This document shows, piece after piece, positions 1 to 64,000 of a stretch of DNA of 64,000 nucleotides. This stretch comes from Scenedesmus sp. PABB004 (lineage: Eukaryota): NCBI GenBank assembly GCA_014905635.1, contig JABVCE010000007.1:1426001-1490000 (forward strand). The letters run 5' to 3'. Both the position numbers and the translations under genes were made by a program. A model generated the notes under the pieces. The model ran no database searches and was not told the origin of the DNA. It worked only from the letters and a program-made list of their open reading frames with translations. Every line of letters starts with the position of its first letter. The first letter of the stretch is position 1.

Positions 1-268
1 GCGCGGCAGCGGCTCGGGGAGCCGCCGCCGCGCGCCGCTCCCAGCACCGGCGCGCGCACGCGTGGTTATCACGCGGGCCGGCGCTGTTGATTGACCGAGG
101 CCCCCGGCGTACTTATGGTCCAGTCCGGGTTTGGGCGGGCGGCGCGGGGGCTGCTGGAGCGCGCCCCGCGCGCCGCGAGTGCCGGGCCGCACGCTGCTGC
201 AAGTTTGGAAGCTCTGGGGAGCCGCCCAAAAGGGAGAGGAAGAACAACGGCGCGGCGCGGCCGCCGCC

Positions 269-3200
269 TCACATGTCGCTGTGGCCCGCCGACAGGGAGA
301 GCAGAATGCCGGCCGCCGACTTGGCGCTGGCAAAGCCGGCCGCCGACTTGGCGGTGCCGTGCCCGCACACCGCCGACGCCGCGCCGCCCGTGTCGCACGT
401 CAGCGCGCCGCCGCTGCTGTGCGCGCCGCCCCTGCCGCCGCCGCGGCCGAGCTGGCGGCCCACCGACAGCAGCAGCGACACGCCGTCGGCGTCGGGGCCG
501 AGCTCCGCGCCGCCGGGCGCGTGGCTGGGGTTGTCGATGCTCGACGCGCTGTTGTCGCTGCACACCGAGGCGCTGCCGCCGCGCGACGACGCGCCGCCCA
601 TGCGGTTGCTGCGCACGCGGCTCGCCTGCTTGGACGGCGACGGGCGCGGCGGCGGCTGCGCGGCGCGAGGGCGGGGGCGGCGCGGGCAGGCGGGGGCGTC
701 AGCGGCGCCGCACGGCGAGCGAGCGCGGGGGGCGGCGCTGCGCACCGACAGTCAGTCGGTCAGGCCGCGCGCGCGCGGCGCTCACCCTGAACGCGCCGCC
801 CTCGTAGCTGCCGCCCGCGCCGCCGGTCCAGGCCCAGGCCTCGCCGCCGTCGCGGCCCTCCGACCGCGCGGCGTGGTGGCCGCTGCTGCTGCCGCCGCCG
901 CCCCGCGCCCGCTTGTGGGGCGGCTGCGGGTACCCGGGCGGGAGGCTGCTGCCGTGCTTGGCGCCGCGGGGCGCGCGGGCGTTGGGGTCGAGCAGCCCCA
1001 CCTCGCCAAACGTGGCCGCCGCGTCCTGCCACCAGTGCACGACCGGGCGCGGAGCCGCGGCCGCCGCCGCGCGGTCCACCACCTCCTCGCCGCCGCCGCC
1101 CACGGGCGCCGCCGCCGCGGCCGCGGCGTCGGGCGCGGCGGCGCGCGCCGGCCCCGCGCCGGCGAGCATGCCCGGCACGGCCGCGCCCGCCGCGTCGGCG
1201 CCCGCGCGCGCCGCGCCGCCGGCGGCGCCGTAGTGCGTGGCCATCCAGTATGCGTGCGCGTCAAACGGCGCGCCCGGCAGCGCCCCGCCCCCGCCGCCGG
1301 CGAGGAAGCGCGAGGCAAAGCCGGGCGCGATCTGGGGCATGGGGCGGAACATGTTGAGCCCTGCGGCCGCCGCGGCGGCGAGGCCCGCCGCCGTGGCGTC
1401 CACGGCCGCGACCGCCTCCTGCTGCTGCTGCTGCTGGAGCTGGTGATACTGCTGCTGCTGCTGCTGGTGCTGCGCGGCCGCGGCCGCCGCGTGCTGCGCC
1501 GCCTGCTCCGGCAGCATGGGCGGCGGCGGCGGCATCGCGAGCTGCTGCTGCGCGGCCGCGCCGCGCCAGCTGCCCGGCGCGGCCGCCAGCGGCGGCCGCC
1601 CCGAGCGCTGGCCGGGGCTGCCGCCCGCGTGCCGTGCCGCGCCGGCGTCGCCCGCCACTGCGGGCCCGCCCAGCAGCCCGCTGGCGCGGCGCTTGGGCGG
1701 CTGCCGCCGCTGCCGCTGCTGCTGCTGCTGCTGCTGCGACGCGGGCGCGTCGTCGTCTCCGCCAACCTGCACCGTCTCCTCGCCCGACAGCGCCGGCGCG
1801 GCGCCGCCGCCGCCCGCCGCCGCTGCCGCGCCGGCGGTGCCGCCGCCGCTGCGCTTGCCGCCGGCGAAGCACATGGGCGTCGGGCGGAGCAGCCCCGGCG
1901 CCGCCCCCGCGCGCAGGTAGTAGCGCGCCGGGTTGAGCGCGGCGCAGTCGCAGCTCGCCGGCGGCGGCACCGCGCCGCGCACCGTCGCGGGCAGGTTGGC
2001 CAGCAGCACCGCGTGGATGCGCAGCGCCGCCACCGCCGCGGCGCCGCGGTCGTCGCCCGCCACGGGCCGCTCGCCCGCCAGCAGCTGCGGCGGCCCCTCG
2101 CCGCCCGCCAGGGGCGCAGCCGCGGCCGCGGCCGCCGCGCAGCCGCCGCTGTCGCCGGGCGCCGCGCCAGACGCGGAGCCGCCGCCCTGCTGCCGGCTCT
2201 GCGAGGTCGCGAGCTGCGCCAGCGCGTCGGCCGCGTACGCGCGCGTGAGCGCGGCGTGCTCGTCGTCCAGCTCCGCCGTCGCGGCCGCCTGGACGCGCGA
2301 CAGGCGGTGCAGCTCGTACAGCTGCGCCACAAACGTCTCCTGCTGGCGCATGAGCAGCGCGCGGATGCTAAAAAACGCGCGGTCGCCGAGCGCCGCGCGC
2401 ATCGCGCGCGGCGAGCACTGCTCGTGCGCGTCGCCGCCGCGGGGCGGCGGCGTGCGGAGCGGCGGCAGCGCCGCCGCCTCCGCCGCGGCCGCCAGCTGCT
2501 GGTGGTGGTGGTGCTGCTGCTGCTGCGAGCTGTGCGCCGCGGCGGCCTGGAGCAGCGCCTGCTGCTGCATCTGCTGCTGCATCTGCTGCTGCTGCTGCAG
2601 CAGCATCTGCTGCGCCGACTGCACGAACGCCGCGGGCGACATTGCCGCAAGCACCGCGCCGCCGCCGGGCAGCACGTAGCCGCCGGCGCTGAAGCTGCCG
2701 CCCGAGGCCGCCGGCGCCGGCGCGCCGGCGCTGTAGCTGAAGCTCGTGCGGCGCTGCGGCGCGCGGTGCAGGCCGCCGCCGCCGCCGCCGCCGCCGCGCC
2801 GCCGCGCGGGCGCGGCCGCCGGCGGGGCGCTGTCGGCGTGCTGGTCGCCGCCGCGCTGCAGCATGCGGCGCACCACGTCGTCGGGATTGGCCGGCGCGTG
2901 CGCCTGCGCCAGCTGCGCCGCCGGCCAGCCGCCGCCGGCGCACGCGCTGTCGGCGGCGCCGCCGCCGCACGTGCCGCCGCCGCTGAACCAGGTCACCGTG
3001 TCGCCGCCGCCGCCCGTGCGCTGCTGCCGGCCCGAGCTCGACGCCTCGCCGCCGCCGCCGCCGGCGCCGGTCGCGGCGGGCGACTCCGCGCCCGCGAACG
3101 CCCCCGCCGCGTCGGGGCCGCCTGCTGCCGCTGGTGCGCAGGCGACGCTGGCATCCCCGGGCAGGCAGAACGCCGCCGCCGGCAGCACGCCGCCGCCGAA

Positions 3201-3859
3201 GCAGACCTGCCCCGCCGCCGCCGCGAGCGGGAAGACGCCGTAGGGCGTGCTCACCTGCGGGTGTGCGGGCAGGGGCAAGGGGCGGGCGGGCGTCGGGCCA
3301 GGCAGGGGCCGCATGCCCATGATAAAGGGGCTATCTGTCCCGGCGCGCTGCGCCCCCGCGCGCGGCCCTGCAGCGCCGGGCGCTGCGCTGACGCCGCGCC
3401 CGCGCCCAGATTCGGGCGCCCGGCCCTGATCGCGGCGCGGCGCGCCCGGATGCGGGGCGGGGGCGCGGGCATCGGCCCCGCCCGGCGCGCCCCGGCGCCC
3501 TCCGGGGCGCCCGCGGCGCGCCCGGGCCAGCGCCGCGGCAGCCCGACGGCCACACGCCAGGGCGGGGCGCGGGGCTGCGCCTGCGCGCGCAGCTGCCGGC
3601 CACGCAAGGCGCCCAGCCCGGCCGGCCCCGGCCCCCGCGCGCGGCGCCGGCCCGCGCGGCGCGTCCGCGACCCCCCGCTCACCATGCCACCGCCCCAGGC
3701 GCCGCCGTCCAGGCCGCAGCCGGTCGCCAGCAGGGTCGGGCCGGCCAGCGCGACCGCGCCGGGGCCGCCCGTGAGGCACCCCGCGCCGCTGCCATCGTGT
3801 CCAATGCGCCGCGCGCCGCCCGGCGGGCCCGGACCCGCGAGGGGCGCGGCGCCCAGCAT
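269..3859 (-). CDS. ELF3-like (EARLY FLOWERING 3 / CETL-like) protein with polyQ tracts; exons approx. 3859-3683, 3254-786, 625-269
   Basis: SPRAMRAALGDRAFFSIRALLMRQQETFVAQLYELHRLSRVQ resembles ELF3 conserved block II (QQxVFAVQxFELHRLIKVQ). The C-terminal SAAGILLSL resembles block IV. Phase-0 GT-AG introns join the three exons in frame. Exon 1 and the start codon are less certain. Confidence 0.75.
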
Positions 3860-4312
3860 CGCTGTTTGCGGGCGCGCTAGAGGTCGCTGCCCATGCCGCG
3901 CCTTCACTTTTGGGAGTTGCTCTGTGCTGCTGAGGTCGTGGGGCGCGCGTGGAATGGCGCCCGTGACCGCGGCGGCGCGGGGTGCAAATCATTGCAGTCT
4001 GTCAAATCTGGCAGTTGCAAATATCTTCGGAGCTCGCCCCTCGCGACCGCCCAGCGCGCCGCCACCCCGGTGGACGTCGCGGTCGGCGCTGCGCCGCGGG
4101 GGCCTCGACGCAGGCCCGGCGTGACGGCGGGCGCTGCGTTCGCATGGGGCGGGCGCGTCGGCGGCGGCGCGCGCCGGGGCCGCTGGCCGGTGCGGGCTCG
4201 CGCGCTGGCCACCGCCGAGCGGGGCGTGCCTGGCGGCTGCACGCCGGACCCGTGCGCTCTGCCTGCGAGAGGGCCGTGCTGTCACAAGCCGCGCGGGCGC
4301 CCGCGGCTCCGC

Positions 4313-7235
4313 TCAGTGCCCGCCACCGAGGGAAGTGCTGCTCGCGCGCGGTCCGCCCGCCTCGGCGCCGCCGCCGGCGACGCAGCCGAGCAGGCCGTGG
4401 CCGTGCAGCAGCTGCCCGATCGCCAGCACCAGCTCCTCCGCGTCAAACGCGACCCCGCCGCCGTCGGCGTCGGGCGTGGCGGCGACCTCCAGCACCGCGG
4501 CGACGCCGAGCAGCTCCAGCGCCGAGCGGTCGACCTCGATCACGCCGCCGCGCGGCACGAGCAGGCAGGTCACGTACGCGGACGGCGGCTGCCGCAGCGG
4601 CGTGCCCTGCCGGCTGCGCCGCCGGTTGAGCGCGTCCGTGACCGCCTGCACCACGTCGCTCGCGCGCATCGGCCCGCCGTGCGCGCCCGCGGCCGCGGTC
4701 TCGCGGTCGTGGGAGCCGTTGAGCAGCAGGACCTGCGCGGGCGGGGCGGGGCGGTACGGGAGGGTCAGCGGGGTCAGCAGCAGGGGTCAGCGGGGCCAGC
4801 AGCAGGGGTCAGGGCCTGGCGCGCGCCGCCGCGGCCCGCCTTTGGGATGTCGCCGCGCGCCGCGATGGCCTCGCCCACGCCGTCGAGGATGAGCCCCGGG
4901 GCGATGCTGGTGAAGAGGCTGCGCCGCGGGGCAGGCGCGCCGGGCGGGGGCGTGAGCAGGGGTCGCTGGGCCCGGCGCCGCGGCCAGGCGGCGCACGCAG
5001 AGCGCGAGGGGCCCGGCGCAGCGCCGGAGGCCCGGCGGCGGCGCGCGCGGTCTCCCTCCCTCCTCCCTCCCTCCCTCCCTCCCTCCCTCCGCTCCCTCCG
5101 CTCCCTCCCTCCGCTCCCTCCGCTCCCTCCCACCTGCCCATGCCGTAGATGATCGCGTCGGCCGCGCGGATGTCCGCCAGCACGCGCGGGTTGGGCGGCG
5201 GGCTGACCTCGTGCTCCTGGCCTGCGCCCCGGCGCGGCGCGAGGGGCGGCGTTCGGCGCGCGGCGCGAGGCGCGCGGCGCGAGGGGCAGCGCGGCGTTTG
5301 GGAGGGCCCGGCGAGGGCGGCGGCCGCGCACCCGTGCCCTCGCGTGAGAGGTAGAAGACGCGGCGGATGGGCGACGGCAGCGGCACAAACGCGCGCGACT
5401 TGTCGACCTGCGACGGCCCGCCTGCGCGCCCGCCGGCGGCGCCGGCGTGGGCGCCGTGCGGCGGCGTGGGCGCAGTGCGCCGGCGCTGGCAGCGCGGCGT
5501 GGGCGCCGCAACGCCGTGCGGCGCCGTGCGGCGCGGCGCGGCGCGGCGCGCGGCGCGCACCGTCGTCGCCGTGCGCGGCGCTGCCGGCGCCACCGCTGCT
5601 GCTGGCGCCGCCGGGGCGGGTGTCCGGGTGCGAGATGTTGTTCTGGCCGCGCAGCACGGTGCCGTCCTCGAGCTCCGCGCCGAGGGTGATGACCTCCTCC
5701 GTGCAGATCGCGGGCAGCACGGTGGAGCCCTCGGGGATGCGCGACACGCGGCTGCGGCGGCGGCGACGCGGCGGCGCGGGAGGGGCGCGCAGGGGTGGGA
5801 GGGGGCCCGGGCCGCGCGGCGCGGCGTGGACGAGGGTGCGGCGCGGCGCGCGGTGCGGGCCGGGGGCGCTGCAGCGCGCTGCACCTGAAGAGGAACACTG
5901 CGCTCTCGAGCGACCGGAAAAAGGTGCGCGCGCCGGCGAAGAAAAAGTTGCCTGCCGGGGCGCGGCGCGCGCGGCGCTGCGGCCGTGGGCGAAGCGCGAC
6001 GCGGCGCGGCGCGGCGCTGCCCCCCGCCCCCCTGCCCCACAGCGCCTGCCCAGGCGGCGCCGCACCGATGCTGCCGTTGCGGAAGTCAAAGTCGTGCGAG
6101 GGCTGGCTGAGGATCTGGAGCTGGAAGTGGACCAGGAAGGAGCGGATCATGTGCTTGTACGGCTCGCTCACGCCGCCCCACAGCGCGTGGCGGCCCTCCA
6201 CGATCTCGTACCACTCCACCTTGGCGCCGCGCCGCTCGCCGCCAGGCAGGCGGTACGCGAGCAGCCGCCGCACCGCGCGCGCCTGCGCGGGCGCAGGCGC
6301 GGGCGCGGGCGCAGGCGCGGGGACGGGCGGGCGTTGGCGGCTGCCGCCGCCGGCCTGGCCGGCCCGCCGCCCCCCCCCCCCCCCCCCCCCGCCGCTGTGC
6401 TCCCTGCCCCCAGCGCTCCCCGGGCGGGCGCACCTCCTCGTCCCGGTTGTCGGCGAGGCGCAGGCAGCGCGAGCGGATGTCGCCGACCGCGGGGCCGCCG
6501 ATCACGCGCACGATCTCGGCGGTGCTGCCGCCGTCGTCGCTGACCGGCAGCACGTGCGACACGCGCGTCGTCAGCCGGCGCAGCGGGCCTGCGGCGCGGC
6601 GCCGGCGTGCGGGCGGCTGAGTGCAGCGCGGCGCAGCGCGGCAGGGGCGCCGCTGCTGCGCCGGGCGGTCCACCGCCGCGGGTGCGGCGCCGCACCCGCG
6701 ACGCTGTTGAACGCGGTGCCGCCGCTGAACACGACGAGGCTCGGGCACGCGAGCTCCGTTTGCAGCGACACCGTGCTGCAGCGCGGCAGCCGCCGTCCGG
6801 CGCCGCCGTCCAGCGGCGCGCCCACGGCGTCTAGCATCGGCAGCAGCTGTTCCGGCACCGGCATGGCGCCGCTGCCATCCGGCGCGGGCCCGTCCGCGAC
6901 CGCTGCGGCGGCGGACGCGCGGCGGACGCGGCGGTGGGGTGGCGTTCGCGGCGGCGGGCGCCGCCAGGGAAGAGCATGGCACTGCTGCGCAGCCGCCGGC
7001 GGCGCCGCGGGACGCCGCACAGGCGCGGGCGCGCCGGCAGCAGCGGCGCCGCTGCTGCGCGCCGCGCCGCCGCACCTGTCCCGCAGAGTTCGCGCAGCAG
7101 GCTATGGTCGTCCTCCCGCAGGCTGGAGCAGCTCAGGCGCCGTGAGCGCGCCCCAGCGCGCGCGGGGCGGGGGCAGAACGGCACCGAGCGCGCGCTTGGC
7201 GCTGCCGCTGCCCGGGCGGGGCGCGCGCTACGCAT
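4313..7235 (-). CDS. CofD/UPF0052 (YvcK-like, MEE18-like) family protein, multi-exon
   Basis: Motifs LVVFSGGTAFN, HVLPVSDDGGST, GGPAVGDIRSRCLRL, FDFRNGSIGNFFFAGAR, LRGQNNISHP and ADAIIYGMGSLFTSI. Start codon uncertain. Confidence 0.85.
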
Positions 7236-7473
7236 CGTCGTTGCGCCAAGAGGGTCTGACGCTGACGCGGTGGGCGAGGGCAGTCACCCAGGACGCGGGA
7301 GCGCGCGGGCGCTGGGCGGGCGCGGCTGGTCGTGCGTCTGCAGCAATTGCAGCTCGATCCAGGGCGCACTGCGCACGGCAGAGCGCAAGACGATCACCAC
7401 CAGCGCCAGCAGCAGCCGGCGGCGGCGGTCAGCGCACGAGCGCGCGCGAAGCTCCAAAATATTCTGCGCGCCA

Positions 7474-8841
7474 CTACTCCTGCTCCCGCGCCTGCGCCGG
7501 CTGCGGCCTGCCGCCGCCGCCGCCGCCGCCGGCACCCTTGGGCGGCGGCCGCCACGTGAGCGCGCGCGGCGGCGACCCGCCGCGCCGCGCGCCGCGCTCG
7601 CCGCGCTCGCCGCCGCCGGCCCGCTCGCCGCCCTCGTCGCCGCCGCCGTCCGCGCCGTCGCCGCTGCCATCACCACCGCCGCCGCCGCCGCCGCCGGCGC
7701 CGCGGTCGTCCATGTCCTTCAGGCTCAGGCGCACAAAGCCCTTTGCGTCGCGGCCCTTGCACAGCACGTCGAGCTCCTGGCCCTCCGCCACGACGTCGCG
7801 CGCCTCCCGGATCTTGGCGTGGCTCAGCTCGCTCACGTGCAGCAGCGCGGGCAGGCCGTTGGGCAGCGCCACGTACGCACCAAAGTCGACGACGCGCAGC
7901 ACGCGCACGCGGTACACCTGCGCCGGGCGCTGCTCAGTCGGACGGCGCGCGCCGCGGGAGCCACGCCCTCTCCCCGGCCCCCGCGGCGCCGCGGCGCGCG
8001 CGGCCGCAGCGCGCGGCGCGCGGCGAGGCGCAGGGCGCGCGGCCGCAGCGCACCTGGCCGGCCACGAGGCCGCGGCCCTCGACCTCGCCGACCGCCGCGA
8101 GCGCGTGCGCGTAGGCCGCGCCGCTGGGCGCGTAGATCGTGACGCCGCCGCCGTCGTCCACCAGCAGCGCCGCGCCGCACGCGTCTTCAATCTCAGCCAG
8201 CGTCGAGCCCTGCCGGGCGGGGGGAGGGGCGGCGCGCGGCGCGCCGTGCTCGCTCCCACTCCGCGCACGCAGAGGCACATACGAGCGCGCACGCGCGCCG
8301 CATCCCACCTGGGGTCCGATGAGGCGGGGGACCAGCTCCTTCATGATCTCCACGCTGCCGTGCTGCGGCGCCTCGCCGGGCCCGAGCCCCGCCTCAAACG
8401 CACCCGCCGCGGCGCCCATGGCGCGCAGCAGCGCCGCGCGCGCGGCGGCCGCGGGGCGCAGCGCCGCCGCGAGCAGCGAGAGGTCCACGCCCGGCAGCTT
8501 GGTGTCGAGCTGCGCTGCGGTGATGCCGGCCGACGTGCCCGCGACCTGGCGGCGGCGGCGGCGGTGGCGGCGCGGGCGCGGGGCGCGCGCAGCCTCGGTC
8601 GCCGCCGCAGCGCGCCGCATGTGGCGCCCGCGGCGGCCTGCCAGGGCGGTGCAGCTGGCCGAGTGCGCTGCTGCGCGCTCCCACATGCCCATACCGCGCC
8701 CACAGTCACCTTGAAGTCCATGTCCCCCAGGTGGTCCTCAATGCCCTGAATGTCGCCCAGCAGCAGCGCCGCGCCGTAGCTGCTCGGCAGCGGCCCGCCG
8801 CCGGCACCGGCGCCGGCGTCGCTGCTGGCGGCTTCGCTGGC

Positions 8842-8911
<70 letters not shown>

Positions 8912-11590
8912 CCACTGCCGTCCTCGGCGTCACTCTGCTCGCCGTCCGATGCCTCAGCCATGGCACCCGCCGCCGCTGCTGCGCCGGGGTGCATCACGTG
9001 GGCGCTGAAGCTCGCCGGCGCCCCGGGCTCGCCGGCGCGCGCCTCGCCGCCGCCGGGCGCGAGGCGCTCCAGCTGCGGCGGCGCCGCGGTGACGAGCCCG
9101 ACCGATATGCCCGCCGCCAGGGCCCGCAGCGGCACGCCCGCCGCGCGCAGCGCGAGCGCGCCGGCGCAGACCGCGGCCATGCTGCTGCTGCCGCTGCTGG
9201 CGAGCGTGTCGGCGGTCACGCGCACGGTGAACGGAAAGTCGTCCTCCGCCGGCATCAGCCCCGCCAGCGCGGCGCGCGCGAGGTTGCCGTGCCCCAGCTC
9301 GCGCCGGTTGGGCGGGCCCGCCTTGCCGAGCTCGCCCACGCTGAAGGGCGGGAAGGCATAATGCAGGTGCAGCCGCGCCGCGCCGCCGGCCCCGCCGCCG
9401 CTGCGGCTGAACAGCGTCTCCACCTGCGGTGCGGCGCGCGGCGCGGCGCGGGAGCGCGGCACGGCGGCCGCGTGAGATTGGAGGGTTTAACATTGAGCCC
9501 TGGGCGCACGGAACGGGGCGCCGCCAAGAGGCGCGGCGCGCACCGGGCCGACGTCGCGGTCGTGGCCCACGGTGGCGGTGGCGAGGCTCTGAGTCTCGCC
9601 GCGCGTGAAGAGGCCCGAGCCGTGCACCACGCGCGGCAGCGGCCCCGCCTCGCAGCTGATGGGCCGCAGCTGCTCCGGCGCGCGCCCGTCGACGCGGCGC
9701 CCGCCCTGCGGCGCGGCGCGGCGCGGCGTGGCGGGTCAGCACATCGCACGCGCCGCCGCCTGCGCGGCGGCGGCGGCCGCCGCCGCCGGCGCGCACCTGC
9801 AGCAGCTGCTGCCGCATGACGCGGCTCTGCAGCGCATCAAACGCCCGCAGCGCGTCCTCTTTGCTCGCCAGCCCCGCCGCCGCCGCGCCGGCCGGGCTCG
9901 TCTGCTCGTCGGCCAGCAGCCCCTGGCGCGCCAGGTCGACCAGGAGCCGGTGCTTCAGCGCGGTCAGCCCCGCCGCGCGCGCCAGCTTGTCGCCGGCGGC
10001 GCCCGGCTCGCTCGCGCCGGCGGCGGCACCAAACAGCTGCTGCAGCGGCTGCTCCGCCAGCTGCTGCACCGCCAGCACCAGCTGCTGGCTCGGCCACAGC
10101 AGCGGCAGTGCCGCCGCCTGCTGCCGCACCGCCGCGGCCGCCAGCGCCGCCACCGGGTTGGCACTGGCGCCGCCGCCGCCACCAGCAGCGCGCGCCGCCG
10201 CCGCCGCCGCTGCCAGCGCCTGCTGCGCGGAAATGAGCGGCGCGGTGGCCTGCGCAGCCCGGAGCATGGCGCGCACAAACGCAGCGTCCGACACCTGGGG
10301 CGCACGGCGGCGGCGGCCGCCGCATGCGCCGTGAGCGCGGCCAGGGAGCGCTGCCGCGCGCCCGCGCTGTGTGGCGGCGGCGCGCGCGCGGCGGCCGCCC
10401 CACCTGGCTCGCCGTCGCTTCAATGGCCGTGGCCTTGTGGGGGCTGCCAGCGTAGGTCAGGGACAGCAGCGCGCTGGGCTCGCCAGCTGGCGCGACCGGC
10501 GGGTTGATCCGCACGCGGCTGCCTGGCCGCCGCAGGCTGGCCTTGACGGCGCTGCGCGGCGGGGCGGTGGGGGGGCCGAGGCGCGGCACGGGGCTCGGCC
10601 CGGGCGCGGCGGCGCTGGGCCTGGGGCTTGGCGCGCGGCCGCGGCAGGCCGCGCCGCGCCGGCACCCCCGCTCACCCGACTGGGCAGCTGAACGGCACCT
10701 CGGCCGCCAGCAGCAGCGCCGCGCTGGCTGCGTTCACCGCGACCACCTCCGGATCGATGCCGCCGTCCGCCGCGAGCACCTGGCACCACACCTGCGGGCG
10801 CGCGCCGTCGGCGGCGGCGGCGGCGGTCGGCGCGCCCACTCGGCCACACCTGCACAGCAGCGCCGCGCGGCCGGGGGCGCGACCGGGGGCGCGGCGGCGG
10901 CACCTGGGTGTCATAGAGGAACCCTGGCGGCAGCAGCGGCCGCAGCGCCCGGTCGACCAGGCGGCCGGCGAGCACCTCGCGCTCCGTGCCGGCCCGCTCG
11001 CGCCGGTCCGGCCGGCTCGGCAGGCGGCCCGCGGCGGACAGCCGCTCCCGGTACTCCACCTGCGGCCGCCGGTGGCGGCGGCGCGCGGGCGCGGCGTGGG
11101 TGCGCCGCCGCTGCTGGCGCGGGCGCCGCGGCGGGGCGCGCGGGCGGGCGGGCGGACGGCGCGCCGCGCCTGCAGCGGCACGCTGTCCGCCTCGGGCTGC
11201 GGCGTGGGGTCCACCACGGCCGTGCTCAGCACGCTCGTGCCCCCGACCGTCACCACGCACGAGCCGTGCGCGAGGCCCGCCAGGCGGCCCGTCTCAAACG
11301 TCCACGCCTGGCTGCCGACCCTGGCGGTCTGCTGCAGCAGCGCGCCCGAGCCGCCGCCGCCGGCCGGCCGCTCCGCGCCGGCGTCGCTGCTCGACTGCCG
11401 CGCGGCGACCTGCGAAACGGCGGGCGGCGCTCGGCGCTGGGCGCGGGCGCGCACGGCGCCAGCCTGCCCTGCGCTGCTGGCAGGGCATGCCCCGCCCCCC
11501 CCCCCCCCCCTCTCTGCGCCGCCCCGCCGCGCACCAGCGCCAGGCGGCGGGCAGCAGCGGCAGCGGCGGCTGCCGCCGCGAGGCGCCCAT
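7474..11590 (-). CDS. PNP: Polyribonucleotide nucleotidyltransferase (PNPase), probably organellar; multi-exon
   Basis: [59 protein letters not shown] and [11 protein letters not shown], followed by KH (LIGPQG) and S1 (DFGAYV..LLHVSEL) domains. The 5' end is uncertain. Confidence 0.93.
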
Positions 11591-12509
11591 CGCGCCCTGC
11601 GAGCGGCGCAGGCGCGTCGTGAGAGTTCAGGTCTGCGTGAACGTCGTGGGGCCGCGCCGCCGCACTGCGGGCGCCCCCACACCTCGCGCGGGGAGCGCGC
11701 GCAGCAGCATCCCCGAGCAGCGGCGCGCGCCAGCGCCGTGCCGGCCCGTAGCGCCGTGCTGTGTGTGCTCCCTGTGATCGGCAGTTTGCGAGAGCGATTC
11801 GCGCCGGCGGCGGGCCGCTGCCTGCGTGTGGCGGCGTGCGGCGCGGCGCCGAGAGCGCCGGTGTCGGCCGGCGTGGTCTGAGGGGCGCGACAACTGCGCT
11901 GGGCAGCAGGTGGGCGGCGCCGGCTGCTGCGCCTTTGCATTCACGCCCGCTGGACCGCGCCCCCTGGACCGCGCTGCGCCAGCCGCGCCGGCCGCAGCAC
12001 GCGTCGCGCGCGCCGAGCGCCGCCGCTTGCGGCGTGCGCCGGCGCGCGCCGCCGCCCCCGCTGCGGCGCCGTGATGCTGCTCGGGCTGCACCCGCTGCTG
12101 GGATCAGCCGCCACGCGGCGGCTGATCGATCGGGCGCCGTCAGCGGAGCGCGCCGCCGCGCCGCCGCCGCGCGCGGCTCGGCAGCAGGCCTGCCATCAGT
12201 CCGCCGTCCCGTCGGCATCATCGGCGCTCGGCGGCGATGCAGTCGATGACCGTAACGCCGTCCGTCATGCGAATCGCCGAGCCCTGGCACGCTGCCGCTG
12301 CTCCGCTGCGGCAACGGGCATTGGCGTCGGCGCCCTCCGCTCCTCCAGACCGCCCCGCCACGCCCCCGCGCCCCGCCAGGGTTGCGCCCACCGCCCGCCG
12401 TGCTGCTGCTGCTCCCGCGGCGCGCCGGCCCCGCCCGTCCCCCCGCGCACGCCACAGCTTTCGGGCGGCGCGTGATCGCATCGCCGGCGCCGCTCCCGCG
12501 CCCAGCACC

Positions 12510-14875
12510 ATGGCGGCAGCCCTGCGCGCAGGCACCATGCTCGGCACCGGCGCCCTCGCGGCCCGCCCGGCGCAGGTGCGGGGTGCGGCGTGCCGCCGGC
12601 GTGCCGCCGGCATCGGGGAGGGGCGCCTGCCCGGGCGCGCGGGCCCAACGGCGCGGCGCCCCGCCCCGGCCCCCGGATCACATCGCAGAGGCTGGCGCTG
12701 CGCCCGCTGGGCCCCGCGCCCGTCGGCGGCCGGCGTGTGGCGCGGGTGCCCCAGTTCGAGCAGCCCCAGCTCGCGCCCGTGGTCGTCAAGGCTGCCGGCG
12801 ACGCGGCCGCGGGCAAGGAGCTCGACCCGCTCGAGACGTGAGCCCCCGCGCGCGCCCGCGCGGCCCGGCGGCCCGGAGGGCCCCAGCGTCGCGCCCCCGC
12901 ACCCGCCGGCGGCGCGCGGCGCCGCGATCGCGCGGGCGCCGCCGCGGCGCGGCGCGCGCCGAAGAGGCCGGCGCGCGCCGCTGCTGCCGCGGCCGCCGAC
13001 GCGCCGCGCGCCCGCCCCCGCCGCCTGCCGCGCAGCGCCGTGTCCAAGGTCGTCGGCGCGGAGAAGGCCCCCGCGGTCGTGACGCTCGGCTTCATCGCGC
13101 TCTGGTGCGCGCCTTCCCGCAGCCGCGGCCGCAGCCCCCGCCCGTCCCTCCGCACCCCCGCCCTTTCCCCTCTCCCGCGCCTCCTCTCACGCCGCCCCTC
13201 TGCCCTCCCCTCTCCCCGCCAGGTACGCGCTGAACGTGTACTTCAACCTTCTCAACAAGAGCATCTTCAAGTACTTCCCCTTCCCATACACCGTGTCGAC
13301 CGTCCACGTCGTCGTCGGCACCGCCTACTGCGCGCTCGTGTACGTGCTCGGCCTCAAGTCCTGGTCCTTCGGCCGGGTGAGCCACGCGGGGGGCCTCGCA
13401 CGCGCAGCGCCGCACGCCGGCGGCGGCGGCGGCGCGGCGCGCAGCGCCCCGCCGGCAGCGCCCGCGCCAACGCCGCCGCCCGCTCGCTCGCCCGCGGCGC
13501 CGCGTCGTGTGCAGGCGATCAGCAAGGCCGAGTTTGGCAAGATCTTTGGCCCCGCCACGATGCACGCGGTCGGGCACATCGCGGCCAACATCTCCTTTGC
13601 CGCCGTCGCGATCAGCCTCACGCACACGGTCAAGACCCTGGAGCCGGCCTTCAACGTCATCCTCAGCCGGTGCGCCACCCAGCACCCGCCCGCCGCGGCG
13701 GCGCCGGCAGCCGGGCACAGCAGCGACAGCAGCAGCTGCGACGGCGCCAGCAGCGGCAGCGGCGGCAGCAGCAGCCGCGGGCGGGCGCGGCCGCGCGGGC
13801 GCGCCGCCGGGCCAGCAGCGCCGGCGGCAGCTGCGCCCGCGAGGGGGGCCAGCGGCGGCGCCCGCTGGGCGGCGCGCCGCTTGCCTCACCGCCGCCGCCG
13901 CCGCGGCCTAAAAAACCCTTGAACCGCGCCGCCGCAGCCTGATCCTGGGCGAGGCGACGCCGCTGCCGGTGATGCTGTCGCTCATCCCCATCATGGCGGG
14001 CGTGGGCCTGGCGAGCGCGGGCGAGCTGAGCTTCAACTGGACCGGTTTCATCTCGGCGATGCTCTCCAACCTCACCTTCGGCTTCCGCGCCGTCTGGGGC
14101 AAGGCGTGAGTGCCGCGCGCCGCGGCGCGCGCGCGACCCCGTCCGCCGGCCGGCCCGCGCGCGCCGCCCGCGTCCCCTGCTGCCGCGCCGCCGCCCGCTA
14201 CTCGACCGCTGCCCAAACCCTAAACCCTAAACCCTGCACGTGTGCGCCGCCCCGTGCCCCTGCAGCGCGATGACCAAGACGCTGGACAGCACCGCGGTGT
14301 ACGCGTACACGACGCTCATCAGCGCCATCGTGTGCGTGCCCATCGCGCTCGGCATGGAGGGCGGCCTGCTGCAGGCCGGCGCGGCGGCGGCCATCCAGAA
14401 GGTGCGCGCCGCACCGCGCGCTCCCGCTCCCTCTCCCTCTCCCTCTCCACCCGCTCCTCCCTCTCCGCCCTCCCTCCCTCCCTCGCACGCGCGCGCACAC
14501 TCGCTCGCTCACCACCACTCACTTGACCGCGCACCCACGATGCACATCCACGCCCGCTCTCTCCCCCCGCAGGTCGGCGAGGCGCGCTTCTACGGCGACC
14601 TGTTCATGGTGGGCCTGCTGTACCACCTGTACAACCAGTTTGCCTTCAACACTCTGCAGCGCGTGAGCCCGGTCAGCCACGGCGTGTGCAACGTCGTCAA
14701 GCGCGTCGTCATCATCTTCAGCAGCGTCCTCTTCTTCAACCAGACGCTCACGCAGCAGGCGCTGGTCGGCACGGTCATCGCGCTCGCGGGGACGTGGCTC
14801 TACACAGACATGTCCTCCAAGCACAAGACGCGCAAGGCCGAGCCCGGCGGCGGCGGCAAGCCCGCCGCCGCGTGA
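12510..14875 (+). CDS. TPT: Plastid triose-phosphate/phosphate translocator
   Basis: Transit-peptide-like N-terminus; WYALNVYFNLLNK, THTVKTLEPAFN, GELSFNWTGF, YHLYNQ, VSPVSHGVCNVVKRV. Confidence 0.92.
14215..14235. repeat. Interstitial telomere-type repeat (AAACCCT)x3 in a TPT intron
   Basis: Exact sequence aaaccctaaaccctaaaccct. Confidence 0.85.
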
Positions 14876-15534
14876 GGCGCGGCAGGCGGGCGCGCGGCGC
14901 GGCGCGCGGCGCGGCGCGGCACGGGGGCAGGGCGCGACGGGGGCGGGGCGGACGGGCGGGGGCGGGGGCGGGGGCGGGACGGGGAGCGGCGGGCGCGGGG
15001 CGCGCGCGGCCAGCCGCCTTGCCAGGGGCGGCCGGCAGGCGGCGCCCCGCGCCGCGCGCGCCCGGCCGGGTTGACCAGCTGCAGCGCGCGGGCCGCGCAG
15101 CCATGTACGCGCCACAGCCTTGTACGTTTGAACGACTGAACAGGTGCACGCACCGCGCGCGCGCGCATTGTCGGCGCGGTGCAGGGTGCGGCGCACCATT
15201 GCGCGGGACGGCCGCGGCGGGGCTTGCATGCGCATCTGCACGCGAGCGAGCATCGCGCCGTCGGAGGGGTGCCCCGCGGCGGGCGGCGGCGAGGCTGTGA
15301 AGTCAACAGACCCGACGGAGGCGCGCGCGGATCGGAGGCGCCCACACAGCCGTCGCGAGCAGGGCGCGGTGGTCACCACCACCCCAGGGGCCCCGCGTCG
15401 CGCCACCGCCGACTCTGCGAACCAGCCCCGCCCCGCCCCGCCCCGCCAAAGCACGCACAACTTGACGCTGCGCCGACGCACAAACCGCCGCAGTTTGCCC
15501 CCCGTCCGCCCCCCTTCCCCAGCCAGCGCCGCGC

Positions 15535-16861
15535 TCAGGCCTTGCGCGCGCGCTTGGCGCGCGGCGGCGCCGCCGCCGCCGCCGCGCCCGGCTCCGCCTC
15601 GCCCTCCGCCGCCTCGTCGCCCGCGGCGCCGCCGCCGCGGCGGCCGCCGCCGCCGCCGCGCGGGGGCGGCCAGTCCCAGGCCGCGATGGCAGGCAGGTCG
15701 TAGTCAGGCAGCTTGAAATTGAGCCTCGCGGCGGCCTTGGGACCGGGGCCGAGCAGCTTGATGATGGCGCGGTCGTACGCGCGCGCCGCGTCGGCCTCGG
15801 CCTTGAAGCTGCGGCGACAGGTGGAGGCGCAGGCGCGGCAGTCGGGCGGCGTGCCCGCGCGGGCGACGGCGCAGCCGCGCGCGGCGGCGCGGCCGCGCGC
15901 GCACCTGCCGACAAACTGCTGCCGCCCGAGGCCCCACGCGCGCGCCTGCGCGCGGGACGGCGGCGGGGGCGGGGCGGGCCACGGCGCGCGTGGGCGCGCG
16001 CGGCGGGCAGGCGCAGCGCGCCCTTCCTCCCCGGGCCGCATCGGCACGCGTGCGTGCGTGCGACCGCTCACCTCCCAGCGCTGGCTGCGCGCGTGCCAGC
16101 TCACGCCCCGGAACGTGCTGCTGTTGGCCTTGGCGGTCGCCGCGGCGCCGCCGCCGGCGCCGGCGCCGTCGCCTGCGCCCGCGCCGCCAGCAGGGGCCGC
16201 CGCGGCCGGCTGCGGCAGCGGCCCCACCTCGGCAATGTATGCAGCGATGCCTGCGGGCGCGGCACGGCGCGGCGCGAGGGGCGGCGGTCGGCAGCGGCGC
16301 TCGGCGGCGGCGCTCGGCGGCTGCTGCGTGCGCGGCGGCGTGCGCGGCCCGCCCGCCGCTGGCGAGCGCCCCGTGCGGGCGCGGCGCGGCGCGGCGGTGC
16401 GCCTCACTCTCGTCAGGGAAGTTGAGCCCGCGGTGCGCGGTGCCCTGCGCCGCCAGGACCGCGCGGTCGTAGGCGCGCGCCGCGGCGGCCTCGTCGACGT
16501 ACGTGCCGATGTGCCGCGCCTTGCGCGCCGCGCCGTCCCACCAGACCGCGACCCACTTGCCGCACGCGAGGCTCCAGCTCACCCCCTGCGCGGGCGCCGC
16601 GGCGCGGCGCGTGGCGGGGTCGGGGTGTGCGCTGGCGCGGCGCAACGCGCGAGCGGCCGCGCGCGAGGGGACGGGGCGGCGGGGCAGCTGCCTGCCCACC
16701 TTGTACTGGGACAGCCGCTTGGCCCTGGCTGCGCCGCCGCCGCCGGCCGCGCCGCGGCCGCGCTTGGCGGGGCGCGGCGCTGCAGCGGCACCCGCCGCCG
16801 GTGCGCCCGCTGCTGCGTCCGCCGCCGCGCCCGCCGCCGCGCCTGCTGCTGTCGCTGCTGC

Positions 16862-16897
<36 letters not shown>

Positions 16898-18766
16898 AGC
16901 GCCTGCTGCTGCCTCGTCGGCGCCTGCCGGGCCGGCAGCAAGCGAGGGCCGGGCTCGCGCGCTGCTCGGCGCACGAGCGGAGCCCGTCACCGCCGCTGCC
17001 GCTGCCGCCGCCGCCGCCGCCGCCGCCAGCAGGGCGGGGTTGCTGCCGGCCGCCGTGGGGAGGCCGGCTTGCGGCTGGGCCAGCGGGCCGCCCTCCTGCA
17101 GCAGCCAGCTGTACGTTGGCGTCACGCCGGCTGCCTGCGCCGCGGCTGGCTCGTCGCCGGGGCCGCCGGCGTCGGCGGCGCCGGGGAAGTTGAGCAGGCT
17201 CCGCGGCACGCCCGGCCCCAGCCGCTGGCGCAGCGCGGCGTCGTGCGCCCGCGCCGCCTCGAGCTCGCTGCCAAACTTGCCCAGCCAGACCACCTGGGCG
17301 CGCGCACGCACGCAGGGGCCGCCGCGGACGGCGGGCAGTCGGCGGCGCGGGGCGGCATTGCGGCCGCGCTGCGCACCGCCCCGCCGTGCGCCGCCCCTCC
17401 CCGACCCCTCTGGGCGCCGCCGCACCTCGCCGATGCTCTCATCCACGACGAACGCCTGCCACTCCCTGGCGCCCGGCAGCAGCGTCACGCCGCGCCAGCC
17501 GCCGCGCTCGCCTCCGCCCGCAGTGCCGACGCGCCCGCTGGCGGCTGCGGCGGCCGCAGCGGCGTGCTGCGCGGCCCAGGCCGCAGCTGCCTCGGCGCTC
17601 CACTGCTCTGCCGGGAGCCGCGCCGGCAGCAGCACGCCCGGGCGCGGCTGAGCGTCGTCCTCGGCTCCCGCAGCTGCTGCGGCCCGCTGCTTGCGGGTGC
17701 TGCTGCCCAAGCGGCTGGGCCGCCGCCTGCTGCTGTTGCTGCCGCCGCTGCCGCTGCCGAGCTGGCTGCTGTCGCTGTCCATGTCCCAGCCGCCATCGCT
17801 GGCGTCGCTGGCGTCGCTGACGTCGCTGGCGTCGCTGGCGTCGCTCGCGTCGCTGGCGTCAGGGACGGCCTCGAGCGCGCTGCCCCCGCCGCCGCCGCGC
17901 CCGCCTGCCTTGGCTGCCGCCGCGGCCTGCGCGCTGCCGCCGGCGTCGGCGTCGCCGGGGAAGTTGAGCCGGCCGCGTGGCACGCTCGGCCCCAGCCGCT
18001 GGCGCAGCGCGGCGTCGTGCGCCCGCGCCGCCTCGAGCTCGCTGCCAAACTTGCCCAGCCAGACCACCTGGGCGCGCGCACAGGCAGGGGCCGCGGACGG
18101 CGGGCGGCACGGGGCGCAGCGTGGGGCAGCGCGGGCCGGCGAGCGGCGACATTGCGGCCGCGCTTCGCCGTGCCCCCTCCCCGACCCCTCTGGGCGCCGC
18201 CGCACCTCGCTGATGCTCTCATCCACAACGAACGCCTGCCACTCGCGCGTGCCCGGCAGCAGCGTCACGCCGCGCCAGCCGCCGCGCTCGGCGCCGGCCG
18301 GCTGCCGCTCCGCCGGCGGCGGCGCGGGCGCGGGCGGCGCCGCCGCCGGCCCCGCGGCCGCCTCGCCGCGCCGCCGCTTGGCGCGCCGGCCGCCGCCGGG
18401 CGCGGCAGCATCGTGGGCCGGCGGCGCCGCGGCGCCCGACGCGCGTGCGGCGTTGGTGGCGAGCGCACTCACGCTGGCGGCGAGCACGCCGCCGTGGAAC
18501 GCCCGCACCGCCGCCGCCGCCGCCGCCGCCGCGGCCTCCTGCGCCGAGGGAGGCGCACCCTGAGCCTGCTGCTGCTGGCGCGGCGGCCGTCGCTGGCGCT
18601 GCTGCTGCCGCTGCCGCTGCTGCGAGCCGTGCGTCGCCGTCGCCGCCGCGGCGTCCGGCGCTGCGGGCGCGCGCGCGGCCGCGAGGTGGCCCACGGCGCG
18701 GCGCAGGAGCGCGGTGTAGTTTGCCAGTGCGCTCGCGCCAGCGGGCGCGCGCGCGGCGTCGGCCAT
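15535..18766 (-). CDS. AP2/ERF-domain transcription factor with four AP2 domains
   Basis: Two copies of WRGV..WQAFV..VVWLGKFGSELEAARAHDAA..LNFP, plus SQYKGVSW..HIGTYVDEAAAARAYDRA..LNFP and STFRGVSW..FKAEADAARAYDRA..LNF. Confidence 0.9.
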
Positions 18767-19448
18767 GGGAACGAGCTGCTCCCCACTCCTCCCACGCCGC
18801 GTGTGGGCCTGAAGATTACGGAGCCGCACACGCACGCCGGCAGCTGCGCACGCGGGCAGTGTCGCTGCCGGCGGCGCGCGGCGGCGACTCCACCGCTCCT
18901 CCTCGCAGGTCGGCGGTCGCCGCCTGCTTGTGATCGCTGAGCTGGTGCAGGCGCGCCTGGCGGGTGGCCGTGTACTGAGTGGTACTGAGTGGTGTGGCTG
19001 CGTTGGGGCGCGCGTGCGGCGCAGCGACAACCAAGGGCCGGGAACCCTGCTGCCGCCGCCGCGACCGCCCGGTCGCCCGGTCGTCGCAGCGCGGCCGCGC
19101 TGCGATCGCCGCGCCTGCAGCTGCTTGTGTGTGTGGCTGCCGAGAGCGCGGCTGCCGAGGGTGGCGGGGCGACCAGCGGCACACACGCACACGCACGCAC
19201 GCCCGCAGCAAACGCGCGGCGCGCGCAGTCATCAATGCTCCGCCGAGGGGTCGAACCTCGGCCCGAGGGCGGCGACCGGCCACGGAGCGGGAGGGGTGCT
19301 TGACGCCCTCCCCGGGACGCCGACCAGGCCATGACCACGTACCACGCGCTCCCCGTGGCGCGTCTTAGGGGGTTGCGCGCTGGGGAGCTGACGTGCGGCC
19401 TAGACATCTTTGTCGCCGGGGTGCATTCAAGACTTTTGGGGTTTTTTG

Positions 19449-19502
19449 GGGTGCAAGGGTGCAAGGGTGCAAGGGTGCAAGGGTGCAAGGGTGCAAGTGC
19501 AA
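19449..19502. repeat. (GGGTGCAA)x6 octamer tandem repeat, G-quadruplex-compatible
   Basis: Six exact copies read directly from the sequence. Confidence 0.9.
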
Positions 19503-19779
19503 GAGGGAAAGGGGTTTGATCAGCGTCGGGCGACACCCTGCGGGAGGGGCACGGGCGCGGCAGCGGCGGCGCGCTGCGCGTGGGCGGCGGGCCGGCGCGA
19601 CGGCCGCGCGCCCGGCAGGGCTGGCGCAGCCGCCGCGCGCTCGCGCCGCGCGGCTCACCGGGAGGGCGCGCTCGGGCCGCAAAGGAGGTGGCGCCGTCTC
19701 AATACGGCGTGGGGGCGTCATCGCTGGAGAGAGGGCAGCGGCCTGCGCGGGCGCGGTCGGCAGCGCGTCGGGCGCGCGT

Positions 19780-19931
19780 AAAAAAAAAGACAAAGATAAT
19801 TACACCGCAGGCTCGCGCCCATTGGTCCCGCGCCCCTTAAGGACGGTGTCCCGCATCTTCCAGATGTCCATCACATAATCTGCCACAGAATGAACAGCAA
19901 GCTGATCCTGCAGTAGGTCACCAAGCAGATA
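19780..19931 (-). mobile_element. 5'-truncated non-LTR retrotransposon (LINE) 3' end, copy 1
   Basis: Low-GC island encoding YLLGDLLQDQLAVHSVADYVMDIWKMRDTVLKGRGTNGREPAV-stop followed by a T-rich tail. Shares about 45 bp with 63487-63544. Candidate TSD GCGCGT at 19774-19779 and 19932-19937. Confidence 0.7.
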
Positions 19932-20572
19932 GCGCGTGCGGCACGGGGCGGCAAACGTTGGTGCCGCCTGCACCGGCGGTGGCCCCGCCAGCCCGGGCGC
20001 GCAGCCACCCTCGCACACACCTGCTGCCGCGTGCTCCTTCTGCGTTGCTGGCGTGGTCCGCGCAGGCGTCGTCCGCGCAGGCGTCGTCCGCGCGGCGTCA
20101 CCCGCCAGATATGTGGCAGCCCTGCGCGGCCGGGGGCAGAGGCAGACACGGCGGGGGCGGCCGCTGCAGCCGCGCCGCGTGCTGCCCGCCCCGGCCCCAC
20201 CGTGGTTGTAGCCGGTTGAGCGGGGTTGAGCGCGGCAGGGCTCGTTCACACGCGTCCAACACGCAGCACGCGCAGCACACTCGCCGAGACACGGCACGCG
20301 GCAGCACACACGCGCAGCACGCGGCGCACACCACGCGTGCGCAGCAGACCGCCGCAAGCGCGTGTGCAGCATGTGGGGGCAGCGGATCGGGGTTTGGACT
20401 TGAGGGCACCACGTGCGTGGCACCCGCCGACGTACCCCGGCGCCGGGGATCAAAGTTCACGTCGTTCTGGGCAGCGGACGCTGCCAATGAGCAGAGGGCG
20501 GGAGAGAGGCAGCGGGAACGGGGGAGTGCAAGGGACTGAGCAAGGTGCGGAGTGGGCGGGCTGGGGGGGGGG

Positions 20573-20860
20573 CAATGGTGACGGTTGGCGGTCGGCAGAT
20601 GTTGGATGGCAGATGGCGGTTGACTGATGGCGGTTGGCTGATGGCGGTTGAGCGATGCCTGATGGGGGTTGAGCGATGACTGCTGGACGATGACTGATGG
20701 CGGTTGGCTGCTGACGGTTGAGTGATGACTGATGGCGGTTGAGCGATGCCGGTTGGTTGATGACTGAGGCCGGTTGAGCGATGCCGGTCGAGCGCTGACT
20801 GTGCACGATGACAGATGGCGGTTGAATGATGACAGATGGTGGTTGAGCGATGACTGATGG
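20573..20860. repeat. Degenerate heptamer-based minisatellite (GATGACT/GATGGCG/GTTGAGC units)
   Basis: 7-bp periodicity with recurring 14- and 21-bp higher-order units, e.g. gatgactgatggcggttgagc. Confidence 0.85.
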
Positions 20861-20878
20861 TCAACGCTGTTTGCGGGG

Positions 20879-21392
20879 GAGCCTGCGGCGGCGGTGCGGC
20901 GCGCGGCGGCAGCGGGGCGTGAACCGCAGGACGGCGAAAGCGCTGCGCGCGCGGCGCACGCGCCGCCGCCCGGCGCGCGCTTCAGGTTTGGTGTCGGCGT
21001 GGCCAGCGCCTCCCTCCCCCTCTGCAGCGCGCCGGGCAGGCCCCCCGCGCCCAGCTCGCGCCACCTCCCTGAGTGCTTGGCAGCAGCTGGCAGCGCGCAT
21101 GTGCAGGTGGCAGGAGGGCCGCCGCCGACGATCGCCAGTCTTGGTCGGCCGGCGCCCAGCAGTCCCGGTGCTCGCGCGGCAGGAGAGCCTGCGGCGGCGG
21201 CGCGGCGCGCGGCGGCAGCGGGGCGTGAACCGCAGGACGACAAGGGCGCTGCTCGCGCGGCGCGCGCGTCGCCGCCCGGCGCGTGCTTCAGGTTTGGTAT
21301 CGGCGTGGCCAGCGCCTCCCTCCCCTCTGCAGCGAGCCGGGCAGGCCCCCCGCGCCAGCTCGCGCCACCTCCCTTGTGTGTTGTGGCAGCAG
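20879..21392. repeat. Imperfect direct repeat, about 207 bp x2 (20879-21086 and 21185-21392)
   Basis: Shared blocks gagcctgcggcggcgg..gtgaaccgcaggacg..ttcaggtttggt..ggccagcgcctccctcccc..ccagctcgcgccacctccct. Confidence 0.85.
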
Positions 21393-21541
21393 GGCGTGAG
21401 TGGGCGTGAGTGCAGGTGGAGCCGCCGCGTTGACCGTCGTGCTTCCGTTCAGCTGCCGCTGCCGACGCTGCTGCCACTGCCACTGCAGCTGCCGTCGCTG
21501 CTGCCGCTGCCGCTGCCACCGGGACACTGCCCTCCCTCCGG

Positions 21542-21727
<186 letters not shown>

Positions 21728-21914
21728 CGCCGCAGGTTGGCCGTGCCTCGGCCCGGCCAGGCCTCACGCGCTGCGGGGCCGCGCGTGCGCCGCCGGGCGG
21801 TCGCGCCCACGCCTGCGCGCCGGGGCGCAGCAGCGTCGGGCGGCCGGCGCGCACGCCCGCGCGCGCCCGGCGCGCCCCGCCACCGCGCTTGCCGCCGCCG
21901 CCGCCGCCGCCTCC

Positions 21915-23770
21915 TCACCGCTGGTCGAGCAGCCAGTCGGTCGCGTACTGGCGCTCCTCGTCGCGCAGCCAGGCGTTCAGGCACACGGTCATGGCCGGCT
22001 CGTCGCCCGCCGCGCGCCACTCGTCCAGCATCGCCGCCACGCGCCGGTGGCCGTGCGTCATGGCCGCCCACCAGTCCGCGCCCTGCGCCTCGCAGTAGTG
22101 CACCAGCAGCTGGCGCTCCAGCCAGTCCCGCCGCTTGTCGCCGCCCGCGCGCAGCATCCTCCAGTCCGCGGACGTCCGCAGCTCGACCGCCTCGGCACGC
22201 AGGCTCCTCTTGGGCGCGACGCCCCTGGGCAGGCCGCCCCGGGACTGCGTCGGGCGTAGGCGGCCCAACGCGGGCGCCGCCAGGCCGGCCCCGACCGCCG
22301 CCGCGGTCGACACAGAGGACAGCCTCGAGGGCCGAGTGAGGGGAATGGCGGCGGCGGCGGGCTCCATGGCGCTGTGCGGCGCGTCGCCCTCGGCCAGCGG
22401 CTCGCTGGCCTCGGGCACCGCGCCGGGGCTGGTGGCCGCTGCGTCGGCGTTGTCCTTGGTCGCGCCGGCTGCCTGCTGCGCCAGCGGCGGCGGCTGTGCG
22501 TGAGCTGGGGCAGCGGCGCGCGCGCAGGCGGAGGGCGCACGCGCCGCTGCGCGGCCGCGCAGGGCCGGCGGCGCCAGGCTGACGCGCGGGCGCGGGCGCG
22601 CTGCGGCGGCGCTGGTGCCAGCGCGCGCCGCTCCGGCCTCACCTGCAGCTCGGCGGCGCCAGAGCCGATGGCGGCGCTGGAGGCCTCGGCGCTGCAGGGG
22701 AAGCTCGTGGTGGCGGCGCGCCTGGCCGGCTTCTTGCGCTGCGTGTCGGCGCAGTCGCTGTCGAGGTCGTCGTTGTCGTGCCGCGCCGCCTTGGCGCTCG
22801 CCTGGGTGAGCTTGGCGTTGTCCTGCTGGAGGCGCGCGATGGTCTTGACGGCCAGCACGTAGTCGTTGGCGAGCGCGCCGCACCGGGCGCTGACGGCCGA
22901 CAGGGACTTGCGCGTGTCGGCGAGCCACGCGTTGCGCTTGGCCAGGCTGGCGCGCGTGGCGTCGTGCGCGGCGACGCGCACGGCGAGCGCCCTGCGCGCG
23001 TCGGCGAACTGGACGGCGAGCGACCTGGAGGCGGCGCCCTTGGCCTCGCAGCTGGCGGTGGCGGCGCGCAGCTGGTCGTCGAGCGCGCGCAGCAGCTCGC
23101 GCGCGTCGCGGACGCCGGCGGCGAGCTCCTGGTTGACGTCCGCGAGCTCGGCCTGGCCCTTCCAGGCGGCGACGAGGTCGGAGCGGAGCTGGCCGCGGTC
23201 CGCGGTGATGAAGGCGACGATGGTCTCGGCGTTGGCGGTCGTAGCGGCGTGGGCGGCCTTCTCGGCGGCGAGCTCGGCGCGCAGGCGCGCGTTGCTGTCG
23301 GTGGCCTCGAGCTGGCAGGCCGCGGAGCGCAGCCGGGAGAACGTGAGCTCCTGGCGCTCCGCGGCGAGGCCGGCGGCGAGGTGCTCGGCGTTGGCGGACG
23401 TGGCGGCGAGGTCGACGGCGAGGCGCTCGGCGTTGGCGGTCGTGGCGGCGTAGGAGGTCTTCAGGGCGAGGAGGGAGGTCTTCAGGGCGACGTTGGCGAG
23501 CTTCAGGGCGAGCACCTGCGAGCGGAAGGCGGCGGCGAGGAGCGCGAGCGCAAGAGAGACGCAGAGGCTGGCGCCGCGCGGCGCCCAGGCGGTCAGGAAG
23601 CAGAGAAGCGCGGCGCAGGCCGCGGCGGCGGCGGCGCGGCGGCCGAAGCCGGGCGCGCAGCGCAGCGGGCTCATGGCGGAGGCAGGGGGGGAGCAGGGGG
23701 GCACAGGGCAGGTTGCAGGGGGAGCTGGGCTTCCGGAGAAGTGGCTAGCAGGGGCGGGGGGGCCCTGCAT
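21915..23770 (-). CDS. Hypothetical membrane-anchored coiled-coil protein, two exons
   Basis: Strong codon bias. N-terminal hydrophobic segments precede an Ala/Leu heptad region with AATTANAE repeats, then an intron starting at about 22643 and a Trp-rich C-terminal domain. No family recognised. Confidence 0.6.
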
Positions 23771-24258
23771 TGCAGCGGAAAAGGACCGGAAGAGCAGCGG
23801 GCGCTGAGCGCCGCCGCGCGGCGCAGGGCCTGCCAGCTCCGCACGGGGGCGCCGTGGCGGTGTCGAGGAAGCGCGGGCGACTCCTGGCGCGGCGCGCCGT
23901 GGCGCTGCGCGGCTGGCCCCGCTGTTGCGGCTGGGCCGGCACAGCCCGCGCCCGCCGCCAGCGCCGATTCTCACACGCAGCCCGCCCAGACCGCGCCTGT
24001 GACTGTCGGGGCTGCCGCGCGCCCCGGCCGCGCCGGCCGCTGCCGTGCCGGGCCCGGTGCGCGCAGCGCGCAGCGCGCAGCGCCGGGCGCCAGGCTGTCA
24101 CGCGGGCGCGCGCGCCGAGCGCTGGACGAACGCTTATTCAACGAGTGAGCAAGCCTGGTCAAGCAGTGCCCTGCATGCGCGCACATCATCATCACATGCA
24201 GCCGCCCGCGCCGCCGCCCCCCTCCCCGCACACCCGCCCGGCCGCGCCGCGCTGCTGC

Positions 24259-27200
24259 TCACGCCAGGGCCTGCAGCATGTTAGCCAGCCCCGGCAGCCG
24301 CGCCGCGCCGCTGGCGCGCCGGCGCGCGACCCGCTCCTGCGCGCGCGCGAGCAGGCCCTCGCCCTCCTCTGCCACGGCGGCGATCTTGCGCTTGAAGCCG
24401 GCCGCCTTCTTCTCGGCGTGCGCCTGCACCTCCTGCGCGCAGCGGCGGCGGGCGGGAGCGGCGGGCGGGAGCGGCGGGCGGGAGCGGCGGGCGGGAGCGG
24501 CGGCGGTGGTGAGGAGGGGAGCGGGGGGCGCTGCGTGGGCCTGGCGCCGCCGCCGCCGCCTGCGCGCACGGCACGCCCGCGCGCCCGCCTGGCGCGGCGC
24601 GCGCTCTGCGTGCCGCGCCGCCGCACCTCCTTGGTGGCCTCGAGCTGCGCAAACGTGTCTGCGTAGTCACCCCACGCCGCTTCGAACTGCTGCTGGAACT
24701 GCGCGGTCAGGCCGGTGATGCGCGCCATGCGGCCCTCCAGCGCCGTGCCCAGCGCCGACACGCGCGCGGCGCCCGCCGTCGCGAGCTTGGACATCTCGGC
24801 CTGCACCCGGGGCAGGCGGGGCACAGGGCGCCCGCCGCGCGGTGAGCGTGGTGCGCGGTGCAGGCCGGGCGCGCGCACACGGCCGCGGCGCGCCGCCGCG
24901 CCTGCATGCTGGACTCCAGGTCGGCGACGCGCGCGGCCATGGCCGCTTCCACCTCCTGCGTGTGGCGGCCGGGCGGCAGGGGTCCGCAGGGGCGCGGCGG
25001 CCGGCGGCGGGCGCGCGCGGGCGGGCTGCGCGGGCGCGGCGCCGCGGCGGCGCGGGGGCGCACCCGCAGGTGCGCCTCCTGCTTGAGCTTGTCCTGCTGG
25101 CGCTTGTGCAGCAGCGTGCGCACGAGCGCGGCCTGCAGCATCTCCACGTCGGCATCGTACCTGCGCAGCGCAGCGGGCGGCGCCCACACACTGCAGCCTC
25201 TGCGGCGGCGGCGCCAGCGGCGGCAACGCGCGGCACGCTGGCGGGCGGGCGCACCCGTCGTCGTCGTCGCCGTCGCCGCCCTCGTCGTCGCCGTCCTTGA
25301 GCGCGCTGGTCAGCAGCTGCGCAACGGCGGCGATGTCCGCCGCCGTGCCGGCCTGGCTCTCGGGCAGCGCGCCCAGCCCGCCGCCGCCGCCGCCGCCCAG
25401 CTCCGCGGCGCTCAGTCCGCCCAGGCTCGCCCAGCCCGACAGGCGCAGCTGGTCTTCGTCTGACTCGGCGGGCAGCGTGGTGGCGCGCCGCGCCCCGCCG
25501 CCGCGGCCGGCCTTGCCGCCGGCCCCCCGCTTGCCGCCTTTGCCCAGCGAGAGGCCGGCCAGGGCGCCCGCGCCGCTCCCCAGGCTGCCCAGGCTGCTGA
25601 GGGCTGGCAGGCGCAGCCCGCCCGCGCCGCCCGCCGCCTTGCGCTGCTTGCGCGCGAGCACAGGCGCGCCGGCGTCGACGTCGGCAGCGACAGCAGCCGC
25701 AGCGGCAACCGCCGCTGCGCTGGCACCGAGCTGGCTGCCGCCGAGCTGCAGCGAGGGCAGCTTGCGCACGAGCGCGGCCCCGCCGCGCGCCGCGGGCTTG
25801 TCGGCCGCTGCAGTGAGTGGCAGCTTGCGCACGATGCGGGCGGTGGTGATCTGCAGACCACAGTGGCGCGTGGGTGGGGCGGGGCGAGGTGAGGCGTGGC
25901 GGACAGCGGCGCGGCGCGGCGCGGCGCGGCTCAGCGCAGCGGCGCTGCCCGGCCAGCTCTGACGCGCACCCGCGCCGTCTCGGGCGTCACGTCCGCCGCC
26001 GCCAGGCCCACGCCGGTGCGCGGCGCACCCGTGGCCTGCGTGCGCGGCGCCAGCAGGCGCGTGAGGCGCAGCGCGCCGCCGTCGCCGTCGCCGACGCCGC
26101 CCTCGTCGCTGGAGCCGCCTGCGGCGGCGGCAGAGCGGGGTGGCGGCGGTGGCGGCCCTCCCCACGCGACTCGCAGCGGCCGCGCCGCGCGGCCCAGGCA
26201 GCCGCCACCCACCAGGCTCGTCGTGCTCGCCCTCCAGGCCGCCTGCCTCCTCGTCGTCGGCGGCGCCCAGGCCCGACGGGCCCTCCTCCTCCTCCTGCTC
26301 CTCCTGGTCGGGCGGCGGCGCCGCGGCGCGCGACAGGCCGCGCTGGCGCTCAGCGGTCGCGGGCGTGAGGTTGAGCGCCTGCTGGGTGTTGAGCTCCAGC
26401 TGCTGGTGCATCGCCTCCATCGCCTGGGCAGCGGCGGCAGCGGCGCGCGTCGGCGGGCCACGCGTCGGTGCGGGGCGGGGGCGGGCGGGGGCGGGCGGGG
26501 GCGGGCGGGGGCGGGCGGGGGCGGGCGGGGGCGGGCGCCAGCTGCGCGCGGTCGGCGCCCGCGCCTCGCCCACACCTTGGTGCGCGCAGCGCGCGCGGGC
26601 CTGCGGCCCTCGCGCTCCGCCGCCGGCGCCGCCGCGCCCGCCGGCTGGCTCTTGCTGCCGCCCGCCTTGGCGCCGGCCTTGGCAGCGCCCCGCGGCGGCG
26701 CCGCGCCGGGCCCGCCGCCCTCGTCGCCTCTGACGGCGGCCGCGGCCGCGGCGGCGGCCTTGCTGGCCTGGCCCGCGCCGCGCGGCAGCTTGGCGGGCGG
26801 CTCCTCGTCCTCGTCCGACGCGTGCAGCTGCCCGGCTGCCTCGGCGTCAGAGCCCGCGCCGTGCTCCCCGGCCATCTGCAGCGTGTCCGGCACCACCTCC
26901 TGCGCCTCCTCCTCCTCCACGGCCGCCGCCTGCTCCTGCGCCTCCTGCTCGGCGGCCGCGGCCGCGGCCTTGCGCCTGGCGGCGGCCGAGCCGGCCGCCG
27001 CGGGCTTGGCGGCGGCGGGCTTGCCGCCGCCGCCGCCCGCGCCGCGCCCGCCGCGCTTGGCGGCGGCGCCGCGGCCACGCTTGGCGCCGCGGCCGCGGGC
27101 AAACTCCTCGTCGCTGCCGCTGCCGCTGCCGCTGCTGGGCTCGCTGCCGGTCGAGCCAGAGGGCTCAAAGTCGAACTGGCTGGCGCCCTGGGGCCCGGCG

Positions 27201-30200
27201 GGCTTGGCCGCGCCGCCCGCGCCGCCCTTGGCGCCGGCCACGCCGGCCGCGCCAGCCGCGCCGCCCTTGGCGCCCTTGGCGCCCGGCTTGGCGGCGACGC
27301 CGGGGAACGAAAAGTCTGCCGCGTGGCCGCCCACCGCGCGCTCCGCGGCCGCGCCGCGGGCCTTGCGGCCGCCCGGGCCCTTGCCGCTGGGCTCCTCCGA
27401 GGCGGCGCCCTCCTCGCCGTCCGCGCCCACGGCGCCGCCGCCGTCGCCGGGCTTGCCGCCGCCGGCCTGCTGCATGCCGGCAAACCGCCCGCGCCGCGCC
27501 GACAGCGGGCGGCCGCCCGCGCCGGGCGTGTCGGCGGCGAGGCTGCGCGGCTTGGGGCTGGCGCCCGGCGAGCCGGGGCTGCCAGCGGCCGTGCCGTGGC
27601 CGCCCGCGGCCGCGCCCTTGTGGCGCAAGAAGGGCGTGGTGGCGCCGTGGTGGCCCGCGCCGCCCGCGGCCGAGGGCGGCGGTGGTGAGGTCATCCAGCT
27701 GGGCAGGTCGGCCGGCGCCTCGCCGGCGGCGGCGCCCCCGCCCACGCCCACGCGCGCCGACGCGGCGGTGGCGAGCTTGGGCAGGGAGGGCTGGTCGGGG
27801 TCCTCAATGTTCTCCTGCGTCTCGCCGCGCCGCCCGCCGCCCAGCTGGTTGCTCGCGATGGCCGCCGCCGCTGCCGCGGCGGCCTTGCGGCCGCGTGTGG
27901 CGCGCGGCGCGGGCGGCGCGGGCGGCGCGCCGGCCTGCGGCATGCGCGCGGGGCGGCGGGCGGCGGGCGTGAGGCGGCGCGACCGCCAGGCGCTGCCATC
28001 CATGCGGCGGCGCCGAGCGCGCCCGCCCCGCGCGCGCGGCTCGACCTGCTGCTTGGCGGCGGCCGCCTTGCTGCCCTTGCCACCAGGCGCCTTGTCGCCG
28101 CGAGGCGCCGCTCGCGCGCGGCGCTCTCCCTCGCCGTCAGAGGTCGCCTTCAGCTCGCCGGGCGCGGCCGTGGGCCCGCCCGCCGCGTCGCCGCCTGGCG
28201 CCGCCTCCTGCTCGTCGCGGGGCGCCTGCGCTGCGCCGCCGTCGACGGCGCCGCGCCCGCCGCGCGGGCCGGGCGGCGCCGCGAGCGCTGCCGCGTCCTC
28301 GAGCGAGCCCAGGCTGGTGGCGCCGCCCTTGGGGGCGGCGGCCATGTGCTGGTCCGCCACGCTGTCCAGCACCGCCAGCAGCTGGGAGTCGGTGCGGCCC
28401 TGCGTGCCCACCGCGCCAGCGGGCGGCGGCGAGGGCCCGCGGGGCGGGGAGCCCGGCGGTGAGGCGCCCGCGCCGGGCTCGCCCGCTGCGCGCGCCGGGC
28501 CGGCCGGCGGCGCTGGCGCGGCGCCGGGCGTCTCCGCCGCCAGGCGGCTCTTCTGGAGCGTGAGCTGCTGCATCTGCTGCGCAGCGCGGCCCGGGGAGTC
28601 GGCCGGGTGCGCGGCAAGCGGCGTGCGGGACGTGGTCTTGGCGAGGGGCCCGCCGGCAGGGCGCGCGTGCGTTGGCGTGGGGGTGGTCTTCTGCAGGGCC
28701 AGGGGCGGCTTGTGGTAGGCGGCGGGCATGTTGCCCCTGCGGGTGACGCGGCGGCGGCGGCCGCCGCGTGGGTGCCGGCAGCGGCGCTGGCGGCGGCCCC
28801 GCGGCGGCGGCGGCCGTGGCGGCGGCAGGTGCTGCTCCCGCGCCGTCGGCGGCAGCGCGCTCACATGGAGACCTTGCGCTGCTTGCGCTCCGCCTGGGAG
28901 GGCTCGTGCACGTTGGCGCTCACGCTCACCAGCACCACGCCCTGCGGCGCCGCGGGCGCGCGGCGGCGGCGCTCGGCGCCCGGACCGCCGGCGCGGGGCG
29001 CTGCGGCGGACGCAGCATGGCAGGCGTCAACAGACGCACAGCCACACACTCCCTCCCCCGCGCACCGCGGAGCGCAGCAGGGCGACGAGCGTGTTGCTGT
29101 CGGCCTCGCGCAGCACGAGACCGAGGGCGAAGGGCGTGCGGCTGTCGCCGCGCGCCAGCGCCGCCGCGGCGTCGGCGATGTCGGGGCCGAGGCAGGGCGG
29201 GAACGCCCTGCGCGGCGCGGCGGCGGCAGCCAGACGCGGGTCACGCGCTGGCGGGGGGGGGGGCACCACGAGCGCGCAAAGGCGCGGGGGCTCGGCGCGT
29301 GCGCGCACGCACTTGCACTGCAGCTCCAGCAGCATGCAGCCGACCCAGGCGGGCTGGTGCGTGGTGGTCGCGTGCGTGACGACCACGCGCGCCAGGTTGC
29401 CATACTCAACGTCCAGCACCTCCAGCGAGTCCTCCTCCTCCCCCTCCGCGCCGCCCTTGCCCTGCAGGGCCGCGCCGGCGGGCACGGCGCGCGGGCGGCG
29501 GCAGGTCCGCGGCCGCGGCGACGCGCGCGCTGCGGCGGCGTCGGCGGCCGGCGCGGCGCCCCCAGCCGCCCCCCGTGGCCGCGCACCGCGCCGCCGCCGG
29601 CCACGAGCACGGTGACGCTGAGGTGGGACGGCCCCAGCGCGACCGACGTGCTCTCCGGGCGCACGATGGCCGGGCAGGAGACCTTGACGAGGCGCGGCTC
29701 CAGCAGCACCACGCTGCGGCCGCGGCGGCCGGCGACGGTCTGGCAGGGGGCACGCGGCGCGGGCGCGCGGCGCGCCGGCGGCGTCGGCGGCGTCGGCGCC
29801 GCGCCCTCACCTGGCGGCGGCGCCCAGGCGGGCGTTGAACGCGGCCGCGAGGGCGGTCAGCTCGCCGACGAGGTCCAGGTCAGCGCCGTCCTTGGCCAGC
29901 AGCTGCGCCACCAGGCCCCGCATCTGCGCGGCACGGGTGCGGCGCGCGTCGCCACGCGGCGGCGGCGGTGCCGCCGCTCCCAGGCCGCACACGCCGCGGT
30001 GCGGCGCGGCGCGGCGCGGGCGGCGCCCCGCGCGGCGCGGCTGACCGGTGCGTCGAGGCTGCGGCCGTACGCCGCGTCGCCCCAGCGCTTGGCGAGGCGG
30101 AAGATGATCTCAAACACATCCAGCTGCGCACACACGACGCGGCGGCGGCGGCGGCGGCGGCGGCGGTGGGGCGCGGCGGGCCGGCACGGCGCGGCGCGGC

Positions 30201-31693
30201 GGGCGCGGCTCGGCGCGGCGCGATCCTGCTGCTCCCGGCCGCGCCTGCGTGGGCTGGTCGCCGCAGCCCTGCAGCACCGCGCCGACGAGGCAGGCGTAGC
30301 CCTGCGCCTGCTCCTGCAGCAGCCGCCGCTGGTTGGGGCGGCAGTCGCTGATGAGCTCGCGCAGCGCGGACACCGCGGAGCGGCGCAGGCTGTAGTAGGT
30401 CGCGCTCAGCCTGCGCGCGCGCGCGGCCCCGCCGGCGGCCTCGGCGGCGGCGGCCGCAGCTGCGCGGCCGCACGCGGGCAGCGCGGCGCCAGAGGGGGTG
30501 GCCCCTGGCAGGGCAGCGCGGCGGCGCGGCGGCGCGCGCCTGCCGTCCATAGTGGCGAGGGCGAGCAGGGGCACCAGCAGCGCCTCGCCGCACGCCTGCC
30601 GGCCGGACGCTTCGGTCTTCACCGCGCTCGCCTGCGACGCCGCGCCTGCGCCGCGCGCGGCCGCCGCCGCGGCAGCGCACGCGTCGGCCACGCGCGCTGC
30701 GCGCCGGGCCGCTGGCGGGGCCGCCGGCGGGGCCGCGCCGCGCGCCCCCGCACCTGGCAGCTGGCTGGCGGCGGTGCGCACAACCGGGAAGGTGTACTCA
30801 GCCAGGTCCATGACCGCGCCCAGCACGTTGCGCCCGCACGCGATCGCCGCGCCCGGGACCCTGCACGCGCGCTCGCCCTGCGACGCGCCGGCGGGGGCCT
30901 CGTGCTGCGTGGCGCGGCGGGCGGCGGCGGGTATGCTTGCGCCGCCGGCCAGAGCGCGCCGCTGCAGACGGCCGTGGGCGAGGCGCCGCGCGGCGCGCGC
31001 GCACCGCCTCTGCCACGCGGCGCAGCGTGTCGACGGCGCCCGCGAGCGCCGCGAGCAGCTCGCTGTTGTAGAGCAGGTGCTGCGCGAGGCGGTGCCTGCA
31101 GCAGCGGTGGCGGCGCGCGGCGCGGCGTGCTCTCAACGGCACGCCCCCGGCAGGGCCGGCCGCGCTGTCTGTCGCCCAGCGCCGCCGCGCGTCGGCCCGG
31201 CGCCGCACCCGGCCGTGCGTGGTATGAGCGTCATGAGCCGGTCCAGCAGCGTGAGCGCACCCACCAGCGCCTCGTCGCCGCCCGCCGCCGCGCCGGCGCC
31301 GGCGCCCGTGAGCGCGGCGGCGCAGCCGGCGCACGCGGCGCGCACGCGCGCGATGAGGCCGTCGCGCGCGGCCGCGCGGCTCAGCAGTCGCGCGCGCTTG
31401 TCGTCGTCCGCTTGCTCGTCCCAGGCCGCGAGGTCCTCGCACAGCGCCGCCGCGGGGCGGCCGGCGAGGTCGGGCAGCGCCTCCTGCGGGAGCAGGTGCG
31501 GCGTGTGTCGAATGTCCCGGGGCTACCGCCGGGCCGGGCCGCCGCACACCCCCCGCGGCCACGCGCTGCCGCCGGGCGCCGCGCTGCGCGCGCTGCCGCG
31601 CCGCCGCTGCTGCGCCCGCCGCGCCGCGCCGCCGGGCGCCTGGGGGCCGCAGCGGCCTCTCACCGCTAGGTTGGGGACCTTGGGGCGCGTCAT
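24259..31693 (-). CDS. SYCP2/Red1/Rec10-like meiotic axis core protein (ARM-like + PH-like + putative closure motif + disordered linker + C-terminal coiled coil)
   Basis: GCGDQPTQ|LDVFEIIFRL and FNARLGAAA-VVLLEP resemble SYCP2 ARM/PH-junction motifs. RKQRKVSM follows the beta-rich domain. Intron 28864-28737 (AT|G) joins the N-terminal region in frame to the long low-complexity exon. The helical coiled-coil C-terminus ends LANMLQALA-stop. Confidence 0.7.
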
Positions 31694-32317
31694 GGCGCCA
31701 CAGGGCGGCCGTGCGCCCGCGCGTGGGGCCGCAGCGGGCGCTCGAGCGATGGCGCCCCCGCCCGTGCCGAGCCGGGCGCGCACGGGGCTGTGCCGCCGGG
31801 AGCGCCCACAGATCCGTCAGCCGGGGTGACCGGGCTCGCCGCTGGCCCGCCACGCAGCGCGTGCGACGCGCAGCAGCAGCGCGCGCGGCCCCTGCTGCGT
31901 CAGTGCGCGCTGGCCCGGCTCGGGCGCCGCGGCAGCGCGGGCGTGCGCCACGTGTGTCGCCGGGGCGGCTGGGGCGCGCTGCCACAGCGGGGTCGAAAAG
32001 TCGAAGGCGCGTAACCCCAGAGCAAGCTCGATTCAGCGAGAACGCCGCCGCCTGTGTCAGAGGGCACGCACGGATCACCTGCGCCCGCCCCGCGGCCCCG
32101 CACCGCCTGCCGCCGCCCCACGGCAGCGCGCGCTGGCGGCCGCCGACAGCGGCGCGCCGCGCGCAGCCCCTGCCGCCCGCCTGTCTCGCCAGCGCAGGCC
32201 GTGGACCGGGCGCACCTTCTGCCGCGGCGCCGGAGCGGCGCCGCGGCGCCGACCCCGCCCGGCGCGGCGGGAAGGGCCCGCGGCAGCGCCGCGCGTTGAC
32301 CTCGCGGCCCCGGCGCG

Positions 32318-35300
32318 ATGGCGATGGAGGTGGTCGCCGTCGTGCCCGGCGCCCACGAGGACAGCCTGGTGGCCATCGCCTACAACCGTGCCAAGCGCGA
32401 GGCCTACACGGCGGCGGAGGGGGACCGCGCGATCAAGGCGCGCCGCGGCAGCTGCCGCGGCGCGCTGGCCGCCGCGCGCTCTGCGGCGGCGCGCCCGCCG
32501 CCGGCGCGCCGCCAATCCGCCGCCGCTGCTGCCGCCGCCGCCGCCGCCGCAGGTGTGGGACGTCAAGACCGGCGCGCGGCTGCGCAGCCAGGTGGCGCAC
32601 CGGGGCATGGTCACGTCACTCGCCTACGCTGGCGGCGCGCGCCTGCTCTTCAGCGGCTCCATCGACGGCGCGATCGGCGTCTGGACCGACAAGGGCACGC
32701 TGCTGCAGGTGCGGTGGTCTGCCCAGAGGCGCGGCGCGGCGGCCGCGGCCGCGCGGCCGCGCGGGCGCGCACGCGGGCGAACGCCCTCCGCCGCCGCCGC
32801 CGCTGCCGCCGCCGCCACCGCTGCGCAGCTCGTGCCGACGGGCTGGCCGGTGTTCAGCCTCGCGTGGGGCGCGAGGCAGCGCGTGCTGGCGGCGGGCGGC
32901 AACAGCGTGCTGCACGTCTTCAAGGCGCGGCGGCTGCAGAGGGGGGGGGGAGGACCAGGGCGCCCGGCGGCCGCGGCGCGGCCGCCACGGCCGACGCGCC
33001 CGCGCGCGTGTGCTGCAGGTGGACGCGGCGGACGTGCTGCGCCTCAAGCACGCGCGCCACGCGGCGCAGCCCACCACGCGCCAGCAGGCGCAGGCGGCGC
33101 AGCAGGACGGCGGTGGCGGCGGCGGCGCCGGCGGCGCCGGCGTGCTCGCCGGGGGCGGCGCCGACGCGCGGCAGGTCCTGCGGCGTGTGTGCCCGGCGCT
33201 CAAGGGCTGGAAGCAGCCTGCGGCCCCCGGCAGCGAGGCGCCGGAGAGGAAGGTGAGCGCGGTGCCCGCGGGCTGGCGCTGCGTAGTGGCGGCTGGCTGA
33301 GCCGCGGCGCGCTCGCAGGAGGGAGGTGGCGGAGTGACGGGGGAGCTGGACGAGGAGCCGCCAGCAGACGCGGCGGCCGAGCAGGCGGGCGAGCAGCCGG
33401 ATGCGGCAGCGGGGGCGGGCAGCGCGTGCGGCGAGTGCGCGTCGGAGGCGGCCGCCAGCAGCAGCGCCGGCAGCAGGCGGCGCGCCAAGGCCGGCCCCGC
33501 GCGGGGGGCGCGGGGGTGTGGCGGGGCCGGCGCGGGCGGGGCGGCGGTGGGCCGCCAGCGCGAAGAGGAGTACTACGGTGTGTGCCACAGCGACGTGGTC
33601 AAGTGCATCGCCATCACGGACAGCGGCAAGATCTTCACCGCTGGGTGCGGCGCGCTGGACTGCCGGGCGCACTGGCGCGCGGGGTCCGGCGCCGCGCGGC
33701 GGCTGGCGGCCGCGGGCGCTGGCCGCGTGCGCCGCGCCACCCGCGCGCTGGGCGTCGTCTCGGCGCGCGCCGCAGCTTTGACCGTGCCATCTGCTGCTAC
33801 GACTCTGACAAGCTGGACAAGCCGCGCGAGGCGTTCCGCCGCGTGCGCGACGCCGCGCGCGGGGGGCTGACCAGCCTCGTCTTCGACCCCCACAACAACG
33901 TGCTGCTCGTGGGCAGCGGCGACGGCGCGCTGCGCATCTGGAGCGTGGAGGGCAGGTGCGGCGGCGGGCGGGCTGGCTGCCGCCGGCAGCAGCAGCGCGC
34001 GCGCGGCGCGTCTGCCGGCGGCTGCTCGGCCGCGCCGCCAGCCGCCGCGTCGGCTCTGCGACCGCCCCGCTCCCCGCGCCGCGCAGGTGCCTCGACAAGT
34101 TTGAGGGCCTGTCCAACAAGCCCATCAGCGTCGCGCACCTGCCGCAGCTCAACACCTGGTGGGCCACCGGCCGCGCCGGCCGCGTCGCAGCGCTTGACCC
34201 GCGCGCGCCGGCGGTCATCACGGACTGCGTGGCCGCGCCCAACGCGCTGCTGGTGCGGCGCCGGCGGCGGCGAGGTCGGGCCGCAGTCGAGCTGAGCTGG
34301 ACTCGGCTGACCTGAGCGATGACGGCGCCTGTGCGCCCGCCGCCGCCGCTGCCGCCACGCGTGGCAGGAGCACTGCGTCGAGCTGCTGCACGCGCCGCCC
34401 GGCAGCGACCTGGTGCTGGCGGGCACGGCGGACCGCAAGCTGGTGGTGTGGCAGTACAACGCGCACGCCGCGCACCGCGTGTTTGGCGGCCACGCCGACT
34501 GGGTGGAGGGCGTGGCCGTGGTGGCGCGCGGGCGCGACCCCTTTGACCAGGCCTTCTTCTCCTTCTCAGCCGACGGCCACGTCGTCGGCTGGGAGCTCGA
34601 CGCGGAGCAAAACTGCGACGTCTACCGCCGCGTGGTGCGCCACCGGGGGGCTCCGGGGAGCCGGGGGGCGGCGCCGCCGCCGCGCCCGACCTCAGGGCCC
34701 TGGCGCCCGGCGCGGCGCAGCGCGGCGCGCCGAGCACGAACCAACGGGCGGCCGCCCACCCCGCGCCGCCGCTGCGCAGGAGGACGTGGCGCTGGCGCCG
34801 TGCAACGTGCTGTGCCTGTTGCACCTGCCCGAGCGCCACGCGCTGGTGGCTGGCTGCGAGGACGGCACGATCCGCCTGCACTGCCTCGACGGCGCGCCGC
34901 CGGCGGCCAGCCCCGACGGCGGCGCGCTGCCGTCCGTGCTGGCCGGGCACGACGGCAAGGTCACCGGCCTCGCCGCGCTGCCGGGGGGGCTGCTGCTGAG
35001 CGCGGGCGACGACCGCAGCCTGCGCGTGTGGGACCTGGCCACGATGAAGCAGCTGCACGTGCGAGCGCGGCGGCCGCGCAGGCTGGCTGGCCGGCTGGCC
35101 GGCTGGTGGGGCCCACCAGTGGCTCCGCCTGCGCGCCCCGCAGGCGGAGCTGGACGCGCACAGCAGCTCGATCCAGTGCCTGGAGCACGTCCCCGGCCGC
35201 CGGGAGGTGGCGACCTGCGGCATGGGGGCAAAGGTCAAGGTCTGGTCGCTGGCGCGCCCGACGGCGCCGCGCCTGGCGCTGGTGCTGGACCACGGCGACC

Positions 35301-36860
35301 CCGCCACGCGGCCGGCGTCGCCCGCCGCCGACGTCAGCCGCGCGCGCGGCAAGAGCAACATGCGCTGGCTCACGCGCTCCGACGTCGACGGCGGCGGCGC
35401 CAAGGCGGCCGCCGGCCTGCCGGCCATCGTGGCGGAGGCCATCGCGCACGCGCGGGAGGACGTGCCGGAGGCCACGCAGGCAGGCGGCGCCACTGCCGGG
35501 CGCGCGCCGGGACAGGGGGTTGGCGCGCCCGCGAGCCGCGCCGCCCGCCGCGCCGCCCGCCGCAGGTGCGCTGGGTCGCGCACCGTGAGGCCTGGGTCAC
35601 CGCGGCCGACGACGCGCTGCTGCGGCTGTGGAGCGCGGGTGGCGAGGCGCTCGGGAGCTTCGCGCTCAAGGGCGGCAGCTGCCGGTGCGGTGCGGCCGGC
35701 GGGCGCGGCCCGGGCCGGCCAAGGCCGGGGGTCGCTGGCGGGGCAGGGGCCGTCGGTGCGCTAGCCGCCGGCGGCGGGCGGGCGGCCGCCCGGCCGCTGA
35801 CGCTGGCGCTGGGGCGCTGACCCTCGTGTGCGCAGCTGGCTGTTTGTGGACGACGCCAACCGCGTGCTGCTCGCGGCGACCGCCGACAAGTGCGCCTACC
35901 TCTACGACCTCACACCAACCTCGCCCGCGCCTCTCGCGCGGTGCGGTGCGGGCGCCGCGCTGGCTGCGCGGCGGCCGCGTCCCGCGCGGCGGGCGGCGGG
36001 CGCGTCCCGCGCTCACACGCACGCGCGCGCCCCACCCCGCACGCGCCGCCGCCGCGTCACCGCCGGCTGCAGGCTGGCGGGCCACGGCGACGTCGTGAGC
36101 GGCGCGGGGTACCTGCCGGCGCTGGACGCCTACATCACCAGCAGCTGGGACGGCACGCTGCGCGTGTGGCGCAGGCCCGCCGCCGCCGGCGCGGGCGGCG
36201 CTGGCGACGCCGGTGGCGGCGGCGCCGGGGAGCCGGGCCTGCAGCTGGAGGTCAGTGAGGAGGGGCCGGGCGGCGGCGGCGGCGGCGAGTACGAGAGGGC
36301 GCACCCGCTGGTGGCGCCGGCGGCGCTCGGGCAGGTGCGCACGCGGGCGGGGCGGGGGTGGGGCGCGCGCACGGGCGGGGCGCGCGCGGCCGGACCGTGA
36401 GCGCGCGGCGCCCGCCGGGACGCAGGACCACACGCTGGCGCTGCTGCGGGCGATAGGCGCGGCGGACGAGGCGCCGACCGGCCGGCCCGGCGCCGCGAGG
36501 CGCGGCGGCCGCGGCGGCGGCGGTGGCGTCGCGCGCGGCGCGCGCGAGGGCCGGCCGAGCGACGACGGCTCGGCGTCGTGCGCGGCCGAGCCGGCCGACG
36601 ACGCGCCGGGCAGCCTGGGCGCGAGGCTGGAGGAGCTGGGGCGGCGGCTGCTGGCGGACATCAACCACGACGCCCGCGGCGCGGCCGAGCGGGGCGCCGG
36701 CGGCTGGGGCGGTGCCGGCCCCGCGCCGCAGCCGGCAGCGGCGGCGGCAGCGGCGGCGCTGAAGCGCAGCGCCAGCACGCGCAGCAGAGCGCTCGGCGCG
36801 GGCGCGGCCGAGGCGCGGCTGCGGGGGGGCGGCGGCGCGGGCGGGCGCGGCGAGCGGTGA
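32318..36860 (+). CDS. Large WD40-repeat protein, multi-exon
   Basis: Many GH..WD repeats: AIK|VWDV, LFSGSIDGAIGVW, GSGDGALRIW, GHADWV, GHDGKVT..SAGDDRSLRVWD, GHGDVV..ITSSWDGTLRVW. Confidence 0.88.
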
Positions 36861-37157
36861 GCCTGCGGAGCCAGGGCGCCCTCGAGATCGGCTCGGGTGC
36901 CAAGGGGCTGCGCCCCGCGCCCTGTGAGCGAGCGTGCAGGCCCACGGACGCGAATTGGGGGAGCGCCGGCGCCCGAGGCGGCGCTGCCCAAACCGCAGCG
37001 ATTAGCGATAGCCGCCGCCGCCTGCATCCCTGCATAAAGGCCGCCCGTCCGCTCAGCGCCACCACCAGGGACCGCACGCCGCAGCTGCCCCGCGCGCCGC
37101 CGCCGCCCCACGCGTGCGCCGCCGCCGCTGCCGCGCTCGCCGCTGCGCCGCGCCACG

Positions 37158-37780
37158 ATGCGCCCCGCCGCCATGCCCACGCTGCTCCTGCTCGCCCTGG
37201 CCTGCGGCCTGGCCGCGGTGGCGCCCGCCGCCGACGCGGCGCGCGCGCCCGGCTCCAGCGTCGCGCGGAAGCTGCTCGACATCTTCAACAACGACGGTGA
37301 TCAGCAGCGGGGGCACGCCGCGGCAGGCAGCAGCTGCACAGGCACGCTGCAGCCTGCGCGCAGCGCCGCCCACGCCCACGCCGCCGCGCGCCGCCGCCGC
37401 GCGCTGCCACCGCAGCCGCGTTTGCCCAGGCGCGCGCGGCCGCAGCCGCCCAGACCACCGCCGTCGGCGGCGGCGGCGGCCTCGGCTGCGTCGGCTGCGT
37501 CGGCGGCGGCCTCGGCGGCGTCGGCAACGGCATCGGCGGAGGCGGCGCCGACTGCCAGGCCGCCGCGCAGGCGTACGCGAGCTCCGGCGCGCGCTCCAAC
37601 GGCCTCGGCGGCTTTGGCGGCGGCGCCGCGGACGCCTTTGCCGCCGCGCGCGCTGCCGCCGACGCGCGCGGCGCCGCGTTTGGCAGCGACGCGTGGCGCA
37701 ACGACTTCCTCTCCGCCTGCCGCGCGTCGGCTGCGGCGTCCGCCGAGTCCGGCAGCTTCAACGCGGGGCTCGGCAAGTGA
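37158..37780 (+). CDS. Small secreted Gly/Ala-rich protein or propeptide (intron 37297-37445)
   Basis: Signal peptide (LLLLALACGLAAVAPAADA) and RKLL motif. A phase-1 GT-AG intron leads to GGGGLGCVGCVGGG...FNAGLGK-stop. TATA-like CATAAA lies at about 37033. Confidence 0.65.
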
Positions 37781-38775
37781 CGCGCTCGGCGGCACCTGCC
37801 GGGAGGGCGAGCGGAGGGCGCCTGCCTGCTAGCCTGCGCTGCCTTGTGTGTTTGTGCGGCATCTGCCAGGCCAGTTGCCCACCCACCAGCCCCGCGCGCC
37901 TGAGCGCTCAACTCGATTGCCTGCCGTCGCCCTTTGCTGGCCTCAGTTGCTGCGGCGCGCCGCGCGGACGGCTCCGCGCGGGCTGTACAGTAACTCACCG
38001 CCGCCGAGCCTTGCCCCGCCGCTGCCCAGCCTGCGCCCAGCCGCCAGCCGCCAGCCGCCGGCCGGCGGCCGGCCGTCTGACGCAGCGGCTCACAGGGCAC
38101 GCCGCGCTCAGCCCGGCCAGCCGCCGCGGCCAGTCGGCCACGCGACCAGCCTGCCCCGGCCGCGCCGGTGCTGCTACGCTGGCTGCGCCGGCGTAGTTCG
38201 GCGCTCACGACCGCCGCCCACCACCCGCGCCCGCATGCGCGGCGTGCCAGCACCCGTCGCGGGCGCGGGGCGCGATCCAAGTGCGCGCGTTGACTGGGCC
38301 GCCCGCAGGCGCCGCTGGCGCCGTGGCAGTTGTGTGCGCCGCGCGTGCCCCACGCTGCGGCTCGCCCATGCCCAGCGGGCTCTGGGGCCGCGCTTCCCGC
38401 CCGGCCTGCGCGCCCGGGCGGCCCATCCGGCCGTCACCCAGATCCCGAGCGCGCCCCGGCGGCCGGCGGGCCCGGCCACTGCCCGCCGCTGCCGATCACA
38501 GCGCGCTGGTGCGGGCGCAGGACCGGCGCGGGCCGGGTGCGCGGGGTTGGGTTTTAGCCGCGCGCCACGTCACCCGCAAAACGCATGCGCACGGCCGCGA
38601 GGCCAGGCGCCGGGCCACACGAGCAACCCCTTAGGAGCGCGAGCGCCACAAGACCTGCCTCCCTGCGCCCCGCGCGCACTAGTTGTTGCCGCCGGCCCCG
38701 CTCGACCGCCAGCCGCCCCGCGCCCCGCGCCTGCGCCTAGAATTGCCGCGCCCGGGCGCCGGGCGACGCGGCAGC

Positions 38776-40537
38776 ATGGCCCACCTGCTGTGGGCGCTGC
38801 TGGGCAACGGGATGAGCCCGGACATGGCAGCCGGCCTCGCCGGCGCCGCGGGCGTGCCGGAGAGCCCCAGCCTGGCCAGCGAGCACGGCGATGAAGGAGG
38901 CGCCGGGTGCAGCTGCAGGTGCGGGCGGGGAGGCAGCGGGCGCGCGCGGCCGGGCATCATCCCTCCGCCGGCCGGCCGCTCATCGCGCCCCTCGCGCCCC
39001 CGCGCCGCGCAGCAAGCCGGTGCAGCTGCTGCGCTCGCTGCACGTCGAGGGCCTGCCGCCCGCGATGACCGCGGCCGAGCTGAGCCAGCTTTTCTCGCCC
39101 TACGGCCAAGTCCAGTACGCCGAGGTGCGCCCCACGCGCGGGGAGGGCAGCGGAGGCGGCCGCCAGGCGCCCGAGCGGGCGCTCGAGCTGCGCGGCGGCG
39201 GCAGCCGTGACGCCGCCGCGGCCAGGCCACAGCCCACCACCGCCCGGCCCGCCGCGCCCGGCAGGCCGCGCCCGAGGCGGTGAAGAACGAGGCGGGCGAG
39301 TACGCGCGCAAGCTGCACTGCTACGTCGTGTTCACCGAGCACGCGGGCGCGTGCTCGGCCAAGAAGGTCCTGCAGCCCCGCGCGCCCGACGGCGCCGGCG
39401 CCGGCGCCGGCGCGGCGAGCCGCGCGCCCGACGCGCTCCTGCGCGTGCGCTTCTGCAAGCCCGCCAACGTGGTGCCGCTGTGCACGCCCACGTTTCGCGG
39501 GTTCATCACGGCCCAGTGGGCGCAGTCGGCGGCGGCGGCCAAGGCCTGCCCCGACTACAAAAAGGCGTCGTGCAAGGTCAACGCGCTCTTCGTCAGCAAG
39601 CTGCACCAGCACATCACGACCGCGCGCCTCACGTCCCTGTTTGGGAAGTTTGGCAAGATGCTCGCGTGCGAGGTGCGGCGGCGTGCAGGCGGCAGGCAGA
39701 CGCGCCGCGCCGCGCCGCGCCGCGCCGCGCCGCGCGCCGGCCCCGCCGCGGCGCCGCCCGCCCACGCGCCCCGGCCGCCCGCCGCGCGCCCCGCCCGCCG
39801 CGCGGCCGCAGGTGCAGTACCACAGCGACGGGCGCAGCGCGGGGCACGGCGTGGTGATCTACGAGACGATCGAGGACGCCGAGGCGGCGCTGGCGGGGAC
39901 CAACGGGTACCGCCTGGAGGGGCGGACGATCGAGGTGACGCCGCTGCGGCTCAAGAAGCTGCCGAGCAAGCTGGAGCACCTCAAGGGCCGCATCAAGCGC
40001 CAGCCGCTCTCCGGCGACGGCAGCGGCAGCGAGGACGGCAGCGGCAGCATCCCCGCGTGCAGCCCCAAGAGCCTGGTCGGCACGCCGCCCACGCCCGCGG
40101 CGGCGGCGGCCGCGCTCGGCCTGGGCCACCACCACCAGCAGCAGCACGCGGCGGCCGCGGCGGCGGCGCTGCACCTGCAGCAGGGCCTGATGCACGGCCT
40201 GCAGCTGCAGCAGCAGCAGCTCATGCTGCAGCAGGTGCAGCAGCAGATGGCCATGCAGATGCACATGATGCAGCCGCCCATGCCCTGCGGCATGGCCGCC
40301 GCCGCGGCGGCGGCGGCCGCCGCGGCCGCGATGGGCCCCGGCGGCGCGGGCATGGGCCACGGCGTGCGCCCGGGGCTGCTGCCGGGCGGCATGCACGCGC
40401 CGCCGATGCGCCCCGGCCCGCACGGCGGCCCGGGCGCCGGGCTCGGCGCCACGCCGCTCGGCCGCGACGGCCTGCCCCTCGCGCGGCCCGGCGGCGACGC
40501 GGTGCCGACGGGGCTGGACCTTTCGTTTATCTCCTAG
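38776..40537 (+). CDS. Two-RRM RNA-binding protein with His/Gln/Met-rich low-complexity tail
   Basis: LHVEGLP..ELSQLFSPYGQV..HCYVVF; LFVSKL..LFGKFG..GHGVVIYET..LNGYRLEGRTIEV-like second RRM. Confidence 0.85.
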
Positions 40538-42508
40538 AGGCGCCCTGGGCACCCCCATGGGCGCCCCGGCGCGGGGCGCCATCAGCCCCCGCCGCGCGGC
40601 ACCTGCACTGCGCGCGCGCCGCACGCGCGCCGCACGCGCGCCGCACGCGCGCCGCACGCGCGCCGCCGCCTGCTGGCACGACTGCGGCGCCGCCCCCTGC
40701 CTGGGGGGCGGCGGGGGAGGGCGCTGCTGAGGCTGGGGGGCTGAGGGGAGGGGCGCAGCACGCGCTCGTCGCCCCCCCCCCCCCAAACACACACACACAC
40801 ACTGCATGAGGCCCGCGCGGGGCGTCGGCGGCCCGGCCGCCGCGCCACCTTTTTGTCGCGCGCGTGCTTGCCTTTTTGGGACGACCACCACTGGCTGCCA
40901 CAATTTTGCCAAGCGCGGGCCGCGCAGCGGGTGCCCTTGAGGGCGCCCGCGCCCGAGCGTGCGCCGCGGCCGCGGGGACGCGCCGGCTGCTCCCCGCTTG
41001 CGTGGTTTTGTTGCGTTTGACGGCGCGGGGGCGCCGCGGGCGCGCCGTCATTGGCGCGCCGCGGCCGCCCCGCGAGGGAGGTGGAGGGGAGAGAGGCACA
41101 CATGCCCACGGCATGCATGGCTCATCGAAGCGTGTACCAATGCTGCGCGGGCGCCACAGGCGCCCGCCCGCGCGCCCCGCGCGCGTGCTCGTGGCGGCGC
41201 GGTGCGGGCGCGGTGCCCCAGCAGACGCCGGCGCACGGCTCTGCACCTTGGGTTTTTCAACCGCGCCCGCCTGCGCACTCGCGCCGCCACAGCACCCGCG
41301 CCACACGACGCGCGCGGCACACGCGCGCGGGGTGCGCGGCCGGCACATTTTTGGGGGCGCGTTCTCTCTCTGCTCTGCTGCTGCTCTTTATGTCTCTGCC
41401 TGCGCGCGCATCTGGCTGGGCCGGCGCGGCGGCCGCTGTTTGGTTCGCCAGCAGCAGCAGCCTGCCCCTCTGTTCTCTCTCTCTCTGCCGCGCGCTGGTG
41501 GTGCTCGACAATCAAGGCGGCCAGGCACCTCTGTGCTGGCTGGCGGCGCCGCGCTTTGCCTGCCCGCCTGCCCGCGGCGGCGTTTTGACCACCGCTCGCT
41601 CGCTGCCCAGCAGCTGCACGCGCGGCCCCAACACTGGGGCCGCCACACACGCGCGCGCGGCGGTCGGTGGCGATCGCATTCGATCGCCCCCGCGCGCCGC
41701 CGCCGCAGCATGCACAGCGGCGCGCTGCACGCCACGACGATGAGCGAGCGGCGCGCTGTGGGCGGAGAAGAAGTGCTGGGGCCGCGTGCGCGGGCGCACC
41801 GGCCGGCCGCGGCCGTGTCCTCTTTTGCCGGCGCGCCCACAGATTTTTTCCACACCTCGCCCAAGTTGTGCGTTGGGGCGTCGCGACGCAGCGCAGGGCG
41901 GCTGGTTGGCAGTCGTGCGTGACTTTTCGGAGCCTGACGTAGGCGCGCGGACGGTGGGCGCCCCTCCTCCCCGGGCGGGCGCCCGGCCGCCCCGCGCGGG
42001 GGTTTTTGCTCGGGCCGCGCGCCCGCAACCCCATCAACTTGCAACGCCTGCATGACGTGCCGCGACGGCACACACTAGGCCGAGAGGAGGAGCCCGTGGC
42101 ATTGTCAGCCCATGTGTGTGTGTGTGTCGCGCGCGCCGCCGCGCCGGCTGACTGACGGCGCCGTGCAGCGCCCGAGCCGCGCGCGCGGCCGCGCGCCGCC
42201 GCCGCGAGACCTTGAAATTATTGACCGCCAAAGCGCCGACGAGCGCGACCCCCCGCCGACGCCTGATCCGGCTGGGCGGCCGCCCGATCCCGCGGCGCAG
42301 CGCTGGACCGCCGGCGCACCGGCACCGCCACCGCCGGCAGCCGCCCCGCCCGCTCACCGCCGGCTCGGCAGCAGCGCGCCAGCAGGTCACTGCGCGTCGC
42401 AGGGCAGCCACGCGCGCAGGGGGAGCTCGGCAGCAGGAGTCGATCGCCTCGCGCCCCGTTCATGCGCGGCTGAGCGGGCAGGCCGCCTCCCTCCCCCGCC
42501 GGAAGACC

Positions 42509-43516
42509 ATGGCCGCCGCGCTGCGCCGAGCGGGCGCGCAGCTGCTGCGCAGCGGCGGGCAGCAGCGCGGAGGGCATGGCTGGCCCGGGGGCTCCTTCTG
42601 GGCGGACGGCACCAGCACTGGCCGCAACGGCTACCTCTTCGGCGAGACCCCGCCGGCGCCCGGCCAGAAGCGGAAGTGGGAGAGCTGGGAGTTCGTCTTG
42701 TGAGCGCGCGGCGGCAGCAGCGCCCGCGCCCGCGGCGGCGGGGCGGCAGCGGGGGCGCCCGCCCGCGCGTGCGGCGCCGCCGGCGCGCACACGGCGGTCC
42801 GGGCCCGCAATGGCGACCGCCGGCGGGGGCGCTGCGGCAGCGCGGCCGCACCGGCAGCGGCGGCGGCGCCCCCCCCCCCCCGGCGCTCGCGCTCACGCGC
42901 CGCCGCCGCCGTCGGCTGCGGCGCAGCTACACCGGGTTTGGCATCAGCGCCGTGATGGCCTACCTGACCGTCAACGGCCCCGACAACTCCCTGCAGGCGT
43001 GGGCGCGCAAGGAGGTGCGCGGCAGCGCGGCCGCGCTCCGCGCCCCGCGCCCCGCTGCCGGGCCGCCCCGCGGCCACCACGCCGCATGCCGTGCGGCGGC
43101 GCCGCGGCAGCCGCCGGGAAAAGGGGGGGGGGGTGGCCTCCCCTGGCCGCGCGCACGCACGCTGCCGCCGCCGCCGCGGCCGACGCCGCCACGGGCGCTG
43201 CGTCGCGCGTGCAGGCGCTGCTGGAGCTGGCGGAGGAGGACGAGACGTTTGCGGCGTACGCCGCCGACGCGGCGCTGCAGAGCAGCGCCGCCGACAAGCT
43301 CAAGGCGGTCGGCAAGCACCCCGACAGGCACGCGACGGCCGCGCGCGCCGCCAGCGCCGGCCGCGCTGTGCCGGCGGCGCCGGCGGCGCCGGCCGTGCTG
43401 TGCCGTGCGCCTCCCTCCGCGCTGAGCCCCGGCGCCGCTGGTCACGCAGGTACTACGACGCTGTGATGATGCGCAAGGAGTTTGCGGTGCTGGAGGCCAA
43501 GGCCAAGGGCGCTTGA
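42509..43516 (+). CDS. NDUFB11: Mitochondrial complex I subunit NDUFB11 (ESSS)
   Basis: Mitochondrial presequence; NGYLFGETPP.PGQKRKWESWE; single TM; PDNSLQAWARKEAL. Confidence 0.88.
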
Positions 43517-43980
43517 GCCGCGCGGCGTGCGGGGCGCGGCGTGCCGGCGGGGCGCGGCGTGCCGGCGGGGCGCGGCGTGCCGGCGGGGCACGGCGTGGCG
43601 GCGGGGCGCTCCAGGGACTACTAGCGGGCGCTAGCTGCGTAGCTGGGCGTAGCCGGGCGTGCGCCGGCGCGGCCACCGGCAAACGTGACGGACGGGTCGT
43701 GCCGCGCTCGTGAACCGCTGTCGACTGCTCATGAGGCCGAGCTCGCTCGCAGCCCGATCTATGCGCTCTACACGGCCCGAGCCCAGCCGCAGCACGCCCC
43801 CCTGCTGCTGGCGCCGGCGCAAGCGATGCCGCCGCGGGCGCCGCGCGCTGCTGCCGGCGGTGCTGCCGCAGCCGGCGGCGGCGTTCCGCAGCGCCGCTCC
43901 TGATCCGCGGTTCTTGTGCGCCTGACGCACCCCGCTCCGTCGGGCCCCCCCGCGCTCGCCCTCCACGCGGCGCCGCCGAG

Positions 43981-46139
43981 ATGGCGCGGCAGCAGCGGCG
44001 GCAGCGGCAGGCGTCGGAGGACGCCCTGCAGCGCCTGGACCCGCAGACGGCATTTCTATACGCGCCACACACCGTGTCGGTGCTCCTGGCGGGTGCGCGC
44101 CGCCGCGCCGCCGGGCACGCTGCCGGCCGCGGCGCGTGAGCTCAAGCTGCGAGGCGCCCCGCGGCGCGCAGGTCTGGCAGCGCTGGGATACTCTGCTGAC
44201 GTCCTGGGGCTGCGCGGCGGCGGCGGCGGCTCCAGCACGGCCGCGGGCGTGTGGGCGGCAGTCCTCGTGTTCCTGGGTGCGCTGCGTGCGCCGCACCGCG
44301 GCCGCCGCGCAGCAGCCGCCGGCGCCGCCGCCGCTGCAGCTCCGCCCGCACGCGCGGGCGCCGACCTCCCGCCCCTCCCGTCCCTTGTGTCCGGCAGGCT
44401 ACTCTGTGGTGCAGGGCCCCGCGACGAGCATGGTGCGGCCCCACCCCGCGGTCTGGCGGCTCGTGCACGGCGCGGCCGTGCTGTATGTGCTGGGCCTGGT
44501 GGTGATGCTCTTCCAGTCGGCAGACGGCGCCCGCGCGCTGCTCAAGGTGCGCGCCGGGCGCGCGCAGCGTTGGCGCCCGCGCCGCGCCGCGCCCCGCGCG
44601 CCCGCCACGCCGCGCCGCGCCGCCCACATGGGGTGCGTGGCCGGCGCCGCCGCGCGAGCGCAGCACGTGTCGCCCGAGCTGGGCGTGCCGGTGGTGGACC
44701 GTGACTACGGCACGAGCTGCGCGCTGCGCGACGCCGCCGGCCGCGTCAACTGGGCGGGCCTGGCAGGCGCGCTGGACGCGTTTGTGGTGGCGCACAGCCT
44801 CGGCTGGTGGGCCAAGGCGCTGCTGCTGCGCAACGCGGCGCTGCTGTGGGCGTACAGCATCGCGTTTGAGCTGCTGGAGGCCACGTTTGCGGTGAGCCCC
44901 GCGCCGCGGCGTGCCCCCAATGGTTTTGCGCTGGGCCAGGCACGCAGCGCCGCCGGGGCGCCGGCGCCGACCGTCCCCTGCCCCGCGGCCTCCGGGGACG
45001 CACGCCGCAGCACATGATGCCAAACTTCAACGAGTGCTGGTGGGACTCCTGGCTGCTGGACGTGGCCATCTGCAACGCAGTAGGTGGGCCGCACGGCGGC
45101 GCGCGCAGCCCCCGGCGCTGCCCAGCCCCCGGGGGCCCGAGCAGCCGCCGCGCCGCCGCGCCGCCAGGCATCTATGCCGGCATGGCCACCGTGCGCTGGC
45201 TGGAGTGCCGCTACACAAACTACGACTGGCAGGGCATCAGCGAGCTGCCCGGCCGCCTGCAGCGCGCGCAGCGGTGCCTGGAGCAGCTGCTGCCGTACAG
45301 CTGGTCCAGGCTGGACTGGATGGCCTTCTCGAGTGAGCGGGGGCGGGCGCCAAGGGGGCGCAGCCCGTGGCCGCGAGCGCGCCGCCGTGCGCGCTGCAGC
45401 CGGCAGCCAGCCCGTGGCCGCGAGCGCGCCGCCGACGCGCCGCCCGGCGCCCCCGGCCCGCCTGTCCCGCCGCGCCGCGCGCGCCGCGCGCGCCGCCGCG
45501 CGCAGGCCCCGCGCGCTGCCTGCAGGCGTGCGGCCTGGTGGGCGTGTTCCTGGGCGTCGAGCTCAACGTTTTCTTCCTCAAGCACGCCCTCTGGGTGCCG
45601 CCGACGCACCCGCTCAACACCGCCCGCCTGCTGCTCTGGCTCGCCGTCGGCGCGCCGGCGGTGCGGCAGTACTATGAGCTCATCTCACCAGACCCCCCTG
45701 CGCCGGCGCAGCCCAGCGCAGCGCGGCGCGGCCCGGCGGCGCAGCACGACGGCCCGCCGCCGCGGGCGCAGCACAAGCTCGGCGCGTTCGCGTGGCTCGC
45801 CTGCGCGGTGCGGCGCCGCGCGGCGCGGCACGGCACGGCACCGGCGCGGCGCGGCACGGCACGGCACCGGCGCGGCGCGCGGCGCGCCGCCGACCCTGCG
45901 CGCGGCGCAGCCGACCCACCCCGCCCGCGCCTGGGCGGCGCGCGCAGATGCTGGCCCTGGAGACGATGGCGGCGGTCAAGTTTGGGCGCGGCATGTACCC
46001 GCAGCCCTGGCCGACGCGCGTGCTCGTGGCGTGGGCCGCCGCGCTCACCCTCGCGGCGGGCCTGCTCGCGGCGTGGCAGGCGCAGCGCCGGCGAGCGGCC
46101 GCCGCGCGCGGCGGCGGGAGTGGCGGCAAGGCGCTGTGA
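43981..46139 (+). CDS. PSS1: Phosphatidylserine synthase, base-exchange type (PTDSS family)
   Basis: YAPHTVS, RPHPAVWRLVHG, HSLGWWAKALLLRN, PNFNECWWDSWLLDV, ELNVFFLKHALW, RQYYE. Confidence 0.93.
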
Positions 46140-46733
46140 CCCCCTCCACCTCTCAGCAGGCGTTTCCAGGCGCGCGCCGCCACCGGCTCAAATGACACTC
46201 AGGGGTGTTCAACCGCTCGCCGACTTTCGCCGCGCCGTCACCTGCAGTCCGCACCAGCACCGTCAGGGAAGCGCGGCCGGCTGCCGCGCGCCAGTGCTGT
46301 GCGACAGACCCGGACCACCATCCAGGGACCTCTGCCAGGGCCCGGCCAGCCCCGGTGCGGCCGGGAGCCGCACCTGCGAGCCAAGGTACCGGTCGTGGAC
46401 GCTGCGCCGGGCCGCGCCGGCCGTCAGGTGCGCGGGCCCGCGGAGTGGACCGGGCCCTGATGCCAACAGCCCTAGACCCAAAAGCGGGGGCGCTTTGACG
46501 CAGCAGTGGGCCAGTTCCGCCGGATGCTCTGCACCGGCTCGCACCACGCGGGCGAAGCGGCTGCGGCGCGGTCTGCAGCGAGGGGGCACGCTGCTGCTCG
46601 CCTGCTGCTGCCGCCCCGCGCTGGGGCTGCGCGCACGCTCTGACGACCATCCCTTGCGCTCCCGCCTCACCGCACGCCGCGGCAGGCGTCGGCAGCGGCC
46701 GCCGGCGGCGGCGGCGCCGGCGGCGCGGGCAGC

Positions 46734-48414
46734 ATGGCGGCCGCGGGCGAGGCGGCGTTCGCCAGCTACGACATCACGCTCAACGACCGCGAGCTGGACG
46801 ACTTCCTGAGCTTCGTCGAGAACCAAAACGGTGGCTGCACGCTGCCGCCGCAGCTCCCCGACGCGGCGCTCGACTTCCCGGGCCTGCAGCTCCTGCCGCA
46901 CACCGACAGCCCCAGCCACTCGAGCAGCGGCGGCAGCGAGTCCATCGGCGTGCAGCGCTCCGCCGGCGGCGCCGGGGGCGGCGCCGTCGCGGCGGCGGAC
47001 CACACGAGCGCGAGCGGCCCGGGCGAGCACGCCGCCGACGCCGCCGACGACGCGTGCGGGCTGGGCGGCGGCGAGGAGGAGCTGGCGAGCATGATGGACC
47101 TTAGCTCGGCGCGCCTGCCCGCGCTGGACGTGGACATGCTGGCCGCGCGGGACATGCTGGCGGTCAAGCTGGAGCAGCCCGACGACGCGCTCGGCGCGCT
47201 CGCCCTCGGCGCCGGCGCCGCGGAGCTGCAGGAGCCGGCGCCCGGCGCGGGCGCGGACGCGGCCGGCCTGCCCTACGCCGCGTTGCACCCCGGGGCGAGC
47301 CTGCTGCCCGGCTGGCCGCCGGGCGGCGTCGACGGCGGCGGCACGCTGCCGCTCAACCCCGTGGTGTTTGTGCAGGGACCGCCCCCTCCCGCCACGCGCG
47401 GCGCGGCGCGGCAGGCGAGCCTCGCCGCCGGCGCGCGGCCGTCGGGCAGCGGCGGCAGCTCGCGCGGCTCGGGCGGCCGCGCCGGCGCCGCGCCGGCGGG
47501 CGGCGAGGGCGTGAGCAGCGGCGCGGGCAAGGCCGGCGCCGGGAGCCACTCGAGCGTTGAGAAGCAGCGGCGGGACCGGCTCAACTCGCTGATCGACGAG
47601 CTGAGCGACATCGTGCCGCCGGGCGACCCAAAGTACGGCGCCGACAGCTTGAGCGCGAGCGTGCGGCGGCCGAAGCACGTGGTGCTGGCCGACACGATCG
47701 CGCTGCTGCGGGCGATGCAGACCAAGCTGGCCATCGAGGAGGCGGAGATCACGACACTCAAGCACCAGGCCGCCGCGGTCGCGGCCATGGCCGCCGCGCA
47801 GCAGAGCCAGCAGGCCGCGCACCAGCAGGAGCTGGCCGCCGCGACCGCGGCGGCAGCCGCCGCCGCGGCCGTCAACGGCGCGGTGCCCTCGCCGCTCGCG
47901 CGCGGCGGCGGCGCCGGCGCCGGCGCGGGCACGCCGGCGCTGCCGCTCGCGCCGGCGTGCCGCGGCGGCGCGACGGGCGTGCTGGTCGAGGCGGGCGTGG
48001 ACAACTGCCTGTTCGTCAAGGTCAACTGCAAGGACCGCAAGGGCCTGCTCGGCGACGTCGTCGGCGCGCTGAAGGCCTTCCCCGTGGTCATCGCGACCGC
48101 CGCGATCACGACCACCACAGACGGCACCGTGCACGACGTCTTTGAGGTGCGGCGCCGCCAGCTCGAGCCCCCCCCCCCCCACACCGCCGCCACCGCAGCT
48201 GCTGCTGCGACCGCCGCCGCGACGGCCGCCGCAGCGCACGCCTGCCCCGCCCCGCCGCGCGCCGCTGACGCGCGCGCGCCCGGCCGCCGTCCGGCAGGTG
48301 CGCATCGAGGACGAGAGCGTCACGGCGGAGGACATCCAGTGCGCCGTGCACAGCGCGCTGTTTGCGGGCGAGCGCGGCCGCGGCAAGCGCCTGCGCCAGG
48401 AGGCCGCCTGCTGA
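46734..48414 (+). CDS. bHLH transcription factor with C-terminal ACT-like domain (intron approx. 48147-48297)
   Basis: SHSSVEKQRRDRLNSLIDELSDIVP...KHVVLADTI; VKVNCKDRKGLLGDVVGAL..HDVFEV. Confidence 0.9.
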
Positions 48415-49256
48415 GCCGCAGCACGGCGGAGCGCGGCGGCTGCCGCGCGGCGGTCGGCGGCCGGCGGTGGGCAGCACTGCGCGGGGGCAGGCTCACAAAC
48501 CAGAGGGCACTGGCAGTCTGGATTGGCATTCTCTGCACCCTATCTGTGCGTGCCGCGTGCGTGTCGCGGCTTCCAGGGCTGTCAGGTCGGCGCTGCCGCG
48601 CGCGCGACTGCCCCGCCCGCCTGCTCCAGCGGGCTCTGGCGGCGGCGGCGCGCGCTCGGCGCCGCCCGTTCATGCGTACGCGGCGGCGCCTCTCTTTCAG
48701 GCGCGCGCTCGCGTGACCACCTCTGCCAGAACGGCGGGGCTGCCGGGGCTGCACCGGGTCTGCCCGAGGCGTCACAACTGCTCTTGCCTGCACGCAGGCA
48801 CAACCGGTCGCCGCCCTGCTAGCTCGGCCTACGCTGAGCTGTCGGTTCGTCCCCGCCGCGCCCTGAACCCGCGACGCTGTGTGCGCGTTGACCGTGTGTG
48901 TCGCGTGGGCTGCCGCGCATGAGCGCGCGGCTGGGGCGGCGCGGCGGAGCCCCCTCCTTTTTACGCTGGCGGCAGGCAGGCGGAGGGGGGGGGTGCGTGC
49001 AGCGCAAGAGTGCTGCATGATTAGCAAGACGACACGCTTGCTTGCTTGCTCACCAACGGGGCCTCGGGGATGCGTCAAGCGCGGGTCGGGCGGCTGTGCC
49101 ATGCAGGGCGCGCGCGCGCGCGGCGGCTCCGTGGCGAGGGGCGGCGCAGCCAGGCCGGCGCGCCCCAAGCACTCTCTTGCTGCCGTTGCTGCCCCTGGGG
49201 GTGATGCTGGCGGTGGGGCCTGACCGGAGCACCTGAGGGGCCGCATGGCGCCCTGC

Positions 49257-49261
49257 TGTAA
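49257..49261 (+). promoter_or_regulatory. TGTAA polyadenylation signal, likely for the bHLH gene
   Basis: Chlorophyte poly(A) signal, rare in this GC-rich background, downstream of a + strand gene. Confidence 0.5.
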
Positions 49262-49414
49262 AAGTAGGCTCGCCAGGCGCACCGTGCGCGCGGCCAGCAA
49301 TTACTGGCCGCAGTGACGCCGCGCGCGCAGGGCCATCTCGGCCCCGCCGCCGCCGGCGCCGCCCGCGCCCCACGCTCGCCCGCACCCCGCGCTCACTCGC
49401 CCGCCCCAGCGCCT

Positions 49415-52400
49415 CTACTGCTGCTGCTCCTGCGGCGGCGCCTGCCCCGCGCCCGCGCCCGCGCCTGCGCTCGGGGGCAGCCCCGGGAAGGCGAGGGCAA
49501 AGACCTGGTCGTAGCACTCCACAAAGTGGGGCGTCACGCCGGCCTTGAGGTCGGCGGGCACCTCCTCGTACTCGCGCTGGTTGCCCAGGGGGAAGATCAC
49601 GTCAGTCACGCCAGACCTGTGGCGCGGCCGGGCGCGCGCGCGGGGTGTGGGCGGGGTGTGTGGGGGCGGCCCGTGCGGCGCGGCGCGCCGCCGCAGCGCG
49701 CAGCGCCCGCGCCGCCGCGCGCGCGCACCGGCGCGCGGCGAGGAGCTTCTCCTTGACGCCGCCGATGGGCAGCACCTTGCCGGTGAGGCTGACCTCGCCC
49801 GTCATGGCCAGCCCCGGCGCGACGGGCGTGTCGAGCGCGAGGCTGAGCAGCGCGGTGATGATGGTGCACCCCGCGCTGGGGCCGTCCTTGGGCGTCGCGC
49901 CGGCGGGGACGTGCACGTGCAGCGCGGTCGTGTTGAAGTAGGTGCTGCCGGGCGAGCGGCGCGCCAGGAACGCGCGCGCGTAGGTGTGCGCGATCGACGC
50001 GCTCTCACGCATCACGTCGCCCAGCTGCCCCGTCGTCGTCAGCCGGCCCTTGCCCTCGCCGCCCTGCGGCGACGCGCGGCGGCCGCGCCGAGGCCCCGCG
50101 TCGGCGGCGGCGGCGCGGAGGCGGGCGGCGGCGCGACGACGCGCGGCGGCGGCGGCGGCGGCGGGGCTGGCCCGCGGGGGCGGCCGCCCGCCTCCTGCGC
50201 GGCCGCCAAGGCGCGGGCGTGCGCGCGGGGTCGGGTCGGGTGCCGCCGCACCTCGACGATGGGCGCCGCCTCGACGTAGAGCGTCGCGCCGCCCATGGCG
50301 GTCCAGGCGAGGCCCATGACCACGCCCACGGGCGTCGCGGTGTCGTAAAACTTGTCCGCCGCAAACGGCGGCAGCCCCACATACTCCTGCAGCCCCTCCG
50401 GCCCGAGCACAATCTGCGCCGCGGCCGGCGCTTGGCGCGCGCGCGCGCGCAGCGCGGCGCGGCGCGGCCGGCCCAGACAGCGCGCAGCGCGGCGGGCCCC
50501 CCCTCCCCCCTGCGGCCAGCCGCACCTTGTCTCCCTCGTACACGACGCGGCAGACCGGGCGGCGGCGGCGCCGCCCGCCGCGCCGCCTGCCGTGCTGCTG
50601 CTGCCGCCGCTGCTGCTCGCCGCGTCGCCGCTGCCGCCGCTGCCGCCGCTGCCGCTGCCGCTGCTGCCGCTGCCGCTCCCCGCCTCGCCGACGGCGGCCG
50701 CCTCCTCGCCGCCCGACTCCTGCTCGCTGCCGCTGCTGGCGCCCGCGTCGGCGCCGCCGGCGGCGCCGGGCGGGTCGACCGCCACGAGCTTGGCGCCCTG
50801 CTTCACCAGCGTGAGCGCGGCCTTGCGGTAGATCTTTTCGAGCTGCTTCTTCAGGTTGCGCACGCCCGCCTCCCTGCGCGCCGGGCGGCGCGGCGGCGGG
50901 GTGAGGGGGCCCGCGCGTGCCCGGCGCGCGGGCGCGCCCGGGGGCGGCGGGCGGCGGCCGCCCGCGCCCCGCGACCCCGCCTCCCGACTTCCACACCCGC
51001 CCGCCCACATTCATCCGCCCGCACACGCCCCAGCCCCCCCCCCCTGGGCAGCCCTCCCAGCCGCCGCCTCGAGTCACCACCGACTGCCCCCCCCCTTGCA
51101 CCCCCTCCCCCCCCCCCCTTGCACCGCCTGCCCCCCCCCCCCTTGCACCCCCTCACCGCGCGTACTCCTCGATCAGCACGTCCATCGCGCCGTCAGTCAC
51201 CTCCACCGCGTCCCCCGGCACGCCGCTGTCGGCCTGGCTCTGCGGCTCCAGGTAGCGCCGCGCGATCGCGCGCTTCTCGTCTGCCGGGGAGGGCGGCGGC
51301 GGCGGCGGGCGCGCGCAGGGCGGCGGCGCGCGCGCGTGGGGCGGCGGCCCGGCCCGGCCCGCGCGGCGCGCCGCGGGGCGCGCGCGCCCGGCGCCGCCGC
51401 GCGGCGGCGGCTCTGGCGCGGCGCGCGCGGTGTGTGGGGAGGCGCGGGGCGCTGAGGTGGCAGGGGCGGGGGTTTGCCGCTACTGCCGGTCCTCACCCGA
51501 GGTGTAGCCGCTGAGGCGGATGACCTCCATGCGGTCCAGCAGGGGGCCGGGGATGGTGTCGAGCACGTTGGCGGTGCACACAAACAGCACCTGCGACACC
51601 ACGCCGCCGCGGACGACCCGGTCAGACACCTGTGCCCCCGCCGCGCCGCGCCGCCGCGCCGCCCCCTTCTCCTGCGCCCCGTCGCGCCCCGTCCCTGGCC
51701 GCGCGCGCGCGCGCGTCGCGGAGCAGCTCCGCGCCGCCGCGGCGCGGCGCGTGCCTTGCTGAGGTCGAGGGGCACGTCCAGGTAGTGGTCCACAAAGCCG
51801 CTGTTCTGCTCGGGGTCCAGCAGCTCAAGCAGCGCCGACGCGGGGTCGCCTGGCGCCGCGCGGCGGGGCGGGGCGAGAGCGGCGCGGCGCGGTGTCGGCC
51901 GGGGCCGCACGCGGCGGCGCGGGCGCGACGGGCGACACAGGGGACGCGGCGCCGCGGCCGGTGCGCGCACCTGTGTGTCCGCGGCCGAGCTTGTCGATTT
52001 CGTCGATGAGCACCAGCGGGTTGCTGCTGCCCGTGGACTTGAGGCACTGCACCATCTTGCCGGGCATCGCGCCCACGTACGTCCGCCTGTGCGGCCACCG
52101 CGGTCAACAGGGGCGCGCGCGGTGAGAGAGGGGCACGCGCGGTCAGGGGGCGCTGGCCACCGCGGCCGGGGCTTAGGGCTCAGGGCTGCTGGTGCGCGCG
52201 TGCGCGGTGTGTGCGCCGTCGGCGCGTCGCGCCTGTGGCCCTTGATCTCTGCGACGTCGGCGAGGCCGCCGACGCTGAAGCGGAAGTACTTGCGCCCCAG
52301 CGTGGCCGCGATGGAGCGCCCGATGCTGGTCTTGCCCACGCCGGGCGGGCCGACGAGGCACAGGATCTTGCCCTGCGCGCTGCCGCGCAGGCGGCTGACG

Positions 52401-55377
52401 GCGATGAACTCCAGGATGCGCGCCTTGACGTCCTGCAGCCCGTAGTGCTCCGCGTCCAGCACCTGGTGGTGCGCCCGGGTGTGTGCGTGTGTGCGTGCGT
52501 GTGTGTGTGTGTGGGGGGGGGCAACGCAGCGCGGCGCGGCGCTAAGCGGCGCGCCTGGCCGCCGCCCCGCGCGCGCCCGGCGCCCCGCCCCGGCCCCGCG
52601 CGCCTGCTGCGCGTGAGGGATGTCGAAGATTTCGGTCGTCGTGCTGCCCCAGGGCAGGCAGGTGAGCCACTCGAGGTAGGTGCGCGTGACGTTGAACTCA
52701 GGGCTCACCGGCTCAAGCCCCGCCAGCTTGTCCAGCTCGTCCTGCACCACCCTGGCGCGCGCACGCGAGCGGCGGGTGGGGCGCGGGCGCCGCGTCAGCA
52801 GGGTGCGGGCGCCGCGTCGCGGCGCTGAACGGAGGGAGGGCCCCGCGGCGCGGGCGCGGCGCTGCGGGCCGGCCAGCTGCCCGGGGGGTGGCTCACTTGC
52901 GGACCTCCTCCGGCGCCGCGGCCTTCTTGGGCTCCCACTTGGCCTGGAAGTTGCCTGACCGGCAGCACACAGCGGGCGCACGCGCGTGGCCACGCGCACA
53001 TGGGGCGGCGGCGCCCCCCCGCAGCGCGCGGCAGCGCCGGCGGCTGGTGCTGGTGCTGCCGCCGCGGCGCGGCTGCGGCGGCGGCTCGTGCGGGCGCGCG
53101 CGCACCGATGAGGCTGGCCTTGTCGTCCTTTTCCAGCCCCAGCTCTCGCTTGATGGACTTGAGCTGCTCCATGAGGATCATGCGGCGCTGTTCCTTCATG
53201 ATCTTGGCCTCAACCTGCGCGTGGAGCACGGGGTGGGCAGATCATGGGGTGGGCACGGGGCACCGGGGTGCAGGAGGAGGGCGCGCGGTTCAACAGGGCG
53301 CGCTGTGTTGCTGACAGGGCGCCCGCGCGCTGGCTGGCCAGCGTGCGCGAGGCGGGGCCGGGCAACGGCGGCGCGGCGCGGCGCCGCGGCGCCCCGCCGC
53401 GCGCCTGCTCGCGGATGTCGGCCTGCAGCTTGCACAGCTCCACCTCCTTCTTCAGCAGCTCCAGCACCATCTGGGCGCTGCGGCGCGGGGCAGCCGCGCC
53501 GGCGCGCGCGGGACGTCAACGCCGAGGCCCGCAGCCGGCCGGCGGCCGGCCTGCTGCCTGGCAGGCAGATGCCCGGCAGCCCGGGCGCCGCACCGCGTCG
53601 GCACGTGCAGGCACTCCAGCACGCCCTGCAGCGTCACGTCGTCGGCGCTGGTCAGGCTCGCCGCCGCGTCGACGAGGCGGGAGAGGTCGTTCAGGTCGAT
53701 CGACCCTGCGCCGCAGCGGCGGCGGGGGCCGGCCACGTCAGCTAGAGCCCGCGCCGCGGCCGCCGCCGCGCCGCGCACGCAGAGAGCCGTCCGTGTGTGT
53801 GTGCGCGCTCGCCCGCAGCCGCGCTCCCCTCCTCCAACCCAGCCGCCGCCGCCCGCCGCCCGCCGCCGCCCGCCGCCGCCCGCCGCCCGCCGCGCACAGG
53901 CGCGCGCACAGCGTGCACAGCGCGCACAGCGCGGCCCTGCTCACCCGTGAGGCTCATGAGCGTCCTGAACTGCTCGCCGTAGAGGGGGTTCATGTTGAGC
54001 AGGTCCTTCATCGTGTTGACCAGCTCCATGCTGGTGGCCTTGGTGATGTCGTCGCTCGCGTACGGCTCGTCGCGCAGGTGGCTCACGCCCACGCGCAGCG
54101 GGTCGCTCGACACCTGCGCCCCGGGGCGGCGGCACGCGCGCGTGGTGTGCGCGCGCGTCGGCCGCCCGCCGCCCGCCGCCCGCCAGGGCGTCCTACGCCA
54201 GGGCGCCGGCGCCGGGCCCCTGCCCCCGCCTCGCCCCCCGCGCCGCACCAGCGTCTCGCGCTTGAGGCGGCGGTGGCCCAGCAGCAGCAGCTGCGCGCTG
54301 TCGGCGGTGTCGCCCGCGAGGATGGTGTGCACCTGCGCAAACGTGCCGACCTCGTACAGCCGCTCCAGCCCGCCCTGCTCGCTGGGCCCGCCGCCGGCCT
54401 CGCCGCCGGCGCCCGCCGCGCCGCCGTCGGGCTTGTCGCCGCGCGCCGCCGCCTCCTCCGCGAGGACCTTGTCCGGCTTGGCCAGGAACGCGGCGACGTA
54501 CGCCTGGCCCCTGCGCCGCGCCGGTCGGGTGGGCGCGGCCGCGCCGCCGCCGCCGCCGCCGCCGCCGCGACAGATGCCGCCGCCCGCGCTGCGCCCCGCC
54601 GCCGCCGCGGCCGCCTGCCGCGCGGCGCTGCGCGTCCGGCGGCGCCTCACCCCGCCTTGCGTGCGTCCATGACCTCCCGAATGAGCCGCTCGTTCTTGAG
54701 CACCAGCACGGGCGTGTAAATGCCAGGGAAGAGCGGCTTGCGCCCGAGCTCAACCACAAACATCTGCGCCGCGACGCGCCACGCGGCGCCGGCGGCGCTC
54801 GGCCCCCGTTCCTCCCCGCCGGGCGGCCCCGGCGCGGCCGGCGTCCCGCAGCGGCAGGGGGCGAGCGGCGGGCGCGGGCGGCGGCCGCACCTTGCGGTGC
54901 TTGTGCTCCGGCGAGTGCGGCACGAGCACGCCGCTGCCGGCGTCCTTGCCGTCCGCGCCGCCGTCACCCTTCTTCTCCGTCCACCTGCACCCGGAGTGGA
55001 CGCGGCGTCGGCCCGCGCACCGGCGTGCCGCGCCGCAGCTGGCAGCAGCGCCGCGCTGCTGCCGCCGCCGCCGCCGCGCCGCCGCGCCGCGCATGCGGCA
55101 GCGGCGCCGCGCGATCGTCCGTGCTGCCCGTCAGGCGTGCAATTGGCCCCCGCGCCCGCGCGCTGCAGCGCTTCACGGCCACGCACGAGCGCAGGATGCC
55201 CTGCATGAAGCCGGCCTCCTTCTCCTTGCCGTCCTTACCGTCCGAGGATGAGAAGGGCCGCAAGCCCACGCCCTGGACGGCGGCTCCCGCCCGCTGCGCC
55301 CGCAGGCGCGCCAGCGCGGGCAGCGCATGCGCCACGCGTCTGCTGGCCCCGCGCTGCTGCCCCAGCGCCGCCAGCAT
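49415..55377 (-). CDS. LON1: Mitochondrial Lon protease, multi-exon
   Basis: PLFPG N-domain, Walker [39 protein letters not shown], catalytic PKDGPSAG and LPIGGVKEK. Confidence 0.96.
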
Positions 55378-57327
55378 GGCGCTTCCCGCGCGGCTGCAGC
55401 CCCAGGCCCGGAGCCCCGGTCGGCGCGCTGGGGGCCGGTCAGCTGCGGCGCGGGTGGCGGCGGCGGCGGCAGCGAGTTCCGGAGCGCAGCCGGCCGTGGG
55501 CGCGTCGCGGCTGGGCACGCAGTGGTGAGAGACTGCTGCCCCTCCCAGAGCCGGCAGCACCGGTTCAGCCGCCCGCCCGCCCGCCCGCTGCCCGGTCGCC
55601 TCCCACGACGTGCCCGTCACGCGCGCTCACGCTTCAGGCGCGGGCACCACCTCAAAGCAGCGCCGCTCGTACGGTGCGCGGCACACGGGACAGCTGGGCT
55701 GCCCGCCGCGGCCGGCCTCAAAGGCCTCAAAGCTCGCGACGCAGCACGCGTGCAGGACGTGGGAGCAGGACAGGAGTGCGACGCCCGCCGCCTCGCGCGG
55801 GCCCGCCAGGGCGCCGAGGCATATGGCGCAGTCGGTCTCGCCGCTCTCGCAGGCGTGCGCGAGCACGGCCAGCCAGTCGGCCGCGAGGCCGGGTGCTGGC
55901 CGGCGCGGCCGCGGCGCCACTTAACCGTCGGGCGCTGCCGCCTGCTGCTCGAGAAACTGCCGCTGCTGCTGCTGCTGCTCCGCACGCGCAGCCTGGGCCA
56001 CCGCTGCCCGCTCCACTGCCGCCGCGCCAGCTGCGGTGGCAGGTGAAACAGGCGGTCCCGCGTCGCCGCGGCTGCGTCCTCGCGCGTGCCTCGGGGCGCG
56101 CGGCGGCGCCATTGCCGGCAGTGCCCCCTCGCTGACAGCGCCCGCACTGCCAGCTGCTGCGGGCCTGGTGCCGGCCGTTCGCCGCTGCGGCCAGCCGCGG
56201 CGGGGTGGCGTCGCAGCGGCAGCTGGCCGGCCTGCGTGGCGTGGCTGTTCCTGCAACTCTGCCCGGGGTGCGGGCGCGTTGGGCTTGCAGCCGCCGGCGG
56301 CCTGCCCGTCGCTGCCCGCCGCGGCCGCTGCGCGCGCTGCTGCGGGGTCGGCCAGGCGCCTGCTCGCGCCCAGGCTGGCGTCCAGCTCCGCAAACAGGCC
56401 GTCCAGGTCGCCGGCGCCGGCGCCGGCGCCCGCCGCCAGCGCTGCCCCCGCCGCCGCCGCCAGTCGCCCCGCCGCCCACAGCCGCCGCAGGCGCTGTGCG
56501 CGCGGCGGCCGCGGCTGCCGCACGAGCGCCGCGACGAGCGCCCGCCGCGCCAGCCAGCCGCGCGCCACCGCCTGGATGCGCGTGGCGGCGGCCGCGGCGC
56601 GCGCGTCCGCGGCGTCGGTGATGGCGCGCGTCTGGTAGCAGGGCGCGCGGCAGAGCGGGCAGGCGCGGGACCGCGCGTGCGCCTCGAACGCGCGCAGGCA
56701 GGCCGCGTGGAACACGTGCCCGCAGCTGAGCAGTGCCTGCGCCGTCGCGCAGTCGGCAAAGGGCTCGAGGCAGACCGCGCAGGCGTCGACGCGCGGGTCG
56801 GCGCGCGCGCGCGCGCCGGCGTGCACCGCCTCCCACTGCTCTGGCGTCAGCAGCGCCGCCGGCGCCGGCGCGAGGCCCAGGCGCTGCGCGAGCGACGGCG
56901 CCGCGCCGGGCGCGCTGCCGGGCGGCCGCGCGCCCGGCAGCGCCAGCAGGGCGCTCATGTGGTCCTGCAGGGCCACCGCCAGGCAGGCCACCTGGGAGCG
57001 CGGCGGCATGGCGCCGGCGAGCGCTCGGCCGGTCGGCGCCCGCCGCCGTGCGCGGCTGACCGCGCCGCTGACCGGGGGCTTGGCCGGCGCGGCGGGTGCC
57101 CACAACTCCGCGCTCAGCGTCCTCGGCACGAGGGTCGCGCAGGCGCCACGCGGCGGGGGCCTCGCCGCCGGCGCGGCGCGGGCCACAACACGGCACATAA
57201 CAGTGCGCCGGCGTCCGGCGGCCATTGGCGCCGCGCGCAATTGGGCGCGCTGCAGGGCGGCTCTCTGTCATCGACGGCCACCCCGCGGCGCCCGCAGCCC
57301 GCCGCCAGCATGGCCGCCTCGCTCCGC
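55321..57327. repeat. Left arm of a 2-kb inverted duplication (pairs with 61453-63472)
   Basis: Reverse-complement identity, with both breakpoints located by direct comparison. Confidence 0.95.
55627..57009 (-). CDS. RNF32: RNF32-like RING-IQ-RING protein, copy 1
   Basis: AVALQDH, SLAQRLGL, RING-H2, IQ motif (ATRIQAVARGW) and a second RING-H2. In-frame TAA at 55921-55923, probably intronic. Confidence 0.85.
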
Positions 57328-58644
57328 CAGCAGCAGGCGAGCCTGCGCGCGCCCGCGGGCCGCGCGGGCGTCGCACCCGTGCCGGCGGCCGCTCGTCTGT
57401 CGCTGGGCGCGCCGCGGCGTTGCGTGGCAGCAGCAGCAGCAGCCGTGGATGCGCTCGACCTGGAGGGCACCATCATCGTGAAGCCGCAGCAGTCTGTGCG
57501 CAAGGAGAAGGCGCGCAGCAAGCGCTACAAGGCCGTTCGCGCCAAGGTGCCGCCGCGCACGACGGAGCTGGAGCCCGCGGAGGCGGTGCGGCTGATGAAG
57601 GCCACGGCCTCCACCAAGTTTGCGGAGAGCGTGGAGCTTCACGCGCGCCTGGGGCTGGACCCCAAGTACTCCGACCAGCAGCTGCGCGCCACCGTGAGCC
57701 TGCCGGCGGGCACGGGCAAGGCGCTGCGCGTGGCGGTGCTCACGCAGGGCCCCAACCTGGAGGTCGCCAAGGAGAGCGGCGCCGACGTGTTTGGCGGCGA
57801 CGACCTGGTCGACAAGATCAACGGCGGCTTCATGGACTTTGACAAGCTCATCGCCACACCCGACATGATGCCCAAGGTCGCCAAGCTCGGCCGCGTGCTC
57901 GGCCCACGCGGGCTGATGCCCAACCCCAAGGCCGGCACCGTCACCACCGACGTCGCGGGGGTGCGCGCGCGCGCGCGCGGCGCCGCGCGGGGCTGGTGGC
58001 GCGCTGGCAGCGCGCGGCGGCGCGGCGGCCAGGGCTGGCAGCGCGCGGCGGCGCGGGCTGGCAGCTGCCTGCCAGGCTGCCAGGGGGCGAGCGCAGCGGG
58101 GGCGAGCAGCGGCGACAGCTGCCACACGGCTGGCAGCGGCGGCTGGCAGGGCTGGCCTCGGCCAGGGCAGCGGTGGCAGCTGCAGCAGGGCTGGTCGCTC
58201 GCGCGCCGCCCGCGCGCCCCGCGCGCGCCGCCCGCGCGCCCCGCGCGCGCCGCCCGCGCGCCCCCCGCGCCCGCCCGCGCCCGCCCGCGCCCGCCCGCGC
58301 CCGCCCGCCCGCCCGCGCCCGCGCGCGCTCACCCGCGCGCGCTCACCCGCGCTCGCCCGCCCCGTGCGCGCGGCGCGTCGCAGACGGTCAAGGACTTCAA
58401 GGGCGGCAAGGTTGAGTACCGCCTGGACAAGACGGGCAACCTGCACGTGCTGTTTGGCCGCGCCGACTTCAAGGAGGAGGAGCTGATGGCCAACCTCAAG
58501 GCGGTGCAGGAGTCGGTCGACGCCAACAAGCCGCCCGGCGCGAAGGGCCAGTTCTGGAAGACGCTCAGCGTCTGCACCACCATGGGCCCCTCGCTGCGCG
58601 TCAGCGTGCAGCAGCTGCAGGCGATCAAGGCCAAGGCCGAGTGA
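57310..58644 (+). CDS. PRPL1: Plastid ribosomal protein L1 (intron 57961-58383)
   Basis: Transit peptide; KFAESVE, DQQLRATVSLPAGTGK, LGRVLGPRGLMPNPKAGTVT, TTMGPS. Confidence 0.96.
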   Translation: MAASLRQQQASLRAPAGRAGVAPVPAAARLSLGAPRRCVAAAAAAVDALDLEGTIIVKPQQSVRKEKARSKRYKAVRAKVPPRTTELEPAEAVRLMKATASTKFAESVELHARLGLDPKYSDQQLRATVSLPAGTGKALRVAVLTQGPNLEVAKESGADVFGGDDLVDKINGGFMDFDKLIATPDMMPKVAKLGRVLGPRGLMPNPKAGTVTTDVAGVRARARGAARGWWRAGSARRRGGQGWQRAAARAGSCLPGCQGASAAGASSGDSCHTAGSGGWQGWPRPGQRWQLQQGWSLARRPRAPRAPPARPARAARAPPAPARARPRPPAPARPPAPARAHPRALTRARPPRARGASQTVKDFKGGKVEYRLDKTGNLHVLFGRADFKEEELMANLKAVQESVDANKPPGAKGQFWKTLSVCTTMGPSLRVSVQQLQAIKAKAE

Positions 58645-59003
58645 CGCGCCGCCGCACGCGCGGACGACGGCGCAGCAGCAGCTGGCGCGGGCGGGGACGG
58701 GCGCGGCGGGGCGCAGGATGCGGGTGGGGCGGCGGGGACTGCGGGCGGGGACGGCACGGCCGGGCGGGGACGGCAGAGGCGGGGGCCGCCCGCAGCGGCA
58801 GGCGCGAGCGCGCGCCGCGGCAGCAGGCGGCGGGGCTGCTCTGCAGCGCCAGGGGCGCGCACGCGGGGCGAGTGCGGCGGCGTGAGCCGCGACACGGCAC
58901 CGGGCGCTGAGCAGCGCAGCCAGCAGGGGCAGCGGCGGCAGCACGGCGGCAGCTGGGAGCGGCAGCGTGCGCCGCGCGGCCCTTGCTGCGGCGCTGCCTG
59001 GTC

Positions 59004-59008
59004 TGTAA
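59004..59008 (+). promoter_or_regulatory. TGTAA polyadenylation signal for PRPL1
   Basis: Lies 360 bp downstream of the PRPL1 stop codon. Confidence 0.55.
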
Positions 59009-59106
59009 CCGGACCTGCGCGTGCTCCCCGCCGGCTCTGCGCGCGCCCCGGCTGCAGCTGCAGCCGCGCGGCCCTCGCGCCGCCGCGCGCGTCCACGCAG
59101 CCGTTA

Positions 59107-61114
<2,008 letters not shown>

Positions 61115-61452
61115 CGCGGACAGCAGCGCGCGCCGCGCCCAGCCGAGGGCGCATGGGCTGGCCGCGGGCGCGTGACGGACGCGCAAAGGCGTGCTGCAGC
61201 GCCGGGCCGCCCAGCCGGTGATCACAGCAGCCGGGCGCCGAGGGCCGGCGGAGCGATGCGCGCTGCTGCTGCTGCTGCTGCGGGCTTGCGGCGGCGGGCG
61301 TGGTTGGGGCGCGGCTCGGGTGTCGCTGTGGCTGCCCTTGGGAGCCTCAAGTGTGGGAGTCTGTTGGAGGCGTGACGGCCAGGTCGCGCGGCGGCGGTAC
61401 GACTGCGTCTTTGGCGGTTCTGAGCCGTCTCTGCCCTGCGCGCACGGTACGT

Positions 61453-63472
61453 GCGGAGCGAGGCGGCCATGCTGGCGGCGGGCTGCGGGCGCCGCGGGGT
61501 GGCCGTCGATGAATGAGAGCCGCCCTGCAGCGCGCCCAATTGCGCGCGGCGCCAATGGCCGCCGGACGCCGGCGCACTGTTATGTGCCGTGTTGTGGCCC
61601 GCGCCGCGCCGGCGGCGAGGCCCCCGCCGCGTGGCGCCTGCGCGACCCTCGTGCCGAGGACGCTGAGCGCGGAGTTGTGGGCACCCGCCGCGCCGGCCAA
61701 GCCCCCGGTCAGCGGCGCGGTCAGCCGCGCACGGCGGCGGGCGCCGACCGGCCGAGCGCTCGCCGGCGCCATGCCGCCGCGCTCCCAGGTGGCCTGCCTG
61801 GCGGTGGCCCTGCAGGACCACATGAGCGCCCTGCTGGCGCTGCCGGGCGCGCGGCCGCCCGGCAGCGCGCCCGGCGCGGCGCCGTCGCTCGCGCAGCGCC
61901 TGGGCCTCGCGCCGGCGCCGGCGGCGCTGCTGACGCCAGAGCAGTGGGAGGCGGTGCACGCCGGCGCGCGCGCGCGCGCCGACCCGCGCGTCGACGCCTG
62001 CGCGGTCTGCCTCGAGCCCTTTGCCGACTGCGCGACGGCGCAGGCACTGCTCAGCTGCGGGCACGTGTTCCACGCGGCCTGCCTGCGCGCGTTCGAGGCG
62101 CACGCGCGGTCCCGCGCCTGCCCGCTCTGCCGCGCGCCCTGCTACCAGACGCGCGCCATCACCGACGCCGCGGACGCGCGCGCCGCGGCCGCCGCCACGC
62201 GCATCCAGGCGGTGGCGCGCGGCTGGCTGGCGCGGCGGGCGCTCGTCGCGGCGCTCGTGCGGCAGCCGCGGCCGCCGCGCGCACAGCGCCTGCGGCGGCT
62301 GTGGGCGGCGGGGCGACTGGCGGCGGCGGCGGGGGCAGCGCTGGCGGCGGGCGCCGGCGCCGGCGCCGGCGACCTGGACGGCCTGTTTGCGGAGCTGGAC
62401 GCCAGCCTGGGCGCGAGCAGGCGCCTGGCCGACCCCGCAGCAGCGCGCGCAGCGGCCGCGGCGGGCAGCGACGGGCAGGCCGCCGGCGGCTGCAAGCCCA
62501 ACGCGCCCGCACCCCGGGCAGAGTTGCAGGAACAGCCACGCCACGCAGGCCGGCCAGCTGCCGCTGCGACGCCACCCCGCCGCGGCTGGCCGCAGCGGCG
62601 AACGGCCGGCACCAGGCCCGCAGCAGCTGGCAGTGCGGGCGCTGTCAGCGAGGGGGCACTGCCGGCAATGGCGCCGCCGCGCGCCCCGAGGCACGCGCGA
62701 GGACGCAGCCGCGGCGACGCAGGACCGCCTGTTTCACCTGCCACCGCAGCTGGCGCGGCGGCAGTGGAGCGGGCAGCGGTGGCCCAGGCTGCGCGTGCGG
62801 AGCAGCAGCAGCAGCAGCGGCAGTTTCTCGAGCAGCAGGCGGCAGCGCCCGACGGTTAAGTGGCGCCGCGGCCGCGCCGGCCAGCACCCGGCCTCGCGGC
62901 CGACTGGCTGGCCGTGCTCGCGCACGCCTGCGAGAGCGGCGAGACCGACTGCGCCATATGCCTCGGCGCCCTGGCGGGCCCGCGCGAGGCGGCGGGCGTC
63001 GCACTCCTGTCCTGCTCCCACGTCCTGCACGCGTGCTGCGTCGCGAGCTTTGAGGCCTTTGAGGCCGGCCGCGGCGGGCAGCCCAGCTGTCCCGTGTGCC
63101 GCGCACCGTACGAGCGGCGCTGCTTTGAGGTGGTGCCCGCGCCTGAAGCGTGAGCGCGCGTGACGGGCACGTCGTGGGAGGCGACCGGGCAGCGGGCGGG
63201 CGGGCAGCGGGCGGGCGGGCGGCTGAACCGCTGCCGGCGCAGGGAGGGGCAGCAGTCTCTGATCCCTGCGTGCCCAGCCGCGACGCGCCCACGGCCAGCT
63301 GCGCTCCGGAACGCGCTGTTGCTGCCGCCGCCACCCGCGCCGCAGCTGGCTGCCCCGGCCCCCAGCGCGCCGACCGGGGCTCCGGGCCTAGGGCTGCTGC
63401 CGCGCGGGAAGCGCCATGCTGGCGGCGCTGGGGCAGCAGCGCGGGGCCAGCAGACGCGTGGCGCATGCGCTG
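61453..63472. repeat. Right arm of the inverted duplication
   Basis: Reverse complement of 55321-57327. Confidence 0.95.
61771..63153 (+). CDS. RNF32: RNF32-like RING-IQ-RING protein, copy 2
   Basis: Translation identical to copy 1, including the in-frame TAA at 62857-62859. Confidence 0.82.
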
Positions 63473-63486
63473 AGGGAGTGGTGCGA

Positions 63487-63544
63487 TAAAGATAAAGATA
63501 AAGATAGTTACACCATAGGCTCGCGCCCATTGGTCCCGCGCCCC
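63487..63544 (-). mobile_element. 58-bp extremely 5'-truncated LINE copy with (TATCTT)n tail and 8-bp TSD
   Basis: TGGTGCGA flanks both sides (63479-63486 and 63545-63552). Encodes GRGTNGREPMV-stop, matching the copy at 19780-19931. Confidence 0.82.
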
Positions 63545-63676
63545 TGGTGCGACCTTCGTGAGAGCGGCGGGGCGGCAAAAAGGCGCGCGCGCGGGCGGCG
63601 CGCGGCCCGCGGCGCGGCGCGGCCGCCGCCGGCGGCCCTCGGCGGCGCAGCCCGTGGCCGGGCAGCACGTGGGAGC

Positions 63677-64000
63677 CAGTGATTCGTGATACGCGCGTAT
63701 CGACCCCTTGTATCCAGAAATACGCGTACTGATACGGATACGCGTACGGATACGCCAAATACGCCGCCTGATACGTCAGCCCGCCAGGGGCTTTGCATGC
63801 TGCTGCGCCGCGGCTGGTCTGGTAAATTCCACCGATAATTTTGCTGCCCGCGCCGCTCCACGGATAGAAAGACGTTCGCAGAGTGCACTGCGCGCCGCTG
63901 CGCGGCCGTTCGCCGGCTGAAATGTCCGCCCCGGGCCCGGAAGCTGCGGCGGATTGGAGCGCCTCCAACGTCGTCGCCGACCACTTCGAGGTCTGTACGG
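63677..64000 (+). mobile_element. Probable left end of a hAT-type DNA transposon with the start of its transposase, truncated by the window edge
   Basis: Begins CAGTGATTC. Seven ATACG plus one inverted CGTAT subterminal motif occur within 100 bp in lower-GC sequence. The ORF from 63922, MSAPGPEAAADWSASNVVADHFEV, resembles a BED-finger start. Confidence 0.5.

Follow-up and report, generated by a model that had tools for sequence, protein, structure and literature searches.

Axis core proteins, the class of SYCP2, Red1/Rec10 and ASY3, are defined by an ARM-PH head and a C-terminal coiled coil, and have been reported in Archaeplastida, including Chlamydomonas (PMC8131943). Mammalian SYCP2 is described as having an ARM-like plus PH-like (Spt16M-like) head, a closure motif at residues 395–414, a long disordered middle and a C-terminal coiled coil (PMC6349405). 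It requires SYCP3 to form a 2:2 tetramer. Yeast Red1 is reported to have an ARM-PH head (residues 1–345), a closure motif (346–362) and a disordered region with short essential motifs, one of them cohesin-interacting; its C-terminal coiled coil is described as homotetrameric, with the last residues driving filament formation. According to PMC6349405, the closure motif of both Red1 and SYCP2 lies directly after the head.

The plant proteins differ in the head. ASY3 of Arabidopsis thaliana is reported to have its closure motif close to the N-terminus, to bind REC8 through an LxxxLxxIL-type motif within the disordered region and to carry its coiled coil at the C-terminus, but to be without the ARM-PH head and to pair with ASY4. 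PMC8131943 places the loss of the head in Spermatophyta. The sequence-only reading of the locus described here had assigned this loss to land-plant ASY3 as a whole, which is imprecise, as the same study lists Marchantia polymorpha with the species that have proteins leading its ARM-PH search path. In chlorophytes, ASY3 is reported as detected and ASY4 as not detected (PMC9957857). Full-length SYCP2-type/ASY3 proteins in green algae have already been published (PMC8131943, PMC9957857), which makes one more such protein an incremental gain. Outside this lineage, ecRED1 of Ectocarpus, a brown alga (stramenopile), is described as a Red1/SYCP2-type protein recognised by its domain arrangement, with several candidate closure motifs, one of which was validated (PMC12678776).

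We analysed a 64-kb window, meaning the whole stretch of DNA under study, which is probably green-algal, and consider it likely that its minus strand holds one intact gene for an SYCP2-type axis core protein. Likened by their published descriptions, Chlamydomonas reinhardtii ASY3 I–II and the Marchantia protein would be expected to have the same layout of ARM-PH head, long linker and coiled coil (PMC8131943, PMC9957857), and they share a broad lineage with the window gene, as judged from the plant-type genes beside it. The likeness to ecRED1, also drawn from description, spans unrelated lineages.

Gene structure and relatives

The window is ~80% G+C and reads open in all six frames, so open reading frames by themselves are no proof. 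On the minus strand, codon-position periodicity (GC3 minus GC2) revealed coding blocks in frame from ~31690 to ~24260. Within 24259–31693, a log-odds coding scan returned 15 minus-strand segments of at least 40 codons; on the plus strand it returned only two, both weaker and both beneath minus-strand segments. A splice-aware dynamic-programming model had 21 exons, and its curation against a full-length relative, P0019, yielded 22. The curated gene runs from ATG 31693 to TGA 24261–24259 and comprises 1,536 codons plus stop, with the frame open throughout. A lower-GC patch with AATAAG lies 60–130 nt past the stop. The exons are spread over three frames.

Exon 6 matched 13 proteins at E ≤ 0.001 (best 2.4e-12) in a library of 1.84 billion proteins, and this similarity is beyond chance. 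A profile search collected 14 proteins at E ≤ 0.1 (best 1.6e-24), including P0019 and P0016; the former is a predicted gene model of 1,607 aa and the latter an ORF from a transcript-assembly record. P0019 aligns with the curated model from the first to the last residues, with 499 of 1,386 aligned positions identical. On the evidence of collinearity with this predicted protein, what looked like separate ORFs is one gene, as the sequence-only reading had it: head, linker and coiled-coil tail are all collinear with P0019, including the residues that flank the intron at 28864–28737.

The first eight exons lie ahead of the strand-rich part (all coordinates are minus strand). Exon 1 (31664–31693, aa 1–10) lines up with the very start of P0019 and ends at donor GTGAGA. 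Exon 2 (31209–31483, aa 11–102), in the helical head, matches P0019 residues 9–97 by tblastn at 35% identity, with periodicity +0.40, and exon 3 (31005–31095, aa 102–132) is collinear with P0019 and has an own-frame periodicity of +0.48. For exon 4 (30754–30877, aa 133–174), matched by tblastn to P0019 from residue 127 onward, the acceptor was picked by length match to P0019. Exon 5 (30540–30645, aa 174–209) is conserved in P0001, P0005, P0018 and P0019; it ends AG/GCGCGC, with a candidate GC donor at 30539–30538, and in P0001, P0005 and P0018 the R then C/W read after this end would fit donors of the AG/GTG or AG/TGG type. The most conserved exon is exon 6 (30245–30410, aa 209–264), with invariant columns Y, LRR, Q, Y, L, L, CGD and TQ. 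Exon 7 (30046–30123, aa 265–290) starts with LDVFEIIFRL. Exon 8 (29811–29923, aa 291–328; donor GTGAGG) contains FNARLG at 29839–29822, matches P0019 residues 285–324 by tblastn at 62.5% identity and is spanned by P0016.

The join between exons 6 and 7 (GDQPTQ/LDVFEIIFRL, residues 259–274, 30262–30094) crosses an intron. It is supported, with one correction to the earlier proposal: exon 6 ends ...CGDQPTQ followed by GCGCGG, giving a non-canonical candidate GC donor at 30244–30243, or else a GT donor is used 19 codons further on. P0016 and P0019 read the junction straight through, and in P0002 and P0017 it becomes visible after intron read-through. In 13 of 13 genomic fragments, V (GTN) follows TQ.

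The strand-rich part begins in exon 9 (29587–29713, aa 328–370), identified by strand propensity, periodicity of +0.31 to +0.45 and a partial P0019 match (...PSHLS...). Exon 10 (29313–29461, aa 371–420) is collinear with P0019, with periodicity up to +0.57. The first half of exon 11 (29066–29207, aa 420–467) is also collinear (FPP.LGPD..), and its second half, with periodicity +0.37, is not in the P0019 model. Exon 12 (28865–28941, aa 468–493; periodicity +0.52) ends in RKQRKVSM, residues 486–493, where P0019 aligns as R.V.[ML]. The intron that follows, 28864–28737, was recovered exactly as proposed: 128 nt, GT..AG, phase 2, with donor AT/GTGAGC and acceptor CCCGCAG/G. It splits the codon of M493, so that RKQRKVSM occupies 28887–28736. 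All the motifs that the sequence-only reading had quoted were found.

Boundaries are less certain in the linker. Exon 13 (28046–28736, aa 493–723) comes from the dynamic-programming model, has a disordered-looking composition and an uncertain 3′ boundary; exon 14 (26735–27844, aa 724–1093), also with uncertain boundaries, carries a conserved ..FDFEPS.. island at 27193–27149. Exon 15 (26213–26423, aa 1094–1164; periodicity +0.48 to +0.59) starts with a conserved AM.AMH.QL island. Exon 16 (25970–26118, aa 1164–1213) has weak periodicity and is given by the dynamic-programming model only. Exon 17 (25727–25850, aa 1214–1255) starts with an island identical to P0019 in 8 of 15 columns, and exon 18 (25255–25603, aa 1255–1371) ends in a conserved DIA..AQL...L.D island plus an acidic run.

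The helical tail begins in exon 19 (25064–25160, aa 1371–1403), which is collinear with P0019 and has a periodicity of +0.53 to +0.60. Exon 20 (24902–24955, aa 1404–1421), absent from the dynamic-programming model, was recognised because P0019 has 18–19 extra residues at this point; it is followed by CAG/GCGCGG, with a candidate GC donor at 24901–24900, and on manual reading the tail that includes it aligns gap-free to P0019. Coiled coil continues from exon 20 through exon 21 (24627–24800, aa 1422–1479; P0019 tblastn and collinearity) to exon 22 (24259–24432, aa 1480–1536 plus stop), which matches P0019 residues 1544–1604 by tblastn at 34% identity and closes with a conserved ...LANMLQALA.

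Fold and family of the head

Composition, propensities and heptad scores give the order that had been claimed: helical, strand-rich, disordered, coiled coil. The ordered head covers residues ~1–480. By crude propensities, residues 328–480 contain ~7 strand-prone stretches; since the P0019 model is without ~50 residues of this part, the outline of the strand-rich domain comes from a single sequence. In a structure prediction for a read-through piece, exons 5–6 came out helical with pLDDT 62–89, inside a poor model with a mean pLDDT of 61.

We next consider to which family the head belongs. Searches of Pfam, including SYCP2_ARLD (PF18581), SYCP2_SLD (PF18584) and Red1 (PF07964), gave zero matches for eight pieces of the window at E ≤ 1, and likewise zero for P0019 and P0016 at E ≤ 10. 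At the level of Pfam models, then, similarity of the window gene to mammalian SYCP2 was not detected and Red1, half as long at 827 aa, was unmatched. PDB chains of SYCP2 and Red1 were matched neither by single sequences nor by the exon-6 profile. These searches were one-step, whereas PMC8131943 asks for a profile match that is significant over the PH domain together with the last ARM repeats, reached by iterative profile 'hopping'.

A different picture emerged from language-model features of P0019 residues 1–450. The top two clusters (0.95 and 0.91) are unnamed; the nearest named ones are SYCP2_SLD (0.87, 177 shared features, the family being present on 21% of members), Synaptonemal complex protein 2 (0.86, 176 shared features; SYCP2_SLD on 96% and SYCP2_ARLD on 71%), Rec10/Red1 (0.85, 166 shared features) and a Euglenozoan PH-like cluster (0.83), where scores below 0.9 count as leads only on the method's own scale, which is uncalibrated for protein parts. 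Eight of the 10 best family-bearing matches have a family or clan in common. Exons 4–6 of the window gene, taken alone, have only general ARM/HEAT-type neighbours. With no sequence match in Pfam or PDB, the family link comes from one non-alignment method, and we file the gene only under the wider SYCP2-type class. The SYCP2/Red1-type identity put forward earlier is accordingly retained in part: the named neighbours favour it, the alignment searches do not, and the assignment is probable rather than proven.

Linker motifs and coiled-coil tail

Residues ~480–1370 look disordered: their hydrophobicity is low, and Pro and Gly together make up a fraction of 0.2–0.55. The linker is long, as had been claimed, but measures ~880 aa in the curated model rather than ~1000. 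Ten conservation islands are common to the window gene and P0019, so the stretch between head and coiled coil appears to be the long disordered region with short conserved motifs expected of the class.

The top island, identical to P0019 in 9 of 15 columns, adjoins the head (28700–28887, aa 486–505) and spans the intron. RKQRKVSM, earlier singled out as a candidate HORMA closure motif, is present here, but P0019 does not conserve the basic RKQRK; the two proteins share R-x-V-x-[ML] followed by GN[ML]PA.Y..HK.PL. Closure motifs in general follow no common consensus in sequence. The position corresponds to that of the Red1 and SYCP2 closure motifs, and aa 486–505 are the likeliest candidate for a closure motif in this protein.

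A second island (28358–28396, aa 607–619, ...SQLLAVLDSV; 8 of 15 columns as in P0019) is amphipathic. Its hydrophobic residues are spaced i, i+4, i+7, i+8, as are L196/L200/I203/L204 of A. thaliana ASY3, a motif reported to bind REC8. By this analogy, it is a candidate cohesin-interacting motif. SYCP2, by contrast, is described as being without binding to the kleisin C-WHD.

The tail (residues 1375–1536, ~165 aa) is helical, poor in Pro and Gly and rich in charge, with heptad scores of 0.50–0.64 by a sequence heuristic. It is collinear with the P0019 tail (35 of 100 positions identical) and on these grounds fits the C-terminal coiled coil of SYCP2-type proteins.

Alternative readings and a possible axis function

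Could the locus instead be two adjacent genes, a ~493-aa head protein ending at TGA 28863–28861 and a linker plus coiled-coil protein starting from an ATG at ~28730? The unspliced frame does stop just past M493, and the exon after the intron has an ATG 6 nt from its start. Yet the interval between the two parts is just 128 nt long and reads GTGAGC ... CCCGCAG with compatible phases, and its G+C content is as high as in the other introns, without the lower-GC patch of the real stop. Moreover, P0019, collinear with both halves, reads from R.V.[ML] into GN[ML]PA.Y contiguously. We regard two genes as very improbable, the least probable of the alternatives. Scarcely more probable is a single gene for an SYCP2-type paralogue put to another use, for example at the centromere or kinetochore, as KKT17/KKT18 in kinetoplastids, with the true axis gene elsewhere in the genome. 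Recurrent duplication of SYCP2-type genes, including SYCP2-type ASY3 in Chlamydomonas reinhardtii, is reported in PMC8131943, and the Euglenozoan PH-like family is among the near clusters. However, P0019 shows conservation in every part, from the head and the motif after it through the linker islands to the tail, as canonical function predicts, and no feature of the gene indicates a new role.

The strongest competitor, still unlikely, is a non-meiotic nuclear or cytoskeletal scaffold, specific to the lineage, in which a helical-repeat head, linker and coiled coil resemble SYCP2/Red1 in general architecture only. The absence of Pfam and PDB sequence matches would fit such a protein, as would the resemblance of exons 4–6 to the unrelated ARM/HEAT clusters RIH_assoc, DUF4704, TPR_SYO1, CFA69 and V-ATPase_H; in PMC8131943 there is a caution that false relatives are drawn in by ARM repeats and coiled coils. 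Against this, the whole P0019 head has SYCP2, Red1/Rec10 and Euglenozoan PH-like proteins as its named neighbours, not general ARM proteins, with agreement in eight of 10, and head, conserved motif, long linker and terminal coiled coil follow one another as they do in axis core proteins.

For the preferred reading, one gene for an SYCP2-type axis core protein, a mechanism can be borrowed from what is established for the class; we infer its meiotic role and every binding step, as we do family membership. In meiotic prophase, the ~480-aa head, helical ARM-like and then strand-rich PH-like, would anchor the protein on chromatin or cohesin, and the adjoining candidate closure motif would recruit a HOP1/ASY1-type protein. 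The amphipathic helix may bind the meiotic kleisin, as Red1 and ASY3 do through their cohesin-interacting motifs, and the coiled coil, with its conserved last residues, would oligomerise into the axis filament. More speculatively, this Pfam-invisible family might be the chlorophyte axis core, joining the ancestral ARM-PH head to a plant-type kleisin-binding motif and to a coiled coil that would be self-sufficient, chlorophytes having no known ASY4. The intact gene might then be a sign that the meiotic axis works in an alga perhaps without a described sexual cycle.

Standard annotation misses axis core proteins because they diverge very fast, and the curated model with its relatives offers a handle for inventories of green-algal meiosis. 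The two short motifs, the candidate closure motif after the head and the candidate cohesin-binding helix in the linker, bear on whether the joining of axis to cohesin known from plants and fungi extends back to chlorophytes. Plant-type genes neighbour the locus, among them a bHLH gene with a plant ACT-like domain, and the lineage was judged from such neighbours.

Gene model and relatives of the probable axis gene

The G+C content is about 80% across the whole window, and all six frames carry stop-to-stop ORFs of hundreds of codons, so the mere presence of an ORF is uninformative here. We used codon-position G+C (third minus second positions) as the coding signal. On the minus strand, it revealed clear in-frame blocks from ~31690 down to ~24260, which change frame from one to the next, as expected of exons. 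Trained on the codon usage of the window itself, a log-odds scan found 15 minus-strand segments of at least 40 codons inside 24259–31693 and only two on the plus strand, both weaker and both lying beneath minus-strand segments. A splice-aware dynamic-programming model comprised 21 exons, running from an ATG at 31693 to a TGA at 24261–24259. In this first model, exon 20 was missing, as were most of exon 5 and the GDQPTQ end of exon 6; all were restored from relatives, and curation against the relatives led to a final model of 1,536 codons in 22 exons. Exons 13–18, which encode the low-complexity linker, have uncertain boundaries, taken from the gene model alone. The stop codon is followed by a lower-GC patch with AATAAG. 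The TGTAA polyadenylation signal occurs only five times in the 64 kb and nowhere near the axis gene, and is therefore of no use for locating gene ends in this window. Codon periodicity, the coding scan, the gene model and the relatives all confirm the presence of the gene proposed in the sequence-only reading, and every motif quoted there was found at its given place in the curated model.

Relatives were sought with the 340-codon open piece 30110–31132 (exons 4–6 plus read-through). An exhaustive phmmer search among 1.84 billion proteins returned 13 matches at E <= 0.001 (best 2.4e-12), all of them short ORFs from genomic contigs that cover the same exon (window 30410–30245) and share invariant Y, LRR, Q, Y, L, L, CGD and TQ columns. 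An exon-6 profile search returned 14 proteins at E <= 0.1, including P0016, an ORF from a transcript-assembly record, and P0019, a gene model of 1,607 aa that belongs to a eukaryote protein set. A word-index protein search with either the whole 340-aa piece or exon 6 only gave no matches in the 596–2000 aa range. When metagenome contigs were scanned for related DNA loci, 165 and 37 pattern sites matched, none of which was confirmed.

In both P0016 and P0019, ...CGD..TQ runs directly into VDLFEILYRC/VEALEVMYRC and then into MRGL.AQLLAK. Since both proteins read straight through, the GDQPTQ/LDVFEIIFRL junction put forward earlier and the junction that follows it are real exon joins, and P0016 provides mRNA-level evidence of this in a relative. 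Moreover, the window model aligns with P0019 from the first to the last residues (...LA.[ML]LQA...), with 499 of 1,386 aligned positions identical; identity counts are 34/95, 39/99 and 55/100 in the head and 35/100 in the tail.

It is very improbable that the locus represents two adjacent genes with a break at 28864–28737. If this interval is not spliced out, the frame does end at a TGA (28863–28861). However, the predicted intron was recovered exactly, the interval having a donor (AT/GTGAGC) and an acceptor (CCCGCAG/G) of matching phase, and its flanks (R.V.[ML], then GN[ML]PA.Y..HK.PL) are contiguous in P0019. Two genes would be separated by an interval of only 128 nt, which is G+C-rich to the same degree as the other introns and lacks the lower-GC AATAAG patch found after the real stop. 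Collinearity with P0019 thus upholds a single gene, though P0019 is itself a prediction.

Probable assignment to the SYCP2/Red1 class

Pfam searches detected no family on eight window pieces at E <= 1, SYCP2_ARLD, SYCP2_SLD and Red1 included, and none on P0019 at E <= 10, with all these queries and P0016 giving chance-level rows only. Likewise, neither single sequences nor the exon-6 profile matched any axis-protein chain in PDB. The only positive family evidence is provided by a language-model feature search. For window exons 4–6, it found general ARM/HEAT-type neighbours. For P0019 residues 1–450, the named neighbours all scored below 0.9, a range in which scores count as leads: 0.87 for a cluster in which 21% of members carry SYCP2_SLD (177 shared features), 0.86 for Synaptonemal complex protein 2 (176 shared; SYCP2_SLD 96%, SYCP2_ARLD 71%), 0.85 for Rec10/Red1 (166 shared), 0.83 for a Euglenozoan PH-like cluster and 0.78 for a placozoan SYCP2-like cluster. 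Two unnamed clusters, from Basidiomycota and Haptophyta, ranked above all of these (0.95 and 0.91). Eight of the ten best family-bearing matches agree in family or clan, a pattern typical of true family members according to a calibration measured for whole proteins.

When folded, the read-through piece 30110–31132 gave a poor model (mean pLDDT 61.3, pTM 0.38), within which exons 5–6 are helical (pLDDT 62–89), and a Foldseek search with it against PDB produced no match at E <= 0.001 (best 0.65). As the piece contains intron sequence, both results are uninformative. For a complex of four copies of the P0019 tail (1435–1607), the prediction scored 0.00, where the mark is 0.32; this counts as no answer and is evidence neither way.

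According to two sources (PMC6349405; bioRxiv 10.64898/2026.01.19.700424), Red1 and SYCP2 consist of a head, a motif directly after it, a long disordered linker with short motifs and a terminal coiled coil. The axis gene product shares this order. Based on the layout and the feature-search neighbours, we consider it quite likely that the product is SYCP2-type. Thus, the SYCP2/Red1-type identity suggested by the sequence-only reading is partly supported: it agrees with layout and feature neighbours, but finds no counterpart among Pfam and PDB sequence matches.

How novel is such a protein? In PMC8131943, SYCP2-type proteins (ARM-PH plus coiled coil) are found in most eukaryotic supergroups, Marchantia polymorpha is among the species of the ARM-PH search path, and the SYCP2-type ASY3 of Chlamydomonas reinhardtii is duplicated. 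The same paper places the loss of the ASY3 ARM-PH head in Spermatophyta, and the earlier premise that land-plant ASY3 lacks this head is therefore too broad. ASY3 has also been reported in chlorophytes (PMC9957857). Given these two reports, the retention of a full-length axis protein in a green alga is already published, and the axis gene is probably a new, very divergent member of the known SYCP2-type class. A single intact meiotic gene would, in any case, be weak evidence of cryptic sex.

Protein layout and candidate interaction motifs

By crude propensities, residues 1–~327 (exons 1–8) are helix-prone, and residues 328–~480 (exons 9–12) comprise two helices and about seven stretches prone to form strands. 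Residues ~480–1370 have low hydrophobicity and a Pro+Gly content of 20–55%. Residues ~1371–1536 are Pro/Gly-poor, charged and, by a sequence heuristic, heptad-patterned. Propensities, composition and heptads therefore bear out the proposed succession of a helical part, a strand-rich part, a disordered linker and a coiled-coil tail. The tail, including exon 20, is gap-free relative to P0019, as judged by manual reading against the alignment made before exon 20 was added. In the strand-rich part, the P0019 model lacks ~50 residues (P0019 ~325–430 versus window exons 9, 11 and 12), so that this domain is represented by one sequence, that of the window. These residues are strongly periodic, i.e. 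coding, in the window, and their lack is taken as a flaw of the P0019 model, in which exons have probably been missed.

A few islands within the linker are conserved with P0019. The best of them, aa 494–505, lies directly after the head and, with the last residues of exon 12, makes up a conserved stretch, aa 486–505. Given that it includes the most conserved linker island and occupies the position of the Red1 (346–362) and SYCP2 (395–414) motifs, this stretch would be the best candidate for a HORMA closure motif. The basic RKQRK run, part of the closure motif suggested earlier, is not kept in P0019, which has ESNSR there. An amphipathic island at aa 607–619, also conserved with P0019, shows the hydrophobic spacing i, i+4, i+7, i+8. 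The same spacing characterizes L196/L200/I203/L204 of Arabidopsis thaliana ASY3, a motif that binds the REC8 winged helix (bioRxiv 10.64898/2026.01.19.700424), which makes aa 607–619 a candidate cohesin-interacting motif. Further islands are located at about aa 941–955, 1094–1109, 1214–1228 and 1344–1358.

By analogy with the class, the head would anchor the protein to meiotic chromatin or cohesin, and the tail would oligomerise. In PMC9957857, streptophytes were the only group with a detected ASY4; hence, the tail may form a Red1-like homo-oligomer or have an undetected partner.

Candidate GC-AG introns and genomic neighborhood

Three introns of the axis gene begin with AG/GCGCG rather than GT (donors 30539–30538, 30244–30243 and 24901–24900, minus strand). 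Their positions are fixed by collinearity with the relatives, and each GC donor has an in-frame GT donor 7–23 codons downstream. In all 13 genomic fragments of relatives, the end of exon 6 is followed by GTN. Judging from the sequence, GC-AG splicing at 30539, 30244 and 24901 is likely. The same type of junction (...AQQ/GCGCGC) recurs near 52605 and 52465 (minus strand) in the gene for Lon protease, where the candidate GC-AG intron contains a (CA)n tract. GC-AG introns usually make up ~1% of introns; if the observation is general, they would be far more frequent than usual in this genome of ~80% G+C.

The neighbors of the axis gene are ordinary nuclear genes, with none of the seven being meiotic: a PNPase-like gene with RNase_PH and S1 (7597–9426, minus), a triose-phosphate/phosphate translocator family gene (13224–14860, plus), a WD40 protein (32318–37777, plus) that is divergently oriented and ~600 nt from the ATG of the axis gene, an RRM protein (39262–40531, plus), phosphatidylserine synthase (44661–44894, plus), a bHLH protein with a plant-type ACT-like domain (47505–48194, plus) and Lon protease (49478–54506, minus). 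The bHLH and translocator genes fit a green-lineage origin. The axis gene is followed on the minus strand by a gene (22058–23770) that starts ~490 nt after the axis-gene stop. The long, Ala-rich, coiled-coil ORF of this gene has a hydrophobic N-terminal stretch; no family passed the Pfam threshold, CortBP2 (0.00081) being the only match. Farther away, two 1,775-nt segments (55568–57342 and 61438–63212) form an inverted duplication, 99% complementary, which also pairs 55321–55558 with 63230–63472. Its arms are 4,095 nt apart, and each carries a coding segment with a RING finger and an IQ motif (56521–57021, minus; Pfam). The spacer between them contains a ribosomal protein L1 gene (57445–58641, plus) and a minus-strand gene (59193–61078).
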